DNA of 64,000 nucleotides from a bacterium (GCA_031362565.1 JANLSU010000070.1:32001-96000); one strand, 5' to 3'. Shown: positions 1-64,000, numbered from the stretch's first letter. Notes: generated by a model from the sequence alone, not told the origin. Numbers and translations are program-made.

Positions 1-246
1 GCCTCAACCCGGTGTCGTTCCCCCGTCTCCGCTCGTCACGGAGCACGGCTTCATGAATGTCGGCGCAGAGGTTCGGCGAGGGCGACACGGTAAAAATTCG
101 CTAGGGGGAAGCACGAGGCCGGGATGGAGCGCCAATCCCCACACTGGCGTCCATCCCTAAGCCCCAGCTTTCCGATCAACCCGCGAATCTCGAACGGTCG
201 ACCTGAGATTCGCGAGTCACGCATCGATGCGAACAGCTACCTACAC

Positions 247-262
247 AGCACCCGCCGTGCCA
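247..262 (-). promoter_or_regulatory. sigma-54 (-24/-12) promoter firing leftwards toward a gene outside the window
   Basis: Minus strand TGGCACGGCGGGTGCT = TGGCAC with exact GG-N10-GC spacing. IHF-like TAAGCCATTGCAT lies just upstream, within an AT-rich intergenic region. Confidence 0.75.
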
Positions 263-354
263 AACAAAGTCGACGATGCAATGGCTTATTTTACAGCACG
301 TTACAGGTATAGCCCGGCGGGGATCCCAAAACGCCGCCGAAAATTTGCGGGGAA

Positions 355-440
355 CTGTGAAATTTATTCATAGCCGCGGCGGGTGGTTTGTTGGAAAGCG
401 TTGATTCTACGGCAGTTCGGCTACGAAAAACTTTTACTAG
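355..440. promoter_or_regulatory. candidate upstream activator sequences (two related imperfect palindromes)
   Basis: CTGTGAA-N5-TTCATAG (355-373) and CTACGAA-N6-TTACTAG (421-440), roughly 95-180 bp upstream of the -24 box. Confidence 0.45.
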
Positions 441-500
441 CGGGCGCGGCCCGATTTCGAATTTGGCGCGCCGCGGTTCCCCGCACTGGCGGCGTGGCGC

Positions 501-524
501 AAAAAAAAACGGGCTGACGCCCGC
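501..524 (-). terminator. rho-independent terminator of the peptide/bEBP transcript
   Basis: Minus strand GCGGGC-GTCA-GCCCGT hairpin running into a T-tract (A9 at 501-509 on +), about 40 nt after the stop at 567. Confidence 0.75.
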
Positions 525-566
525 TCTGAGCCTCCAGTTGGGCTCGGCTGCCCCTTTGGCCGCAAC

Positions 567-3500
567 TCACATTTCGCCTGGCTCGACGGCTGAACCGTAC
601 AGTTTGATCTTCTGCAAGAGGCTTGGATAGCTGATCCCGAGCATGCGCGCCGCTTCGGATTTGTTGCCATCGGAACGGCGCAGGCAAACTTGGATGAGAT
701 GCGACTCGAGTTGCGCGACGTGTTCGCGCAGCGTCAAACCACCGGGGTCCGCTGCCTCGTCGACGCCGTCGGAGAGCGCCTTGAGTTCGTCCGGCAGGTG
801 CCGCACGGTAATCGGCTGGCGATCGTCCGCCAGAATGACCGCCCGCTTGATGCATTTTTCGAGCTCCCGCACGTTGCCCGGCCAGGCATAGGCCTCGAGC
901 AGTTGCATGGCCTGGCGCGACACACCGGGAATGGTCTTCTGCATCTCCACCGTGAACCGGCGCAGGTAGTGTTCGACGAGCGGCTTCACATCGCCGCGGC
1001 GGGCGCGTAATGGCGGGATCGTGATCGGGAAATCATTCAACCGGTAGTACAGATCTTCGAGAAACAAACCCTGGCTCACGAGTTCCTTGATATTGCCCTT
1101 CGTCGCCACGATGACCCGCACATCGACCTTGCGGAAGACGTTCGAGCCGACCGGACGCACTTCGGAACTGTCGAGAAACTGCAAGAGTTTGCCCTGCATG
1201 AACAGCGACGTCTTGCCGACCTCGTCCAAGAAGACCGTCCCGCCCGTGGCGGCTTCGAGCAAGCCCATTTTCTCGGAGTCCGCGCCCGTGAAAGCGCCGC
1301 GCGCGTGCCCAAAGAGTTCGCTTTCGAGCAGCGGTTCCGGGAGCGCCGCGCAGTTCAGGGCCACGAACTTGCGGCCGCGCCGTTCGCTCGCCATGTGAAT
1401 GCCGTGGGCCAGCAACCCCTTGCCGGTGCCGGTTTCGCCGGCCAGCAGCACCGTGCAGGTGCTCGCGGCCACCTTCTGCGCCAAACCCATGACCCGGAAC
1501 ATCGACGCATCAGTGGTGATGAGACGGCGCATGGCCGGATGCAAATCGTCGCGTCCGGTTTGCACTTCGGGCGCTTGCAGCTGTTCGCGATAGTGCTCGG
1601 CCACCAACACGCCCGCCATACTCGCGAAAGTCGCCACGACGTCGACGTCGTCGGGGCCAAAGGGCCGCGGCGCTTGGGCCCGCGCCCGCTCGACATACAC
1701 CACACCGATCACGCGTTCGCCGGCGCACAGCGGATGCCAAATCACTGCGCCGGCGCGCGCCGCCAAGTCCGCAAACTGGCTCGCGAACGCACCGTCGACC
1801 TGGGCGAGCACCCGCGGCCGGCAACCGTCACTCATCATCGCGCCGGCGAGTCCGAGCGCTTCGTCGGCACCGATGCCGCTTGTACCGTGCAGATGCGCCG
1901 CCGCCTCACCCGGAAAACGCAGCGCCAAGAACGCCGACGACGCGCCGACGCGATCCCGCAATGCTTCGAGCGACTGGCGCAAACCGGGCTCCAGGTCATT
2001 GGCCGAACGCGCCAGCGCATACAAATCCGAAAACAACTGCGTCGCGCCGCCGGGACCGTGGCTTGAACGGGCGACGAGCGCACTTTCCAGGTCACGGCGC
2101 AGGGCCTGCGCCTCGCCCAGGAAACCGAACGTGGGATTGTCCTCGCACAGCCGCTCGACGTCGTACAGGGCCAGGAGTCCATCGTCGTATTCACCGCGCC
2201 CGAGATGGGCGCGCGCGATCACGAGCCCCGCCGCGCAGTAGCCATGATCTTCTTCGAGCGCGTGCAGGGCTTCGGAGGCCGCGGCACCTTCGTGGGCGGC
2301 GCGCAACAGCCCTTCGGTGTCGCCCTGCGAGCAATGCAACCGCCCCAATTCGATACGGCTCCATGCCGCTTCGAACGGATTCGCGGTGCGCTCGAAGGCG
2401 GTCACACTGGCGGTCAGACACTTGATTGCCTCGGCGTGGTGCCCGAGTCCCGCTGACGCGAGTCCGAGAGTGCGGAGGATGAAACCCACTTCGTGCGTGT
2501 CGCCACAGGACTCGCAAACCTTCAATGCACGGCGGGCAATCGCGACGGCCTCGGAGCGCAGCCCGCAGCGCAGTTGCAATTCGGCCTGGCGGCGCAGGAT
2601 CTCGCCGACGACGTCACCCTTGGGGGCGAAGGACCGCGCCTTCTTGAGCCCCGACTCGTAGTTCTCGCGCGCCTCGGCCAAGCGGCCCTGGGCGAACATC
2701 GAATCGCCGAGGAATTCGTCGGCGAGCGCCAGCGAGCGCGCCATCTGATGCCGCTCGGCGACAACGCGCGCCTCGAGCAGATATTTTTCGGCCTGCGCGT
2801 ACTTCCCCATCGCAATGAGGACGCGGCCCAACGAATTGAGGCAACTCACCACGGTACCTTCGTCGCCCAGCGCACTCGCCAGCCGGCGCGCGCGCCGCAA
2901 GTGCGCCACGGCTTCGTGGAACTCGCGAGTTTTGGTGTAGACGATGCCGAGATTGCCGAGCGTGCGCGCCAAACGCCGGGTCACTCCGAGACGCTCGGCG
3001 ATATCGCGCGCCTGGGTCAGCGAACGAATCGCTTTGTCCCACTGGCAGGCGTTCTTGTACGCCAGCCCGAGATTGTTCAAGACATCGGCGATGCCCTCTT
3101 GATCCTCGATCCGGCGATACGCCGCCAGGGCGTCGAGATTCAATTGCTCGGATTCCGCGGCGCGTCCGAGACGCAGGTTGCAGCATGCGGCGACGCTCAG
3201 CACGAAGGCGTATTCGCGGTGAGCGGCCGTCGCCTTGAGGATTTCGAGAGCGATGCGGGCGTCTTCGAGGGCCGCTTCGTGCCGCCCCTGCGAGCACAAG
3301 AGATCGGCGCGCCGCCCAAGCATGAGACCATGCTCGAGTTCGTATTCGTAGCCCTTCAGGAACAAGCGGGCGCGTTCCAGGTACGTCTGCGCTTGCTCGA
3401 GCTGGCCGCGCGAGCGCAGGCAATCGGAGATCTTGCGGTTCAAACGGGCCGCGACCGTGGGATCGAATTCGACCTCGGTGCCGAGTCCGCGCAGCGCATC

Positions 3501-3635
3501 CTCGTAGTACTCGAGCGCCGGCGAAAAGGCCTCGGTACCGAAATGGACGTCGCCGACTTCCTCGAGAGCAGCCAAGGACGCGGCCGACTCCCGGCCGTTG
3601 GGTTCCCCTGGATCGTGGCGATCGCGACTCAGCAT
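567..3635 (-). CDS. sigma-54-dependent transcriptional activator: TPR repeats + GAF-like domain + AAA+ + Fis-type HTH
   Basis: Multiple TPR repeats (e.g. ADVLNNLGLAYKNACQWDKAI), Walker A GETGTGKG, ESELFGHARGAFTGA, Walker B FLDEV, WPGNVRELE, C-terminal NKSEAARMLGIS. Start may be 3635 (ATG) or 3692. Confidence 0.93.
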   Translation of the reverse strand: MLSRDRHDPGEPNGRESAASLAALEEVGDVHFGTEAFSPALEYYEDALRGLGTEVEFDPTVAARLNRKISDCLRSRGQLEQAQTYLERARLFLKGYEYELEHGLMLGRRADLLCSQGRHEAALEDARIALEILKATAAHREYAFVLSVAACCNLRLGRAAESEQLNLDALAAYRRIEDQEGIADVLNNLGLAYKNACQWDKAIRSLTQARDIAERLGVTRRLARTLGNLGIVYTKTREFHEAVAHLRRARRLASALGDEGTVVSCLNSLGRVLIAMGKYAQAEKYLLEARVVAERHQMARSLALADEFLGDSMFAQGRLAEARENYESGLKKARSFAPKGDVVGEILRRQAELQLRCGLRSEAVAIARRALKVCESCGDTHEVGFILRTLGLASAGLGHHAEAIKCLTASVTAFERTANPFEAAWSRIELGRLHCSQGDTEGLLRAAHEGAAASEALHALEEDHGYCAAGLVIARAHLGRGEYDDGLLALYDVERLCEDNPTFGFLGEAQALRRDLESALVARSSHGPGGATQLFSDLYALARSANDLEPGLRQSLEALRDRVGASSAFLALRFPGEAAAHLHGTSGIGADEALGLAGAMMSDGCRPRVLAQVDGAFASQFADLAARAGAVIWHPLCAGERVIGVVYVERARAQAPRPFGPDDVDVVATFASMAGVLVAEHYREQLQAPEVQTGRDDLHPAMRRLITTDASMFRVMGLAQKVAASTCTVLLAGETGTGKGLLAHGIHMASERRGRKFVALNCAALPEPLLESELFGHARGAFTGADSEKMGLLEAATGGTVFLDEVGKTSLFMQGKLLQFLDSSEVRPVGSNVFRKVDVRVIVATKGNIKELVSQGLFLEDLYYRLNDFPITIPPLRARRGDVKPLVEHYLRRFTVEMQKTIPGVSRQAMQLLEAYAWPGNVRELEKCIKRAVILADDRQPITVRHLPDELKALSDGVDEAADPGGLTLREHVAQLESHLIQVCLRRSDGNKSEAARMLGISYPSLLQKIKLYGSAVEPGEM

Positions 3636-3670
3636 GGATGTCCCTTGGCGTTCAACCGAATGCCGCTTCG

Positions 3671-4000
3671 CTACGCTCGGAACCTGGACCACATCTTGAA
3701 ACCTTCACGAATCTGCATCCACAGGTCCTGGAAGTCCCAGTCGCGTTGCGCCCCACCTTGATTCGGCGCGACGCCGGTCGTGGGCACTCCACCGCGCGGC
3801 GGCAGCGCCGTCCGGTTCGGCATGTCGTCATCACCCGGAGTGGTGATCGGCGTGCGCGGATTGGGGAGCGCCGGCTGGTTGCGCGCCCGAGTCACGAGTT
3901 GGCTGTATGAAGATTGATCGGCCGCGCGGAGGGGAGAGACCGCGACGGCAAGCAAGACCGCGGAGACCAGAAGCGACGCTGGCCAAAACCGCTTGAGCAT
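3671..4000 (-). CDS. small secreted Pro-rich protein (109 aa), candidate signalling propeptide
   Basis: GGAAGGAG RBS before ATG 4000; signal peptide MLKRFWPASLLVSAVLLAVAVSPLRA; Pro-rich core with GDDDMP; Trp-rich amphipathic C-terminus. Confidence 0.75.
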   Translation of the reverse strand: MLKRFWPASLLVSAVLLAVAVSPLRAADQSSYSQLVTRARNQPALPNPRTPITTPGDDDMPNRTALPPRGGVPTTGVAPNQGGAQRDWDFQDLWMQIREGFKMWSRFRA

Positions 4001-4139
4001 GGCCCAAACTCCTTCCGCACCGACGGCCCCGAGTGGGACTCGTACTGGCGAGGGCCCGGCATCGAAAGCCTTCCGCGTCGCCCCAACCCGAATCCGAAAG
4101 TTCAAGGGCATCCTCCGAAACACGACACGGATTACTCGA

Positions 4140-4167
4140 ATGATAACACGCCGATGGGGGGCGTCAA
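4140..4167 (-). promoter_or_regulatory. sigma-70-type promoter for the peptide/bEBP operon
   Basis: TTGACG-N16-TATCAT with TG extended -10. Confidence 0.55.
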
Positions 4168-4260
4168 GTGACCCGCGCCGGATTTCCGCGCGCCGGGCCG
4201 CGAAACCCGTTGCGGCACGGGAGGGTACAGGCCCGCCCACCGCTGCGGTCGCCCCTGCGG

Positions 4261-4276
4261 GGGCATGCGTCTTGCC
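4261..4276 (+). promoter_or_regulatory. sigma-54 promoter upstream of the HAD-like / PGT-acetyltransferase genes
   Basis: GGGCATGCGTCTTGCC: GG-N10-GC with TTGC, about 30 nt before ATG 4308. Confidence 0.6.
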
Positions 4277-4307
4277 CTCCCGAAGGCAAGCCGAAAGGGG
4301 CCGCGCG

Positions 4308-4925
4308 ATGTTCCAGGCCGTTGTGGTCGGTATGGCAGGTGTCGTCGATCGACCGGACGCGCTGCGGCGCGCCGAAATCGACGCGGCAGCGGCGTGGGTC
4401 GCGGGCCGCGGCGGCGACTTGGATGGCTTCCGCCAGGCCGCCGACCCGGCACTCAGCAATTGGCTCGCGCTCGCGCTGCCGGCGGCCGGACTGGCACCAG
4501 ACCGTCGGCTGCTGCGCGAGATTTGGTCGGCGGTTCAGGACGCGGTCCCGGCCGCCGAAAGCGCCGCGGTACGCGACTGGCTTCAGCCGCTCCGTGGCAG
4601 CACCCGCCTGGCGGTGGTCGATTCCGGCAGCGGACACCGCATGGACCGGTGGCTGGCGCACCTCGGCATTGGCGACTGGTTCGAACGCCGCCTGTGGACC
4701 GCAGATCTCGGGCGCGACGCGCGGCCGCCGCGGCCGCTGGCGTTCCGCTGGATTGCGTCGCGCATCGACGTCGCCGCGCACGACTGTCTGTATGTTGCCG
4801 GCCGCGCCGAGCTGGCCGCGGCCGCGCAACACGCGGGTTGGCAAGTCTTGCATCTGCCGCGGCCGTTGGACCCGGCGATCGATTGGGATGCCGTGGTCGC
4901 AGGCCGTTTGCCGGAGGTTTGTTGA
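4308..4925 (+). CDS. HAD-superfamily-like protein with degenerate catalytic motifs
   Basis: HAD-like layout (MFQAVVVGMAGVVD...RLAVVDSG...LGIGDWFE...PPRPLAF...CLYVAG...AGW), but the DxD, Lys and GD motif residues are absent. Confidence 0.6.
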   Translation: MFQAVVVGMAGVVDRPDALRRAEIDAAAAWVAGRGGDLDGFRQAADPALSNWLALALPAAGLAPDRRLLREIWSAVQDAVPAAESAAVRDWLQPLRGSTRLAVVDSGSGHRMDRWLAHLGIGDWFERRLWTADLGRDARPPRPLAFRWIASRIDVAAHDCLYVAGRAELAAAAQHAGWQVLHLPRPLDPAIDWDAVVAGRLPEVC

Positions 4926-4929
4926 GCCC

Positions 4930-6126
4930 ATGGAAGGCACGCATTCCAGCCCGAGCGGACTCGATCGCCTCGCCGCAGGCGCGCTCCTGCTGGTCCTCGC
5001 ACCGCTCTTCGCCGGTATCGCGCTCGCCATCCGCCTGGACAGCCCGGGCAGCCCCTTTTGTCTGGAAGAGTGCACCGGCGCCGACGGCCGGTCCGTCACC
5101 ATCTTCCGCTTCCGCACCGTGCGCCGGGCGGTCCCATACAAAGGCCATGGGGCTGTGGCCACCCACGCCGGCGCAACCCTCACCCGCGTCGGCGCGTTCC
5201 TGCACGCCGCGCGCTGGGATGAGATTCCGCAGCTCATCAACATCGCACTCGGCGAAATGAGTTTTCAGAGCCCGCGGCCGGCAGTGGCCGGCGCACCGGA
5301 CAGTTTTGACGCCACCCGGGCCGGGCACGCGGCAGAGACTTCGGCAAGCGCCGCGGCACCCGTGCCGGCCGCGGCCACGCACGACGCCGCCGCGGCAGAC
5401 TCCGCACCGCCCGTATCAGCGGTGGCGGTTGCAAGTCCGGCCGGCGCCGTCCTGCCGGGCGTCGCGGCGCCGCTCTTGCCGCTGCTCGTCATCGGTGCCG
5501 GCGGCCACGCCCGCGTCCTCATCGACATCGTCGAGAAGCAGGCCCGCTATCGAGTCGTCGGCCTGCTCGATGATCGCACCGCACTCCGCGGCACCAGGTT
5601 GATGGGCTATCCGGTTCTTGGCGGCCGTGAAGTTCTCGACGAACCCGGCGCACCATCGCACGCCATCATCGCCATCGGTGCGCCGCGCGCCCGCAGCGTC
5701 TGGCAGGAACACTTGGAATCGCGCGGCTTTCAGCTCGCGGTGCTCGTGCATCCGTCGGCGCAGATCGGGCGCGATGTCAGCATCGGTGCCGGCAGCGTTT
5801 GCATGGCGATGGTCGCGATCAACTCCGGCGCGCGCCTCGGCCGCGGCGTCATCGTCAACACGTCGGCAAGCATCGACCATGACTGTGAGATCGGACCGTT
5901 CGCGCACATCGCACCGGGCGCCCGCCTCGCCGGCGGCGTGCGCATCGGCGACCGCGCGCATGTCGGCATCAACGCCTGCGTCATCCAGAGCCGGAGCGTG
6001 GGTGCCGATGCAACGGTCGGCGCGGGGGCGGCGGTCATTCGCGACGTGGCGGCAGGCTCGACAGTCGTCGGCGTGCCGGCGCGTGCGATTGCGGTGCGCA
6101 AGACCGAATCCGTTCCGGCGAGTTGA
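4930..6126 (+). CDS. fused phosphoglycosyl transferase (PglC/WcaJ-type) and PglD/NeuD-type sugar acetyltransferase
   Basis: N-terminal RFRTV...TRVGAFL...WDEIPQLINIALGEMS..PRP; Ala/Pro linker; IGAGGHA...LVHPSA...IVNTSASIDHDC hexapeptide repeats ending GVPAR. Confidence 0.85.
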   Translation: MEGTHSSPSGLDRLAAGALLLVLAPLFAGIALAIRLDSPGSPFCLEECTGADGRSVTIFRFRTVRRAVPYKGHGAVATHAGATLTRVGAFLHAARWDEIPQLINIALGEMSFQSPRPAVAGAPDSFDATRAGHAAETSASAAAPVPAAATHDAAAADSAPPVSAVAVASPAGAVLPGVAAPLLPLLVIGAGGHARVLIDIVEKQARYRVVGLLDDRTALRGTRLMGYPVLGGREVLDEPGAPSHAIIAIGAPRARSVWQEHLESRGFQLAVLVHPSAQIGRDVSIGAGSVCMAMVAINSGARLGRGVIVNTSASIDHDCEIGPFAHIAPGARLAGGVRIGDRAHVGINACVIQSRSVGADATVGAGAAVIRDVAAGSTVVGVPARAIAVRKTESVPAS

Positions 6127-6218
6127 GCGAATCCGTCCCTTCCGCACCTCACATCGCATCCCTTCTCCGCCCGACCCATCCGATTAGCGTCAAGCAGCTG
6201 TTCGAGTAGCAGCGGCGG

Positions 6219-7580
6219 CTACTCCGAACTCTTGGGCAGATCGTACTTCTCGATCTTCTTGTAGAGATTGCTGCGCTGCATGTCGAGCTCGCGAGCGGTG
6301 CGGCTGACGTTGCCGTCGTTTTCGGACAGCTTGCGTTCGAGAAAACGTTTCTCGGCCTCGTCCTTGAATTCTTGGAATGTGCGGTGTGTGAACAGGCTGT
6401 CGTCGTCGGGATTGCGCGGGCCGACGGGATCGAGTGGCAGATCGACGGCGTCGATCCGGTCGCCGCGGGTCAGGATGAGGGCGCGCTCGACGAGATTGCG
6501 CAACTCGCGGACATTGCCCGGCCAGGGGTGCAGCACGAGGCGCTCGATCGCCTGCGACGTCATGGTCTTGGGACGCTGGCCGACGCCTTCGGACAAGCGC
6601 TGCAAGAAGTAGTTCGCGAGCAGCGGCACGTCGTCGCGGCGCTCCCGCAGCGGCGGGACGCGAATTGGCACGACATTCAGCCGGTAGAACAGATCTTCGC
6701 GGAATTGCCCGGCGCGGGACTCCGCCAATAGGTCTTTGTTCGTGGCGGCAATGACGCGGACATCGACGAGGCGCGTTTCGTTGCCGCCGACCTTCTCGAG
6801 CTTGCCTTCCTGCAGGACGCGCAGGACCTTGGCCTGCGCGGCCAGGCTCATATCGCCGATCTCGTCCAGAAACAACGTGCCGCGATCGGCCTGTTCGAAC
6901 TTGCCGACCCGGTTGGCGATCGCGCCGGTGAAACTCCCCTTCACGTGCCCGAACAGTTCCGACTCGATGAGTTCATCGGGAATCGCGGCGCAGTTCACTT
7001 CCACGAACGAATCGGCGGCGCGCCGGCTCTTGGCGTGAATGGCGCGCGCCACGAGCTCCTTGCCGGAGCCGTTTTCGCCGACGATGAGGACGCGCGCGTC
7101 GGTGGGAGCGACGCGTTCGATGGTGTCGCGGATGGTCTGCATCGCGGCACTCTGGCCCATCATTTCGTCGTGGCTCGGGTGGGTGCGCCGCAGTTCGCGG
7201 ATTTCGCGCGCCTGTTGCCGCTGCCGCAGTCCGTTGCGAATGACGGTCAGGAGGCGTTCCTGCTCCCAGGGTTTCTCGAGATAGTCATCGGCGCCGAGTT
7301 TCATGCACTCGACGGCGGTCTGCGTGTCGCCATGCGCGGTGACCATCACCACGAACGGTCCGTCATTGCGCTCGCGAATCCGCTGCAACACTTCCAAGCC
7401 GTCCATGCGCGGCATCTTGATGTCGAGCAGCACGACATCGACGGGTTCTTCGGCCAGCAGTTCCAAGGCGCGGAAGCCGTCCTCCGCGAGGCGGGTCTCG
7501 TAGCCGTTGTATTCGAGCAAGCGTTGCAGCGAAATGCGGATACTGTCTTCGTCGTCGACGATCAAGATGCGCTGGGCCAC
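6219..7580 (-). CDS. NtrX/NtrC-family sigma-54 response regulator
   Basis: REC domain (ILIVDDE, LLDIKMP, KP), GENGSGKE, GSFTGA, WPGNVRELRN, Fis HTH. Confidence 0.93.
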   Translation of the reverse strand: MAQRILIVDDEDSIRISLQRLLEYNGYETRLAEDGFRALELLAEEPVDVVLLDIKMPRMDGLEVLQRIRERNDGPFVVMVTAHGDTQTAVECMKLGADDYLEKPWEQERLLTVIRNGLRQRQQAREIRELRRTHPSHDEMMGQSAAMQTIRDTIERVAPTDARVLIVGENGSGKELVARAIHAKSRRAADSFVEVNCAAIPDELIESELFGHVKGSFTGAIANRVGKFEQADRGTLFLDEIGDMSLAAQAKVLRVLQEGKLEKVGGNETRLVDVRVIAATNKDLLAESRAGQFREDLFYRLNVVPIRVPPLRERRDDVPLLANYFLQRLSEGVGQRPKTMTSQAIERLVLHPWPGNVRELRNLVERALILTRGDRIDAVDLPLDPVGPRNPDDDSLFTHRTFQEFKDEAEKRFLERKLSENDGNVSRTARELDMQRSNLYKKIEKYDLPKSSE

Positions 7581-7750
7581 GCGGGCGCTCCTTCGGTTCG
7601 CCCGGCCCAGAGGTCCGCCGGGACCGGCACATCATAGCACTGACCCCTTTTGGAGACACCCGAACTTGCGGGGGCAGGCCCCGGCAGCCTACGCTGGGGA
7701 TGGAACTCGGATTCGGTCCCGAGCCCCTTTACCCCGCCGACGGAGACTCG

Positions 7751-8803
7751 ATGATCGCGCTGAAAGGGCTCTTGTACGAGGAATTGGCCGCCGCGGTGGC
7801 GGCGCTCGGCTTCGAGCGCTACCGCACCGACCAAATCGTCGACTGGATCTATCGCAAGCGCGCCACCGACTTCGGCGCCATGACCAACTTGTCGGCCGAG
7901 CAGCGCACCCAACTGGAGTCGGCGTTCGATCTGACGGCCCTGGACGAGATCGCCCACCAAGTCTCGGCGCACGACGGAACGCGCAAATTCCTGCTGCGGG
8001 CGCGCGATGGCCAAGCGGCCGAAACCGTCCTCATGCCGATGGACGGCCATCACACCGTGTGCGTGTCGTCGCAAGTCGGCTGCCGTTTTGCTTGCAAGTT
8101 CTGCGTCACCGCGCGGCGCGGGCTCGTCCGCAACCTCGGCGCCGACGAGATCGTGCAACAGGTGTTGCATGCGCGGCGCTGGGCGGACGGCGGACTCAAC
8201 ATTGTGTTCATGGGCTTGGGCGAACCGCTCGACAACTTCGACGCGGTGGTCCAGGCGATCCGCGTCCTCACGGCGCCGGAGTTCGCGCCGATCGGCGCGC
8301 GCCGCATCACCGTCTCGACGACCGGCATTCCGGATCGCATCCGGGCTCTCGCCGATCTCGACCTGCGCGTCAAACTGGCGTTGTCGCTGAATGCGAGCGA
8401 CGATGCGAGCCGCAAGGCGCTGATGCCGGTGTCGGGACGCAATTCGCTCCTGGACACGCTCGCGGCGCTGGAGTATTTCGCGGCCCGCACCCGGCATCAC
8501 GTGACGCTCGAGTACGTGCTCTTGCGCGGCGTCAACGACCGCCCCGAAGACATCCGGCGCTTGCGGGCCCTGGGCGGGGCGGAGAAACCATTCAAGTTCA
8601 ACGTCATCCCGTGGAATCCCGATCCGCGGCTGAATTTCGAGCGGCCCGATCCGCCGACCGTGGCGGCATTCGCGGCGGCACTCGAGGGCGCGTTCCGTTC
8701 GGTAAGCGTGCGCTGGAGCAAAGGCGTCGACATCGACGCGGCGTGTGGCCAACTCTTCGGCAAGCTGCAGGATGGCGGCGCCCCGCGCGCTGCCGCCGGC
8801 TGA
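7751..8803 (+). CDS. rlmN: 23S rRNA (A2503)/tRNA C2-methyltransferase RlmN
   Basis: DGTRKFL, CVSSQVGCRFACKFC, NIVFMGLGEPL, RITVST, EYVLLRGVND, DIDAACGQL. Confidence 0.92.
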   Translation: MIALKGLLYEELAAAVAALGFERYRTDQIVDWIYRKRATDFGAMTNLSAEQRTQLESAFDLTALDEIAHQVSAHDGTRKFLLRARDGQAAETVLMPMDGHHTVCVSSQVGCRFACKFCVTARRGLVRNLGADEIVQQVLHARRWADGGLNIVFMGLGEPLDNFDAVVQAIRVLTAPEFAPIGARRITVSTTGIPDRIRALADLDLRVKLALSLNASDDASRKALMPVSGRNSLLDTLAALEYFAARTRHHVTLEYVLLRGVNDRPEDIRRLRALGGAEKPFKFNVIPWNPDPRLNFERPDPPTVAAFAAALEGAFRSVSVRWSKGVDIDAACGQLFGKLQDGGAPRAAAG

Positions 8804-8819
8804 GCCGCGGACCGCGGCG

Positions 8820-10400
8820 ATGGAAAAGCTTCTCCTCGCACTGACGACCCTTGCCGCGGCGGTGCTGCTCGTAGCGGCGGTTGCGGCGATCCGCAGCGCC
8901 CGTCCGTTGCGCACCCGCCTCTTGGTGGCGTTCGTGGCGCTGGCACTCGTACCGTCGCTTCTGACGCTGGTCGCGTTGTGGCGTGAGTTGGCACCACCAG
9001 CGCGGCTGCGCGCCGCGCGCGGCGTCGAACGCGCCACCGAAGCGGCGCTCGGGCTGGCGCGCCATACGCTGGCGCTCCGCCATGCAACGGCGCTCGACGG
9101 CGCGACGACCGTGGCCGGTCGCCTGGCGATGAACGCCGATTCGATCCCGCCAGGACTCGATCGCATCGCGCCACCCGGTTGCGAAACACTCGTGTACGAC
9201 GTGCGGGCGCGGCGCTTGCGTGCAACGCACGGCGGCTGGACGCGCGCCGACGCGGAATGGTTCTTGGCGCAACCAGCGCTCGCATGGCCGGGCGCCAATC
9301 TTCCACCGCAGCTTCTGTCGACGCCGGATTCCGTCTCCGTCGTCATCGCCGTCGCCCGTGTTCCGGCGCGCCCCGACGAGCGGGTACTGGTCGCGGTGCC
9401 GATCGAGCCGCAGGAAGCGCGCGCCCTCGTCTCGGTGGTGGAAAGCGTTCGTCATTCGCAACGCCTCGACTTCTTGGAGGACCTGCGGCGCCGCACTGCA
9501 GCGCGCCTCATGGCGGTTTTCGCACTGCTGAACGTCGCGGCAGCGGTCGGGCTCGGCCTGCAGCTCGCGCGCCGTGTCACCCGTCCGATCGAACGCCTGC
9601 AGCGCGCATTCGAGTCCGTCGCCGGCGGCGACCTGGGACATCAAGTCGACCTTGGGCGCGACAGCGAGGGTGAGATTGGTGCATTGCTGCACGGTTTCAA
9701 CCGCATGAGCCGCGATGTGCAAGAGAGCAAATTCGAACTCGTGCGCGCCACACGGCTCGCCGCGTGGCAAGATGTCGCGCGCCGGTTGGCACACGAGATC
9801 AAGAATCCACTGACGCCGATCACCCTGTCGATCCACCGTCTGCGCGGCCGCATCGGCGCCGAGGATGCCGTCGTACGCGAATGCCTCGACACGGTGCTCG
9901 AGGAGACGTCGCACTTGGAACGGCTGGCGAATGAATTCTCCACTTTCGCGCGCTTGCCGAAGCCCGACCTGCGAACCATCGATCCGGTGCCGGTGTTGCA
10001 ACAGGTCCTCGACCTCTACTCAGCGCATCCGGGGATCGAAGTGCGGGCGGCCTTCGACGCCATGCCGGCGATCGTCGCCGACCGGGATCAAGTCCGCCAG
10101 GTGTTCACGAATTTGGCGAAGAACGCCGTCGAAGCAATGCCCGGCGGCGGCACGCTGCAGGTCGATTGGCATCGCGACGGTGAACGGATCACGATCGTTT
10201 TCGCGGATTCCGGCAGCGGCTTCGCGCCCGAAGCACTGGCGCATCTCTTCGATCCGACTTTCACCACCAAACCCACCGGCAGCGGCCTCGGTTTGGCGAT
10301 CGTGCGCCGCATCGTCGAAGACCACGGTGGCAGCATCGAGGTCGAGAACCGGACGCCGCGCGGCGCCCAAATTCGCGTCCGCCTCCGCGTCGCCATGTGA
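8820..10400 (+). CDS. NtrY-like membrane sensor histidine kinase (HAMP, HisKA, HATPase)
   Basis: TM segments, HAMP, AAWQDVARRLAHEIKNPLTPI, NLAKNA, DSGSG, FTTKPTGSGLGL. Confidence 0.92.
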   Translation: MEKLLLALTTLAAAVLLVAAVAAIRSARPLRTRLLVAFVALALVPSLLTLVALWRELAPPARLRAARGVERATEAALGLARHTLALRHATALDGATTVAGRLAMNADSIPPGLDRIAPPGCETLVYDVRARRLRATHGGWTRADAEWFLAQPALAWPGANLPPQLLSTPDSVSVVIAVARVPARPDERVLVAVPIEPQEARALVSVVESVRHSQRLDFLEDLRRRTAARLMAVFALLNVAAAVGLGLQLARRVTRPIERLQRAFESVAGGDLGHQVDLGRDSEGEIGALLHGFNRMSRDVQESKFELVRATRLAAWQDVARRLAHEIKNPLTPITLSIHRLRGRIGAEDAVVRECLDTVLEETSHLERLANEFSTFARLPKPDLRTIDPVPVLQQVLDLYSAHPGIEVRAAFDAMPAIVADRDQVRQVFTNLAKNAVEAMPGGGTLQVDWHRDGERITIVFADSGSGFAPEALAHLFDPTFTTKPTGSGLGLAIVRRIVEDHGGSIEVENRTPRGAQIRVRLRVAM

Positions 10401-10420
10401 GCGACGCTGGAGCGCCGCTC

Positions 10421-12544
10421 TTAGGGGGACTGCCTCAGAGCGGCGCCGGGCTCCGGAATCGCGAACCCCAAGCTGCGACTGGTGCGCTCCTCGGTCACCG
10501 GGTCGCGGATCTCGATGACCAGGGCGTAGGAGCCGGCCGCCAGGTCGCGGATGTCGACGGCGAGACTTTGCGGTTCCCGGTCGCGACGCGCCTGCAGTTC
10601 GAACGTCGATTCGACGGCGGCGCGGGGTTCGCGGCGGCCCGCGGTGGCAGCGCGGAATTGATTGCCAAAACGCCACGGCGGCGGCTGGACCTGGACGCGA
10701 TAGGTGACCGCGATCAGCCGCCGCGCCTCGAGCGCGGCGCACGACGGGTAGACCTCGAAATACACCCGCAACTGGCCATCGGTGACCAACGAGTCGACGC
10801 GCGGCACCACGACCGCCGTGGCGAGATCCGCGGCCGGCGGCTCGACGGACGGCGCCGTCATGTCTTCGAGCCGGCTCGAACGCCTACCGCCGGCTGCAGC
10901 CGCTGTCTCGTCGCGCAGTTCGTACGCCGGCAACAGATCGCTCATCTGCAGTGCATTCAGATTCGGTGGCTCGATCTCGAGCGGCCGTCGCGCTGCGGCG
11001 CGCCACCCGGGCGCCGTGCCGCTGGGGGTGCCGGTGATGTCGAGTGCCACCTCGTGCGCCGGCGGCGGCACATCGAACCGCACCCATCCGACCAGGCCGC
11101 CGGCGTCCCGGCGGGCGAACTCAGCCCGCTCCGGCGCGACCTCGGCACTCGCTGCCGCCTGGCCGGCAGTGCGCCATGCCGCCGCCCGAAGGTCGATACC
11201 TTTCGTCTCCGGTTCAGCATGCACTTCATACACCAGCGCCAGCGTCGTGTGGCCGTGAGCGGCGCGGAAGCGCGCCGCAAGGAAGTGCCAATACTGCGGC
11301 GCACGGCCAAGGTCGATGGAGGTGCGGTCGGGAGCCTGATCGAATGGTTCGCGAGCACTGAAATCATCGCCGGCGCCGCGCCGGACCAGCACGTAGTCGC
11401 CGTTCAAGTACTCGTCGAAGAACATGAAGGACATGGGGTCGCCGTCGATCTGCGGATAAATCCATTTCAAGATGCGTGAACCCGAGTCGCGCGTCATCTT
11501 GTCGGGCCGCCCCCAGCGCACATACACGACGCCGCGATCGGTTTCGTTCCCGGGCCGCCGGCGGCGCGCCGGCTCGAACCAAAAATCGGCTTCAATGATG
11601 CGCGCCACGTGCTCGATCAAGCGCTCGTTGACGAGAGTCGTGGGGGTCGGATCGCAGCGCCACCAATACTGCTCCGAGATCGAGTCGCGTTGGGACTGGG
11701 TGTAGAGACGATAGGCGCCGAGGCTATCGGGTGGCAGAACGCGGCCGGCGCCAGTCCACACGGCGCGATCGTCCGGCATCATGCAATCGAGGGCGCGCGT
11801 CAAACTCGCGGCCGCCGGCTCCGGCCGCCGGGCGCGTTCTTCGATCGCCGCCCCAAGGAGGGCAAAACGCGTTTCGCAGCCGGTCCGCGCCGCGACCGGC
11901 GCGCACAGGGCGCGGGCCGCATCGACGTCACCGCGCCCGAACAGTTGCAAGCAAGCGAGGCGATAGCGCACTTCGTCATCGTTCGGGTTGGCAGCGAGTG
12001 CACGCCGGAAGCAGCGCATGGTGCTGTCGCACAGCGCCGCCGACTCGAACTCTTCACGATAGTCCTGCAGCAATTCGAGTCCGAGCGTCGCCCACGCCGT
12101 GCCGAGGGTCGAATCGAGTGCCACCGCCCGCCCCAGCACTTCGATGCTCTCGTGGTGGTAGCCCTGCGTGTGCAGCACACCGCCGAGCGCTTCGCGGTAG
12201 ACGCCGTTCTGCGGCGCGCGCGCCACCGCATCGCGCAGCGCCTTGGCCGCCAAGGCGCGCGCTTCGGGGCTGCGGCCGCGGGCCTGCAGGCGGCCGAGAT
12301 GGAACAGGATGCGGTCGTCATGCGGGTGTTCGAAATGCGCTCGCTCGAGCAGCTTCAGCGCCGCCGCGCTGTCACCCAACGCGAGCGCGTCGAGTCCGTC
12401 GGCAAACAGAATGCTGCCACGCGCCGCGCCCATGCCGCAGCCCGCTTGCCCGCCGGCGGCAACGGCCACCGCAGTCACGAGCCCGGCGGCGCAAGCGACA
12501 CGCCGCCATGCCCGCCAACGAGTGTGTCGCGAACCGATTTGCAT
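10421..12544 (-). CDS. GWxTD-domain protein with N-terminal TPR repeats (exported)
   Basis: Hydrophobic N-terminus, TPRs, YWWRCDPTPTTLVNERLIEHVARI...GNETDRGVVYVRWGRPD, C-terminal Ig-like beta region. Confidence 0.8.
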   Translation of the reverse strand: MQIGSRHTRWRAWRRVACAAGLVTAVAVAAGGQAGCGMGAARGSILFADGLDALALGDSAAALKLLERAHFEHPHDDRILFHLGRLQARGRSPEARALAAKALRDAVARAPQNGVYREALGGVLHTQGYHHESIEVLGRAVALDSTLGTAWATLGLELLQDYREEFESAALCDSTMRCFRRALAANPNDDEVRYRLACLQLFGRGDVDAARALCAPVAARTGCETRFALLGAAIEERARRPEPAAASLTRALDCMMPDDRAVWTGAGRVLPPDSLGAYRLYTQSQRDSISEQYWWRCDPTPTTLVNERLIEHVARIIEADFWFEPARRRRPGNETDRGVVYVRWGRPDKMTRDSGSRILKWIYPQIDGDPMSFMFFDEYLNGDYVLVRRGAGDDFSAREPFDQAPDRTSIDLGRAPQYWHFLAARFRAAHGHTTLALVYEVHAEPETKGIDLRAAAWRTAGQAAASAEVAPERAEFARRDAGGLVGWVRFDVPPPAHEVALDITGTPSGTAPGWRAAARRPLEIEPPNLNALQMSDLLPAYELRDETAAAAGGRRSSRLEDMTAPSVEPPAADLATAVVVPRVDSLVTDGQLRVYFEVYPSCAALEARRLIAVTYRVQVQPPPWRFGNQFRAATAGRREPRAAVESTFELQARRDREPQSLAVDIRDLAAGSYALVIEIRDPVTEERTSRSLGFAIPEPGAALRQSP

Positions 12545-12624
12545 GCCGTCATGGTAGGTGGTGCGGGGGTGGCGCGCAACCGCCGCACCTTGGATATCGG
12601 CTACAATGCGGCGAGGGAGGACGC

Positions 12625-14016
<1,392 letters not shown>

Positions 14017-14025
14017 TCGGTTCCC

Positions 14026-14061
14026 GTCGTCACAACGACAGCCGCCGGTGTCGTCTCGACA
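14026..14061. promoter_or_regulatory. tandem palindromes, candidate activator binding sites
   Basis: GTCGT-CACA-ACGAC (14026-14039) and TGTCG-TCT-CGACA (14049-14061), about 90-125 bp upstream of a -24/-12 box. Confidence 0.45.
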
Positions 14062-14150
14062 TCCGGCTCACTTCCAGTCCGGCCCACCGCCTGTTGCATA
14101 ACTTCCTGTCAATACGATCCTTCCGCAAAACGCCTCGGGACTTCCGCCGA

Positions 14151-14166
14151 GGGCACACCGAATGCT
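14151..14166 (+). promoter_or_regulatory. sigma-54 promoter for the CBM48-Omp85 gene
   Basis: GGGCACACCGAATGCT: GGCAC with GG-N10-GC spacing. Confidence 0.65.
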
Positions 14167-14280
14167 TTATGGGCCTGGCGAGCGGGTCCGCGAACACGCT
14201 CTCGTTTAGTCAACCGACACCCACGGGACAGATCCCCTCCGGCGGACCCGCTCACCGAATACTTGGCAGGAGGACCGTAC

Positions 14281-15783
14281 GTGCGCCGCAGCAAACTCCA
14301 AGGGTCCCTCACCGCACTGGCGCTCGCCGCCGGATGCGCGCTTGCGGGCCGCGCCGTCGCCTCCGATCTCGGTCTCGACGACTTGTTCCCCCATGCCCAC
14401 TCCGGCCGCGTCGTGTTCAGCGTCGAAGCCCCCGAGGACGCTGCCGTGTCGCTCGTTGGTGACTTCAACCACTGGGACGACAAAGCGACGCCCATGCGCC
14501 ATGTCGGCCGCGGATTGTTCGAAGTCGCGATCGAGCTCGAGCCGGGCGGCCATTCGTACAAGTTCGTCGTCGATGGCCGCCGGCGTCTTGACGCTTCGAA
14601 CCCGGAAGAAGTCAGCGATGCGGACGGCGCCGTCAATTCGCGCCTGACGGTGCTCGACAACGGCCGCGTGTCCGAGCGCAGTCACTGGCAACACCATCCG
14701 CGCCGCCGCCGTGACGTCGGCATCCCCTATTCGCATGCGAACTTCGAAGTCAACGGCAACATGTCGTTCAATCGCGTCGACGGCACCAGCCTGTGGCTCA
14801 AGCCGTCGTACCGCGCCACCGACGACTACACGCCGGAGTTCGATGCGTCGTTCGGCTACGGCTGGGAAAGCGAACGCATGACGATCGATGCGGACTTCGC
14901 GCAGCCGGTGGCTCCGAACCGCCTGGTGTTCGTCGGGCTCCACTTGATGGACGGCACCGCCTACGACAATCAGTCGGAAGTGGGCATCGGCGAGAACACC
15001 ATGGCAGCGCTGCTCTTCAAGCACGATTTCAACGATTACTACGACGTGCGCGGCGTGGAGCCTTATGTGCGACTCCACTTGCCCATGCGCTCGACACTGC
15101 GGGTCGCGTACGCATCCGAGGACTACTCGAGCCTGGCGTCCGAGACCCAGTGGAGCTTCTTCAAGGCAGGCCGCGATCGTTTCCGTCCCAACCCACACCT
15201 CTTCTTGCTCAGCGACCCGGACGGATTCGGCGGCGAGGGACGCTTGAGCGCGACGCGCTTCGAACTGATCACCGACACGCGCCGCGCCCGGCATGTCGGT
15301 ACGGTCGGCTTCTACGGCCGCGGCTTCTTCGAAGTGGGTGGCGGCGACTTCGACTACGCGCGCTGGATCGCCGATGGCCGTGCCTACATGCGGCTCGGCC
15401 GCCCGGTCCACTTGGCGGTGCGGGTGCGCGGTGGAGCACGCGTGGCGGGCGATGCGATTCCGTCCCAGAAGCTCTTCTATGTGGGCGGGCTCGGCACGGT
15501 CCGCGGGCATGCGTTCCGCGCCCAGTACGGCGACCGCGAACTGCTCGGTAACCTCGAATACACATTTCTGTTCGACCGGATGAATCACGGTGCGGTCGTT
15601 TTCTACGACGCCGGCACCGCTTGGAACTCGGATCAGGCGCATTGGCGCGACACCGATGTCCTGCAAGCGATCGGTTTTGGCTTCAAGAGTTCGGACGACG
15701 ATTTCCAGGTCAACATGGCCAAGCCGATTGGCCAGTCGAAGGGTGCGATCGAGACGACGGTGCGGTTGAACAGAACGTTCTGA
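14281..15783 (+). CDS. outer-membrane protein: signal peptide + glycogen-binding CBM48/AMPK-beta-like domain + Omp85 (BamA/TamA)-like barrel
   Basis: AGGAGG RBS with GTG start; VSLVGDFNHWD...YKFVVDG...D.SNP; YVGGLGTVRG (Omp85 loop-6 VRG motif); FYDAGTAW; terminal Phe. Confidence 0.8.
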   Translation: MRRSKLQGSLTALALAAGCALAGRAVASDLGLDDLFPHAHSGRVVFSVEAPEDAAVSLVGDFNHWDDKATPMRHVGRGLFEVAIELEPGGHSYKFVVDGRRRLDASNPEEVSDADGAVNSRLTVLDNGRVSERSHWQHHPRRRRDVGIPYSHANFEVNGNMSFNRVDGTSLWLKPSYRATDDYTPEFDASFGYGWESERMTIDADFAQPVAPNRLVFVGLHLMDGTAYDNQSEVGIGENTMAALLFKHDFNDYYDVRGVEPYVRLHLPMRSTLRVAYASEDYSSLASETQWSFFKAGRDRFRPNPHLFLLSDPDGFGGEGRLSATRFELITDTRRARHVGTVGFYGRGFFEVGGGDFDYARWIADGRAYMRLGRPVHLAVRVRGGARVAGDAIPSQKLFYVGGLGTVRGHAFRAQYGDRELLGNLEYTFLFDRMNHGAVVFYDAGTAWNSDQAHWRDTDVLQAIGFGFKSSDDDFQVNMAKPIGQSKGAIETTVRLNRTF

Positions 15784-16019
15784 CGCCGCGCCATCAGAAG
15801 AGAACGCTGCGGGGGGCCGGTTGGAGAAGGACGAGCCCTCGGGCCGGGCGCGTCATGTGCTGGCCTCCCCTGGCGACACGCGCCCGCCGGCAATGCCGGC
15901 GGGCGTGTTGCTTTCAGGCGCTGGATTGGGCGTGCATCGGCGCCGACGATCCCCGTGCTAGACTGCCACCTTCGTGACGTGAGTCTTGAAAACACGGACA
16001 CGGCGCGAAGGGCAGCTTG

Positions 16020-16724
16020 GTGAAGGCTCCGGCGTTTCTGACCGCGCTGATGATTCTTGGCGCTGCGGTCTGCACGGCGAATGCGACGCAGGTGCGCATC
16101 GAGCGCATCGGCGCGACCTCGCAGAGCTACGTGTTCGTCGATTACAGCGTCGACAACCCCTTCGAAGACAAAACGCTCGAGGCGATCCGCTCGGGCCTCC
16201 CGAGCACCCTCACTTACACCATCGAAGTTTGGCGCCAACGGCCCGGCTGGTGGGACAAGCTCGAGGAAGCGCGCGAGTTCCAGTTCCGGGTGCTGCGCGA
16301 CCTGCTGAACGATCAATACGTGCTGGCTTCACGCGAAGATGTGCGGCGCTTCCCGGGCCTCGATTCGCTGTCGGTCGTCGCCTGCGCGCACCGGCGTGAG
16401 TACCTGCGGCCGCTGGCGCCGGACAAACCGTACTACGTGGTGGTGAGCGTCAACTTGGCACCGCTGTCGATCGACGACCTGCGTGAACTCGAGACCTGGC
16501 TGCAAGGCACGATCCGCACCGGCGAGGGCGAACGCGGCGGCATCACCGGGCTCTCCGGCACGATGGTCGGCATGCTGTTATCGGCGACGGGATTCGGCGA
16601 TCAAACGGTTCGCCGCCGTTCGGTGACCTTCGTACCCCAGGAGTTGCCGCGCGTCCAAGGCGTCGAACCGCGGGCGATCGCCGGCAGCGGCCGCGACAGT
16701 TCGGGGACGCGCCACGCTCCTTGA
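16020..16724 (+). CDS. DUF4390-family exported protein
   Basis: Signal peptide; EAIRSGLPSTLTYTIEVWRQRPGWWD...DLLNDQY pattern. Confidence 0.7.
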   Translation: MKAPAFLTALMILGAAVCTANATQVRIERIGATSQSYVFVDYSVDNPFEDKTLEAIRSGLPSTLTYTIEVWRQRPGWWDKLEEAREFQFRVLRDLLNDQYVLASREDVRRFPGLDSLSVVACAHRREYLRPLAPDKPYYVVVSVNLAPLSIDDLRELETWLQGTIRTGEGERGGITGLSGTMVGMLLSATGFGDQTVRRRSVTFVPQELPRVQGVEPRAIAGSGRDSSGTRHAP

Positions 16725-16746
16725 CACCCGCCAGGCGGGCGCGCGT

Positions 16747-17367
16747 TCAGGTGAGCGCGGCGGCGGCGGCGGGGAAATTCGCGGCGAGCCGCTGGCGCAC
16801 CGCGGCGCGCAGATCACGGCTCACCGCCGCTGCGGCCTGCGCCCCGTCCACGACCGCCCACCCGTCACGGGTCGCGAGGCGCGTGTAGTGGGAGCGTGCT
16901 TCTTCGAGCAACCGCATGTCGCGTTCGTAGTCGTCGCGGCCGCTGGCCTTGCGGCGGTAGGACTCCGCCGGCTGGATATCCACGAGAATGGTGAGGTCGG
17001 CGCCGAGCAGGCCCCTCTCGAGGCCACGAAGCCACGTTTCGTCCAGGCCCTGTGACAATCCATAGACCACGTTCGAAGCCGTATAGCGGTCGACGCAGAC
17101 AAGCGCGTTCGCCTCACACAGATGGCGCAGCTCGGTATCTTTTTCCCAACGATTGGCGGCGAACAACATGGCACGCGTGCGGGCGTCGCTGGCAATGCCA
17201 TCGCTCAGCAAGGAGCGGATGAGACGGCCGATCGGCGTTTCGTAGTCCGGATAGTGGCGCACTTCGGACCGCAGACCGCCGGCCGCGAGCGCTGACTGCA
17301 GCGATCGCGCTTGGGTTTCCTTGCCCGCTTGATCGATCCCCTCGAGCACAACGAGTGCGCCGCGCAT
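16747..17367 (-). CDS. tmk: thymidylate kinase
   Basis: LVVLEGIDQAGKETQ P-loop, LFAANRWE, VDRYTASNVVYG. Confidence 0.9.
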   Translation of the reverse strand: MRGALVVLEGIDQAGKETQARSLQSALAAGGLRSEVRHYPDYETPIGRLIRSLLSDGIASDARTRAMLFAANRWEKDTELRHLCEANALVCVDRYTASNVVYGLSQGLDETWLRGLERGLLGADLTILVDIQPAESYRRKASGRDDYERDMRLLEEARSHYTRLATRDGWAVVDGAQAAAAVSRDLRAAVRQRLAANFPAAAAALT

Positions 17368-17473
17368 ACGGTGCGTCCATCCGGTGTGAGTTACGAGCGT
17401 GCGGGACCGCAGCAGAACTGCGGCCGGCGACACCCTAACACCGGGCAACGGGTCGCGTCCAGGGGAGGCGCAT

Positions 17474-18508
17474 TCAGCGCACAAGAAGCATTTTGGCGGA
17501 GAATGTCCGGTTGGCGTAGTCGAGCCGCGCGAAATAAACCCCGCTCGCGACCGGCGTACCGGTCTCGGCGCGGCCGTCCCACGCCAACCGCAGCAGGCGC
17601 GATCCGGGGGTCTGCGCGTACAGGTGGCGGACTTCGCGGCCCTGCGCATCGAAAACCCGAACGGTCGCCGGCAGCGCCGGCGCCGCCTCGAAGTCGACGC
17701 GAATCTCGGTCGAGGGGTTGAACGGATTCGGCGCCGCCGTCAGGCGCGCCACGACTCCGGTGGCGCGCATTTCGCAGAGCCCGCGGACGAAGGCTTCGAG
17801 TCCCTCGACATCGCCCGGCAGGGCAAGGTCCTCGTTCTCGATGCTGCCGCTGTAGTTGGCGCGCGTACCGCCGAACAGATAGCGGAAGTCTTCGGCAAAG
17901 ATCTCGTGCGGACGGTTCTTGTGCACGCCGGCCGCCGCGTAGGTGCGAGTGTCGGCGATCCCGCGGCGGGTCGCATAGTCGTGCCATAGCGGCGCATCGC
18001 GATCCGACATCCAGCGATACTGATACACGTGTCCGACTTCGTGGGTGATGGTGAAGTGCACCGCGTAGTCGCTCACCTCGCGCACGCCGGGCGACAGGAA
18101 GACCATGCCTTCGCGGGCGGAACTGTCGAGGATGCTGCGGCGCGGATAGGGCAGAACGAAGACCTCGACTTGCAGATCGGCGTTGGTAAGACGGATGGCG
18201 CCGATCGCGGCCGCCACAGCCTCCACCGACATCGGATGGAAGGCGCCGTCACCGTGGTTCGGGAGGACCGGGTCGCCGGCACTCGTCACCAGGTCGTACT
18301 GCAGGCCGGAATCGACCACGAGCCGCGCCGCGCTGCCGTTGCGGACGATGCTGGACGCCAACAGATCCTCGGGCCGGTGGATCGTGGCGTCGATGCCGTT
18401 GTCGAAATGCACATGGAGCGGCGCTGCTCCCGCACGCGGCGCCAGGCCGCAAGCGAGGAACACCAAAGCCAATCGGCGAGCGCACGCGCCAAGCGAAGAA
18501 AAGTGCAT
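17474..18508 (-). CDS. secreted HExxH zinc-metallopeptidase-like protein with C-terminal FlgD-Ig/T9SS-like domain
   Basis: Signal peptide; ITHEVGH...HEIFAEDF; PNPFNPSTEI...VFDAQGREVRHL...WDGR...VASGVYFARL. Confidence 0.75.
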   Translation of the reverse strand: MHFSSLGACARRLALVFLACGLAPRAGAAPLHVHFDNGIDATIHRPEDLLASSIVRNGSAARLVVDSGLQYDLVTSAGDPVLPNHGDGAFHPMSVEAVAAAIGAIRLTNADLQVEVFVLPYPRRSILDSSAREGMVFLSPGVREVSDYAVHFTITHEVGHVYQYRWMSDRDAPLWHDYATRRGIADTRTYAAAGVHKNRPHEIFAEDFRYLFGGTRANYSGSIENEDLALPGDVEGLEAFVRGLCEMRATGVVARLTAAPNPFNPSTEIRVDFEAAPALPATVRVFDAQGREVRHLYAQTPGSRLLRLAWDGRAETGTPVASGVYFARLDYANRTFSAKMLLVR

Positions 18509-18639
18509 GGGATTTTTCGCGACGAATCGAACCAGGCGCCACGGCAGCCGCGGGTGACGCGGGGCGGAGCGGCCTCAGAAGCAGCAGTCGGGCGGATTTA
18601 GTGGCGGCCGGGAGAGCCACCGGAGACAAAGACGTCTTC

Positions 18640-18655
18640 CGCAAGCGACATGCCT
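18640..18655 (-). promoter_or_regulatory. sigma-54 promoter upstream of the HExxH/FlgD gene
   Basis: Minus strand AGGCATGTCGCTTGCG (GG-N10-GC with TTGC); IHF-like CAAGCTATTGGTA about 60 nt upstream. Confidence 0.6.
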
Positions 18656-18833
18656 TCCATACAGGCCGGTTGGGACCCTTTTCGGGCCCCGGCCCTGCAC
18701 TGGAACTGACTTTATACCAATAGCTTGCGTGGATTGGCCTGGGGCGCGATCAAACTCGGTGGGCCGGGGCCCCCGTGAAAGGGCGCCTTTTGACGCAGCC
18801 GCCCTTGGATTCGGCGCGGCGAACGCCCCATCT

Positions 18834-19979
18834 TTAGCCGCCGGCGACGGTGGGTACCGCGGCCACGGCCTCGGGCCGGCCGCTCCAGCGCCACAGCACG
18901 AGGGCCCCAAGCCCACCGGCCACGGCAGCAACCTCGACCGCGATGTCGGCGGCCTCGAAGCCCACCGCCCAGCGGCCTTCGGGTGACAGGATGCGCAGCA
19001 GGTCGCCGCAAAGTTCGGGAATGCGCAGGCACACGAGGCCCAGCACGACGCTCGACCACACCGCGCGGCGCGAGCCGGTCGCCGGCCGCGCCTGGCGCAG
19101 CCAGCGCGCCGCGCGCACGCCGACGAGCGCCGCACCGACTTGCATCGCGACCACGACGGTCAGCAACGCCGCAATCAGCAGCAAGAGCGCGACGGGCACG
19201 CCGACCAGAGTCAGTGCGAACAGAAAGGCGACGACGATCGTCGTGAACACGCCGCCGGGCAACGTCAGCAAGCCGAGCCCGATACAGGTGAAGGGGGTAG
19301 CGTCGAACGTCGCCCGCGCGTCGTCGAGCCGCGAGGCCAAGAGGGCGCACACCGGCACCGCGAGCAGAATGAGCAGCGCGAGTTTGATGCAATCGGACAG
19401 AAGTTCACCGACCTGGCGGGCCCGCGGCGACGCGAAACGCTGCAGAAACGGGGTCGAAAATACACTCAGACTGACCACGCCACCGCGCACCTCGGAGCCC
19501 GGAGCGCTGTTGGCACGGCCGGCCACGGCCACCGCACCACCGTGAATGTGCGCTGTCGGCCCGACATCGATGTCGCCACCCAACACCACCGCGCCGCCCA
19601 GGATCTCACCGTCGACCCGCAGGTTTCCGCCCACAAGCACCACGTCGCCACGGACGATTTCGTCGGCGTTCACATGGACGTTCTGCCCGACGCGCACGAG
19701 CTCATAGGCAGCGGTCTTGCGATGTGGCAGCGCATCGGGGCGCCCGGCGCCGGTCGCGCCACGGCGCGATCCAGTCTCGGATGCGGGTGCAAGAGAAGTG
19801 TCGGGAGGCCCCGTCGCCGTCTGCACCGAGTCGATGCCCGCTGCAACCGGCGGTTTGGAGGCCGGCTTGTTCGGGCGCGGCTTGTTCTCGTCGAACGCGA
19901 CGGCCCGGCGTGCAACGAGGCATGCCACGAGTACGACGGCTACGAGCACCGCACGTCCGACGCCAGACCGTCGCTGCAC
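18834..19979 (-). CDS. membrane protein with bactofilin-like (polymer-forming) beta-helix and C-terminal TM bundle
   Basis: Signal-like N-terminus; VRGDVVLVGGNLRVDGEILGGAVVLGGDIDVG repeats; about 5 TM helices. Confidence 0.65.
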   Translation of the reverse strand: MQRRSGVGRAVLVAVVLVACLVARRAVAFDENKPRPNKPASKPPVAAGIDSVQTATGPPDTSLAPASETGSRRGATGAGRPDALPHRKTAAYELVRVGQNVHVNADEIVRGDVVLVGGNLRVDGEILGGAVVLGGDIDVGPTAHIHGGAVAVAGRANSAPGSEVRGGVVSLSVFSTPFLQRFASPRARQVGELLSDCIKLALLILLAVPVCALLASRLDDARATFDATPFTCIGLGLLTLPGGVFTTIVVAFLFALTLVGVPVALLLLIAALLTVVVAMQVGAALVGVRAARWLRQARPATGSRRAVWSSVVLGLVCLRIPELCGDLLRILSPEGRWAVGFEAADIAVEVAAVAGGLGALVLWRWSGRPEAVAAVPTVAGG

Positions 19980-20103
19980 GATTTCGCCCCCGGATCTCGA
20001 GACAGAATCCCAACGCGATGGCCGCGTCGGCGCGGCGCCCGCTTCCCCGATCGAGAATACGCCGGGATGGGGGGCGGGTTGCGCCACAAAAGGTCCGAGT
20101 CGG

Positions 20104-20685
20104 CTACGAGTCGACCCCGAACGACTCACCCTGCAGCATTTCCTTCAGCCCTTCCCGCGCCCGGTGGATCCGTGCCTTCACCGTGCCGAGCGGTATGTCG
20201 AGCGCCTGGGCGATCTCCTCGTAGGTAAGCTGTTGTTGGTGGCGCATCAAGAGAATGACGCGATAGTGCTCCGGCAGTTTGTCGATGGCGGCGCGAATCC
20301 GCGCGTTGACTTCGTTGCGTTCCGAGGCTTCGTCCGGACGCTGGCCCGGGTCTTCGAGTTGGCGGGCAATCGGTCCTTCGTCACCGTCGACCGGCTCGTC
20401 GATGGAGTACATCTTCATGCGTTGCTTGCGGATGTGGTCGATGCACAGGTTGGCGGTGATCTTGTACAGCCAGCTCGAGAAGGCGTACACGGGGTTGTAG
20501 CGGTCGAGGCCCTTGAACGTCTTGACGAAGGCTTCCTGCGATAGGTCGCGCGCCTCTTCGGGGTTGCGCACCATTTTACGGCACAAGTTGTAGACGGAAT
20601 TCTGGTACTTGCGCATGAGCAGGGTGTACGCCATCTGATCGCCGTTTTTGCAGCGTTCGATCAGCAGCAAGTCTTCCTGCTTCAC
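20104..20685 (-). CDS. ECF RNA polymerase sigma factor (SigW/SigE-like)
   Basis: EEARDLSQEAF, FSSWLYKITANLCID, LTYEEIAQALDIPLGTVKARIHRAR. Confidence 0.92.
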   Translation of the reverse strand: MKQEDLLLIERCKNGDQMAYTLLMRKYQNSVYNLCRKMVRNPEEARDLSQEAFVKTFKGLDRYNPVYAFSSWLYKITANLCIDHIRKQRMKMYSIDEPVDGDEGPIARQLEDPGQRPDEASERNEVNARIRAAIDKLPEHYRVILLMRHQQQLTYEEIAQALDIPLGTVKARIHRAREGLKEMLQGESFGVDS

Positions 20686-20769
20686 CCGGCGTTCCCTTGC
20701 GTGCGAGCAAACCCGCAGGCCGGGACGAGGCATGCGGGCACGATCTTGGGCGCGGCGAGCACTTCGACC

Positions 20770-21150
20770 CTAGCGAACGGGCCCATGTCCGGCAAGGGGC
20801 CGCGGTCGCGATGCGGTTGGGGACGGCGGCGCACGGTGACTGTCGGAGCTCGGGTCCTCGTGGGTCGTGCCCCACCGCGCGGCGACGGCGGCGACCAGGC
20901 CACGCAGGGCGAGTTGCAGGGGTCCGATGGCGATCGCCGCCAGCCGTTTCTTGCCCGATTGCCACATCGGACGGGCGAAGAAGCGCCCGGCCACGGCGCC
21001 GGCGAGAACGCCCGCCACCAGCCACGGGGCCGGATTCCGTCGCACCCGCCGCGCCAGCTCATGGTGCGACACCAGACCATCGACCGCACCAATCACACTC
21101 TGTCGACGGGCGCGGATGGCGTTGACGAGTTCGTCGGCTTGTCGCGACAC
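20770..21150 (-). CDS. YqjK/DUF3618-like small membrane protein
   Basis: GGAGG RBS; RRNPAPWLVAGVLAGAVAG TM segment; third gene of an elaB-yqjE-yqjK-like triplet. Confidence 0.55.
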   Translation of the reverse strand: MSRQADELVNAIRARRQSVIGAVDGLVSHHELARRVRRNPAPWLVAGVLAGAVAGRFFARPMWQSGKKRLAAIAIGPLQLALRGLVAAVAARWGTTHEDPSSDSHRAPPSPTASRPRPLAGHGPVR

Positions 21151-21503
21151 GTAATCGCCTCCCACAGCATGGCACGGGTGCGCGGCAACAAGATGGCGCC
21201 CGCTCCCCGCATGAAGCGCCAACCGGCCCACCATGCCGCCGCCGCAATCAGGAGGTACACACCGGCCACGATCGCCGCAGCGCCGGCCGGCGGAACCGAG
21301 CCCGCCAGCCAGAGAAAAAGCGCCACGCCGGCAGCCACCAGAACGAGGCTGCCGGTCGTGACGCCGAATGCGAGCAGAAACAAGGAGGAGAGCAGCCGCT
21401 TCGAGCCCTCGGTCGCCTCGACGCGCGCCAGTAAGGCATGGAGTCGGGCATACTCACGCACTTCGGATCCGACTGCGCGCACGTGTTCGTCGATGAGCGG
21501 CAC
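21093..21503 (-). CDS. YqjE / holin-X-family membrane protein
   Basis: LLARVEATE followed by two TM helices and LPRT; position after the DUF883 gene. Confidence 0.65.
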   Translation of the reverse strand: MPLIDEHVRAVGSEVREYARLHALLARVEATEGSKRLLSSLFLLAFGVTTGSLVLVAAGVALFLWLAGSVPPAGAAAIVAGVYLLIAAAAWWAGWRFMRGAGAILLPRTRAMLWEAITCRDKPTNSSTPSAPVDRV

Positions 21504-21526
21504 CGGCCCTCCCCTACGCGCTTGGT

Positions 21527-21760
21527 TCAGCGGCGGCGGAGCCGCGCCCCAGCCAGGAGCCCAACCGCCGCTCCGATACCAAGGGCATAGAGCAACGTCC
21601 GCACGGGATGCTGCTCGACCTCGTGCGCGACGCGCTCATGGCCGTTGTTCACACCGTCGCGAACGCGATGCTTCGCGGTTTCGATCGTGCTTTGAAGGCG
21701 CGCACCCGCGGTGCGATGCGGCGTTTCGGTTGTCCCAAACGTTTCTGGCGTTGTTTCCAT
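21527..21760 (-). CDS. DUF883 (ElaB/YqjD)-family protein
   Basis: GAGGAG RBS; C-terminal VEQHPVRTLLYALGIGAAVGLLAGARLRRR. Confidence 0.75.
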   Translation of the reverse strand: METTPETFGTTETPHRTAGARLQSTIETAKHRVRDGVNNGHERVAHEVEQHPVRTLLYALGIGAAVGLLAGARLRRR

Positions 21761-21779
21761 GACCTTTTCACTCCTCTGA

Positions 21780-23297
<1,518 letters not shown>

Positions 23298-23446
23298 TCG
23301 CGGCGGGCGAACGGCTCCGGCACAGCGGATCGTCGCGCCACCCATGCCCAGAGCCACGGTGCCGCGCGTTGACACTCGAACGCGGCAGGCGGTAGCGTGC
23401 CGTTCGGGACGCGGTTCCGGTTCGGGATCGCTGGGAGGGTGCGGGG

Positions 23447-23983
23447 ATGCAGACGACCGACGACGTGACGTTGCCGGGACGCTCACGCCTGGTCGAAATG
23501 GCGCGCGCGGTCACCCCGCCACGCTTCCTTCGCCTCTATGAAGAACGGGCCACGTTCCGGCGCCGCGTGCAACGCGCCGTGACCTGGTCGTTCGTGCCGG
23601 TGCTCGTGTGGGCCTTCGTGTTCGCGGACGGCGGGCTCTTCTCCATCGTCGCGCGGCGCGTGCACCTCTGGCAGTTGGAGCGCCAGGTCGTGCGTCTGGA
23701 AGCACGCCAGGCCGTCCTCCTGCAAGCCATCGAACATCGCGAATCGGACCCCGTCGTACTCGAACGGCTGGCGCGCGAGCGATACGGAATGGCGCTCCCC
23801 GGCGAGACGGTCTATCGGATCGTCGAGATCACACCCGAGAAGGGCCGCGCGATTGCGCGCGAGCAGCGTAAGCTGGCGAAGGCGGCGGGTGCGGCCGAGG
23901 CGGCGGACAAAGCCCCAGTCACCAAAAAGCGTGAGGCGCGCCACCACGGTGACGCGCCACCTCCCACGCTCCGACGACGGTGA
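23447..23983 (+). CDS. ftsB: septum formation initiator FtsB/DivIC
   Basis: TM, coiled coil, DPVVLERLARERYGMALPGETVY; canonical position after eno. Confidence 0.8.
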   Translation: MQTTDDVTLPGRSRLVEMARAVTPPRFLRLYEERATFRRRVQRAVTWSFVPVLVWAFVFADGGLFSIVARRVHLWQLERQVVRLEARQAVLLQAIEHRESDPVVLERLARERYGMALPGETVYRIVEITPEKGRAIAREQRKLAKAAGAAEAADKAPVTKKREARHHGDAPPPTLRRR

Positions 23984-24000
23984 AACTCTGCGGGCCGCGA

Positions 24001-24351
24001 TCAGACACTGCGGCCGCGAATCAATGCGAGCAGACGGAACCAGGCCGACCCGATGGTCGAGTTCGTGGCGTCCGTGGCGCCTGCCGACCACGTGGGCGGA
24101 ATGCGCGGCCCGGGAGGACCTTTGGGCAGCGTCGGCAGCGGAATCACGTCGCCGCCACGGTTGCTTGGCGCCGGCGCCTGCACGCTCCCCAGCGGCGCAC
24201 TGGGAATCTCCAGGCTCGGCGAGCGACGTTGATCGAGCGATCCCTCCTCGCCTTGGGCAACGGACGCGAACCCTCCCAGCACCACGAGTGCGAGGGCCAA
24301 AGTCATCGTCCAGCGAGTGATCGGGCTTGCGGTGCGGTGTTCGCGCAACAT
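24001..24351 (-). CDS. small secreted Pro-rich protein (about 116 aa)
   Basis: GAGGTGAGAGAG before ATG; signal peptide (TLALALVVLGGFASVAQG); Pro-rich core; C-terminal AWFRLLALIRGRSV. Confidence 0.6.
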   Translation of the reverse strand: MLREHRTASPITRWTMTLALALVVLGGFASVAQGEEGSLDQRRSPSLEIPSAPLGSVQAPAPSNRGGDVIPLPTLPKGPPGPRIPPTWSAGATDATNSTIGSAWFRLLALIRGRSV

Positions 24352-24717
24352 CTCTCTCACCTCTCTCGTCGACATCGTCGACGTGCGTCGGGTTTGTCTC
24401 TGGGCTCCGGGCGTCGGGGGGCGGCTGACCGGGCCCGGGGGGTGTGGGCCCCGGTCGCCACCTTCCGTCTCGCATCCCGCCGGTGTCCTGGCCGGCGGTA
24501 AGCCTCGTGATGAAGTGTTAAAGCAGGTGCCGGGCCGCTCCGGCATGTGCCCGCAATCAACTGCAATAAATGAGATTAACTTTTGAATCCCGGCGGAGAC
24601 CGCGGCCCGCCTCTGCAAGGATTGCGGGTGACGCGCAGGAGCTGCACATGAAAACGCCCGCCGGGGCATGGGCCGGCGGGCGAGCGCGCTCCAACAAAGA
24701 CTTCGGGGGTCACCGCG

Positions 24718-26001
24718 TCATTGGGAGGAGCGCTGCGTGAGGTGCGTTTTCGTAATCGTGACTTCGTCGACGGGTTGGTCGCCGTCGCTCGTCCGGGTGC
24801 GGATCGAGCAGCGCCCACCATCGACATCGACCAGGGTCCAAAGCACCGTTTCATCGCGAAAGAATGCCGTCGGGCCGCAGCGGCGCGTCGGTTGCCCGGA
24901 CTTCACCTTGGACCCGGCACCGCTCACGATGTAGATCGTGCCCTTCGGGTCGACATAGTTCGGGTCCTCCGACGTATCGACCGGTTTGCCGTCGCGAATC
25001 GGATACAGCCGTTCGTACGTGTGGGCGTGGCCGTTGAAGACCACATCGACGTTGTAGCGATCGAACACCGGCAGCAGCCGTTCCACTACCTTGGCGGTAT
25101 CGCCTTTGTAGGTGCAGGTCAGGCCGGGGTGGTGGAAGTAGACGAACGTCCAGTCGGCGCCGCGATGCGACTGCAAATCCTCTTCGAGCCAGCGGACTTG
25201 GTTGTCGACGTCGTAGATTTCCGAATCGCGCGTGTCGAGCGCGATGAAGTGTGCCGTGCCCCAGTCGTAGGAATAGTAGTGCTCGTTGTTGGGCAGGTAC
25301 CACTCGCTGCGGAAGTTCTCGTTCGGGTCCACATGCCAATCGTGGTTGCCGAGCGCCGGCCAGACCGGGATCCGGCACAGAAGGCCCTTCCACGGCAGCA
25401 TCAGATTGACGTCATAGTCTTCGGAACGCCCATCGTCGTAGACGACGTCGCCGCAAATGAGTCCCAGCTCGGGGTGCGGTGTGGCGCGCAGGATCGAGGC
25501 AGCGGTCTTGGCGTGCTCGCCGTCGGGATCCCCGACGTCGCCGGTGACGAAAAAGGTGAACCGGCCGTCTTTGCGCCCGGCGTCCGTTTGAAAGGTGAAT
25601 TCCGGGCCTTCGGCCAGGGTGGTTTCACCGGATCGCACCCGGTAAAAATAGGTCGCACCGGGTGCGAGGCCGCGCAGCACCGCCACGCGCCGGGCACCGT
25701 CGGACGTCGCGGTGGCGGTGGCGCCAAAGGACGGGCTCGTGCCGTAGTCGACAGCCGGAACTCCGTCGGCGGTCGCAATCCACGCCACGAGCACCGAGTC
25801 GGTCGCGAGTCCCTGCAGGTACGGCATGCGGAGCACGCCTGCGGGCAACGGCGCGAAGACTTCTTGGGACTGCTTCTTGTTTTTCTTTTTCTTGCGCTTC
25901 GGCCTCTCGTCCTCGTCTTCCTTAGCCGCAAAAGCCACGGTTGTGAGGAGAGAGACCGCGAACGCGGCCAACAAGAAACGTTTCCAGGTGTGGTGCGACA
26001 C
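24718..26001 (-). CDS. secreted purple acid phosphatase-family metallophosphoesterase
   Basis: Signal peptide, FN3-like domain, GDVG, GDVVY, GNHD, HH, GHAHTYER. Confidence 0.88.
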   Translation of the reverse strand: MSHHTWKRFLLAAFAVSLLTTVAFAAKEDEDERPKRKKKKNKKQSQEVFAPLPAGVLRMPYLQGLATDSVLVAWIATADGVPAVDYGTSPSFGATATATSDGARRVAVLRGLAPGATYFYRVRSGETTLAEGPEFTFQTDAGRKDGRFTFFVTGDVGDPDGEHAKTAASILRATPHPELGLICGDVVYDDGRSEDYDVNLMLPWKGLLCRIPVWPALGNHDWHVDPNENFRSEWYLPNNEHYYSYDWGTAHFIALDTRDSEIYDVDNQVRWLEEDLQSHRGADWTFVYFHHPGLTCTYKGDTAKVVERLLPVFDRYNVDVVFNGHAHTYERLYPIRDGKPVDTSEDPNYVDPKGTIYIVSGAGSKVKSGQPTRRCGPTAFFRDETVLWTLVDVDGGRCSIRTRTSDGDQPVDEVTITKTHLTQRSSQ

Positions 26002-26333
26002 GCGTGCTGAACCACCTGTGTTGCGCCCTTGGCGGTGCACCGGCACCGCGCGAGGGCTTTCGACTCCGCCGACGACGGGCGCCTCGTTGGCGCCCGATCC
26101 CGTTCGCGTCGCCGCCTGCTGCCTCTCGGCTCGGCCGCAACCCAACTCGGGGAAGGGGCCTCTGCTCAAGCTGTTGCGACGGCGACGCGTCCGTCAACAA
26201 GAAGGTAGCGCGGGGGGCGTGCGAAGGTGTCACGCGCGAGTCGGAGGTCTGTACCAGGTGTGTAAAAGATGCGCCGGGCAGCCGGGACGTGAGCCGGCGG
26301 CGCCGAGCGCCGCGGTCCGCCCACCGTCCTTGC

Positions 26334-26534
26334 TCAATCGAGCAGGCGGTGCCACCAGCCCCAGATGCGCTTGCGCATGGCCGGCATATCCGGAGCCTCG
26401 AGCATCACCATGTCTTCGTGCGACCAGCCGCGTGGTAATGCGACCAGAGCGTCAGTGGCGATTTGACGGATCTCGAACCCCAGATAGAAATCGACGACCT
26501 GGGGCGGCGTCTGTGACTTTGCGGCGGCGATCAC
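26334..26534 (-). CDS. hypothetical protein (66 aa)
   Basis: Strong GGAGGAGG RBS before GTG; non-shadow amino-acid composition (DFYLGFEIR...KRIWGWW). Confidence 0.6.
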   Translation of the reverse strand: MIAAAKSQTPPQVVDFYLGFEIRQIATDALVALPRGWSHEDMVMLEAPDMPAMRKRIWGWWHRLLD

Positions 26535-26743
26535 GGCGTCCTCCTCCAAGGTTCCTGTCTCCCTACCTAGCACCCTTCGCACCCTCAAACGAATACGGTA
26601 CCGCGCTTGTTCCCGCAAGTTGCGGCCCGCGCCAAGAAGGGCTAGCGAGAACCCGATTGCGTTCCCCGGATGGTCGTCCGCACGCCAGTACGGACGCCGT
26701 CCACACGTGGCTCGGAGCTGCAAAATGCCATCGTTGTGGGGGG

Positions 26744-26773
26744 TTGACGCGCTGTCTTGGGTTCCCGTACGTT
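26744..26773 (+). promoter_or_regulatory. sigma-70-type promoter of the tRNA
   Basis: TTGACG-N18-TACGTT, 14 nt before the tRNA. Confidence 0.45.
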
Positions 26774-26787
26774 CGGCTTCGCTTTGT

Positions 26788-26864
<77 letters not shown>

Positions 26865-26872
26865 AATTTTCA

Positions 26873-26929
26873 GAGATGGCCTCGGCAGCCTGGTAGGCAC
26901 TCGACCTGCACGGCTTCCGGGGCCATTTC
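26873..26929 (+). repeat. imperfect inverted repeat downstream of the tRNA (terminator-like)
   Basis: GAGATGGCCTCGGCAGCC ... GGCTTCCGGGGCCATTTC. Confidence 0.45.
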
Positions 26930-27030
26930 GTTATCCCGTCCTTGCGCTCCGAAAAGTGTCGCGGGAAAACCCGGCTGGTGAGCGCCGCGCTTCCTCCGCG
27001 ATGCCGATGAGACCCACCTGATCCTCGACC

Positions 27031-27059
27031 TTGACACCATGTCGAATCTGACATAATAT
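27031..27059 (+). promoter_or_regulatory. toxin-antitoxin promoter with overlapping operator palindrome
   Basis: TTGACA-N17-TAATAT containing ATGTC-N6-GACAT (27039-27054); ATG follows 6 nt after the -10, so the transcript is likely leaderless. Confidence 0.7.
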
Positions 27060-27065
27060 TTGCTT

Positions 27066-27408
27066 ATGGGTGGCGAGGAAAAGGTGCTCGTGTGGCTGCG
27101 AGGGGAAGTCAAAACTCCCCCGTTCTCAAAGGAGGCACGCCTGCAAGCGGGCTTTCTGTTGCGGTTGCTACAGCGAGGCGAGAGACCGGCAATGCCACCT
27201 TCCAGGCCGATGCCTACGATCGGGCCGCGCTGTCACGAACTCAGGATCAGGGACCGGGACCACGACTGGCGAATCGTTTACAGAATCGACCGTGACGCGA
27301 TCGTCATCGCCGAGGTGTTCGAGAAAAAAATCGCCGAAAACACCGCAGCGCGTGATTGATGACGCAAAGCAACGGCTGGCGAGATACGACACCGACAGTA
27401 GAGAGTAG
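27066..27408 (+). pseudogene. RelE/HigB (Gp49-like) toxin, frameshifted at an A7 run
   Basis: KTPPFSKEARLQAGFLLRLLQ...SRPMPTIGPRCHELRI...WRIVYRID..AIVIAEVFEKK. The expected tail SPKTPQRVIDDAKQRLARYD is in the +1 frame after the A7 at 27324-27330. Confidence 0.8.
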
Positions 27409-27417
27409 AATGTGATC

Positions 27418-27741
27418 ATGAAGCAAGAGAAGCGCAAGAGGCTAACGCAAAGAGGATGGGAAGTCGGTAATGCCAAGGACTTCCTCGGACTGTCCGAGGA
27501 CGAGGCGCTGTTTCTGGAGCTCAAACTTGCACTGTCGCTTTTCCTGCGCCAGCGGCGCATGCGGCAGCATCTTACCCAGGAACAACTAGCCCAGCTGCTG
27601 AAATCAAGTCAGTCTCGTATCGCGAAGATGGAGGCTGGTGATCCGTCAGTGACCATCGACTTGCTCATGCGGGCCTTGCTCCAGCTCGGAACGACGAAGA
27701 AGGAGATCGCGAAGGCGATCTTGGAGCGTCAAGCCGCCTGA
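27418..27741 (+). CDS. XRE/HigA-type HTH antitoxin
   Basis: GWEVGNAKDFLGLS...LTQEQLAQLLKSSQSRIAKMEAGDPSVTIDLL. Confidence 0.88.
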   Translation: MKQEKRKRLTQRGWEVGNAKDFLGLSEDEALFLELKLALSLFLRQRRMRQHLTQEQLAQLLKSSQSRIAKMEAGDPSVTIDLLMRALLQLGTTKKEIAKAILERQAA

Positions 27742-27790
27742 CCAGGACCTCGCGGGCGGATGATGATGCGGCGGTGGAGGCTGCGGCAAC

Positions 27791-28786
27791 GTGCGTGCGT
27801 ACTATTCCGATCGATACGTGCTGGCGCTGCCGCGGGCGCACGCTTTTCCGATGCAGAAATACGCTGCGCTGCGCGATCGCCTCGTCGCCGAAGGAACACT
27901 GCGCGCCACCGACGTGACCGAGCCGGCGCCTGTCGGCCGCGACACGATTCTGCTCGCCCACACGGCCGACTATCACGATCGCTTCGTCGCCGGACAACTG
28001 ACGCGCCCCGAACAACTGCGCTTAGGCGTGCCGTGGTCCGAGACACTCGTTGGGCGGGCCCGGGTGTCGGTCGGCGGCACGTTGGCGGCGGCGCATGCAG
28101 CGCTCGAGAACGGCGTGGCCGCCAACTTGGGTGGCGGAACGCATCATGCGTTCGCGGATCATGGCGAAGGCTTTTGCGTCTTCAACGATATCGCAATTGC
28201 CATTCGCGCCCTGCGCGCCACCGGACGGATTGGTTGCGCTGCGGTCGTCGACTGCGACGTGCACCACGGCAATGGCACGGCGGCGATCTTCGCGGCGGAC
28301 CCCGCGACATACACGTTGTCGCTGCATTCGGCACGCAACTATCCGGCGCTCAAACCACCCAGCACGGTCGACGTCGCGTTCCCCGACCGGACCGGGGATG
28401 CGGCGTATCTCACCGCGCTCGAACGTGAACTCACCCGCCTCTTCGCGGCATTTGCGCCCGACATCGTGTTCTATCAAGCGGGCGTCGATCCGTACCACGA
28501 CGATCGATTGGGGCGTCTCGCGCTCACCCTGGATGGACTGCGGAGCCGGGACGAGCTCGTCTTGAGTGCGTGTTGGCGGCGCGGCATCCCCTGTGTGATC
28601 ACCCTCGGCGGCGGGTATGCCCGCGACGTCAACGACACGGTCGAGGCACACTGCAACACGTTGCGCGCTGCGAGTGCTCTCGCGCTTGCAGCGTCCGGAC
28701 GCGGCACTGCAGCGCATTCAGCGACGAGCGTCGAGCCGAACCCTGTTCCGCTCCCGGACGGCATACAATCGTCCTGGGGTCCGTAG
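27791..28786 (+). CDS. histone deacetylase-family (Zn-dependent deacylase) protein
   Basis: HAFPMQKY, GGTHHA, GFCVFND, DCDVHHGNGT, QAGVD, GGGY. Confidence 0.92.
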   Translation: MRAYYSDRYVLALPRAHAFPMQKYAALRDRLVAEGTLRATDVTEPAPVGRDTILLAHTADYHDRFVAGQLTRPEQLRLGVPWSETLVGRARVSVGGTLAAAHAALENGVAANLGGGTHHAFADHGEGFCVFNDIAIAIRALRATGRIGCAAVVDCDVHHGNGTAAIFAADPATYTLSLHSARNYPALKPPSTVDVAFPDRTGDAAYLTALERELTRLFAAFAPDIVFYQAGVDPYHDDRLGRLALTLDGLRSRDELVLSACWRRGIPCVITLGGGYARDVNDTVEAHCNTLRAASALALAASGRGTAAHSATSVEPNPVPLPDGIQSSWGP

Positions 28787-28809
28787 GGTTCGAAAGCCGG
28801 GAGCGCGAC

Positions 28810-29955
28810 GTGACGAACGGCAGAGAGAACGCGCCTGCAGCAAGCTCATTGAGCGGCCAACGCCGCCTGCCACAGATCGACGCGCGGTCCCTTGGCCTGT
28901 TCCGAATCGTGGTCGCATTCCTGCTCGGCGCTCTCTTCATCGCGCCGCCGGACGTTGTCTCGGGACTCGCGTTCCGCTGTGGTCTTGCGGGGCTGAACCA
29001 TTCGAGTCTCGCCGGTGCAACTCGCGCGGTGGGCGCCCTTGGCGCCTTGGGCTTGCTGGTTGGATTGCGGTCCCGGGGCGCACTGGGTGTAGTGCTGGCG
29101 GCGCTCGTCGCGTGGAGCGCCTTCGCGCCGCAATTCGATGCGCTCAACGGCGGTGTTCTGGTGGCGATGCTTGCCGCGATGTTCCAGGTGCCGATTGCGG
29201 CGCGCTTTTCGTTCGACACGGTGGCGAATGCGATGCGGCGCGGTGTTCGCCTCGACAGGCGGCCGGCCGACGGTGTGCCCGCAACGACGACCCTGGCGCC
29301 GTCGCGCCGAACCATCGCCTTCGGTGTCATCACCGGGGCGGGTGGACTCTGGACCGTAGTGCTCTGGGCGGCGGCGCATTCGGCAATGCCCGGCGGCGGC
29401 GGGTATGACCTGCTGCTCCTCGTGCTGCTCGCAACAATCCTGCTTCTCCTGGGCGCCCGCCAGTGGAACGCCGCGGCGCATGCGGCACTCCGCCCGACCC
29501 GCGCCGCATGGGTGTACTACGACGATTCGTGCGGCTTCTGTTTTCGCTGCTGCCAGTGGCTGGCGCTCGCCGACGGTGCCGGGCGTTTGACGTTCATCGG
29601 CGCCGGCGATCGCGCCGCACACTTGCACCCGATTCCCGCCGCGGATTTGGAGACGAGCGTCGTGGTGGTGGATGCCGCAAGCGGTGCCGTGTTGCGCCAG
29701 GCGCGGGCCGCGGCAGCGATCATCCGCGCGCTCCCCGCCCCCTATCACCCCTTGCGGGCGATGGCGTGGCCGGGCGTGGTGTGGTTTGCCGATCGTGCCT
29801 ACGATTTCGTGGCGCGCAATCGGCATCGCATTTCACTGTGGATGGGAGCGCCGGCCTGTGGCGTCGATGGGCGCCAAACCGTTGCCAAGACGGGCCCCAA
29901 AGACGAAGGCCGCGCGCGTCGCGAGCCCACAGAGCCCACACGTGCGCGGCCTTGA
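28810..29955 (+). CDS. membrane protein (HTTM-like) with C-terminal DCC1/DUF393 thiol-disulfide oxidoreductase-like domain
   Basis: IDARSLGLFRI plus TM helices; YYDDSCGFCFR...AYDFVARNRHRIS. Confidence 0.7.
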   Translation: MTNGRENAPAASSLSGQRRLPQIDARSLGLFRIVVAFLLGALFIAPPDVVSGLAFRCGLAGLNHSSLAGATRAVGALGALGLLVGLRSRGALGVVLAALVAWSAFAPQFDALNGGVLVAMLAAMFQVPIAARFSFDTVANAMRRGVRLDRRPADGVPATTTLAPSRRTIAFGVITGAGGLWTVVLWAAAHSAMPGGGGYDLLLLVLLATILLLLGARQWNAAAHAALRPTRAAWVYYDDSCGFCFRCCQWLALADGAGRLTFIGAGDRAAHLHPIPAADLETSVVVVDAASGAVLRQARAAAAIIRALPAPYHPLRAMAWPGVVWFADRAYDFVARNRHRISLWMGAPACGVDGRQTVAKTGPKDEGRARREPTEPTRARP

Positions 29956-29970
29956 AATCGTCGCGATGCC

Positions 29971-30240
29971 TTACGCCGCAGTTGCCGGCTTGGTTTTGGC
30001 GGAGCGGATCTTCTTCACGGGCTTGACCCCGAGCCGCCGCTTCGCCTCTTCGGCATCGTACCGGTTACGAACCGGACGCCGCTTGATTTCAGCGAGCTGC
30101 GCTTCTTCCTCGCCCAGCTTCTCGCGCTTCCAGGGCGCAATGGCGTGGGTGAGGATTTGCGACAGTCGCGGACCCAGCGGGTCGAGTTCCTTGTCTTTGT
30201 CTTTTGCCGCGACCTTCGCGGCGGCGGTTGCTTGTTTCAT
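29971..30240 (-). CDS. small basic hypothetical protein
   Basis: 89 aa, Lys/Glu-rich, coding-like composition; TACATT 5 nt before the ATG suggests a leaderless transcript. Confidence 0.6.
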   Translation of the reverse strand: MKQATAAAKVAAKDKDKELDPLGPRLSQILTHAIAPWKREKLGEEEAQLAEIKRRPVRNRYDAEEAKRRLGVKPVKKIRSAKTKPATAA

Positions 30241-30388
30241 ACTGTAATGTACCCCGTCGGCCGTGGGGAAGTTTCAACGGTCCCCAGAGCGGTCCTCCAG
30301 GCACCTCGCCCAGGGACCCTCACCGGACCCAACTTGCGGTCGCGCAATGGTTTGTCCTGTAGCACCGACGTCCTGGGGAGGACTCTCG

Positions 30389-30694
30389 ATGTCTCATTCT
30401 AACACGTCCGGGGGTGGATCCCAAGCGCCACGCCGGGTTTTGTGCGTGAAACTCGGCCAGGAGCTGCAGGGCCTGCCCTATAAGCCCTTCCCGAGCGAAT
30501 TGGGGCAGCGCATTTACGACCAGGTGTCGCAGGAAGCCTGGGGACAGTGGATCGAGCAGTCCAAGATGCTGGTGAACGAGAACCGGCTGAACCTGTCGAT
30601 GCCGGAATCCCGGGCCTACCTCATGGAGCAGTGCGAGAAGTTCCTGTTCGGCCCGGGCACTGCGCCGCCGCCGGACTACGTGCCGAAAAGCTGA
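30389..30694 (+). CDS. yggX: Fe(II)-trafficking / oxidative damage protection protein YggX
   Basis: VLCVKLG..LQGL...FPSELGQRIYDQVSQEAWGQW...MLVNENRLN; GGAGG RBS. Confidence 0.9.
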   Translation: MSHSNTSGGGSQAPRRVLCVKLGQELQGLPYKPFPSELGQRIYDQVSQEAWGQWIEQSKMLVNENRLNLSMPESRAYLMEQCEKFLFGPGTAPPPDYVPKS

Positions 30695-30741
30695 CGCGGG
30701 CCGCGCGTTGACCGCCTTGCCCGGGCGTCTGGAATCCGCGG

Positions 30742-31728
30742 TCAGTGACTCCCCACCGTACCCGCGTCGCGCGGCACCCGGAGACTGACACGCACCACAT
30801 CGCCCTCGGACGACGTCCGCATGGTGTCGAGGGCCGATCCCAGGACCAGCGCATCCTTCTTCGACATGCTGCCTGATTTGACGGCGTTCTGGGCCGCGAC
30901 CCGTGCCATGTCCTTGCCGGCATCCAGCGACACGCTGGCGATCTGCGCCGCCATCGGGTTCGGCATCGCGAGCCATAACGTGGTGGCGAGATCCTCGCCG
31001 TCCTGCCGCAAGTCGAGCCGGGCGCCATTCAGGGTGCCAAGGAGCTGCATCGGTTTCTGGTATTGCTCGAGTCCGGCGCTCATGTCGAGGCCGAGAATCC
31101 GGTCGAGGTCCTGCAGTACAGAGAACAGATCGCTGCCGTCACCGGGCGCGACGTACACGAGTGAGACGGCGGCAGGATCGGTTGCCGACGGCACCAAGAG
31201 GCCTCGAACCGAGTCGTGGCCGTCGCCGGCCAGCGAGTGCGACAAGGTCGAAGTCTGCGCCAGAACCAAGTGCAGAGCGCGGCGCGGCCCTTCCGCGATG
31301 CACTCCGGTTCGATGAGCGTCAGCGCGCCCGTCGCTTTGCCCGCAGCCGGCTTGAACATTCGCCGGCCGGCCGCTGTTTCCAAGCCGTCACCGTGCAGAT
31401 GCGCGAATTCCTTGGCCAACGACGCCGCCGATTGGCTGAAGGCCACCGGCTGCACGGCGCCGGCTTCCGCCACATAGGCAACCGTGACCCGCTGCAACTT
31501 CCCACCCTGGAGGCGTGGCGACGCAAACGGCGCCATGACGGCGTCGATGCCGAGTGCCTCACGCGTCCGCGGCTGCGCCGCCGCGCGGGCGGGATCGATC
31601 TGCAAGAGCACGCGGGTATCCGCCGGAAACCAGCGCGTCAGATCGATCTCGGCCTGAACACTGGCGTTGGCGCCGAGCCCTATCGAGATCGCTGCGCCGG
31701 CTACGAATGCAAGTTGCCGCAGCTGCAC
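30742..31728 (-). CDS. secreted hypothetical protein
   Basis: GAGGAG RBS; signal peptide ending ASVQA; no family recognised. Confidence 0.6.
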   Translation of the reverse strand: MQLRQLAFVAGAAISIGLGANASVQAEIDLTRWFPADTRVLLQIDPARAAAQPRTREALGIDAVMAPFASPRLQGGKLQRVTVAYVAEAGAVQPVAFSQSAASLAKEFAHLHGDGLETAAGRRMFKPAAGKATGALTLIEPECIAEGPRRALHLVLAQTSTLSHSLAGDGHDSVRGLLVPSATDPAAVSLVYVAPGDGSDLFSVLQDLDRILGLDMSAGLEQYQKPMQLLGTLNGARLDLRQDGEDLATTLWLAMPNPMAAQIASVSLDAGKDMARVAAQNAVKSGSMSKKDALVLGSALDTMRTSSEGDVVRVSLRVPRDAGTVGSH

Positions 31729-31880
31729 CGCCCCACACTCCTCGTTCGGGTGAACCGAACTCGGACTGGGGGGCAGGCCGGTGGATCCGGCGTGCGCTCC
31801 ACGGTCAACGAGCCGATCGAGCCCACCGGAGTGTACGAACATCGGCGCCGGAGCGCCAAGGAGCGATTCCGGATCGACCG

Positions 31881-33194
31881 CTACCGGTACTGTGTCTTGA
31901 GCCCGCTCCAGCTCAGGTCACGGATGGCGGTCGAGGTAAAAGGGGATTCGAAGGCCCCGACGTCCGGCCCTCGTCCAACCACACCCCGTGGATCGGCGCC
32001 GAGCGGCGGGCTCCACTGTGAGTTGGGGCTCGGGCCCGCAGCCGGATCGGCCGCGTCGATGCATGGTGAGCCGGAAGCCAGGCGGTAGTCGCCGGCCGTC
32101 GGGTTCTGGAACTTCGGTGAACTGCCTTGCAGGCTGTTGACCAGACCGGGCACGACGCGGCCATTGCCGAGCCAATTATTGCGCCCTTCCAAACTCCCCG
32201 TTCCCGAGAACACCGTCGCGCCGCCCGCGAGCACGTTGTTGTCGAGGATGTTGCGCGCCGCGATGCTCGAAACGAGGACGTTGCGAGTCGGCTGGCCGAC
32301 GAGCGTGTTGTAGGCCATGCGCAGCGTTCCAGCGCGGCCGTCTTCGAAACGCACGAAGTGGGTTTGCTGGGCCGAGGTGGCGCTCTTGATGATCACATTG
32401 CCGAGCAACAGCGTCTCACCTTGATCGCCGGATCCATCGCCCGCCAGGCTCACCTCGTAGCCTTCGATCGCCCCATTCTCGATACGGTTGTATTGCAGCC
32501 GCAGGTTGTGGGTGCGGTCCTTGTAGCAGGTCCCGTATTGCGAGTCGTGGATCCAGTTGTGCTGGATGACGAAGTCGCTGCCACCGCTCATGTAGAAATC
32601 GTGCGCCGGGCCTTGCAGCCCGCCGTTGTGGTGCACGTTGCAGAATTGGACGGTGACCCGCGTCGCGCCGGACGCCGACATGAAGCCGTTCCAGCAGTCG
32701 GTGACTTCACATTCTTGTACGACGACGTCGGCGCAACCCACCAGGAAGAAACCGCGCGCGTTGGTCTGCGCGCCGCGCATGCCGCTGACGGTGAAATTTT
32801 CGAAGACCCACCACGCGTTGCCCTGCTCCACGTCCCACAAGGCTTTCGAGTTGGTGAGTTGGGCGCCGCTGACGATCGTCGCGCCGATCCCGGCGCCACG
32901 GACGACGATGGGCCGGCCGACTGCACCGCTGCCCAACGGCTTCAGCATGGCGGTGGGTGCGAAAGTGCCGGCGTCCAACACGATGGAGTCGCCAGGACCA
33001 TACGTATGGCCGTTGATTGCGGCATCGATCGTCGGGTAAGTGCGGCCCGGACCGACCCGCACGAGAGCGGCCTGCACGGCATGGGGTGTAGCAAGTGCGG
33101 CGACGATGAAGCAACTCGCCCACAGGCCCGCGCGGCGTGTGGCGCCATCGACACGCATTCTGAAAAACCGGCTCCGAATTGGCTGGATCTGCAT
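31881..33194 (-). CDS. secreted right-handed beta-helix (pectin lyase-like) protein with WxxxKxxYR tail
   Basis: Signal peptide; VGPGRTYPTI; parallel beta-helix repeats; DYRLASGSPCIDA...PDVGAFE; ends LSWSGLKTQYR. Confidence 0.8.
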   Translation of the reverse strand: MQIQPIRSRFFRMRVDGATRRAGLWASCFIVAALATPHAVQAALVRVGPGRTYPTIDAAINGHTYGPGDSIVLDAGTFAPTAMLKPLGSGAVGRPIVVRGAGIGATIVSGAQLTNSKALWDVEQGNAWWVFENFTVSGMRGAQTNARGFFLVGCADVVVQECEVTDCWNGFMSASGATRVTVQFCNVHHNGGLQGPAHDFYMSGGSDFVIQHNWIHDSQYGTCYKDRTHNLRLQYNRIENGAIEGYEVSLAGDGSGDQGETLLLGNVIIKSATSAQQTHFVRFEDGRAGTLRMAYNTLVGQPTRNVLVSSIAARNILDNNVLAGGATVFSGTGSLEGRNNWLGNGRVVPGLVNSLQGSSPKFQNPTAGDYRLASGSPCIDAADPAAGPSPNSQWSPPLGADPRGVVGRGPDVGAFESPFTSTAIRDLSWSGLKTQYR

Positions 33195-33386
33195 GGGTTC
33201 CGCCTCCCGTCCCATCGCGTCCGAACGCCCCCGGGCGTTCAAGTGCCGAGCGGCACCATCGCACGGACAAGCAATCTCCGGACCCGCCGCGCTCCCCCGC
33301 CCGATGTCCCGACGAGCCCACACCCGCGGCCGCACCCCAGCGCTCGCCCTTGCGGAGTGCAGTTCCGTCGTTGCGGAGCGCGCGAC

Positions 33387-34580
33387 TCAGCCGCGCGACG
33401 TGCCGCGCGCTACGGCGCGGGCGCGCTCGCGTGCCCGGCGGGCTTGGATCGGGTGGCCGAGGCGCTCGTGCAGCTGCGCCAGCGTCGCTTCGACATCCGC
33501 CGAACGCAGGCCGGTGGCGCGTACCGATTGCAGAAGTTGCACTGCTTCCCCGTCCCGGCCGGTGGCCGCGAACACGTTGCCGAGGGCGAGTTGTGCGAGC
33601 ACGTATCCAGGGTGCGCCGCGAGCGCCGCGCCGAGTTCGGCGATGGCTTGATCGAATCGCTCGTCGGCCGTGTAGAGAAGCCCGAGTTCGTAGCGCACGT
33701 CGGCGTAGCCCGGCGCGAGGCGCGAGGCGGCCTCGAACTGTTCGATGGCATTGGCGACTTGGCCACGCGCCGCGAAGAGAAATCCGAGTGCGATGCGCGC
33801 CTCGACTCTTTCCCCGTCGACCCGCACGGCGCGGCCGAGCGCCACCAATGCGGCGTGCTCTTCGCCACGCGATTCGTACTGCGTGCCGAGCGCGACCCAG
33901 TACGCGCCGAGATCGAGCGACAGCGACGCGCCCCATGCGAGCGCCCGGCGCGCCCCCACCTCATCGCCGCCGGCCAGAGCCAGATCTGCTGCGACACGTC
34001 CGACCGCATCGACGTAGGGATTCCCGTCATACGCCGCCGCCCAGGCTTGCATCGATGCCTCATCTTGCACACCGTCACGCAGGATTCCGGCCGCGTGCAG
34101 CAGCGCCGGGAAGTCGCCGTCGAGTGCGCCGATGCGCCGCAATTGCGCGGACACCGCCGCCTGGTCGGCACTCTGCACGCAAACCCAGAGCCGGTTGAGT
34201 TCACGCCATGCGACCGGCACCGGCAACGTGTCGCACGCATCAGGCGACAAGCCGGTGCCGCCAAGGCGGGCCCGGCGCACGAAGTCAATTTGGGCGCGGG
34301 CGGCATCCGGCAGCGACTGAGCGACCGCCACGGCCAAGCCCGTGCCGGAAGCGCCTTCGAACTTCGTATGCAGCCACGCGAGATTGAAGCGTGCCGTGGC
34401 GTATTGCGGATTCAAGGCCAGCGCCTGTTCGAAATCACTACGTGCACCATGTGCGTCGCCGTGATGTGCCCGCACGAGGCCGCGCAGGTTGCGCAAGTCA
34501 GCGTATGCCGGACAGGCGGTGACTCGTGCATCCAAGTGCAGCAACAACGCCTGCAAGTCACCGAAGGGGCGGGGGCTCAT
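33387..34580 (-). CDS. TPR repeat protein
   Basis: PAYADLRNLRGL...ALALNPQYATARFNLA; PGYADVRYELGLLY. Confidence 0.8.
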   Translation of the reverse strand: MSPRPFGDLQALLLHLDARVTACPAYADLRNLRGLVRAHHGDAHGARSDFEQALALNPQYATARFNLAWLHTKFEGASGTGLAVAVAQSLPDAARAQIDFVRRARLGGTGLSPDACDTLPVPVAWRELNRLWVCVQSADQAAVSAQLRRIGALDGDFPALLHAAGILRDGVQDEASMQAWAAAYDGNPYVDAVGRVAADLALAGGDEVGARRALAWGASLSLDLGAYWVALGTQYESRGEEHAALVALGRAVRVDGERVEARIALGFLFAARGQVANAIEQFEAASRLAPGYADVRYELGLLYTADERFDQAIAELGAALAAHPGYVLAQLALGNVFAATGRDGEAVQLLQSVRATGLRSADVEATLAQLHERLGHPIQARRARERARAVARGTSRG

Positions 34581-35008
34581 GACTCCATCCCAATCTTCTC
34601 GTCGTCGTCCGGTTTTTCGGCGGTCACGTCGACCCGCTCGGCCGCAGCAGTCGGCAGGGCATACACCCGGTTGCTGCCGGTGTCCATGCCGAGGGCCGCG
34701 CCGTTCGCAGCGCGCCACTTGCCACCGCGTTTCGCGATGTTGTCGAATTTGAAGATGACGTCGCGGACATCGCGCAAGCGACGCACGTCCCGCTCCAAGT
34801 GCCGAGCGAGCAACAGTAAGCGCTCGATGGCGCCACCTTCGACGGACGCATCGAGACGGCGGCGGGGGTCCTCCATCGTCGTCTCGAAGTGTCCGAGGAT
34901 GTAGATGACGCCGTTCGTAGTGCCGATCTGCAGGCGCGACACATCCACCCAGCGGCTCACGAGGTAGCGCCGGACTTCAGCGTTGATTCTGTAGTCTTGC
35001 GCCGACAT
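34577..35008 (-). CDS. hypothetical protein with BON-like N-terminus
   Basis: DYRINAEVRRYL...VDVSRLQIGTTNGVIYILG; ATGA overlap with the TPR gene. Confidence 0.6.
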   Translation of the reverse strand: MSAQDYRINAEVRRYLVSRWVDVSRLQIGTTNGVIYILGHFETTMEDPRRRLDASVEGGAIERLLLLARHLERDVRRLRDVRDVIFKFDNIAKRGGKWRAANGAALGMDTGSNRVYALPTAAAERVDVTAEKPDDDEKIGMES

Positions 35009-35084
35009 GCGCCTCCACGCGAGCGCCCGTGGGACGCCGCTCGGGAGTCATGCGCAAGAACTACGCCGTGGAGGCAGGCGCCGC

Positions 35085-35489
35085 CTATTCCGGACGGTAG
35101 GTGGCGCAGCAGGCGGGTGTTTCCCAAAAATCGACGGCGACGACCGGCAGATCCGCGGCGCGGGCCTGGTCGTACACGAGCCGCGCCAAATTCTCGGCGG
35201 TGGGATTGCAGTCCAGAACAACGACGGGCTCACCGAGCGCCCGCAGCGTGGCCAGCGCCGGATCGTTTTCGTGCAGGATCATCCGGTGGTCCCACGCCTC
35301 ATCCAGCCACCGGCCGAGCCGGTCCCGGAGTTCGAGAAAGTCGACGACCATGCCTTGGGCATCGAGGTCCGGCGCCTCGAGGTGCAGCACGACGCGCGCA
35401 TTGTGGCCGTGCAACTGCGCGCACTTGCCCACATAGTCGATCAAACGGTGCCCGTAGCAGAATCCGAGCTCGCGTGCGATCCGGTACAT
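35085..35489 (-). CDS. queD: 6-carboxy-5,6,7,8-tetrahydropterin synthase (QueD/PTPS)
   Basis: GHRL, CAQLHGHN, GMVVDF, WDH, NPTAENLA, WET. Confidence 0.9.
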   Translation of the reverse strand: MYRIARELGFCYGHRLIDYVGKCAQLHGHNARVVLHLEAPDLDAQGMVVDFLELRDRLGRWLDEAWDHRMILHENDPALATLRALGEPVVVLDCNPTAENLARLVYDQARAADLPVVAVDFWETPACCATYRPE

Positions 35490-35741
35490 GCCGCCTCCTC
35501 GAGCCGACAGTGTAGCAGGGGCACGCGGCCTCCAGGGCGGCACGCGCGCCCGTTGGGCGGAGCATTTTCCGGCGTGTGGAAAAAAGGCCCGCGCCCGGCA
35601 CACCTCGGTGCGGCGGCCACGGTCGAGGCAAGGCAGGGATTCGCGGCCGGCGTTTTTTCTGGCCGACCCCCTTGGGAATTCGCACCCCCGTCAGGTATGC
35701 TCCCACTCGTTGCCTTCAGCCCAATCCGGACGCGGAGAAGC

Positions 35742-37220
35742 ATGTCCGAGTCTTCATTGCCACCGCCCGACGAAGCGGTTCCGAACGACCCAGCAGCGAG
35801 CGAGACGCACGCGGAGCCGGCGCCGTCGGTGCATGCGGCCAAGCCTGCCGATCCCGCCCCGAGCGCCGCCATTGCCTTGGACGATGGCGCCACCGCGACC
35901 GCCGAAGCCGCTCCCATCGAGGAACCGTTCGTCCAGGAACTCGAAGTGCGCGCCGCGCCGGAGCCGCTGCCTGGCGTGCTCGCCGCCGGGCAGAAGGTGC
36001 GCGGCAAAATCTTGTCGGTGGGCGAGGAACACGCCATCGTCAGCTTGAGCGGCCGCCCGGATGCCATTCTCGCGACGCGTGAATTCCGCACCGCCGACGG
36101 AACGCTGTTGCTCCGCGTCGACGACTCGGTCGGAGCCGTGGTACAGACCGCCGACGTGCCCATCGTGCTGACGCTCGACAAGCGGCGCGCGATCCTGAAT
36201 GCGGCGCGTTTGCGCATCGCCCACGAAGAGAAGAAACCGGTGACCGGTGCCGTGCGGGCCCTGAACAAGGGCGGTTACGAAGTGCGGGTGGCCGGAGTGC
36301 GTTGTTTCTGTCCGCTGTCGCAGATGGACTCGGGACTCGGCGCCGACCCGCAGAGCCACGCCAACCAAACCTATGCGTTCCGCATCTTGCGTTGGGAGAA
36401 CGGCGGCCGCAGCATCATTTTATCGCGGCGCGCCATCCTCAAGGAAGAAGCGGCCGTGAAATCGACCGAGACGCGCAAGAAACTCGAAGTCGGCGCGGAA
36501 TTCGACGGCGTCGTGACCCGCGTGCAGCCGTTCGGTGCATTCGTCGATATCGGCGGGCTGGAAGGACTGTTGCATGTGTCGCGCATGGGCCGCGGCCATG
36601 TGACCGATCCGGCGGCGATCGTCGCGCCGGGCCAGCCGGTTCGCGTCAAGGTCACCAAGATCGACGACCCGGGCACACGCAAGGAACGCATCGGGCTCGC
36701 GGCCACCGATCTCGGGCCCGATCCGTGGACCGCGCTGCCGGAGACCCTGCGCGAGAACAGCGTCTTGCGCGGCCGCGTCATGCGCCTCACTGAATTCGGT
36801 GCCTTCGTCAATCTGGTGCCGGGTATCGACGGACTCGTGCATGTCTCCGAACTCGAGCGCCGCACCGAGAGCGAAGGTCCGCCGCTCGAGCCGGGACAGG
36901 AAATCGAAATCCGAGTCACGCGGGTCGATCCGGAGAAACGGCGTGTGTCGTTGTCGCTGCGGCTGGAACCGCCGCCGCCGCGCGCCGCGATGCGCGACCG
37001 CGACGGCGACGTCGCCCACGAAGTGCGGGCGCCCCGCCCGCCGCGCGACGCCGGCCGTCCGCGCCAGGACCGGGATCGAGACCGCGATCGGGATCGAGAT
37101 CGTGATCGGAACGCACGGCCAAACCGCGAGACCGCGCCCTTTGCTGACGGCGGATCGCTGACGCACAACATGGCCGACCAACTCGGCGCGCTCAAGGCCA
37201 AGCTCCGACTGCCCCAGTGA
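35742..37220 (+). CDS. multi-S1-domain RNA-binding protein (ribosomal protein S1-like)
   Basis: Four S1 repeats (NKGGYEV, QPFGAFVDIGGLEGLLHVS, EFGAFVNLVPGIDGLVHVSEL); low-complexity termini. Confidence 0.85.
   Translation: MSESSLPPPDEAVPNDPAASETHAEPAPSVHAAKPADPAPSAAIALDDGATATAEAAPIEEPFVQELEVRAAPEPLPGVLAAGQKVRGKILSVGEEHAIVSLSGRPDAILATREFRTADGTLLLRVDDSVGAVVQTADVPIVLTLDKRRAILNAARLRIAHEEKKPVTGAVRALNKGGYEVRVAGVRCFCPLSQMDSGLGADPQSHANQTYAFRILRWENGGRSIILSRRAILKEEAAVKSTETRKKLEVGAEFDGVVTRVQPFGAFVDIGGLEGLLHVSRMGRGHVTDPAAIVAPGQPVRVKVTKIDDPGTRKERIGLAATDLGPDPWTALPETLRENSVLRGRVMRLTEFGAFVNLVPGIDGLVHVSELERRTESEGPPLEPGQEIEIRVTRVDPEKRRVSLSLRLEPPPPRAAMRDRDGDVAHEVRAPRPPRDAGRPRQDRDRDRDRDRDRDRNARPNRETAPFADGGSLTHNMADQLGALKAKLRLPQ
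37068..37109 (+). repeat. hexamer repeat encoding (DR)7
   Basis: GACCGG GATCGA GACCGC GATCGG GATCGA GATCGT GATCGG. Confidence 0.8.
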
Positions 37221-37287
37221 CCCGCGGCGACCGCACCGCAATCTGCTACATTTTGCCCTTCGACGCCGCAGCCGTCCGGAGGTTCCG

Positions 37288-38253
37288 ATGGTCATTCGCA
37301 AGCTGAGCGCGCGCCAAAAAGTGATCGCGACCGCCAAGTACCTCGGCAATCGCGTTCAGGGGCGCCCGATGCTCGTAACCATCGAAATGACCAAGCACTG
37401 CAATGCCGGCTGCGACTTCTGCGATGACTGGAAGACCAAGCACAGTCCGAAACTGGGCGATGTCGTCGATATGGTGCGCCGGCTGAACCCGATGGTGCTG
37501 GCGTTCACGGGCCGCGAACCGCTGCTCGAGAACCGCTTGGCGGAGATCATCCGCGACGTCAAACAGGCGCAACGTTTTGTCTACACGTACATCGTCACCA
37601 ATGGCTCGTTGCTCACCGAGCAACGTGCCGGCGACCTGTTTGACGCCGGCCTCGACCAATTGTCCATTTCCCTCAATTACCTGGACGAACGGCAGGACAC
37701 GGAGCGCAAGATTCCGGGCCTGTGGAAGCACATCTCGACGCTCATTCCGGTGCTCGCGGCCAAGGGGCACACGGTGCTCACCAACACCGTGATCATGCGC
37801 GACAACCTCGACCAAATCGCGCCGATGGCCCAACAGACGCAGGCGTGGGGCGCGCAGGTGTCATATAGCTGCTATACCCATTTCAAGAACGGCAATCGCG
37901 GCCATTATTTTTCGCCGGCCCAGGTCGCCAGCCTGAAAGCGGTGGTGGCACGGCTCGTCGAGCACAAACGCACCGTGGGAAACATCACGAATTCCCGCTT
38001 CTATTTGGAGCGCATCGTCCCATACTTCAGCGATCCGGATGGGATTCAGGGTTGCCAAGCCGGCAATCAGTTCGTGCAATTGACGCCGGACGGCCAAGTG
38101 CGCCAGTGCGCCGATTTCGCGCCCTTCGTGCACTACACCGAGTACAAGGGAATGCGGCCGACGAACTGCACGCGATGCTGGTACGCGTGCCGCGGCGAAT
38201 CGGAAGCCTCGCTCACGCTCGGGCGCGCCGCCGAGCTCCTGCAACGGACTTAG
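37288..38253 (+). CDS. radical SAM protein with C-terminal SPASM/twitch-like Cys cluster
   Basis: CNAGCDFC, FTGREP (GGEP variant), VTNG, CQAG...PDGQVRQC...CTRCWYACR. Confidence 0.88.
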   Translation: MVIRKLSARQKVIATAKYLGNRVQGRPMLVTIEMTKHCNAGCDFCDDWKTKHSPKLGDVVDMVRRLNPMVLAFTGREPLLENRLAEIIRDVKQAQRFVYTYIVTNGSLLTEQRAGDLFDAGLDQLSISLNYLDERQDTERKIPGLWKHISTLIPVLAAKGHTVLTNTVIMRDNLDQIAPMAQQTQAWGAQVSYSCYTHFKNGNRGHYFSPAQVASLKAVVARLVEHKRTVGNITNSRFYLERIVPYFSDPDGIQGCQAGNQFVQLTPDGQVRQCADFAPFVHYTEYKGMRPTNCTRCWYACRGESEASLTLGRAAELLQRT

Positions 38254-38266
38254 GAAGGCGCCGCGC

Positions 38267-39601
38267 GTGCGAATCCCCGTCGCGATCCTGATCGGCGCTT
38301 TGGCGCTGGCGCCGTCTGCAGGCGAGGCACAGACTGCCGCGCCTCCCACGGCAGCGGTTGCGAAAGATTCCATTCCCCAGCGCGTCGAGCCGGGCCTTGC
38401 AGATCGCGCCCGGCGCTACGCGCGGCCGACGCACGAGAAGATCGCGCTCTTGCCGGCACACCTGCTGCGCCTGCCCTTCAAGATCGTCAACTACCCGCTC
38501 GAGCACTATCTGATTCACAAGGAACCCGGCCCGGTAACGGTGTACGCCGGCCGGTTCGTGACGAAAATCGGTACGCACGGTGTCGACGTGCGTCTGCAGG
38601 GTCAAGGCTCGGGCTCGGGAGTCGGCGCGCTGGTCGCGTACCAGTTCCCGGGCCGATGGACCGCCAGCGTGCCGCTCCGAATCTCGGGAGCGACGACGGT
38701 GCGCGGCTACGACCAGATTGCGATCGGCCTCGACTCGCTGCACATCGGCACCGCATTGGGCGCCGTGCGCCTGCAATACAGCGAGCGCCCACAGGAGGAT
38801 TTCTTCGGCCTTGGCCCGCGGAGCGCCAAGACCGACCGCACGACCTACCAGCAAGACGAGTGGCTCGCGCAAGCCCAAGGATCCGTGCGGCTCGCGTCGC
38901 GCCTGCGGCTGGCCGCCGACATCGGCCTCACGCGGCATGACATCGGGCGCGGCCGCGACGCCGATTTCCCCACGGTTCTGCAGCGTTTTCCGGCCAGTTT
39001 CGCCGGCGTCCAAGGCCGGTTCGAATTCTTGGACTGGGGAGCAGGCCTCGTCTATGACTCGCGCGATGTCGCGACGTACGCGCGCCACGGCGAGTGGCTC
39101 GCGGCCCGCGTCCAACTCACCGACGGCCTGGGCGGCACGCAGAACGCTTACACCAAGTACAGCGTCGAAGCGCAGCAATTCGTGGCCCTGCCGGGCTTCC
39201 GGCGCTCGCTTGCCGGGCGTGTACGAGCCGTCGTGACGGACAACCGCGGCGGCAGCGCCGACGTGCCCCTCTTCCGGCTCGAGCGCATCGGTGGCAGCCG
39301 TTCGCTGCGTGGATATCAGGGTTACCGGTTCACCGAACACGATGCGCTCATCGGCACGCTCGAATACCGGTTCCCCATCTGGAGTATCGAACCGGCCAGC
39401 GGGGTAGCGCTCGATGGGGTGGCGTTCTTCGATTTCGGCACCGCGGTTCCGGACCTGCTCGATCTGCAACAGCGCGACCTCCGAAGCGCCGCCGGCATTG
39501 GCATACGCGTCCTCAGCAAACGCGGCCTGGTGTTCAAGATCGACAACGCCTGGAGCCCCGAGGGCTATCGATTCCACTTTGGACTGCGAGGCACATTGTG
39601 A
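38267..39601 (+). CDS. Omp85 (BamA/TamA)-family outer-membrane barrel without POTRA domains
   Basis: Signal peptide; FFGLG; YDSRD; IGGSRSLRGYQGYRF; EYRFP; FFDFG; SAAGIGIR. Confidence 0.85.
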   Translation: MRIPVAILIGALALAPSAGEAQTAAPPTAAVAKDSIPQRVEPGLADRARRYARPTHEKIALLPAHLLRLPFKIVNYPLEHYLIHKEPGPVTVYAGRFVTKIGTHGVDVRLQGQGSGSGVGALVAYQFPGRWTASVPLRISGATTVRGYDQIAIGLDSLHIGTALGAVRLQYSERPQEDFFGLGPRSAKTDRTTYQQDEWLAQAQGSVRLASRLRLAADIGLTRHDIGRGRDADFPTVLQRFPASFAGVQGRFEFLDWGAGLVYDSRDVATYARHGEWLAARVQLTDGLGGTQNAYTKYSVEAQQFVALPGFRRSLAGRVRAVVTDNRGGSADVPLFRLERIGGSRSLRGYQGYRFTEHDALIGTLEYRFPIWSIEPASGVALDGVAFFDFGTAVPDLLDLQQRDLRSAAGIGIRVLSKRGLVFKIDNAWSPEGYRFHFGLRGTL

Positions 39602-41373
39602 CCGGGCACGCCACACACAGGGCCTGGGTGCGAGCCGCGTGTCTCGGGTTGGCGCTGGCGCTTGGCGGTTGCGGTCCGCATCCGCGTCTCGCACTCGATC
39701 CCGTGCCGCTGCAAGACGATGATCGGTACGATATTCCGGAACCACCGGCCCTCGTTCGCGATGACTACTACGATCTGGTCGACTACACGTTCTTCAAGCA
39801 AATCGAGCAAGCCGCCGATCTGCCACGCAATCTGCGCCGGCTCGCGGGTAAGCCCAAACAAGCCGACAACGTCACGCCGCTCGACGAGATCCAGGATTCC
39901 TCGTGGTTCACCAATCGGATGGGGCGCCGGAAGCTCACCCCACCGGAGATCGCACAGGGCGGCAACCGGCCCGAAGGCCCCGACATGGCGCACCACTGGA
40001 CGATCGTGTCCGGCAAAGCAACCGGGGTCACCCCTGGGTTCACGATTCAAGACGCGAGCGGCGCGCGTTACGTCATCAAGCCGGATCCGATGGATTTCCC
40101 CGAGCTGGCGACCGGCGCCGATATGATCGCGACGCGCCTCTTCTGGGCCGCCGGTTACAACGTCACCGAGGACTATCTGGTACGCGTGCACCCCGAACAG
40201 CTCGACATCGGGCCCAAAGCGTCCGTGAAACTCCAACTCGGCAAGAAGCGGCCCTTCACCGCCGCCGATCTCGACCGCATCCTGCAGCATTGTCCGCGCG
40301 AACCCGATGGCAGCATCCGGGTCCTGGCAAGCCGCTTCCTTGCCGGTAAGATCGTCGGCTCGATTCCATTTCTCGGCGTGCGGAAGGGTGACCCGAACGA
40401 TGTCATCCGGCACGAACACCGGCGCGAGCTGCGTGGCTACAAGGTGTTCTGCGCCTGGCTCAATCATAATGATTCACGCGAGATCAACTCGCTCGACAGC
40501 TATGTGAACGAGGACGGCCGCCACTTCGTGAAGCACTACGTACAGGATCTGAATGCGACTCTGGGCAGTGCCAGCATCTACCCCAATCTGCGCAGTGAAG
40601 GCTACGAATACATCGTCGACTTCGGTGAAATGGGCAAGTCACTCGCAACGCTGGGCCTGTACGAGCGGCCGTGGACGAAGCTCGAGTTCCCGGTGCTGCG
40701 CGGCGTCGGCAAGTTCGAGGCGGCGCATTTCGAACCGTTCAGCTGGAAGCCGAATTATCCCTGCCCGCCGTTCGAGAACATGACGTCGCGCGATGCGTTC
40801 TGGGCCGCCAAGATCATCATGCGCTTCGACGATGCACTGCTCGAGACCGCCGTCAGTACCGCCGAGTACAGTGATCCCGCGGCGCGCGCTTACATGGTCA
40901 AGACTCTGGGTGCGCGGCGCGACCGCATCGGACGTTTCTGGTTCGGACGGGTGAATCCGCTCGACGACTTCGAGATTGTCGAAGCACCGTCGGCCGCCGG
41001 CGGCGCCGGCCTTCTGGGCAAGGTCCTGTCGGGCGCGACCGGCGCCCGGAGCGCCGCACCACGTTCCCTGCGCTTCACCGACCTGGCGTTGATCCATGGC
41101 TTCGTGCCGCCCCGCCGCTACGAAGTGCTCGCCATCGGCCCGCACGGCAAGCGGCTCGGCATGATCGTGACCGATTCGAACGCCGTCGCGATCGATGCGT
41201 GGATCCAAGCCCTCGGCACGCCGGCCGCGGACGATGTCAACGGACGCCTCGTGCGGCTGTCGATTCGTTCGAGCCTGCCCGACTTGCCGACCTGGACTCC
41301 CAAGGTCGACGTGACGCTGTACCTGCAGCCTTCGGGAGCGGTGCGCGTCGCGGCCATCGAACGCGACGAGTGA
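39598..41373 (+). CDS. lipoprotein with putative atypical kinase-like fold
   Basis: Lipobox LALGGC; GKATGVTPGF..., YVIKPD...E, WLNHNDSREINSLD, VQDLNATLGS. Confidence 0.65.
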   Translation: MTGHATHRAWVRAACLGLALALGGCGPHPRLALDPVPLQDDDRYDIPEPPALVRDDYYDLVDYTFFKQIEQAADLPRNLRRLAGKPKQADNVTPLDEIQDSSWFTNRMGRRKLTPPEIAQGGNRPEGPDMAHHWTIVSGKATGVTPGFTIQDASGARYVIKPDPMDFPELATGADMIATRLFWAAGYNVTEDYLVRVHPEQLDIGPKASVKLQLGKKRPFTAADLDRILQHCPREPDGSIRVLASRFLAGKIVGSIPFLGVRKGDPNDVIRHEHRRELRGYKVFCAWLNHNDSREINSLDSYVNEDGRHFVKHYVQDLNATLGSASIYPNLRSEGYEYIVDFGEMGKSLATLGLYERPWTKLEFPVLRGVGKFEAAHFEPFSWKPNYPCPPFENMTSRDAFWAAKIIMRFDDALLETAVSTAEYSDPAARAYMVKTLGARRDRIGRFWFGRVNPLDDFEIVEAPSAAGGAGLLGKVLSGATGARSAAPRSLRFTDLALIHGFVPPRRYEVLAIGPHGKRLGMIVTDSNAVAIDAWIQALGTPAADDVNGRLVRLSIRSSLPDLPTWTPKVDVTLYLQPSGAVRVAAIERDE

Positions 41374-44300
41374 TGCGCCTCGAGGCACGGACGCGGGCCG
41401 TGGTTTTCGGGTGCTTTTTCCTCTCCGGTGCTACGGGGCTCGCCTATCAAGCCATCTGGTTCCGGCATCTCCAAGCCTTGTTCGGCGTCACCACCCAAGC
41501 GCTCGCGGTCGTGGTCGCGGCCTTCATGGGTGGACTGGCGGCTGGAGCCTGGGTGTTCGGCGGCATTGCCGATCGCAGCAAGCATCCGCTGCGGTTGTAC
41601 GGCTGGCTCGAAATCGGCGTCGCCATTCTGGCGCCGCTCGTCGCTCCGCTCCTCACGGGCATCGAGCGCATCTATGTCGCCCTGCACCCGAGCTTGGCAG
41701 AGGCACCCGTTGCGCTCGCCGCGCTGCGGCTCGGGCTCGCACTCGTCGCACTCTTGGGGCCGACGCTCTTGATGGGCGGCACGCTGCCGGCACTGACGGT
41801 GCTCCTGCGGCGCGAGTCGCCGCCTTCGACATCGCTGCACCGCGATTTGGCGCGTTTGTACGGTCTCAACACGTTGGGTGCGGTGGCAGGCACGGCGTTG
41901 GTGGGCTTCGTCCTGCTCTCGGCGGTCGGATTGCGCCGCACGACGCTCATCGCGGCGGCCGCCAATCTCGTCCTCGGAGCCTTGTGCGTGTGGCGTGGCA
42001 GCAAGGTGTCGCCGCCCGTTGCGGTCGCCGCACCAGCGGGTTCGCTGCCCGGTGCCGGCGCGAGCGCCCTCTCTGCCGGCGAACCGCCACTCGTGCTGCG
42101 GCGTTTCGCGATCATCGCCTTCGCGGTCTCGGGTGGCCTGTCGCTCGTCTACGAAGTCGCGTGGACACGCGTGCTGACGCAAATCGTCGGCAGCTCGACC
42201 TACGCTTTCAGTCTCATCCTGACGGCTTTCCTGCTGGGCTTGGGACTTGGAAGTCTGGCGATCGGTGGGTGGCGCGGCCGCGATCGCGCCGGGTTGGCTG
42301 GATTCTGCGCCGCCGAGCTCGGTATTGGCGCGACTGCCGCCGCCGTCGTGCCGCTCTTCGTTCGGCTCCCGGATCTGCTGCTGCAGGGTTTAGGTAGTGT
42401 GCAGTCGATCCCAGGCGTGCTCGGACTGCAATTCGCGCTCTGTCTCGGCATCGTGCTCCTGCCGACACTCTGCATGGGCGCGACTTTGCCGCTCGTCGCC
42501 GGATTCGTTGCGGCGGGGCGCCAAGACGTCGGCCACGCCGTCGGCCGCTTGTACGCCGGCAACACCGTCGGCGGCATTGTGGGTTCGATCTTGGCGGGGT
42601 TTGTGTTGATCCCCCACCTCGGCTCGCAGCGCACCCTCGATTTGGCGCTCCTCGGCAACGCCGCAATCGCCGCGTCGGGCTTGGTGCTCCTGGTCCGATT
42701 CGGGCGCCAGACTTCGGCACCGGCGCCCGCGTGGCGTGAACGCCTCACGCCTGCACGCGTGGCGATGGCGACAGTGGCCGTTGGCCTGCTGGTCGTCGGA
42801 CTCGCAACTCCCGCCTGGGACCCCTATGTGCTCGACGCCGGCATTGCGATCGGCGGCCCGCCACTGGCGCGCAGTGATGCCGGGGCGACGGCGCGCGACA
42901 TCGCGCGCGGCTCCGACATGCTGTTCTATCGCGAAGGCCGCAATGCCAACATCTCGGTGCGCAAGGACGAGACCCAGTTCTACTTGAAGACGAATGGCAA
43001 GACGGACGGTACGACACGTGGCGACATGCCGACCCAGCTCATGCTGGGCCTGCTGCCGACGCTCGTGCACCCGGCGCCGGTTCGGACTCTCGTCGTCGGG
43101 CTCGGTACCGGTGCCAGTGCGCGCGCCGCGGCGCGGGCTCCCAGCGTCGAGCGGCTCGACGTCGTCGAAATCGAGCCGGCGGTCGTCGAGGCGTCGCAGA
43201 GGTACTTTGGCGAAGTGAACTCCGGCTTGTTCGAGGACGCGCGGGTGCATGTGGTCGTGGACGATGCGCGCGCCTTCCTGCGCACGACGCGCGAGCGCTA
43301 CGACATCGTGGTCTCCGAGCCGTCCAACCCGTGGATCGCCGGCATCGCCAACCTCTTCAGCGTCGACCACTACGAACGCTGCGCCGCACGCATGGCGCCG
43401 GACGGCATCATCACGCAGTGGCTGCAGACCTACGCCATGCGCCCCGAACTCGTGCGCATGGTGCTCGGGTCGATGCAGCAGGTGTTCCCGCACCTGCAAG
43501 TGTGGAGTTTCCACTACGGCGACCTCATCGTGCTCGGGAGCCGCACGCCGTTTGCGCCGTTCGATGTCGCCCGCACCGACGCACGGCTCCACGAGTGGGG
43601 GCTCGAGGCCCAAGTCCACGACGTGCTCGGCGTCCATTCAGCGGCCGGGTTGCTGGGCTTCTTCGCCCTCGGCGAGGGCGACATCGCGCCTCTGGTGGCA
43701 GGCACAGAACTCAATACCGAGGACCGGCCGCGGCTCGAGTTCGCCGCGCCGCGCAGTTTGTATTTGTCGACGCGCGACGCGAATGCCGCCCTCTTGGCGC
43801 GGGCGCGCCGGACGCCTTTGCCGCCGCTCGCCGTGACCACCCTGCGCGGCGCCGAGTGGTTGGATGTCGGACGGGCCGCACTCGCGACGCGCCGCACCGA
43901 TGAGGCTGCCTTTTGGCTCGGGCGGGCGCGCGCCATTGATTCGCTGCCGGCGGGTGCGGCGGAACTCTTGGCCGGGCGGATCGCCATGACGCGCGGTGCG
44001 ACGGCCGCGGCACAGCAGGAATACACGGCCGCGGTGCGGCTTGCCCCCGAAGGGCTCGAACCCGTACAGGAATTGTCGCGCCTCTACTTCATGCAAGGCC
44101 AGCCGGTTGCTAGCGAGTGGCTCGACCGCGCCGGTGCGCCGCGCGCCCTCCTGCAGCGCGACACGGCAGATCTCGCGTTGCAGCTTCTCGAAGCGGCGTT
44201 CGAACGCGGCTCGACCGACAGCGCGTCGAGACTCGTCGCGGCACTCTTTGTGGCAGCCGAGAACCCCGGTGCGGCACCGGGGCTCGATGCCGCATTGCGT

Positions 44301-44645
44301 GCCCGCCTCACGGCCCTCGTCGCCCGCGCCGCACTCGCCCATCGCGATCCGGCGACGGCGGCGGCCCGGGCGCGAGACGCCCTCGCGATCAACGCGCAGT
44401 GCACCGCAGCCTGGCGAGTGCTTGCGGAATTGGAATACCAGGCACAACGTTACCCGGAAGCAATCACCTGGTGGGAACGCCTGGTCGACTTCCGGCAGAC
44501 GGGCCCCGAGGTGCTCGTACCGTTGGCGCGCGCCTACCGGCAAGTGGGCCGATTGCACGATGCGCGGCGTGTCGTCCGCCGGGCGCTCGCCCAGGATCCG
44601 CGTCAACCGGACTTGCTGCGGTTACGCGACGAACTCGGCACCTGA
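41373..44645 (+). CDS. fused multi-TM / spermidine synthase-like protein with C-terminal TPRs
   Basis: FFLSGATGLAYQ, LYGLNTLGAVAG, LVVGLGTG, VEIEP, DDARAFL, YDIVVSEPSNPW, NTEDRPRLEF, TPRs. Confidence 0.88.
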   Translation: MRLEARTRAVVFGCFFLSGATGLAYQAIWFRHLQALFGVTTQALAVVVAAFMGGLAAGAWVFGGIADRSKHPLRLYGWLEIGVAILAPLVAPLLTGIERIYVALHPSLAEAPVALAALRLGLALVALLGPTLLMGGTLPALTVLLRRESPPSTSLHRDLARLYGLNTLGAVAGTALVGFVLLSAVGLRRTTLIAAAANLVLGALCVWRGSKVSPPVAVAAPAGSLPGAGASALSAGEPPLVLRRFAIIAFAVSGGLSLVYEVAWTRVLTQIVGSSTYAFSLILTAFLLGLGLGSLAIGGWRGRDRAGLAGFCAAELGIGATAAAVVPLFVRLPDLLLQGLGSVQSIPGVLGLQFALCLGIVLLPTLCMGATLPLVAGFVAAGRQDVGHAVGRLYAGNTVGGIVGSILAGFVLIPHLGSQRTLDLALLGNAAIAASGLVLLVRFGRQTSAPAPAWRERLTPARVAMATVAVGLLVVGLATPAWDPYVLDAGIAIGGPPLARSDAGATARDIARGSDMLFYREGRNANISVRKDETQFYLKTNGKTDGTTRGDMPTQLMLGLLPTLVHPAPVRTLVVGLGTGASARAAARAPSVERLDVVEIEPAVVEASQRYFGEVNSGLFEDARVHVVVDDARAFLRTTRERYDIVVSEPSNPWIAGIANLFSVDHYERCAARMAPDGIITQWLQTYAMRPELVRMVLGSMQQVFPHLQVWSFHYGDLIVLGSRTPFAPFDVARTDARLHEWGLEAQVHDVLGVHSAAGLLGFFALGEGDIAPLVAGTELNTEDRPRLEFAAPRSLYLSTRDANAALLARARRTPLPPLAVTTLRGAEWLDVGRAALATRRTDEAAFWLGRARAIDSLPAGAAELLAGRIAMTRGATAAAQQEYTAAVRLAPEGLEPVQELSRLYFMQGQPVASEWLDRAGAPRALLQRDTADLALQLLEAAFERGSTDSASRLVAALFVAAENPGAAPGLDAALRARLTALVARAALAHRDPATAAARARDALAINAQCTAAWRVLAELEYQAQRYPEAITWWERLVDFRQTGPEVLVPLARAYRQVGRLHDARRVVRRALAQDPRQPDLLRLRDELGT

Positions 44646-44650
44646 TTCGG

Positions 44651-45775
44651 ATGAAAGCTTTGCGCTCGATTCTTGCCAAAATTGCCCTGGCGCTCGGCAG
44701 CGCACTCGCGACACTCGTCGCGGTGGACTTGGTGCTGCTGCTCGTCCAAGGTCCGGTGCGCGTGGTCGAGGACTTCTATGAACCGGCGCCGGACTACGCC
44801 TACAAGATGCAGCCCAACCTGACGTTCGAGTTCGCGAATCCGTACCACGGCTATCGTGGCACCGTGCACACCAACGCCTTGGGATTGCGCGGCGGTCCGG
44901 TCGTGGTTCCGAAGCCGCCCGGTGTGGCGCGGATTCTTTTCATCGGTGATTCGATGACCGCCGGCCTGGAAGTGAACGAGAACGACACCTTCGAGGCGGT
45001 CTGTAGCCGGCTCTTGGGCGGGGCGCCGCACATCGACGTCGTGAACGCCGGCGTCCGCGGTTACAACCTCGACAACGTCCTGGCTTTCCTGCAGAACGTT
45101 GGCATCGGCCTCGAGCCGGACCTCGTCGTCTACACCTTCGTCGACAACGATTTGACCGCGAACGCGGACTTCAGTCCGGAGACGAGCGATTGGTCGCGCG
45201 GGTTGACCCTGTCGGGACTCGCCGGGCGGATCGCGGCCTACTCACACCTGACGTACCGATTCCAGTTGCTGCAACAGCAGATCACGTTGCGCCGCCAGAC
45301 CGACAACAAGCAGAACGAACGCGTTTATGTGCCGCGCGGTCTCTACGCGCTCTTCACGACCACGACATACTTGACCGACGCGTCGGCGGTCTTGACCGGC
45401 CAGCGCATCGCTTACATGGATTCGCTGTGCCGCGTGCACGGGGCGCGCTTCGTCCTCGCCGGCGCGCCGCACCGGCTGGAGATTTCGCCGCCGGCTCAGG
45501 ACTGGCTGCGCCAACAACTGCTGAAATCGACCGCCGCCGACGCCGCAGCCGCACCGGACTTCGACGGCGTGCGCCGTTACCTCGATTGGGTCGCCGAGCG
45601 CGCCGGCTGTGCGCGCGTCGACCCCATCCCCGCCTTCCGCGCCGGGTTGCCGCAGGCTCGCGACTACTGGTTCCACAAGGACGATCACTTGAACGTGCGG
45701 GGCCACCGGCTGTTCGGCGAGATCATGGCGGAAAAGTTGCGGCCGCTCTTGCCGGCCGGATCCGCGCCGCGCTAG
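44651..45775 (+). CDS. SGNH/GDSL-family (AlgX/AlgJ-like) membrane-anchored acyl esterase or transferase
   Basis: TNALGLRG, IGDSMT, NAGVRGY, ND, DDHLNVRGH. Confidence 0.85.
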   Translation: MKALRSILAKIALALGSALATLVAVDLVLLLVQGPVRVVEDFYEPAPDYAYKMQPNLTFEFANPYHGYRGTVHTNALGLRGGPVVVPKPPGVARILFIGDSMTAGLEVNENDTFEAVCSRLLGGAPHIDVVNAGVRGYNLDNVLAFLQNVGIGLEPDLVVYTFVDNDLTANADFSPETSDWSRGLTLSGLAGRIAAYSHLTYRFQLLQQQITLRRQTDNKQNERVYVPRGLYALFTTTTYLTDASAVLTGQRIAYMDSLCRVHGARFVLAGAPHRLEISPPAQDWLRQQLLKSTAADAAAAPDFDGVRRYLDWVAERAGCARVDPIPAFRAGLPQARDYWFHKDDHLNVRGHRLFGEIMAEKLRPLLPAGSAPR

Positions 45776-46275
45776 GCAGCCGGCGACTTGGCTTTGTATT
45801 CGGGGATCGGCGTGAAGTTGGTAACGGCGGTGTCGAGCGGCGGCGAGTAGACGTGCACGGTGACGAGCCCCGCGTCCCCGACGTTGACGATGCGATGCAC
45901 GTCCTTGGGCGCGGCGATCGTGATCCCACCGCGGGTGTATTCGCGCGCCGTGGTCCGGCAGGGCTTGCCGGCGGCGTCCAATTCGAACATTTCTTCCTGC
46001 ATGACGCCGTCGACGACGATGTACAGGCAATTGCTGCGGCCGTGGTCGTGGATCGAACTGGCCTGTTTGGCGAGCCAACAAATGACGACCAGCTCGAAGT
46101 GGTCGTTCTTGAACACCGTATTGCGGGCGTAACGCGTCTCACAAAATTCCTTGTGAGACTCGAGATCGAGCCCGGCGATGTCAACGGCGTGCGCAAAGGC
46201 AAGCATTTCGTCGCGATCGAGCGCCCGCGTGGCCGCGGGCGAGGCGAGAAGTCGATCGCGAAGAACGTTTGCCAT
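45772..46275 (-). CDS. cysteine dioxygenase type I family cupin
   Basis: YARN, ICW...SSIHDHGRSNC, VHRI, VTVHVYSPP. Confidence 0.85.
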   Translation of the reverse strand: MANVLRDRLLASPAATRALDRDEMLAFAHAVDIAGLDLESHKEFCETRYARNTVFKNDHFELVVICWLAKQASSIHDHGRSNCLYIVVDGVMQEEMFELDAAGKPCRTTAREYTRGGITIAAPKDVHRIVNVGDAGLVTVHVYSPPLDTAVTNFTPIPEYKAKSPAA

Positions 46276-46543
46276 GTCCCCAGACTACACCCGGCCCCCG
46301 GGGGCGGCGCAAATGTTTCCTGCAGTCGCCGCGGCGCGAGCCGCGGCACCGCGCTTGCAGTGTCACCGGACAGGGCGAAAGCGATGCGGGACGCCCGGGC
46401 TGGGCGTGCCGGTGCCGACTCCCCGCGACCGGTCCGCCTGAGTTTTCGCCCGTGGCCGGTCCGGAATCGGCCATGCCGTCCGGCGGCGCGGCGGCACGGA
46501 TCGAAGCGCCCCCGCCCCTGGAATGCTGCCTGGAGGAATCGCG

Positions 46544-47554
46544 GTGCCTGAGGTGTTGGGACTGGGTGTGATCGGGCTGGGCCGCATCGGGCGCTTGCAC
46601 GCCGAGAATGCGGCACGCCTGGCGGAAGCCCGCCTCGTCGCCCTCGCCGACCCGTGCGTCGAGCGCGCCCACGAGGCGGCAGCGGCCTGCGGCGCGGGCC
46701 GCGTGTTCGACGACCCCACCGCACTCCTCGCCGACCCCGGCGTCCACGCCGTACTCATCTGCTCGTCGACCGATACGCATGCCGGGTTCCTGGAGCAAGC
46801 CGCCGCGGCCGGCAAGCACATCTTCTGCGAAAAACCCCTGGATCTCGATCCCGAACGGATTCGGAGCGCACTCGCGGCGGTCGAACGGGCCGGCGTGCTG
46901 CTGCAAGTCGGCTTCAACCGCCGCTTCGACCCGGGCTTCCGGCGCATCGCCGCCGGCGTCCAACGCGGCGAGGTCGGGCGCCCCGAGTTCGTTCGCATCA
47001 CGAGCCGCGACCCTGCCCCGCCACCACTCGATTACGTGCGCGTCTCGGGTGGGATCTTTCTCGACATGACGATTCACGATTTCGACCTGGCGCGCTATCT
47101 CATGGCCGATGAAGTCGTCGAAGTGCAGGCCATGGGTGCAGCGCTCGTCGATCCCGCCATTGGCGCCGCCGGCGATGTCGACACCGCGGCCGTGCTCTTG
47201 CGCTTTGCGGGCGGCGCGCTCGGCTGCATCGACAACTCGCGCCGCGCGGTCTACGGCTACGACCAGCGCGCCGAAGTCCTCGGATCGGCAGGCTGCTTGA
47301 GCGCCGCCAACGTGACCCCGGACCGTGTCAGCCGCTGGGATGTAAACGGCCAAACCGCCGCCAAACCCTTGCACTTCTTCTTGGAGCGCTACGGCGCGGC
47401 CTATGTCGACGAGCTACAGGCCTTCGTCGATTGCGTGCGCGGCCGGCGGCCGCCGCCCGTCAGCGGCCACGATGGATTGCAAGCGACACGCATCGCGCTC
47501 GCGGCGCGGCGCTCGCTTGCCGAACGGCGCCCCGTCGCAGTCGAGGTCGGCTGA
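46544..47554 (+). CDS. iolG: myo-inositol 2-dehydrogenase
   Basis: GLGRIG, CEKP, GFNRRFD, SRDP, SGGIFLDMTIHDFD, YGYDQRAEV, FFLERY. Confidence 0.92.
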   Translation: MPEVLGLGVIGLGRIGRLHAENAARLAEARLVALADPCVERAHEAAAACGAGRVFDDPTALLADPGVHAVLICSSTDTHAGFLEQAAAAGKHIFCEKPLDLDPERIRSALAAVERAGVLLQVGFNRRFDPGFRRIAAGVQRGEVGRPEFVRITSRDPAPPPLDYVRVSGGIFLDMTIHDFDLARYLMADEVVEVQAMGAALVDPAIGAAGDVDTAAVLLRFAGGALGCIDNSRRAVYGYDQRAEVLGSAGCLSAANVTPDRVSRWDVNGQTAAKPLHFFLERYGAAYVDELQAFVDCVRGRRPPPVSGHDGLQATRIALAARRSLAERRPVAVEVG

Positions 47555-48381
47555 TGCTATCGCCCGTCGTGAATGCGTTTCGCGCCGGCTTCGACCGCGG
47601 CCGCACGGTCATCGTTCGTGAAAGCGATGCGGGGCCGCTCGCACCGGGGCTCGATTTCGATGTGGTCGTGCAACACCGCGGTGACGCGACCGATGCAACG
47701 GACGCCAAGGAATCGGCTTGGGTGCTCCTTGCCGGGCGCGCCGCAGTGACATTCGATGCCGCATCGCACGTTGTCGAGCGCGATTCCCTCTTCGATGCCG
47801 CACCCGCGGTCCTGCATCTCGCGGCCGGCTCGGCTGCCAAGCTGGTGGCGCACTCCGATCGCGTCGAATGGGCGGTCGTGCGGGCCACGAATGCGCGCCG
47901 CTTTGCGCCCCGCCTGTTCACGGCCGCCGATGTGACGGCCGAGCGCCGCGGCGCGGGGCTCGCGCAGGGTGCCTGCGTCCGCACCGTGCGCCTCGTCTTC
48001 GATCGCACCACAAGGCCCGAATCGGCAATCGTCCTCGGCGAAGTCGTGGGCGATGCCGGACGCTGGTCGAGCTATCCGCCGCATCATCATGCGCAGCCGG
48101 AGCTGTATCACTACCGGTTTTCGGCACCGCAGGGCTGGGGACACGCCGAATTGGGCGACGCCGTTTTCAGAGTGCAAAGCGGTGACACGCTCTGCATTCC
48201 ACCGCACGCGACGCATGCGCAGGTTGCCGCCGCGGGTTATGCGATGTGGTACCTCTGGGCGGTGCGCCACGTGCCGGGTGCCCCGTACGAGGGCTTCACC
48301 TACGACCCCCAGCACACCTGGTTGCTCGATCCGGCCTCGCAAGGCTGGGCGCCCGGCGTGGACGCTGGAGGCCGCTCATGA
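47554..48381 (+). CDS. iolB: 5-deoxy-glucuronate isomerase
   Basis: LGEVV...WSSYPPHHH.QPELYHYRF; MWYLW; iol gene context. Confidence 0.85.
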   Translation: MLSPVVNAFRAGFDRGRTVIVRESDAGPLAPGLDFDVVVQHRGDATDATDAKESAWVLLAGRAAVTFDAASHVVERDSLFDAAPAVLHLAAGSAAKLVAHSDRVEWAVVRATNARRFAPRLFTAADVTAERRGAGLAQGACVRTVRLVFDRTTRPESAIVLGEVVGDAGRWSSYPPHHHAQPELYHYRFSAPQGWGHAELGDAVFRVQSGDTLCIPPHATHAQVAAAGYAMWYLWAVRHVPGAPYEGFTYDPQHTWLLDPASQGWAPGVDAGGRS

Positions 48382-50234
48382 GCACCGTGCGCCTGACCGT
48401 CGCCCAAGCGCTCGTCGATTTTCTCGCCCAGCAGTACATGGCGCGCGACGGCGCCGAGCATCGCATCATCCACGGCTTCGCAGGCATCTTTGGACATGGC
48501 AACGTGACCGGCATCGGCCAAGCGATCGAGGAGCGCTCGAGCCTGCCCTTCTATCAGCCCAAGAACGAGCAAGCGATGGTGCACATGGCGGTGGCGTTCG
48601 CCAAGGCACGCGCTCGGCTCGGCACGCTCGCCTGCACGACATCGGTCGGACCCGGGGCGACGAATCTCGTCACTGGTGCCGCGGGCGCGACCATCAACCG
48701 TCTGCCGGTTCTACTCTTGCCGGGCGACGTGTTCGCGAGCCGCCTCCCCGATCCGGTGTTGCAGCAGCTCGAGCATCCGCAGTCGCTCGACACGAGCGTC
48801 AACGATTGCCTGCGGCCGGTGTCGCGCCGCTTCGATCGCATCATGCGGCCCGAGCAATTGCTGCGGGCGCTGCCGGAAGCGATGCGCGTCCTGGCATCGC
48901 CGGTCGAAACGGGTGCCGTGACGATCTGCTTGCCCGAGGATGTGCAAACCGAAGCCTACGACTGGCCGGTCGAGTTCTTCGCGAAAAGGGTGTATGCAGT
49001 GCTGCGGCCGCGCCCGGACACCAACGAACTCCAAACCGCAGTTGCGCTCCTGAAAAACTCGCGGCGGCCGTTTCTCATTGCCGGTGGCGGCGTGCACTAC
49101 GCCGGCGCCACCAACGCGCTTGCCGCGTTCGTGGAACGCACCGGGATTCCCGCCGGCGTGACGCAAGCCGGCAAGGGTGCATTGCTCGATGCGCACCCGT
49201 TCTGTCTCGGAGCCGTCGGCGTGACCGGCACCGCGGCCGCGAATCGTATCGCGGCGGAGGCCGATGTCGTCGTCGCGATCGGCACCCGCTTGGCGGATTT
49301 CACGACCGCCTCGAAGACGCTCTTCCAGCATCCGAACGTGCGCTTCGTGAATATCCAAATCGATCCCTATGACGCGCACAAACAGGGCGCGTTGCCGCTT
49401 CTGGCCGACGCCCGGGCGGGGCTCGAGGATCTGGGCGCGGCACTCGGCGGCTATTCGACGTCGAGCCCGTACCGGCGCGAAATCACCGAAGCACAATCGG
49501 CGTGGGCCCTCATGCGGGACGAGATCGTGCATCGCACCCACGGCGACACCGGTGCACTGCACCAAGCGGCGGTGCTCGCACTCCTGAACGAGCATGTCGG
49601 CCCGCGCGCCACGGTCGTGCATGCCGCCGGCGGCCTGCCGGGAGACCTGCACAAGCTCTGGCGCTCCGAGTCGGCAGCGCAGTTGCACTCCGAGTACGGT
49701 TACTCGTGCATGGGCTATGAGATCGCGGGAGCGCTCGGCGTCAAACTGGCGGATCCCGAGCGCGCCGTGTATGCATTCGTGGGTGACGGCAGTTACCTCA
49801 TGCTGCACACGGAAATCGTCACCGCGCTGCAAGAAGGACTCAAGATCACCATCGTCCTCGTCGACAACGGCGGCTACCAGTGCATTCATGGGTTGCAGCG
49901 CAGCACCGGTGGGCGGAGCTTCGGCAATGAGTTCCGCACCCGCACCGGTGGCCGCCTCGCCGGATCCCCGGTGCCGGTGGACTACGCCGCGAATGCCCGC
50001 AGCTTGGGGGCCGCGGCGTGGCACGCCCGAACCGCGGCCGAACTGCGCGCAGCACTCGCGGCAGCCGGCGCCGAGCCACGGACCTGTCTCATTCATGTGC
50101 CGGTCGAGCCCCGCCCGGTGCCGTCCTTCGCCTGGTGGGACGTCCCATCCGCCGAGGTCTCCGACATCCCGTCCGTACGAGACGCACGCCGGCGTTACGA
50201 CGCGGCGCGGGTCGCGCAACGGTTCTACTACTGA
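48378..50234 (+). CDS. iolD: 3D-(3,5/4)-trihydroxycyclohexane-1,2-dione acylhydrolase (ThDP-dependent)
   Basis: RLTVAQAL, IFGHGNV, NEQAM, SVGPGATN, EYGYSCMGYE, GDGSYLM. Confidence 0.95.
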   Translation: MSTVRLTVAQALVDFLAQQYMARDGAEHRIIHGFAGIFGHGNVTGIGQAIEERSSLPFYQPKNEQAMVHMAVAFAKARARLGTLACTTSVGPGATNLVTGAAGATINRLPVLLLPGDVFASRLPDPVLQQLEHPQSLDTSVNDCLRPVSRRFDRIMRPEQLLRALPEAMRVLASPVETGAVTICLPEDVQTEAYDWPVEFFAKRVYAVLRPRPDTNELQTAVALLKNSRRPFLIAGGGVHYAGATNALAAFVERTGIPAGVTQAGKGALLDAHPFCLGAVGVTGTAAANRIAAEADVVVAIGTRLADFTTASKTLFQHPNVRFVNIQIDPYDAHKQGALPLLADARAGLEDLGAALGGYSTSSPYRREITEAQSAWALMRDEIVHRTHGDTGALHQAAVLALLNEHVGPRATVVHAAGGLPGDLHKLWRSESAAQLHSEYGYSCMGYEIAGALGVKLADPERAVYAFVGDGSYLMLHTEIVTALQEGLKITIVLVDNGGYQCIHGLQRSTGGRSFGNEFRTRTGGRLAGSPVPVDYAANARSLGAAAWHARTAAELRAALAAAGAEPRTCLIHVPVEPRPVPSFAWWDVPSAEVSDIPSVRDARRRYDAARVAQRFYY

Positions 50235-50248
50235 ACGGAGTTGACGCG

Positions 50249-51172
50249 ATGACTGCATTCGAGCGCCAAGCCCCCTTCCTGAGCGATTGGGCGCCACGGG
50301 TCGGCATCAACCCGATCGTGTGGACCAATGACGACTTCCACGACTTAGGGAACGCCACGTCGCTCGATCGTTGCTTGTCGGAAACGCGTGCCGCCGGCTT
50401 CGCGGGCACCGAACTCGGGCGCAAGTTTCCACGCCAGCCGGAAGCGCTCCGCAGCGCACTCGCGGCGCACGGCCTGGTGCTCGTCTCGGGATGGCATAGC
50501 CTCAACGTGTTGGAGCAGGACATCGAGACCGTGTGGCAGGGCCTTCGAACCCATCTCGAACTGCTCTCGGCACTCGGAACCGACGTTGCGATCGTCGCCG
50601 AATGCACCCGCCGCAGCTACGCCGATCCGCAGGCACCGCTGCGCTTCGTACGCAATGGCGACGCGCTCGCGTCCGCCGAGTGGGATCGTTTGACCACGGG
50701 TCTCGACCACTTGGCGGCCCGCGCCGCCGAACACGGTATGCGCTTGGCCTACCATCACCACATGGGTACGGTCGTGCAAACAGCCGGCGAGGTCGACCGG
50801 CTGATGGCGGAAACTCGCGATCTCGGTTTGCTCGTCGATACCGGGCATCTGGCTTTCGCCGGCGCCGATCCGCTCGCCATGCTCGAACGTCACGCGCCGC
50901 GCGTCGTTCACGTCCACCTCAAGAATGTGCGGCCGGACGTGGTCCAGAGCGCCCGCCAAAGCGCCTGGAGTTTTTCGCAGGCGGTCCGCGCCGGTGTGTT
51001 CACGGTGCCGGGTGACGGCGGCATCGATTTCGCGCCCATCCTCGCCCGCCTGCGCCAAGCGCGGTACCGGGGCTGGCTGGTGGTCGAAGCCGAACAGGAT
51101 CCGAGCCTCGCGCCACCCTTCCAGTACGCGGCGCGGGCCCGCGACTACGTTCGCAAAGTGGCGGGTGTGTGA
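50249..51172 (+). CDS. iolE: myo-inosose-2 dehydratase
   Basis: GINPIVWTNDD, GTELG, YHHHMGT, DTGH, HVHLK, FTVPGDG, VEAEQDP. Confidence 0.93.
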   Translation: MTAFERQAPFLSDWAPRVGINPIVWTNDDFHDLGNATSLDRCLSETRAAGFAGTELGRKFPRQPEALRSALAAHGLVLVSGWHSLNVLEQDIETVWQGLRTHLELLSALGTDVAIVAECTRRSYADPQAPLRFVRNGDALASAEWDRLTTGLDHLAARAAEHGMRLAYHHHMGTVVQTAGEVDRLMAETRDLGLLVDTGHLAFAGADPLAMLERHAPRVVHVHLKNVRPDVVQSARQSAWSFSQAVRAGVFTVPGDGGIDFAPILARLRQARYRGWLVVEAEQDPSLAPPFQYAARARDYVRKVAGV

Positions 51173-52251
51173 TGGCGAAGCAGCCGCACGCGGTGACGTC
51201 CAAGATGCAAGCGACGCTGGCATTGGGCGCGTCGTTCTGGAACGACTCGTGTGATTTGCGCGAATTGCGCCACGCCGTCGACGCGGGGGCACGCGGCGCG
51301 ACATCGAACCCGGTCATTGTCGCCGAAGCGGTGAGCGCCGATCCCGCGACCTGGCTGCCGGTTGTCGACGCCTTGCTCCGCGACCACCCCACTGGGCGCG
51401 AAGACGAAATCGCTTGGCGGCTGGTCGGGGCAATGGGGCGTGAGGCAGCAGCGATTCTGGCGCCCGTGCACGCCCGCACCGGCGGCGAGCACGGCTGGTT
51501 GTGCGTGCAAACGGATCCACGGCTCTTCCGCGACGCCGAACGCATGTGCGCGCATGGACGCGAAATCGCCGCGCTGGCAGCCAACGTCGCGGTCAAGGTG
51601 CCGGCCACGGCCGCCGGCCTGCAGGCCATCGAGACGCTGACCAGCGAAGGCATCCGCATCAATGCCACGGTCAGTTTCAGTGTGTCACAAGCCCTGGCAT
51701 GCGCGGCGGCCGTCGAACGTGGGCTCGCCGCGGCCGAACGCACCGGGCGCGGCGACGCCGCAACCATCCAGCCCTGGGTGACACTCATGGTGGGACGTCT
51801 CGATGATCACTTGCGGCGTGTGATGGAGCGCGAACGTGTCACCGTAGAGCCGGGATTCCTCGACTGGGCGGGCATCGCCGTCTTCAAAAAGGCCGCCGCA
51901 CTGTTCCGCGCCCGCGGCTATCGCAGCACGCTTCTCGCCGCCGCGTACCGGCACTGCATGCATTGGACGGAACTCGTCGGTCCGGGTGTCGTCCTGTCGA
52001 TGCCGTACCGATTCTGGACCCAGTTCGATGCCTCGGACTTGGTGCCGCGCGTCGCACTCGCGGATCCGGTCGAGCCGCGCGTCGTCGCGACGCTTCTGGC
52101 GCTGTTCCCCGATTTCGCCCGCGCCATGGACGAAGAGGGTTTGTCGCCGGCCGAATTCGAGACCTTCGGCCCCTCGATCCACACTCTGCAGCAATTTCAC
52201 GCCAGCTTCGACCGCCTGGTCGGGATCGTCCGCGGCCGCCTGTTGCGCTAG
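51172..52251 (+). CDS. transaldolase-family protein (atypical active site)
   Basis: WNDS, GATSNPVI, Schiff-base VKVPAT, GIRINATVSFS, MVGRLDD. Confidence 0.88.
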   Translation: MAKQPHAVTSKMQATLALGASFWNDSCDLRELRHAVDAGARGATSNPVIVAEAVSADPATWLPVVDALLRDHPTGREDEIAWRLVGAMGREAAAILAPVHARTGGEHGWLCVQTDPRLFRDAERMCAHGREIAALAANVAVKVPATAAGLQAIETLTSEGIRINATVSFSVSQALACAAAVERGLAAAERTGRGDAATIQPWVTLMVGRLDDHLRRVMERERVTVEPGFLDWAGIAVFKKAAALFRARGYRSTLLAAAYRHCMHWTELVGPGVVLSMPYRFWTQFDASDLVPRVALADPVEPRVVATLLALFPDFARAMDEEGLSPAEFETFGPSIHTLQQFHASFDRLVGIVRGRLLR

Positions 52252-52455
52252 CACCGATTCATCTCGCAGCGTGATCCCGAATCGTCCTTCAGTGCCGATC
52301 CTGGGACGCTTTGGGTCCTTTGCCGCTTTCCCGCTCGGATGTATGTCGAATGCGTCACTCGCGATTCATGCTGGCGTCATGCTCTTGGCGCAACAATGAC
52401 CACAACGAAAGACGCCCCACAGTGCGCCAACATCTATTTGATGGGGAGAGACATC

Positions 52456-53307
52456 ATGAATCGTACGCTAGCGATCGCATTATCCGTAGTCGTCACCAGC
52501 ACATTCGGTGCATCTCAATCGCCGCGCGGGATCAGCCGCTGGTTGCCCGCAATGCCGCCGGCCGCCGCCGATGTGCTGGTGGGAATGAACGACGTGGAAC
52601 ATCCACACGACGGCACTGCGAATGAACTCGTGCAGGTCGACCTCACGACCGGCGTGGCGACAAACCTGCACGTTTTCGCGGCGGCACTGAACGACATGGA
52701 GGCGCTCTGCTACGACGCGCGCAACGCCGTACTGTGGGCCACCAACGGCGGTGTCCTGGTACGAATCAACACCACGACCTTCGACGCGGTGACCATCGGC
52801 GACACCGGTTTGGGTGACATCGACGGTTTATCGATTCAGCCAGGCACCGGCACGCTCTTCGGGATCACGTACGGCGGCAACGATTTGTTCACTATCGACA
52901 AACAGACCGGCGCCGTGACGATGATCAACGGTCACATCGAGGAGGGCTCGCGCCCCGAGGATCTCGCCTTCGATTCGACCGGCCGGCTGTACGCCCTCAC
53001 GTCCAGTAGCCTGGTCGAGTTGCGGCCGAGCGACGGAGTCCGGATTTCGAAGGTCGCGCTATCGGGTGCCTCGAGCCTCGAGTCGCTCGTGTGGTGGAAC
53101 GAGGGTGGCACTTTCCTGACCGCCGGGGATCGCGGGACAACCAAGGACCTCGCGCGCCTCGACCGGACAACCGGCGTCGCGACTTTCGTCGGCGCCGTGC
53201 ACTCCGGCAAAGTCGACATCGAGGCGCTCGCCTTCTTGCCGCAAACCCCGCCGGTCCTCGCGGTCCAAGAACGGACGTGGGGAGCCACCAAGGCGTTGTA
53301 CCAGTGA
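52456..53307 (+). CDS. secreted beta-propeller-like protein with WxxxKxxYQ tail
   Basis: GGGGAG RBS; signal peptide; repeats (LAFD..G.LY, LFTIDKQTGAVT); ends VQERTWGATKALYQ. Confidence 0.75.
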   Translation: MNRTLAIALSVVVTSTFGASQSPRGISRWLPAMPPAAADVLVGMNDVEHPHDGTANELVQVDLTTGVATNLHVFAAALNDMEALCYDARNAVLWATNGGVLVRINTTTFDAVTIGDTGLGDIDGLSIQPGTGTLFGITYGGNDLFTIDKQTGAVTMINGHIEEGSRPEDLAFDSTGRLYALTSSSLVELRPSDGVRISKVALSGASSLESLVWWNEGGTFLTAGDRGTTKDLARLDRTTGVATFVGAVHSGKVDIEALAFLPQTPPVLAVQERTWGATKALYQ

Positions 53308-53379
53308 TGCAGCGGGCGGGAGCGGCCCGCATCCGGTCCCGACGATGCATCACAACTTTGCAGATGAAAAGGCCTCCGT

Positions 53380-54981
53380 GTGTTAGAAGAGGGCTGTCGA
53401 GAGACCCTTTCGTGCGACACCGGAGGCTTCTTGCAAGCCGTCGATGCAAAATTCAGCAAGCCGGATGGAGCGGCCCGAGTCACGACGACCGGGCGCCAGG
53501 GGCTTGGCCTTGCGGTCTTCGCCGTGTGCCTGCTCGTCTACGGCATCACCGCATTCGGCGCGCTGCGCTCGCCGGACAGCGAAGTCGTGTTCGAGGTGTG
53601 TGAGGCGCTCGTCGATCACGGCACCTTCGCCGTCGAGGGCGTATCGGCGTGGGAGGGTTTCGGGCTGGCGCCAGGGCGCGACGGGCGGATGTACTCGGTG
53701 TTCGGCGTCGGCCAGTCACTGGCCTCCGTGCCGTTCTTGTGGGCGGGCCGGGCCCTGGGCCTCGCGGGCGACGGAGCGCCGGCGGGTATCAACCCCAGCT
53801 TCTACGTCGGTCAGGGCCGCGAGCAGTTCATGGACGGTGTTCCCGCCGCACCGCGCCGGCCACATGGCGACCGCTTCGTGGTCGCGTATCTCAATGTGCT
53901 CGTCAGTGCATTCGGCGCCTGGGTGTTCTTCGCTATCGCCCGGCGCCTGGCGCGGCATTCGGCTGCAGCCCTGGGAGTGACCGCGCTCTACGCCTTTGGG
54001 ACGTTGTCTTGGTCCTACTCGGGCGGCTGCTTCAGCGAGCCCCTGGCGATTCTTTTCGTGCTCCTGTCGCTGCTCGGGTTGCTGCGCAGTCAATGCTTTG
54101 CGTCGTTGGCCTCGGGGCTGGCGCTCGGTTTTGCCGTTGCGACGCACGTGACCGCGATGCTCTTCATTCCGTTCTTCGCAGCCGCTGCGTTCCTGGATGC
54201 AGAACCGCAGCGCCGCCGGCGGCGGGGATTCGAGTTCTGCGCTGGGCTCGGCGCCGTGCTGATTCTGCTCGGCCTCTTCAACCATTTGCGCTTCGGCAGC
54301 CCCTTCGAGACCGGCCGAACCGTCGATGCGACGCTGGCGCAACATTTTGGCTACGGCCATGCGGTGGCGCCGTGGGCCGGGCTCGCGGGCTTCGCGGTCG
54401 GTGGCGGCAAGAGTCTGTTCGTCTTCATCCCCGCGGTGCTGGGCGGACTGGCGCTGCTGCCCCGCTTCTTGCGCACCCATCGGATGCTGGGACTCGTCAT
54501 CACGGCAAGCGTGATCACGCGCCTCGTGTTCATTGCGGCGCGCAGCGATTGGCACGGCGGCTTCTGCCTCGGGCCGCGGCTCCTGCTCATGATCGTGCCA
54601 CTCCTGCTGTTGCCCATCGTGCCGTGGCTCGACCGGATGTTGGACGAACGGCGGCAGGGGGCGATCGTGGCCTTCGCAATTGCATCATGGGCCTGCGTGG
54701 CGGAGCAACTCGTCTTCGTCGTCGGTGAACCGTTCTCGTACTACTGGCGTCTGCTCGCGGTCTACATTCCGCGCGGCACCGATTTGTTCGCCGGCAATCG
54801 TTTGTACTTGGACTGGGCCTTCGCTCCGCTGTTGCACTTGCTGGCAGGACAAAGGGGACCGTGGCTCTGGCGCGCGATGCCGCTCTCCAACGCCGCGTTG
54901 TGGGCGGCGTTAGCCGTACTTGCCGCAGGGTTGTACGGGGTTGCAGCCTGGCTCGTGTTGCGCCGGCGCGACAGCACATGA
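53380..54981 (+). CDS. polytopic membrane protein, GT-C/ArnT-PMT-like glycosyltransferase (start uncertain)
   Basis: TM1-SPDSE, YSVFGVGQSL, FSEP, RFGSPFETG, WHGGFCLGPRLL; more than 10 TM helices. Confidence 0.65.
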   Translation: MLEEGCRETLSCDTGGFLQAVDAKFSKPDGAARVTTTGRQGLGLAVFAVCLLVYGITAFGALRSPDSEVVFEVCEALVDHGTFAVEGVSAWEGFGLAPGRDGRMYSVFGVGQSLASVPFLWAGRALGLAGDGAPAGINPSFYVGQGREQFMDGVPAAPRRPHGDRFVVAYLNVLVSAFGAWVFFAIARRLARHSAAALGVTALYAFGTLSWSYSGGCFSEPLAILFVLLSLLGLLRSQCFASLASGLALGFAVATHVTAMLFIPFFAAAAFLDAEPQRRRRRGFEFCAGLGAVLILLGLFNHLRFGSPFETGRTVDATLAQHFGYGHAVAPWAGLAGFAVGGGKSLFVFIPAVLGGLALLPRFLRTHRMLGLVITASVITRLVFIAARSDWHGGFCLGPRLLLMIVPLLLLPIVPWLDRMLDERRQGAIVAFAIASWACVAEQLVFVVGEPFSYYWRLLAVYIPRGTDLFAGNRLYLDWAFAPLLHLLAGQRGPWLWRAMPLSNAALWAALAVLAAGLYGVAAWLVLRRRDST

Positions 54982-55003
54982 TCAAGGGCGTGGGCGCTAG
55001 GGT

Positions 55004-56923
55004 TCACGCCTTGACGGTGCGCGGGCGCGCGGCGAGCGCCAGGAACAAGCAAACGACCGCAATGAGTGCCAGCGTAACGAGCTTGCCGGCGGTACCGGAT
55101 ACGAGCGGGTCGTGGGTTTTGGGAATCGCGCCGAAGCCCACGAGGGCGGCCACGAGGACGCCCGCCAGTCCCTCGCCGGCGACCAAGCCCGAGGCCGCCA
55201 ACACGCCGGCGTCGCCGCCGGACTGCGCGGCGCGCTCGCCGCGCGAACGTTCGACGCGGGCCCGCACACAGCCGCCGACGAAAATCGGCAGCATCGAAGA
55301 GAGCGGCAAATACACCCCGATCGCGAACGCCAGGCCCGAAACCCCGCAGAGCATCGCGGCGCCCGAAACGCCGGCACCGCTCAGCACGAGCCCCCAAGGG
55401 AGATCGCCCGAGAGCACACCCTCGATGATGGTCTTCATGAGGGTGGCTTGCGGCGCCGCCAGTTCCGCCGAACCAAACTCGTAGGTGCGGCCGAGCAGCA
55501 ACACCGTGCCGGCCACCGCCCAGCAGGCGAACGAAGCGCCGATGAGCTGCCCGAGCTGCTGTTTGGCCGGCGTCGCGCCGACCAAGAAGCCGGTCTTGAG
55601 ATCCTGTGAAATGTCGCCGGCCTTGGAAGCGGCGATGGCGACAATGGTGCCGACGGTGAGCACCGCGGCGCGCGCATTCGCATCCCGCCATCCGAGGGCC
55701 GCGAACACCGCCGCGACACCGAGCAGCGTCACGAGGGTGATTCCCGAAGTCGGTTGCGAGGAAACGCCGACGATTCCGACGATACGCGCCGCAACCGCCA
55801 CGAAAAGAATACCGAACAGGCCGACGCCAGCCGCACACACGAGCCGCGCCCCGAGCCCCATGTGACCGGCGAAGACACCGGGCACGAGCGCCGAGACCAC
55901 AATCACCGCGACGACGGCGCCAATGACGAAGCGGCCGGAAAGATCGCGATCGGCATCCGGATTGAGCACCGCCCCCGCCGGGGACTCGCCGCCGCCCGCA
56001 TCGGGCCCGGCCGTTCGCCGTTCGGCTCGCAAGCCACGCGCCACGGCGCGAAAGGCGCCGAACATCGTCGGGAAATTGCGCACCACGGTCACAATGCCGG
56101 CGGTCGCAACCGCGCCCGCGCCCACAAAACGCACGTAGCGCGACCAAATCTGCCCCGACGTCATGTCGCCGACGAGTTTCTGTGTTTCGGGCAAAAGCGG
56201 TGTCGTGAGACTGACGCCGATGAATGCAATGAGCGGCGTCAGTGCAAACGCTGAAACGACAGATCCCGCGACAATGACCGCCGACTGGCGGTAGCCGAGG
56301 ATGTAGCCGATCGCCAGCAATGCCGGTGCGAGTTCGATCGCGATTTCGGCTTTCGGCAAGAACGGCACTGCACCGGCGACGATGCCGGGCGAGAGAAAGA
56401 GCACGGCGATCAAGACCTTCACGCCGGCGCCGACGGCCATGCCGCGGAAAATCCAGACGCCGCCCGAGGCATCGGTGGTCGTGGCGCGCAACACTTCGGC
56501 GCACGCCGTGCCCTCGGGGTACGGCAGCTCCTTCGCGCCTTGGACGATCAACAAACGCCGCAACGGGATCATCGCCGCGAGCCCGAGCACGCCGCCCAGG
56601 AACGCCAGCACGACGACCTGCCAATAGGGCGGCGCCATGCCCCACAGGAAAAGCGCCGGAATGGTGAAGATGGTGCCGGAGGTGAGCGACGTCGAGGCCG
56701 AACCGATCGTCTGCGCCAAGTTGGCTTCGAGAATCGTACCGCGCAGCCGGAAGACCTTGAAGACCGCGACCGCCATGACGGCCGCCGGAATCGACGCCGA
56801 CACCGTCATGCCGACGCGCAGGCCCAAGTAGGCATTTGCGGCCCCGAACACCAGCCCCAAGACAATGCCGGTGACGACCGCCTTGAAGGTGAACTCGGCA
56901 ATGCCCTCGCGCGCGAACGCCAC
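55004..56923 (-). CDS. OPT-family oligopeptide transporter
   Basis: ANAYLGLRVGMTVSASIPAAV, LPYPEGTACAEVL, QDLKTG.LVGATP, APQATLM. Confidence 0.93.
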   Translation of the reverse strand: MAFAREGIAEFTFKAVVTGIVLGLVFGAANAYLGLRVGMTVSASIPAAVMAVAVFKVFRLRGTILEANLAQTIGSASTSLTSGTIFTIPALFLWGMAPPYWQVVVLAFLGGVLGLAAMIPLRRLLIVQGAKELPYPEGTACAEVLRATTTDASGGVWIFRGMAVGAGVKVLIAVLFLSPGIVAGAVPFLPKAEIAIELAPALLAIGYILGYRQSAVIVAGSVVSAFALTPLIAFIGVSLTTPLLPETQKLVGDMTSGQIWSRYVRFVGAGAVATAGIVTVVRNFPTMFGAFRAVARGLRAERRTAGPDAGGGESPAGAVLNPDADRDLSGRFVIGAVVAVIVVSALVPGVFAGHMGLGARLVCAAGVGLFGILFVAVAARIVGIVGVSSQPTSGITLVTLLGVAAVFAALGWRDANARAAVLTVGTIVAIAASKAGDISQDLKTGFLVGATPAKQQLGQLIGASFACWAVAGTVLLLGRTYEFGSAELAAPQATLMKTIIEGVLSGDLPWGLVLSGAGVSGAAMLCGVSGLAFAIGVYLPLSSMLPIFVGGCVRARVERSRGERAAQSGGDAGVLAASGLVAGEGLAGVLVAALVGFGAIPKTHDPLVSGTAGKLVTLALIAVVCLFLALAARPRTVKA

Positions 56924-57100
56924 GCAACAACCCCCTTTTGGAAGGCCGCACTGTAGCACTTCCGGCGCCCGGCGCGGTGGAGCGGTACCCGCCCGCTCGG
57001 CACAACTCTCCGGCTTGCGCGCACGCCTTCGACGGAGCAGAATTCCGGCACCTGTCCGCTGCGCATCAGGCCCCCGGCCTTCTGTGGAGGGCGATGTCGA

Positions 57101-57580
57101 ATGCGTCCGTCCGTACCTCGTTTCGTGTTGGTCCGCCGTCGCGCCGGAGCGGCGCTCATCGTCGGATGGGCACTCCTATTCGCCAATTGCGGCGATCACG
57201 CCACGGCGCCCCCGGCGCCGACGAACTTCCAGATCGTGAGTGGATTGGAAAACGGCTGGGCCGGGTCCGGCCACGAAATCCGCGTCGGACCTGTGGTCGC
57301 AGAGCGCGACTCATGGGCTGGGCGTGGCGCGCCGCATACGACCGCAACCATCCGGATCGACACCGCAACCCGGACCGCGCTCGTGGCTGCCGTCGACGAA
57401 AGCGCGCTCGGCGCATTGCCGGAGGTCATCGGCTGTCCCGGTTGCACCGACGGTCCGATGGAATGGATCGAGGTTCAACGCGGGGCGTTCCACAGGCGGG
57501 TGACTTTCAGTCCGTGGGATGATCTGGGCGCAGGCAATGCGGCATTGCTGCAACAAGTGCGGACGTTGCGCGCCGATTGA
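57101..57580 (+). CDS. hypothetical lipoprotein
   Basis: Lipobox-like LLFANC; IGCPGCTDG motif. Confidence 0.55.
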   Translation: MRPSVPRFVLVRRRAGAALIVGWALLFANCGDHATAPPAPTNFQIVSGLENGWAGSGHEIRVGPVVAERDSWAGRGAPHTTATIRIDTATRTALVAAVDESALGALPEVIGCPGCTDGPMEWIEVQRGAFHRRVTFSPWDDLGAGNAALLQQVRTLRAD

Positions 57581-57750
57581 CCGCTCGTGGCAATCGCGGC
57601 ATCAGCGATCGTGCGCCGGGAGAACGACCACACGCTGCACGCCGCGCTCCGTGCCCGCATCGCCGACCACTGCCGAGTTCGCAGTCACGTTTGTCGAGAA
57701 GTACGCGGCGTCGAAGTCAATGGCAGAAGTTCGGGAGCATCCTCCGAAAC

Positions 57751-58374
57751 GTGGGCTGGCGAATTCCAAAGGAACACGGCGCTTGGGCGATGCTCCTCGT
57801 GCCCTTGGTGCTGGGCATCGCGGTAGGTGGCACGTGGCAATCGCGCGTGTTCGTCGTCGCGGCAGCGGCGATCGTCGCATTCACTTCGCGTGAGTCGCTC
57901 GCCATCGCAGTGCGCAAACGCCGGCGCGGCCGAGTTGTCGGGCCGGCGGTTCGAGATTTCGCGTTGCAGGCGGGGGTCGCGCTGGCGTGCGGAGTGTGGC
58001 TCGTGGTTCACGAGCGCCTCGTCGCGCTTGTGCCCATGGTTGCGGCAGGCATTCTTCTGCTGGGAATGCACGCCTTCCAGCTGCAACGGCGCGAGCAGCG
58101 CACTGTCAGTGCAGAAGTGCTCGTGATCCTGAGCCTGACGATGACGACTTGGAGCGGCGATCATTCGTCGGGGAACTGGCCGCGCAATTCATCCGGGACG
58201 GGACCATGGCCGCACCAACCGACGAAGCCGGCCGGCTTGGCTACCAGCCATTCGGGATGCGCGCCTCGCAGGTACGAGAGGCGCACGATGGGCTGCGGCA
58301 AGTCGATTTCACGCAGATCGTCGAAACCAACGTCGGGTAGGAACGGCACCTTGAGCCGCAGGTGCGGCATGTAA
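57751..58374 (+). pseudogene. YwiC-like membrane protein, apparently 3'-truncated
   Basis: IPKEHGAWAMLLVP YwiC-like start. TM character stops near 58150 and the remainder is antisense read-through into the convergent gene. Confidence 0.55.
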
Positions 58375-59336
58375 ATGCGCACACCGGTGAGCGCGACTTC
58401 CGGCGACACGTCGCCTTCCGGGCCGCAAGGCGATGTCCAGAAGAGAATCGCGCGCGGTTCGTGCACGCCCCACTTGCGGAGCAACAACCCGTTCATGTCG
58501 TGCAACACGATCGCCTCGTACGGCGCCGGTGGGCCCGCCGCTTGGATGCGGTCCAGTTTGCAGGAATAGTGTTCGGGCATGAGCACTTCGACAACATCGT
58601 CGAGGCCGGTCGGCAGGAGCATGCTCAACATGCGGCGGCGCTGGCCGTCGATTTGAAAGTCGCGAATGCGTACCCGCACGCGCTTCCCGCCCATGGCAAC
58701 CAGCGTATCGAGATCGTGCCGCAGGTCGTACGTCAGGCACAGGTGCCCGAATCCCATCCGCGCCCGGCGCAACCGCGTGATGGGATACAGACCCGGGTCC
58801 GAGAAGCGTGCAAAGGCTCCCGCCAGTGCCGCTTCGTCGGCCTCGCGGACGCACGTCGTGTCGGTCGCGAACGCGGCGACATAGCTGTAGGCATTCCGGG
58901 TTGCGAGCCGCGCCAACAAGTGCGCCGCGTGGCGGGCGGCGCTCGAACCTGGAGTGCCGAAATGAGCGGCGCGATACAACGAGTCCACGCGCGCGAGCTC
59001 GCGTTCATTGCCGTCGGCGAGCGTCTGGCCGACCGAATCGACGTCACAGGCCCGCAGGCGCACGATGCGCACTTGCGGGCCCAGACGGCACAGTGGACAG
59101 GGACGCGGCGTATCGTCGTCAAACCGTGCGTGCGGAGAAATCGACGCTGGAACCGCATCGATCATGGCGGGTTCGGAACCTGGAGCCCGTGCCAACTCCA
59201 CGCCCACACTGGCCCCGGCGCGCGACAACAGTGCGCAGAGCGCGAGCGCCGAGGCGCGCCGCCAGCCAGTCTGGATATCGTGAGATCGCACCTCGAAAGC
59301 AAAGCAACGACCGGGCCGAAGCGGCCGCCAAAGCAA
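58161..59336 (-). CDS. hypothetical exported protein (start uncertain)
   Basis: Long ORF with a signal-like segment (RRASALALCALL); no family recognised. Confidence 0.55.
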   Translation of the reverse strand: MLWRPLRPGRCFAFEVRSHDIQTGWRRASALALCALLSRAGASVGVELARAPGSEPAMIDAVPASISPHARFDDDTPRPCPLCRLGPQVRIVRLRACDVDSVGQTLADGNERELARVDSLYRAAHFGTPGSSAARHAAHLLARLATRNAYSYVAAFATDTTCVREADEAALAGAFARFSDPGLYPITRLRRARMGFGHLCLTYDLRHDLDTLVAMGGKRVRVRIRDFQIDGQRRRMLSMLLPTGLDDVVEVLMPEHYSCKLDRIQAAGPPAPYEAIVLHDMNGLLLRKWGVHEPRAILFWTSPCGPEGDVSPEVALTGVRIYMPHLRLKVPFLPDVGFDDLREIDLPQPIVRLSYLRGAHPEWLVAKPAGFVGWCGHGPVPDELRGQFPDE

Positions 59337-59399
59337 AGCCCCTTGCCGCCAGGAACGGCAAGGGGCCGCGATCGGGAACGGACGCCGCGAAGTCGGCGC

Positions 59400-60131
59400 T
59401 CAGCGGTACAGGGCCTTGACGCCCGACCACGGCGCGGATTCGACGCCGACCAAACCGGTCGTGTATTGGATCCCAAGAATCGGCCGGTTCTCGGTGAGCG
59501 CATTCTCCTTGGTATCGAAACGGCGCGCGTTCGATCCGCCACCCTCGACACCGCGCACGATCCAACCGTAACTCGTCGCCGGCGTGTCGAGCCAACTTTG
59601 CACATCAGCCACCATTTGCGCCGTCGATCCCCACACGTATGTGCCGGCGTCGCCGACGTTCTGTGACGCACTGACGGTCGCATCAAAGTCACCGCCCGGG
59701 GTCGTCCACAACGAGCCGGGAAAGAACGTGTGAATCCAGGTTGCATCGCCCGGTGCCGCAGCCGTGCCCGTGCCGCCCGGATCGCCGGCGTCCGACGCAC
59801 CCTCACCCCAGTTGGCGAGCACCCGGTTCAACGTGCAGGCAACTGCCGGCGCCAGAAAGGGCGCGCGCGAGCAATGCAAGGTCAGGGTCACGGACTGGAT
59901 CGTCGACCCCGCGGGAACGGCACTCGCAACGTCGAACGCCAAGAGACCGCGCCGGACACTGCCGGCCTGGCCGGCGAACAAATAGGCGCCGGCGCCGTTG
60001 CTGAGGCCGCCCGTGCCGTCCAAATAGAGGGTGTTGTCCTTCGAAGCGCCGACGGCGGCGAAGTCGGCGAAGGCCGCGTGCGCAGCCAGAACCATCAAGC
60101 AAGCGAACGTCGTCCCAAGAGCAAATTTCAT
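59400..60131 (-). CDS. secreted DNRLRE-like domain protein with WxxxKxxYR tail
   Basis: GAGGAGG RBS; signal peptide; KDNTLY...RRGLLAFDV...IQSVTLTL...DVQSWLD...NRPIL; ends VESAPWSGVKALYR. Confidence 0.8.
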   Translation of the reverse strand: MKFALGTTFACLMVLAAHAAFADFAAVGASKDNTLYLDGTGGLSNGAGAYLFAGQAGSVRRGLLAFDVASAVPAGSTIQSVTLTLHCSRAPFLAPAVACTLNRVLANWGEGASDAGDPGGTGTAAAPGDATWIHTFFPGSLWTTPGGDFDATVSASQNVGDAGTYVWGSTAQMVADVQSWLDTPATSYGWIVRGVEGGGSNARRFDTKENALTENRPILGIQYTTGLVGVESAPWSGVKALYR

Positions 60132-60282
60132 GCGGCTCGACCTCCTCGAGATGCGGTGCACTGTGTGAGTTGCTAGTATATCCTGCCGCGCGACCGCACC
60201 GCGACCCCAAGCGGTACAAAGTTCGATCGCGCATTGCTCGATGGCCGCGTTGACCATGTGGCGTGTCCGCTGAAGGGACCAC

Positions 60283-60786
60283 ATGACCGCCTCCGACCCC
60301 GGCCCGCGTCGTGTGCCCCGCCGACTGTGGCGCGCCCTGGGCGTCGCGGCGCTCCTGCCGCCCTTTGCGGCGGCGTTCTATTCGCTTTCCGAGCCGTGGG
60401 CGAAGGCGCGCGTCATCGTGCTTTGGGGCATCTCACGCAGCATCGGGGCCACCCTCCTCGTGGCCGCCGGTCTAGCGGTGGCATTCGCCGCCTGCGCCTG
60501 GCTGGCATGGACGGGACGGCGTTTGCGCTTGGCGGCCGTGGTCCATCTCGCGACGGGAACCCTCCTCGGATTCATTTCGTGGCAGGCCTTCGCGATGGTG
60601 CGCGACGCCGGCATCCGGGGCTTGGGCATCCTGCCGATTGCCACCGTGCATCCCGGACGTGGCCTGCAGGTATTCTTTGCAGCGGCGCTTTGGCTCGTGG
60701 CGCTCGGGCTGGTGGAAGTCGCGCTGTCCTTCGAGTTTCCACGCCCCAGGCGGCTGCGGCGCGCGGGCCACCGCGCAGCCGATTGA
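60283..60786 (+). CDS. hypothetical membrane protein
   Basis: About four hydrophobic helices; AAGGGA RBS. Confidence 0.6.
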   Translation: MTASDPGPRRVPRRLWRALGVAALLPPFAAAFYSLSEPWAKARVIVLWGISRSIGATLLVAAGLAVAFAACAWLAWTGRRLRLAAVVHLATGTLLGFISWQAFAMVRDAGIRGLGILPIATVHPGRGLQVFFAAALWLVALGLVEVALSFEFPRPRRLRRAGHRAAD

Positions 60787-60859
60787 CGCCGGACCAATCG
60801 AGCCGCCATTCTGCCGAGTAGTTCCGCGGACCCGCGCGGGCCCCTGTGCCTCCTTGGGA

Positions 60860-63052
60860 GTGCGACGTTTGTCCGGCTCGCTATTCGTTTCCGACGACGA
60901 AAACACATCCCTCGAGGGCGTCCTCGAGCAAGTGGTCTATTCGAGTCCCGAGACGGGTTGGACCGTGGCGCGCATTTCGACCCGCGACCCGAACCCGGTG
61001 ACCATCGTCGGGACGCTTTCCGGGGTGCAACCGGGTGAAAGCCTGCGCCTGAACGGCCGTTGGGTCGAGGATCGCAAGTACGGCCGCCAGTTCCGGGTCG
61101 AATCCTATCTGAGCGTGCAGCCGACAACGCTCGTCGGCATCGAGCGCTATCTCGGATCGGGGCTGGTGCACGGCATCGGGCCGGTGACCGCGCGCCGCCT
61201 CGTGGCCCATTTCGGGCTCGAGACCCTCCGCGTCATCGACGAGGAAGCCACCCGCCTGCACGAAGTGCCGGGAATCGGCCGTACCAAGATCAAGGCGATC
61301 CAAGAAAAGTGGCGCGAGCAGCGCGGCGTCCGCGACGTCATGGTGTTCTTGCAGTCGTATGGGATCGGCGCCGCACAGGCCCGGCGCATCTACAAGCGCT
61401 ACGGCGCCCAAGCCAACGCCATCGTGCGCCAGAATCCGTACCAACTGGCGCGCGATGTCGCGGGGATCGGATTCTTGTCGGCGGATCGTATCGCCCGCGC
61501 CCTCGGCACCCCGGTCGATGCGCCGCAACGCATCGAAGCCGGCGTGCTCCACGCGCTCGAGACGGCGCGCGACGAGGGGCATTGCTACTTGCCGCGCGAG
61601 CGGCTCGTGCTCGCCGCGGCGGCGCTGCTCGAGTGCGAAACGGCCGCGGCCGAGGCAGCGGTCGACCGGCTGGCATTGCGTGGCGAGGTCAAACCCGAGC
61701 CCGAGGTAGACGATTGCCCGGTGTACGACGCGACACTGTACGGCATCGAAGCCGCAGTCGCACGCGGCTTGCACCGGCTGCTCCGCGCCCCGCGGCGTCC
61801 AGCGTCGAAGATCGATGCCGCCCTCGACGAGTACGAAGCGCAGGAGGGCATTCAGCTTGCCCCGTCGCAACGGCGCGCCGTGGCGCGCGCGCTCGAAGTG
61901 CCCGTATTGGTCGTGACCGGTGGGCCCGGAACAGGTAAGACGACCCTCGTGCGCGCCGTATTGCACGCCCTCGAACGCCGCGGCGAGCGGGCGCTGCTCT
62001 CGGCACCCACCGGACGAGCCGCGAAACGCCTCTCGGAGACCACCGACCACCCAGCGCAAACGATTCACCGGCTCCTCGAGTGGAATCCGCGCGAACTGCG
62101 GTTCCAGCGTGATGCGGCTTCGCCGCTCGAAGCCGATCTCATCGTCGTCGATGAAGTTTCGATGGTGGATCTTGCCCTTCTGCGTTCGTTGCTGGACGCG
62201 ATTCCAAACCAGGCGCGCCTGCTCTTGGTCGGCGACTCCGATCAGCTGCCGTCCGTCGGCCCGGGAGCGGTGCTTGCCGATTGCATCGACTCCGGCGTGG
62301 TGGAGTTCGTGCGTCTGCAGCAGATCTATCGCCAGGACGAGGCGAGCTGCATCGTCACCAACGCGCACCGCATTCGCGACGGCGAGGCGCCGTTGTTGCC
62401 GCCCGCCGGTGAGCGCGGCGATTTCGTGCTCGTCGAACGCAATGCGCCGGACGATGTTCTCGGCACTCTCAGGACGCTCGTCGCCGACCGCCTGCCGGCC
62501 GCACTCGGCGTCGATCCGCGCGGCGACATCCAGGTGCTGGTTCCCATGCACCGCGGCACGCTGGGTGCGGCCGCCATCAATGCGGCGCTGCAGGATGCCC
62601 TGAACCCGGACGGCGCACCGGTGGGCGCGGGCGGGTTGCGCGTCGGTGACAAGGTGATGCAAACCCGCAACAACTACGATCTCGAAGTCTTCAACGGTGA
62701 TCTTGGGATCGTCGAGGCTTGGAACGAGGCCGACCGCACGTTGTACGCGCGGTTCGACGAGCGGCGGGTCGTGTATGAAGCGAGCGACCTGCCGGAACTG
62801 GCCCTCGCCTATGCCTGCACGGTGCACAAATCACAGGGCAGCGAATACCCGGTCGTCATTCTCGTGCTGCACCGCCAGCATCACGTCATGTTGCAGCGGA
62901 ATCTCGTCTATACGGCAGTGACGCGGGCGCGCCGCCAGGTCGTCGTGCTGGGCGAATCGGGCGCTTTGCGCACGGCGCTCTCCAATGGCCGCGTGCAGGA
63001 ACGCTGGACGCGCCTCGCGGCGCGGCTCCAAGCACTCTCAGCCGCCGTGTAG
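60860..63052 (+). CDS. recD2: ATP-dependent RecD-like DNA helicase RecD2
   Basis: KYGRQF, HhH GIG motifs, NPYQLA, TGGPGTGKTT, APTGRAAKR, DEVSM, GDSDQLPSVGPG, TVHKSQGSE. Confidence 0.95.
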   Translation: MRRLSGSLFVSDDENTSLEGVLEQVVYSSPETGWTVARISTRDPNPVTIVGTLSGVQPGESLRLNGRWVEDRKYGRQFRVESYLSVQPTTLVGIERYLGSGLVHGIGPVTARRLVAHFGLETLRVIDEEATRLHEVPGIGRTKIKAIQEKWREQRGVRDVMVFLQSYGIGAAQARRIYKRYGAQANAIVRQNPYQLARDVAGIGFLSADRIARALGTPVDAPQRIEAGVLHALETARDEGHCYLPRERLVLAAAALLECETAAAEAAVDRLALRGEVKPEPEVDDCPVYDATLYGIEAAVARGLHRLLRAPRRPASKIDAALDEYEAQEGIQLAPSQRRAVARALEVPVLVVTGGPGTGKTTLVRAVLHALERRGERALLSAPTGRAAKRLSETTDHPAQTIHRLLEWNPRELRFQRDAASPLEADLIVVDEVSMVDLALLRSLLDAIPNQARLLLVGDSDQLPSVGPGAVLADCIDSGVVEFVRLQQIYRQDEASCIVTNAHRIRDGEAPLLPPAGERGDFVLVERNAPDDVLGTLRTLVADRLPAALGVDPRGDIQVLVPMHRGTLGAAAINAALQDALNPDGAPVGAGGLRVGDKVMQTRNNYDLEVFNGDLGIVEAWNEADRTLYARFDERRVVYEASDLPELALAYACTVHKSQGSEYPVVILVLHRQHHVMLQRNLVYTAVTRARRQVVVLGESGALRTALSNGRVQERWTRLAARLQALSAAV

Positions 63053-63814
63053 ATAGCGGCTGAAATTCGCCTGCAGGCGCGCCGCAACCTGCGGCAGCGA
63101 TTCGCCACGCAACGCCGCGAGGCGTTCGGCAACCTGGCGGGCCCAGGCGGGGCGCGCCGGCTGGCCGCCGAATTTGACGGGGCTATCGGTTTCGACGAGC
63201 AGCCAGTCGCCGTCGATGGCCGCGGCGACGGCGGCCTGCTCGGGATCGTCGAGGATCGACGGCCCGGGTGATATGAAGAGGCCGCTCGCGGCAGCAGCTT
63301 TGGCGAGTTTCAACGAGTGCGTGAACCAGTGCAGGTTCACCCCGAGGCCGGTGCGCGCGACGAACTCCGCTGCGGTGGTGAAGATCTCGCGCTCGGCGCG
63401 CCGGCAGTGCACGTTGGCGGGCTTGCGAAGTGCCGCGGCCCACTCGAGTTGTTGTTGCAACGCCTGGCGCTGCCGGTCGCGCTGTACCGCATCGACCGCG
63501 TCCTTGAAATCGAGTCCGACTTCGCCGAGTGCGTCGGCCGTGCCGAGTGCATCGCGCACGAAATCGAGCTCGCGCTGTAGCGCTCCGGCATCGAGACGCG
63601 GGATTTCACTCGGGTGCAGGCCCACCGCGGCGCGGACCTGATGCGGATGCAGGGCCCGCAGTGCGAGGGCGCGCCGGCTCGACGCGGCACACATGCCGAC
63701 CGCGAGCACCGGCCCGACGCCGGCGGCAAGCGCTTCGTCGAGTGCCTGAGCGGGATCGGCGAGAGCGTCCAAGTGGCAGTGCGCGTCAGGGATTCGGAGA
63801 TCGGGGTCCTGCAC
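63038..63814 (-). CDS. tatD: TatD-family deoxyribonuclease
   Basis: DAHCHL, GLHP, GEVGLD, VHCR, LHWF, LLVETDSP; AGGAGG RBS. Confidence 0.88.
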   Translation of the reverse strand: MQDPDLRIPDAHCHLDALADPAQALDEALAAGVGPVLAVGMCAASSRRALALRALHPHQVRAAVGLHPSEIPRLDAGALQRELDFVRDALGTADALGEVGLDFKDAVDAVQRDRQRQALQQQLEWAAALRKPANVHCRRAEREIFTTAAEFVARTGLGVNLHWFTHSLKLAKAAAASGLFISPGPSILDDPEQAAVAAAIDGDWLLVETDSPVKFGGQPARPAWARQVAERLAALRGESLPQVAARLQANFSRYLHGG

Positions 63815-63898
63815 TGATGCCTCCTGGCGGCGCTGCGGACGACCCGCTATAACGGAAGCGGCGCCGTGCGGGCGCCTTGAGCTCGAGAAAGGCCTCCG

Positions 63899-64000
63899 AT
63901 GAGCCGGCACCGACGCGCGACCCGTCCGACCTCGAAAGCCGGGATGCCCCCCGGCACCTTGGTGTACACGGGCGAACGCAAGCTCGACAAGACCCGCCTG
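63899..64000 (+). CDS. corA: magnesium/cobalt transporter CorA, N-terminal fragment (runs off the window)
   Basis: My translation MSRHRRATRPTSKAGMPPGTLVYTGERK matches the G(L/M)PPGTLVY.G N-terminal motif of CorA. Confidence 0.7.
   Translation, partial: MSRHRRATRPTSKAGMPPGTLVYTGERKLDKTRL

Follow-up and report, generated by a model that had tools for sequence, protein, structure and literature searches.

A single lysine/Schiff-base enzyme of the TAL/FSA superfamily, encoded by the last gene of an inositol operon, probably stands in for both IolC and IolJ by cleaving unphosphorylated 5-dehydro-2-deoxy-D-gluconate (DKG). In the textbook route, DKG is phosphorylated by the kinase IolC and then cleaved by the aldolase IolJ. 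Numbered from the CH2OH terminus, DKG is a 2-ketose whose C3 and C4 have the D-threo configuration of fructose, and it is because of this shared configuration that IolJ, a homologue of FBP aldolase, cleaves DKG phosphate. A kinase-free inositol-transaldolase route had been proposed in the original prediction, and our computational checks came out as predicted, supporting that reading at the level of sequence. We found no description of such a step in the literature searched.

The operon lies in the window, i.e., the whole 64,000-nt stretch of one bacterial strand that was analyzed, in which positions are counted from the first letter. Five tightly coupled genes, iolG-iolB-iolD-iolE-tal, occupy positions 46523 to 52251 of the plus strand (Table 1) and, as judged from profile matches and junctions, constitute a single myo-inositol catabolic operon. 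In the sequence, the junctions consist of a TGATG overlap between iolG and iolB, an ATGA overlap between iolB and iolD, a 14-nt gap between iolD and iolE, and a second TGATG overlap between iolE and tal, thus bearing out the gene order, strand, and coupling initially reported for this locus. The members of the iol cluster (iolG, iolE, iolD, and iolB) were all found and linked, with the significance of iolB reached at the Pfam level only, since this gene scored 99 bits with TIGR04378, under the curated NCBIfam cut-off of 205. The iolD gene is the single match to its model in the whole genome. For iolG, the GTG codon at 46544, located 6 nt past a GGAGGA motif, is more likely to be the start than the upstream ATG. 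No transporter, regulator, or iolA gene is present inside the five-gene operon.

Table 1. Genes of the inositol operon and predicted active-site codons of the tal product
Feature	Positions	Strand	Evidence
iolG, inositol 2-dehydrogenase	46523 (ATG) or 46544 (GTG) to 47554	+	TIGR04380, 448 bits (cut-off 355); GFO_IDH_MocA domains
iolB-type 5-deoxy-glucuronate isomerase, divergent form	47554-48381	+	Pfam KduI/IolB, 170 bits
iolD, TPP-dependent ring-opening hydrolase	48378-50234	+	TIGR04377, 876 bits (cut-off 715)
iolE, inosose dehydratase	50249-51172	+	TIGR04379, 364 bits (cut-off 290)
tal, divergent TAL/FSA-family gene (P0001, 359 aa)	51172 (ATG) or 51169 (GTG) to 52251	+	PF00923, 149 bits
K142 codon, predicted Schiff-base lysine (VAVKVPAT)	51595-51597	+	aligned to TalB K132; K in 80/80 related loci
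Q113 codon	51508-51510	+	catalytic Glu in classical transaldolases (TalB E96); also aligned to FsaA Q59
M206 codon	51787-51789	+	aligned to TalB F178 and FsaA Y131; Met invariant in alignment A1

Gene searches of the 64-kb window revealed no IolC, class II aldolase, or IolA, in agreement with the original prediction. The survey was extended to the whole genome (100% complete, 1.85% contamination, 133 contigs), in which IolC was not found either, the best PfkB match reaching 63 bits versus a cut-off of 300. Profile searches of the same genome detected no DUF2090, no class II aldolase of the IolJ type (PF01116), and no Cgl0159-type aldolase (PF22649). Thus, no intact iolC plus aldolase was found elsewhere in this genome. 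A single MMSDH/IolA exceeded its cut-off (589 bits) and is encoded on contig C76, unlinked to the operon. The gene content therefore resembles the canonical inositol pathway of B. subtilis and Salmonella enterica with respect to IolG, IolE, and IolD (all over cut-offs), an IolB-family gene, and an IolA in the genome, and the two routes are expected to share their intermediates as far as DKG and to have malonate semialdehyde as a common end product. It differs by the absence of IolC, IolJ, DUF2090, and a Cgl0159-type aldolase, in place of which there is a TAL-family gene with translational coupling to iolE. In a survey of inositol catabolism, iolC is treated as a core gene and missing core genes are put down to incomplete or faulty assemblies; the parts of that survey available to us describe no replacement of iolC (PMC9430895).

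The tal product is a member of the TAL/FSA superfamily of class I aldolase TIM barrels, its PF00923 match spanning residues 23 to 292 with a score far over the cut-off of 27 bits. The AlphaFold2 model (pLDDT 94.7, pTM 0.91) retrieved only transaldolases as top Foldseek matches (TM 0.79 to 0.80), the best being that of Neisseria gonorrhoeae (TM 0.79). By this comparison of the predicted structure, the long-type transaldolases of N. gonorrhoeae (3clm, 7bbx, and 7oey) and Corynebacterium glutamicum (3r5e) are the closest solved structures, the match extending over the full length. They score 94 to 106 bits with a profile of the clade to which tal belongs and share with it the Lys, Asp, and Asn residues as well as the Arg of the [ST]xxxxR motif, but identity is only 22 to 27% and their FF(I)SR motif is replaced by LMVGR. 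In addition, the Glu of the N. gonorrhoeae enzyme (E93, according to the title of 7oey) is a Gln in the tal product, and the loop preceding AY (STGVKNP) is missing in the HMMER alignment. The clade is sharply separate: its own profile gives members 420 to 610 bits, versus 30 bits for the other TAL of the genome and 106 bits for the nearest solved transaldolase. Assignment to the fructose-6-phosphate aldolases was rejected, since TIGR00875 gave 62 bits versus 246, the Tyr position is a Met, and the 359-residue protein is not of the short form of ca. 220 residues. Membership in the SqvA/SftT branch was also rejected, the clade profile matching 8bc3 with 50 bits over 77 residues only, as was a sulfoquinovose gene context (SqvD isomerase and sulfolactaldehyde enzymes), the neighbors of tal in the window, and of its relatives at five annotated loci, being iol genes.

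Alignment to E. coli TalB and FsaA confirmed that the active site is remodelled, as had been proposed from the by-eye motifs CVQTD, TLMVGR, and AAYR, which hold Q113, hold M206, and align with S226-F-R228 of TalB, respectively. The equivalents of TalB D17, N35, K132, N154, and T156 are D25, N46, K142, N164, and T166. Among the 80 related loci, K142, N164, and T166 are kept in all, and D25 and N46 in 79 of 79, one locus being gapped at these positions; the equivalents of TalB R181 and R228 are also kept. The substitutions relative to TalB are E96 to Gln, F178 to Met, and S226 to Ala. Q113, which lies outside the search patterns, is Gln in 80 of 80 loci, whereas the constancy of M206 and of the other motifs in these loci is partly due to the search patterns, which in the case of M206 included the residue itself. 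AAYR stands only in part as a mark of remodelling: it is present in this protein and the Ser-to-Ala change is constant, but the Tyr is not clade-wide, as 58 of the 80 loci display AAFR (compare ASFR in TalB). A Phe or a Tyr at the position of TalB 178 and FsaA 131 distinguishes transaldolases from fructose 6-phosphate (F6P) aldolases, and Tyr131 is the acid/base residue of FSA, in agreement with the TalB entries titled F178Y and E96Q/F178Y. E. coli FsaA (1l6w) resembles the tal product by the Gln at the transaldolase Glu position and acts on an unphosphorylated dihydroxyacetone unit; it is unlike it in the residue aligned with M206, in length (220 versus 359 residues), and in matching the clade profile with only 38 bits. 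Neither of the acid/base residues known in the superfamily, the transaldolase Glu and the FSA Tyr, is thus present in the site, and therefore neither activity can be read from the sequence and another function is possible.

To which genes the clade is linked was surveyed within a 10-kb radius of 80 related loci from species genomes, 44 of which were flanked on each side by 8 kb or more. We found iolB at 46, iolD at 40, iolE at 32, iolG at 29, iolA at 19, and iolC at none of the 80 loci; the corresponding counts for the 44 well-flanked loci were 31, 28, 24, 23, 12, and 0, and 10 of these 44 had none of iolB, iolD, iolE, and iolG inside 10 kb. Since iolD is rare in three phylum samples (7/208, 23/301, and 12/401 genomes), its linkage to the clade at 28 of the 44 loci is far above chance. 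According to record titles, iolD-linked loci belong to at least eight phyla, including Myxococcota, Acidobacteriota, Chloroflexota, Dormibacterota, Actinomycetota, Bacteroidota, Spirochaetota, and Neomarinimicrobiota. The expectation that the clade would travel with iolB, iolD, and iolE was thereby verified in many phyla. Five loci were fully annotated. Those from Chloroflexota, Bacteroidota, and Spirochaetota comprise iolG, iolE, iolD, iolB, tal, IolA (557 to 601 bits; cut-off 448.5), and a transporter, with a LacI regulator in two of the three, and full annotation revealed no kinase or other aldolase in them. The clusters thus retain iolB and iolA, which specify the steps flanking the missing IolC/IolJ pair, and the retention of IolA points to malonate semialdehyde as a probable product. 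A PfkB-like gene was present in the Neomarinimicrobiota cluster, the only one of the 80 loci to contain such a gene.

At the genome level, an IolC over the cut-off was found in 1 of 50 carriers of the clade, three more carriers having PfkB matches of 198 to 255 bits, and PF22649 was detected in 0 of 31 clade carriers versus 8 of 14 iolC carriers. Of the 35 iolD-positive genomes in the samples from two phyla, 6 had the clade, 18 had iolC, none had both, and 11 had neither, figures that come mostly from MAGs of unknown completeness, from related genomes that are not independent, and from phylum samples both centered on carriers. This disjoint distribution is the anti-correlation with iolC that the original prediction had anticipated. 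The 23 iolD-positive Acidobacteriota divided into 5 with the clade, 7 with iolC, and 11 with neither, and the 12 iolD-positive Bacteroidota into 1 with the clade (the seed genome) and 11 with iolC; no genome of either phylum had both. In the phylum of the window itself, the clade adjoins iolD in 5 of 5 tested iolD-positive genomes. Because 11 of 23 Acidobacteriota have neither, the absence of iolC alone does not demand this enzyme; these "neither" loci also lack iolB and look like a different pathway. At the level of gene content, comparative genomics shows the clade replacing IolC/IolJ.

Based on the family assignments, IolG, IolE, IolD, and IolB would convert inositol into DKG. K142 of the tal product would then react with unphosphorylated DKG at its C5 keto group to form an imine, and cleavage of the C3-C4 bond would release malonate semialdehyde, which the unlinked IolA/MmsA would oxidize. 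The dihydroxyacetone unit left on the enzyme would most likely be transferred to glyceraldehyde 3-phosphate (GAP), giving F6P, as in the case of sulfofructose transaldolase. The available part of a report on the sulfo-TAL pathway describes SqvA as cleaving unphosphorylated sulfofructose and handing dihydroxyacetone to GAP to form F6P (PMC12890257). To the extent described there, SqvA/SftT of B. megaterium and B. aryabhattai (8bc3 and 8c4i) offers a parallel, with a TAL-family Schiff-base enzyme, as predicted here, instead of a kinase plus an aldolase, and with an unphosphorylated anionic fructose analogue as the substrate, putatively DKG in our case. Unlike the clade, SqvA is short (226 residues) and falls in a different superfamily branch, and its substrate carries a sulfonate where the putative substrate here has a distal carboxylate. 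That the clade performs DKG cleavage, transfer and release taken together, appears fairly likely from these comparisons, whereas its designation as a DKG:GAP transaldolase producing malonate semialdehyde and F6P is tentative. The claim that no ATP is spent holds for the cleavage step but not for the whole route, since triose phosphate is reached from F6P only by way of phosphofructokinase, and from dihydroxyacetone only by way of a kinase.

Release rather than transfer would correspond to an FSA-like aldolase mode, in which DKG is cleaved, the enamine is protonated, and free dihydroxyacetone leaves the enzyme for phosphorylation by glycerol kinase or DhaK or for reduction to glycerol. This mode would require no co-substrate, fitting a stand-alone operon, and would agree with the identity of Q113 to Gln59 of FsaA, unlike the transaldolase Glu, and with the glycerol kinase encoded by the genome (605 bits, over the cut-off). 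We nonetheless consider it unlikely, and prefer transfer, because Dak1 is absent from the genome by profile search and present in just 16 of the 50 carriers, because all members have a Met at the FSA acid/base Tyr position, and because the five annotated clusters contain no dihydroxyacetone or glycerol gene; the protein is, moreover, of the long transaldolase type of ca. 350 residues.

The operon could also encode an inositol-regulon enzyme for another substrate or step, such as a ketose formed from a different inositol isomer or from an inositol derivative, or sugar-phosphate rebalancing, with DKG handled by an unrecognized, non-orthologous kinase and aldolase whose genes lie elsewhere. Several PfkB kinases other than IolC and two DeoC/LacD-family aldolases are indeed encoded by the genome, and the well-flanked loci without a nearby iol gene, the Acidobacteriota with neither iolC nor the clade, the divergent IolB, and the PfkB-like gene of the Neomarinimicrobiota cluster (L018) point in the same direction. 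This explanation is improbable, as no kinase or aldolase recurs at the loci, no sampled iolD-positive genome carries both the clade and iolC, the clusters keep the genes for the reactions on either side of the missing pair, and the "neither" loci, devoid of iolB, seem to belong to a different pathway. An ordinary pentose-phosphate transaldolase placed at the end of the operon by chance would account for the Pfam TAL_FSA match, the public name "transaldolase," and the conservation of the Schiff-base Lys and of most catalytic residues. It is very hard to reconcile with scores far under all curated models of classical transaldolase (EC 2.2.1.2), the best being 112 bits versus 367 for NF002881, followed by 65 versus 234 for TIGR00876 and 37 versus 396 for TIGR00874, with the replacement of the catalytic Glu in 80 of 80 relatives, or with an iol linkage that recurs in at least eight phyla. 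The genome also contains two further TAL-family genes, and tal is thus not the only one, in keeping with the original prediction.

If the clade is indeed a DKG:GAP transaldolase, the textbook pathway would have an "inositol-TAL" ending in soil, sediment, marine, and gut-type lineages of at least eight phyla, and this would be the second natural case, after sulfo-TAL, of a transaldolase replacing a kinase/aldolase pair. The Gln/Met site, devoid of the transaldolase Glu and of the F6P aldolase Tyr, would then be a third catalytic solution in the superfamily. The clade is large, and public records name its members only "transaldolase family protein." One natural IolE-TAL fusion (P0122, 655 residues) was found.

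Family scans of the window identified five open reading frames on the forward strand in the order iolG-iolB-iolD-iolE-tal, the last of which encodes a divergent member of the transaldolase (TAL)/fructose-6-phosphate aldolase (FSA) family. The junctions between successive genes are TGATG, ATGA, a 14-nt gap, and TGATG, bearing out the tightly coupled five-gene operon of the original prediction. All five frames display a strong third-position G+C bias in a window of high overall G+C content (about 0.62 to 0.71). The product of the TAL gene reached the cutoff of no curated transaldolase or FSA model; its highest score was to NF002881 (112 bits versus 367). Scanning of positions 45700 to 52700 for promoters and terminators returned one promoter-like and three terminator-like sites, and shuffled sequences gave as many. 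A search of sequencing runs listed no RNA run that contains the sequence, and the only run listed was of DNA, possibly from the source sample. The neighbors of the operon include genes for a spermine-synthase/TPR protein, a GDSL-type esterase, a DUF4394-like protein, a putative glycosyltransferase, and an OPT transporter, none of which is related to inositol, indicating that the operon lacks a transporter, a regulator, or an iolA gene of its own. The spermine-synthase/TPR frame lies directly upstream of the esterase frame and of the operon.

Positions of the features considered in the window, in the source genome (G000), and in related loci (L numbers)
Feature	Sequence	Positions	Strand	Evidence or description
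S1-type protein, 737 aa	window flank	35007-37220		three S1 RNA-binding stretches
Radical SAM protein	window flank	37288-38253		
Omp85-family protein	window flank	38267-39601		
Spermine-synthase/TPR frame, 1148 aa	window flank	41199-44645	+	spermine/spermidine-synthase domain (residues 614-767), C-terminal TPR repeats
Five open frames	window operon	46523-52251	+	third-position G+C 0.75-0.82
iolG	window operon, gene 1		+	TIGR04380 448 bits, cutoff 355
IolB-family gene	window operon, gene 2	47554-48381	+	Pfam KduI/IolB 170 bits; TIGR04378 99 bits, below cutoff 205
iolD	window operon, gene 3		+	TIGR04377 876 bits, cutoff 715
iolE	window operon, gene 4		+	TIGR04379 364 bits, cutoff 290
TAL/FSA-family gene, 359 aa	window operon, last gene	51172-52251	+	PF00923 149 bits
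OPT oligopeptide transporter	window flank	55004-56959	-	
Short TAL/FSA-type gene	L006 (G000, contig C117)	1471-2655	-	start probably at MKMFLDS, about 215 aa
TAL-family paralogue, 452 aa	L008 (G000, contig C12)	1273-2631	+	PF00923 119 bits; TIGR00874 61 bits versus 396
PfkB-like gene, 297 aa	L018 (Neomarinimicrobiota)	5961-6854	+	weak PfkB match, 40 bits; no NCBIfam match at E <= 1e-10
Divergent IolB	L018	11104-11871		
Cgl0159-like gene between iolC and iolD	L111 (Acidobacteriota)	6240-7289		PF22649 230-243 bits (range for L111 and L112); no NCBIfam model at E <= 1e-10
Cgl0159-like gene between iolC and iolD	L112 (Acidobacteriota)	7325-8302		as for L111

myo-Inositol, mostly derived from phytate, is a major plant carbon source, and its catabolism is regarded as a fixed seven-enzyme pathway of which iolC is a core marker. 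The product of IolB, 5-dehydro-2-deoxy-D-gluconate (DKG), is phosphorylated at its C6 hydroxyl by the kinase IolC. The aldolase IolJ, a class II FBP-aldolase homologue, then cleaves the C3-C4 bond to yield DHAP and malonate semialdehyde. Viewed from C6, DKG is a 2-ketose in which both carbinol carbons have the D-threo configuration of fructose; its ketose C1 is a free CH2OH and its distal end is anionic, making it a donor of the type accepted by transaldolases. We propose that the enzyme encoded by the TAL gene and its relatives (the clade) would cleave DKG in place of IolC and IolJ, the resulting malonate semialdehyde being directed to the malonate-semialdehyde dehydrogenase (MMSDH) IolA. We consider it moderately probable that the clade performs this step. 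The strongest single argument for the role is that iolB and iolA, whose steps lie on either side of the missing pair, have been kept.

With one genome scanned per species, more than 595 places encoding a relative of the TAL protein were found. The best 80, each with up to 10 kb per side, were searched by tblastn. The queries were the Iol proteins of the window and a second Iol set from the Solibacter locus L024, together with one IolA and one IolC, the latter acidobacterial. For loci of very high GC content, L009 among them, tblastn was the sole basis of assessment. iolB was detected at 46 of the 80 loci, iolD at 40, iolE at 32, iolG at 29, and iolA at 19 (31, 28, 24, 23, and 12, respectively, of the 44 loci whose flanks each extend for 8 kb or more). 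iolC was detected at none of the 80 and hence at none of the 44. The co-occurrence with iolB, iolD, and iolE expected in the original prediction was recovered. Ten of the 44 well-flanked loci contained none of iolB, iolD, iolE, and iolG. According to record titles, the iolD-linked loci belong to Myxococcota, Acidobacteriota, Chloroflexota, Dormibacterota, Actinomycetota, Bacteroidota, Spirochaetota, and Neomarinimicrobiota.

Full annotation was performed for five loci. The Chloroflexota locus (L028) comprises LacI, iolG, iolE, an ABC transporter, IolA, TAL, iolD, and iolB; the Bacteroidota locus (L043) comprises TAL, a Na+/solute symporter, iolB, iolD, IolA, iolE, and iolG; and the Spirochaetota locus (L075) comprises LacI, iolG, iolD, iolE, TAL, an ABC transporter, IolA, and iolB. 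The Solibacter (L024) and Neomarinimicrobiota (L018) loci are reduced versions of this gene set. The aldehyde dehydrogenases of the annotated clusters are of the MMSDH family (557 to 601 bits versus a cutoff of 448.5). In contrast to the clade clusters, acidobacterial clusters of the iolC type (L111 and L112) contain iolB, iolC, a gene for a Cgl0159-like aldolase, and iolD, followed in L111 by an ABC transporter, iolG, and iolE. The Cgl0159-like protein is presumably the aldolase partner of IolC in these clusters. In the Neomarinimicrobiota locus, a PfkB-like gene is located immediately upstream of iolD-iolE-TAL-iolB, behind genes for a Na+/solute symporter and a metallo-beta-lactamase-fold protein; it has no counterpart in the remaining 79 loci. 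The TAL subclade of the window is accompanied by a divergent IolB (Pfam, 154 to 170 bits), and a second subclade (Solibacter, Bacteroidota, and Chloroflexota types, with the motif AAFRN) is accompanied by a canonical IolB (Pfam, 256 to 346 bits).

The source genome (5.4 Mb in 133 contigs, 100% complete, 1.85% contamination) was searched for an intact iolC and a partner aldolase, which would have spoken against the original prediction. IolC was not found, the top PfkB match to TIGR04382 being 63 bits for a cutoff of 300, and profile searches revealed neither DUF2090, nor the class II aldolase family PF01116, nor a Cgl0159-type aldolase (PF22649). The objection therefore does not hold for this genome. 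The class I FBP aldolase family PF00274 had zero matches in this genome and likewise in every control genome. Two DeoC/LacD-family aldolases are encoded at a distance from any PfkB match. iolD is present in a single copy, and one MMSDH/IolA above the cutoff (589 bits) is encoded on a different contig from the window. The TAL gene of the operon is not the only member of its family in this genome, since two others were found. The shorter, a presumed housekeeping transaldolase, has GPVSAPV where FsaA, the E. coli FSA, has Q59 and TalB, the E. coli transaldolase, has E96, thereby placing a Pro, as aligned, at the catalytic Glu/Gln position. The 452-aa paralogue retains the Glu (VSVEEH) and the Phe (VFLGR) of the TalB type and has a long C-terminal extension; this protein may be the lineage's true pentose-phosphate transaldolase.

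The mutual exclusion of the clade and iolC was also largely recovered across genomes, most of which are MAGs and among which kin are not independent. Removal of seven short loci (<=5.3 kb) from the 80 left 73, and for the first 50 of these the genome was searched for IolC. A single genome (G007) had a match above the cutoff, and its TAL gene does not adjoin iol genes. PfkB matches were of 198 to 255 bits in three more genomes and of at most 148 bits in the others. PF22649 was detected in none of 31 genomes encoding the clade (the source genome, 4 relatives, 22 genomes with iolD beside the TAL gene, and 4 Acidobacteriota) and in 8 of 14 iolC carriers, every time next to iolC or iolD. Samples of 301 Acidobacteriota and 401 Bacteroidota genomes, each centered on a carrier of the clade, contained 23 and 12 iolD-positive genomes, respectively, and none with both the clade and iolC. 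The 23 Acidobacteriota comprised 5 with the clade (including the seed, G014), 7 with iolC above the cutoff, and 11 with neither; the 12 Bacteroidota comprised 1 with the clade (the seed, G040), 11 with iolC, and none with neither. In the phylum of the window, iolD was present in 7 of 208 genomes, namely, the source genome, five of the six other members of its family, and one more. The clade was encoded directly downstream of iolD in all five iolD-positive genomes examined from this phylum (G052 left out), one of the five matches being interrupted by a contig end.

In the 11 Acidobacteriota with neither gene, iolD scored 756 to 911 bits. Four of these loci were inspected (L103, L105, L106, and L107, from G499, G472, G388, and G481), revealing iolE with iolD in three, GFO-type oxidoreductases in two, and BNR/sialidase-like, PhyH, and TonB-type genes nearby. 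A more distant TAL hidden in these loci was considered and rejected, as none of the four contained a TAL gene. Since iolB was also lacking, these loci look like a different pathway, which may use the ring-opening step of IolD.

Clade members were aligned with TalB and FsaA, the TalB numbering being checked against the sequence and PDB entry titles. TalB residues D17, N35, K132, N154, T156, R181, and R228 are kept as D25, N46, K142, N164, T166, R209, and R260, respectively. The changes are E96 to Q113, as in FsaA (Q59), S176-P-F178 to T204-L-M206, the last position being Y131 in FsaA, and S226 to A258. Residues outside the search patterns, including Q113 and K142, are invariant among those of the 80 loci that have the respective column; that TxMVGRxDD is constant follows in part from the search itself. 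The remodeled active site of the original prediction is therefore seen in the alignment, except for one detail: of the AAYR proposed to replace ASFR, the Ala stands, but 58 of the 80 loci have Phe in place of Y259, indicating that the Tyr is not a feature of the clade. In TalB, the phosphate-binding residues are R181, S226, and R228, and on this basis the anion site is largely kept. This site could accommodate the carboxylate of DKG or malonate semialdehyde as well as the phosphate of glyceraldehyde 3-phosphate (GAP) or fructose 6-phosphate. Tyr131 is the acid/base residue of FSA, and the customary acid/base residue of both the transaldolase and FSA types is absent.

The dihydroxyacetone unit may be transferred to GAP or may be released free. 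Transfer is favored by the lack of Tyr at the FSA acid/base position and by a protein of the long transaldolase type. Consistent with the same route, the clusters have no dihydroxyacetone gene, and the dihydroxyacetone kinase domain Dak1 was found neither in the source genome nor in 34 of 50 carrier genomes. The Gln shared with FSA and the glycerol kinase encoded in the source genome are the points in favor of release. Neither route would save ATP overall, because phosphorylation shifts to phosphofructokinase or triose kinase; the original statement that no ATP is spent holds for the cleavage step only and not for the whole route. Cleavage of DKG by a kinase-free TAL enzyme, with either fate of the dihydroxyacetone unit, is supported at the computational level.

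An equivalent replacement is found for sulfofructose in the sulfo-TAL pathway, where the transaldolase SqvA acts through a Schiff base, sets sulfolactaldehyde free, and hands dihydroxyacetone to GAP (PMC12890257). The clade resembles SqvA in pathway logic only. Profile, fold, and Schiff-base machinery all assign the TAL protein to the TAL/FSA superfamily, and its curated scores or signature residues place it outside the classical transaldolase, FSA, and SqvA families. A large survey of iol clusters counts iolC among the core genes and ascribes a missing core gene to assembly problems (PMC9430895). Our search of full-text literature, with subscription journals outside its scope, returned no paper connecting a transaldolase to DKG, to iolB/iolD, or to the catabolism of inositol. 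With somewhat better than even confidence, a TAL-family clade in a new substrate role replaces two textbook enzymes of this known pathway.

If this is correct, genome-based predictions in which iolC is a requirement for inositol use overlook or mis-score many bacteria among the Acidobacteriota, Chloroflexota, Myxococcota, Dormibacterota, Spirochaetota, Bacteroidota, and marine SAR406-type bacteria, and thousands of related "transaldolase family proteins" would acquire a specific function. The superfamily would also be extended to a new class of substrate, a carboxylated ketose, with an unusual acid/base arrangement, which is relevant to the biocatalytic formation of C-C bonds. The idea is directly testable, since relatives are carried by the cultured organisms Hyalangium gracile, H. 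versicolor, and Stigmatella sp.

At least 6172 relatives had E <= 0.001 among the 8000 candidates scored. Among the matches listed, 120 relatives were 53 to 92% identical to the TAL protein, and names, where any, were only "transaldolase" or "transaldolase family protein." A clade profile (A1) built from 29 members gave 420 to 610 bits for members, 30 bits for the short TAL of the source genome, and 106 bits for the nearest solved protein, the N. gonorrhoeae transaldolase. The profile sets the clade apart cleanly, and its putative monophyly is deduced from these score gaps. The AlphaFold2 model of the TAL protein (pLDDT, 94.7) had the N. gonorrhoeae and C. glutamicum transaldolases as top structural matches (TM, 0.79 to 0.80; identity, 22 to 27%). 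P0168 (TAL-IolB) may be a gene-calling artifact. A search for longer forms gave an unrelated 634-aa protein and one database protein, P0122 (a one-member cluster from a 5.5-kb contig), which consists of IolE fused to a clade TAL and lends weak support to the proposed role.
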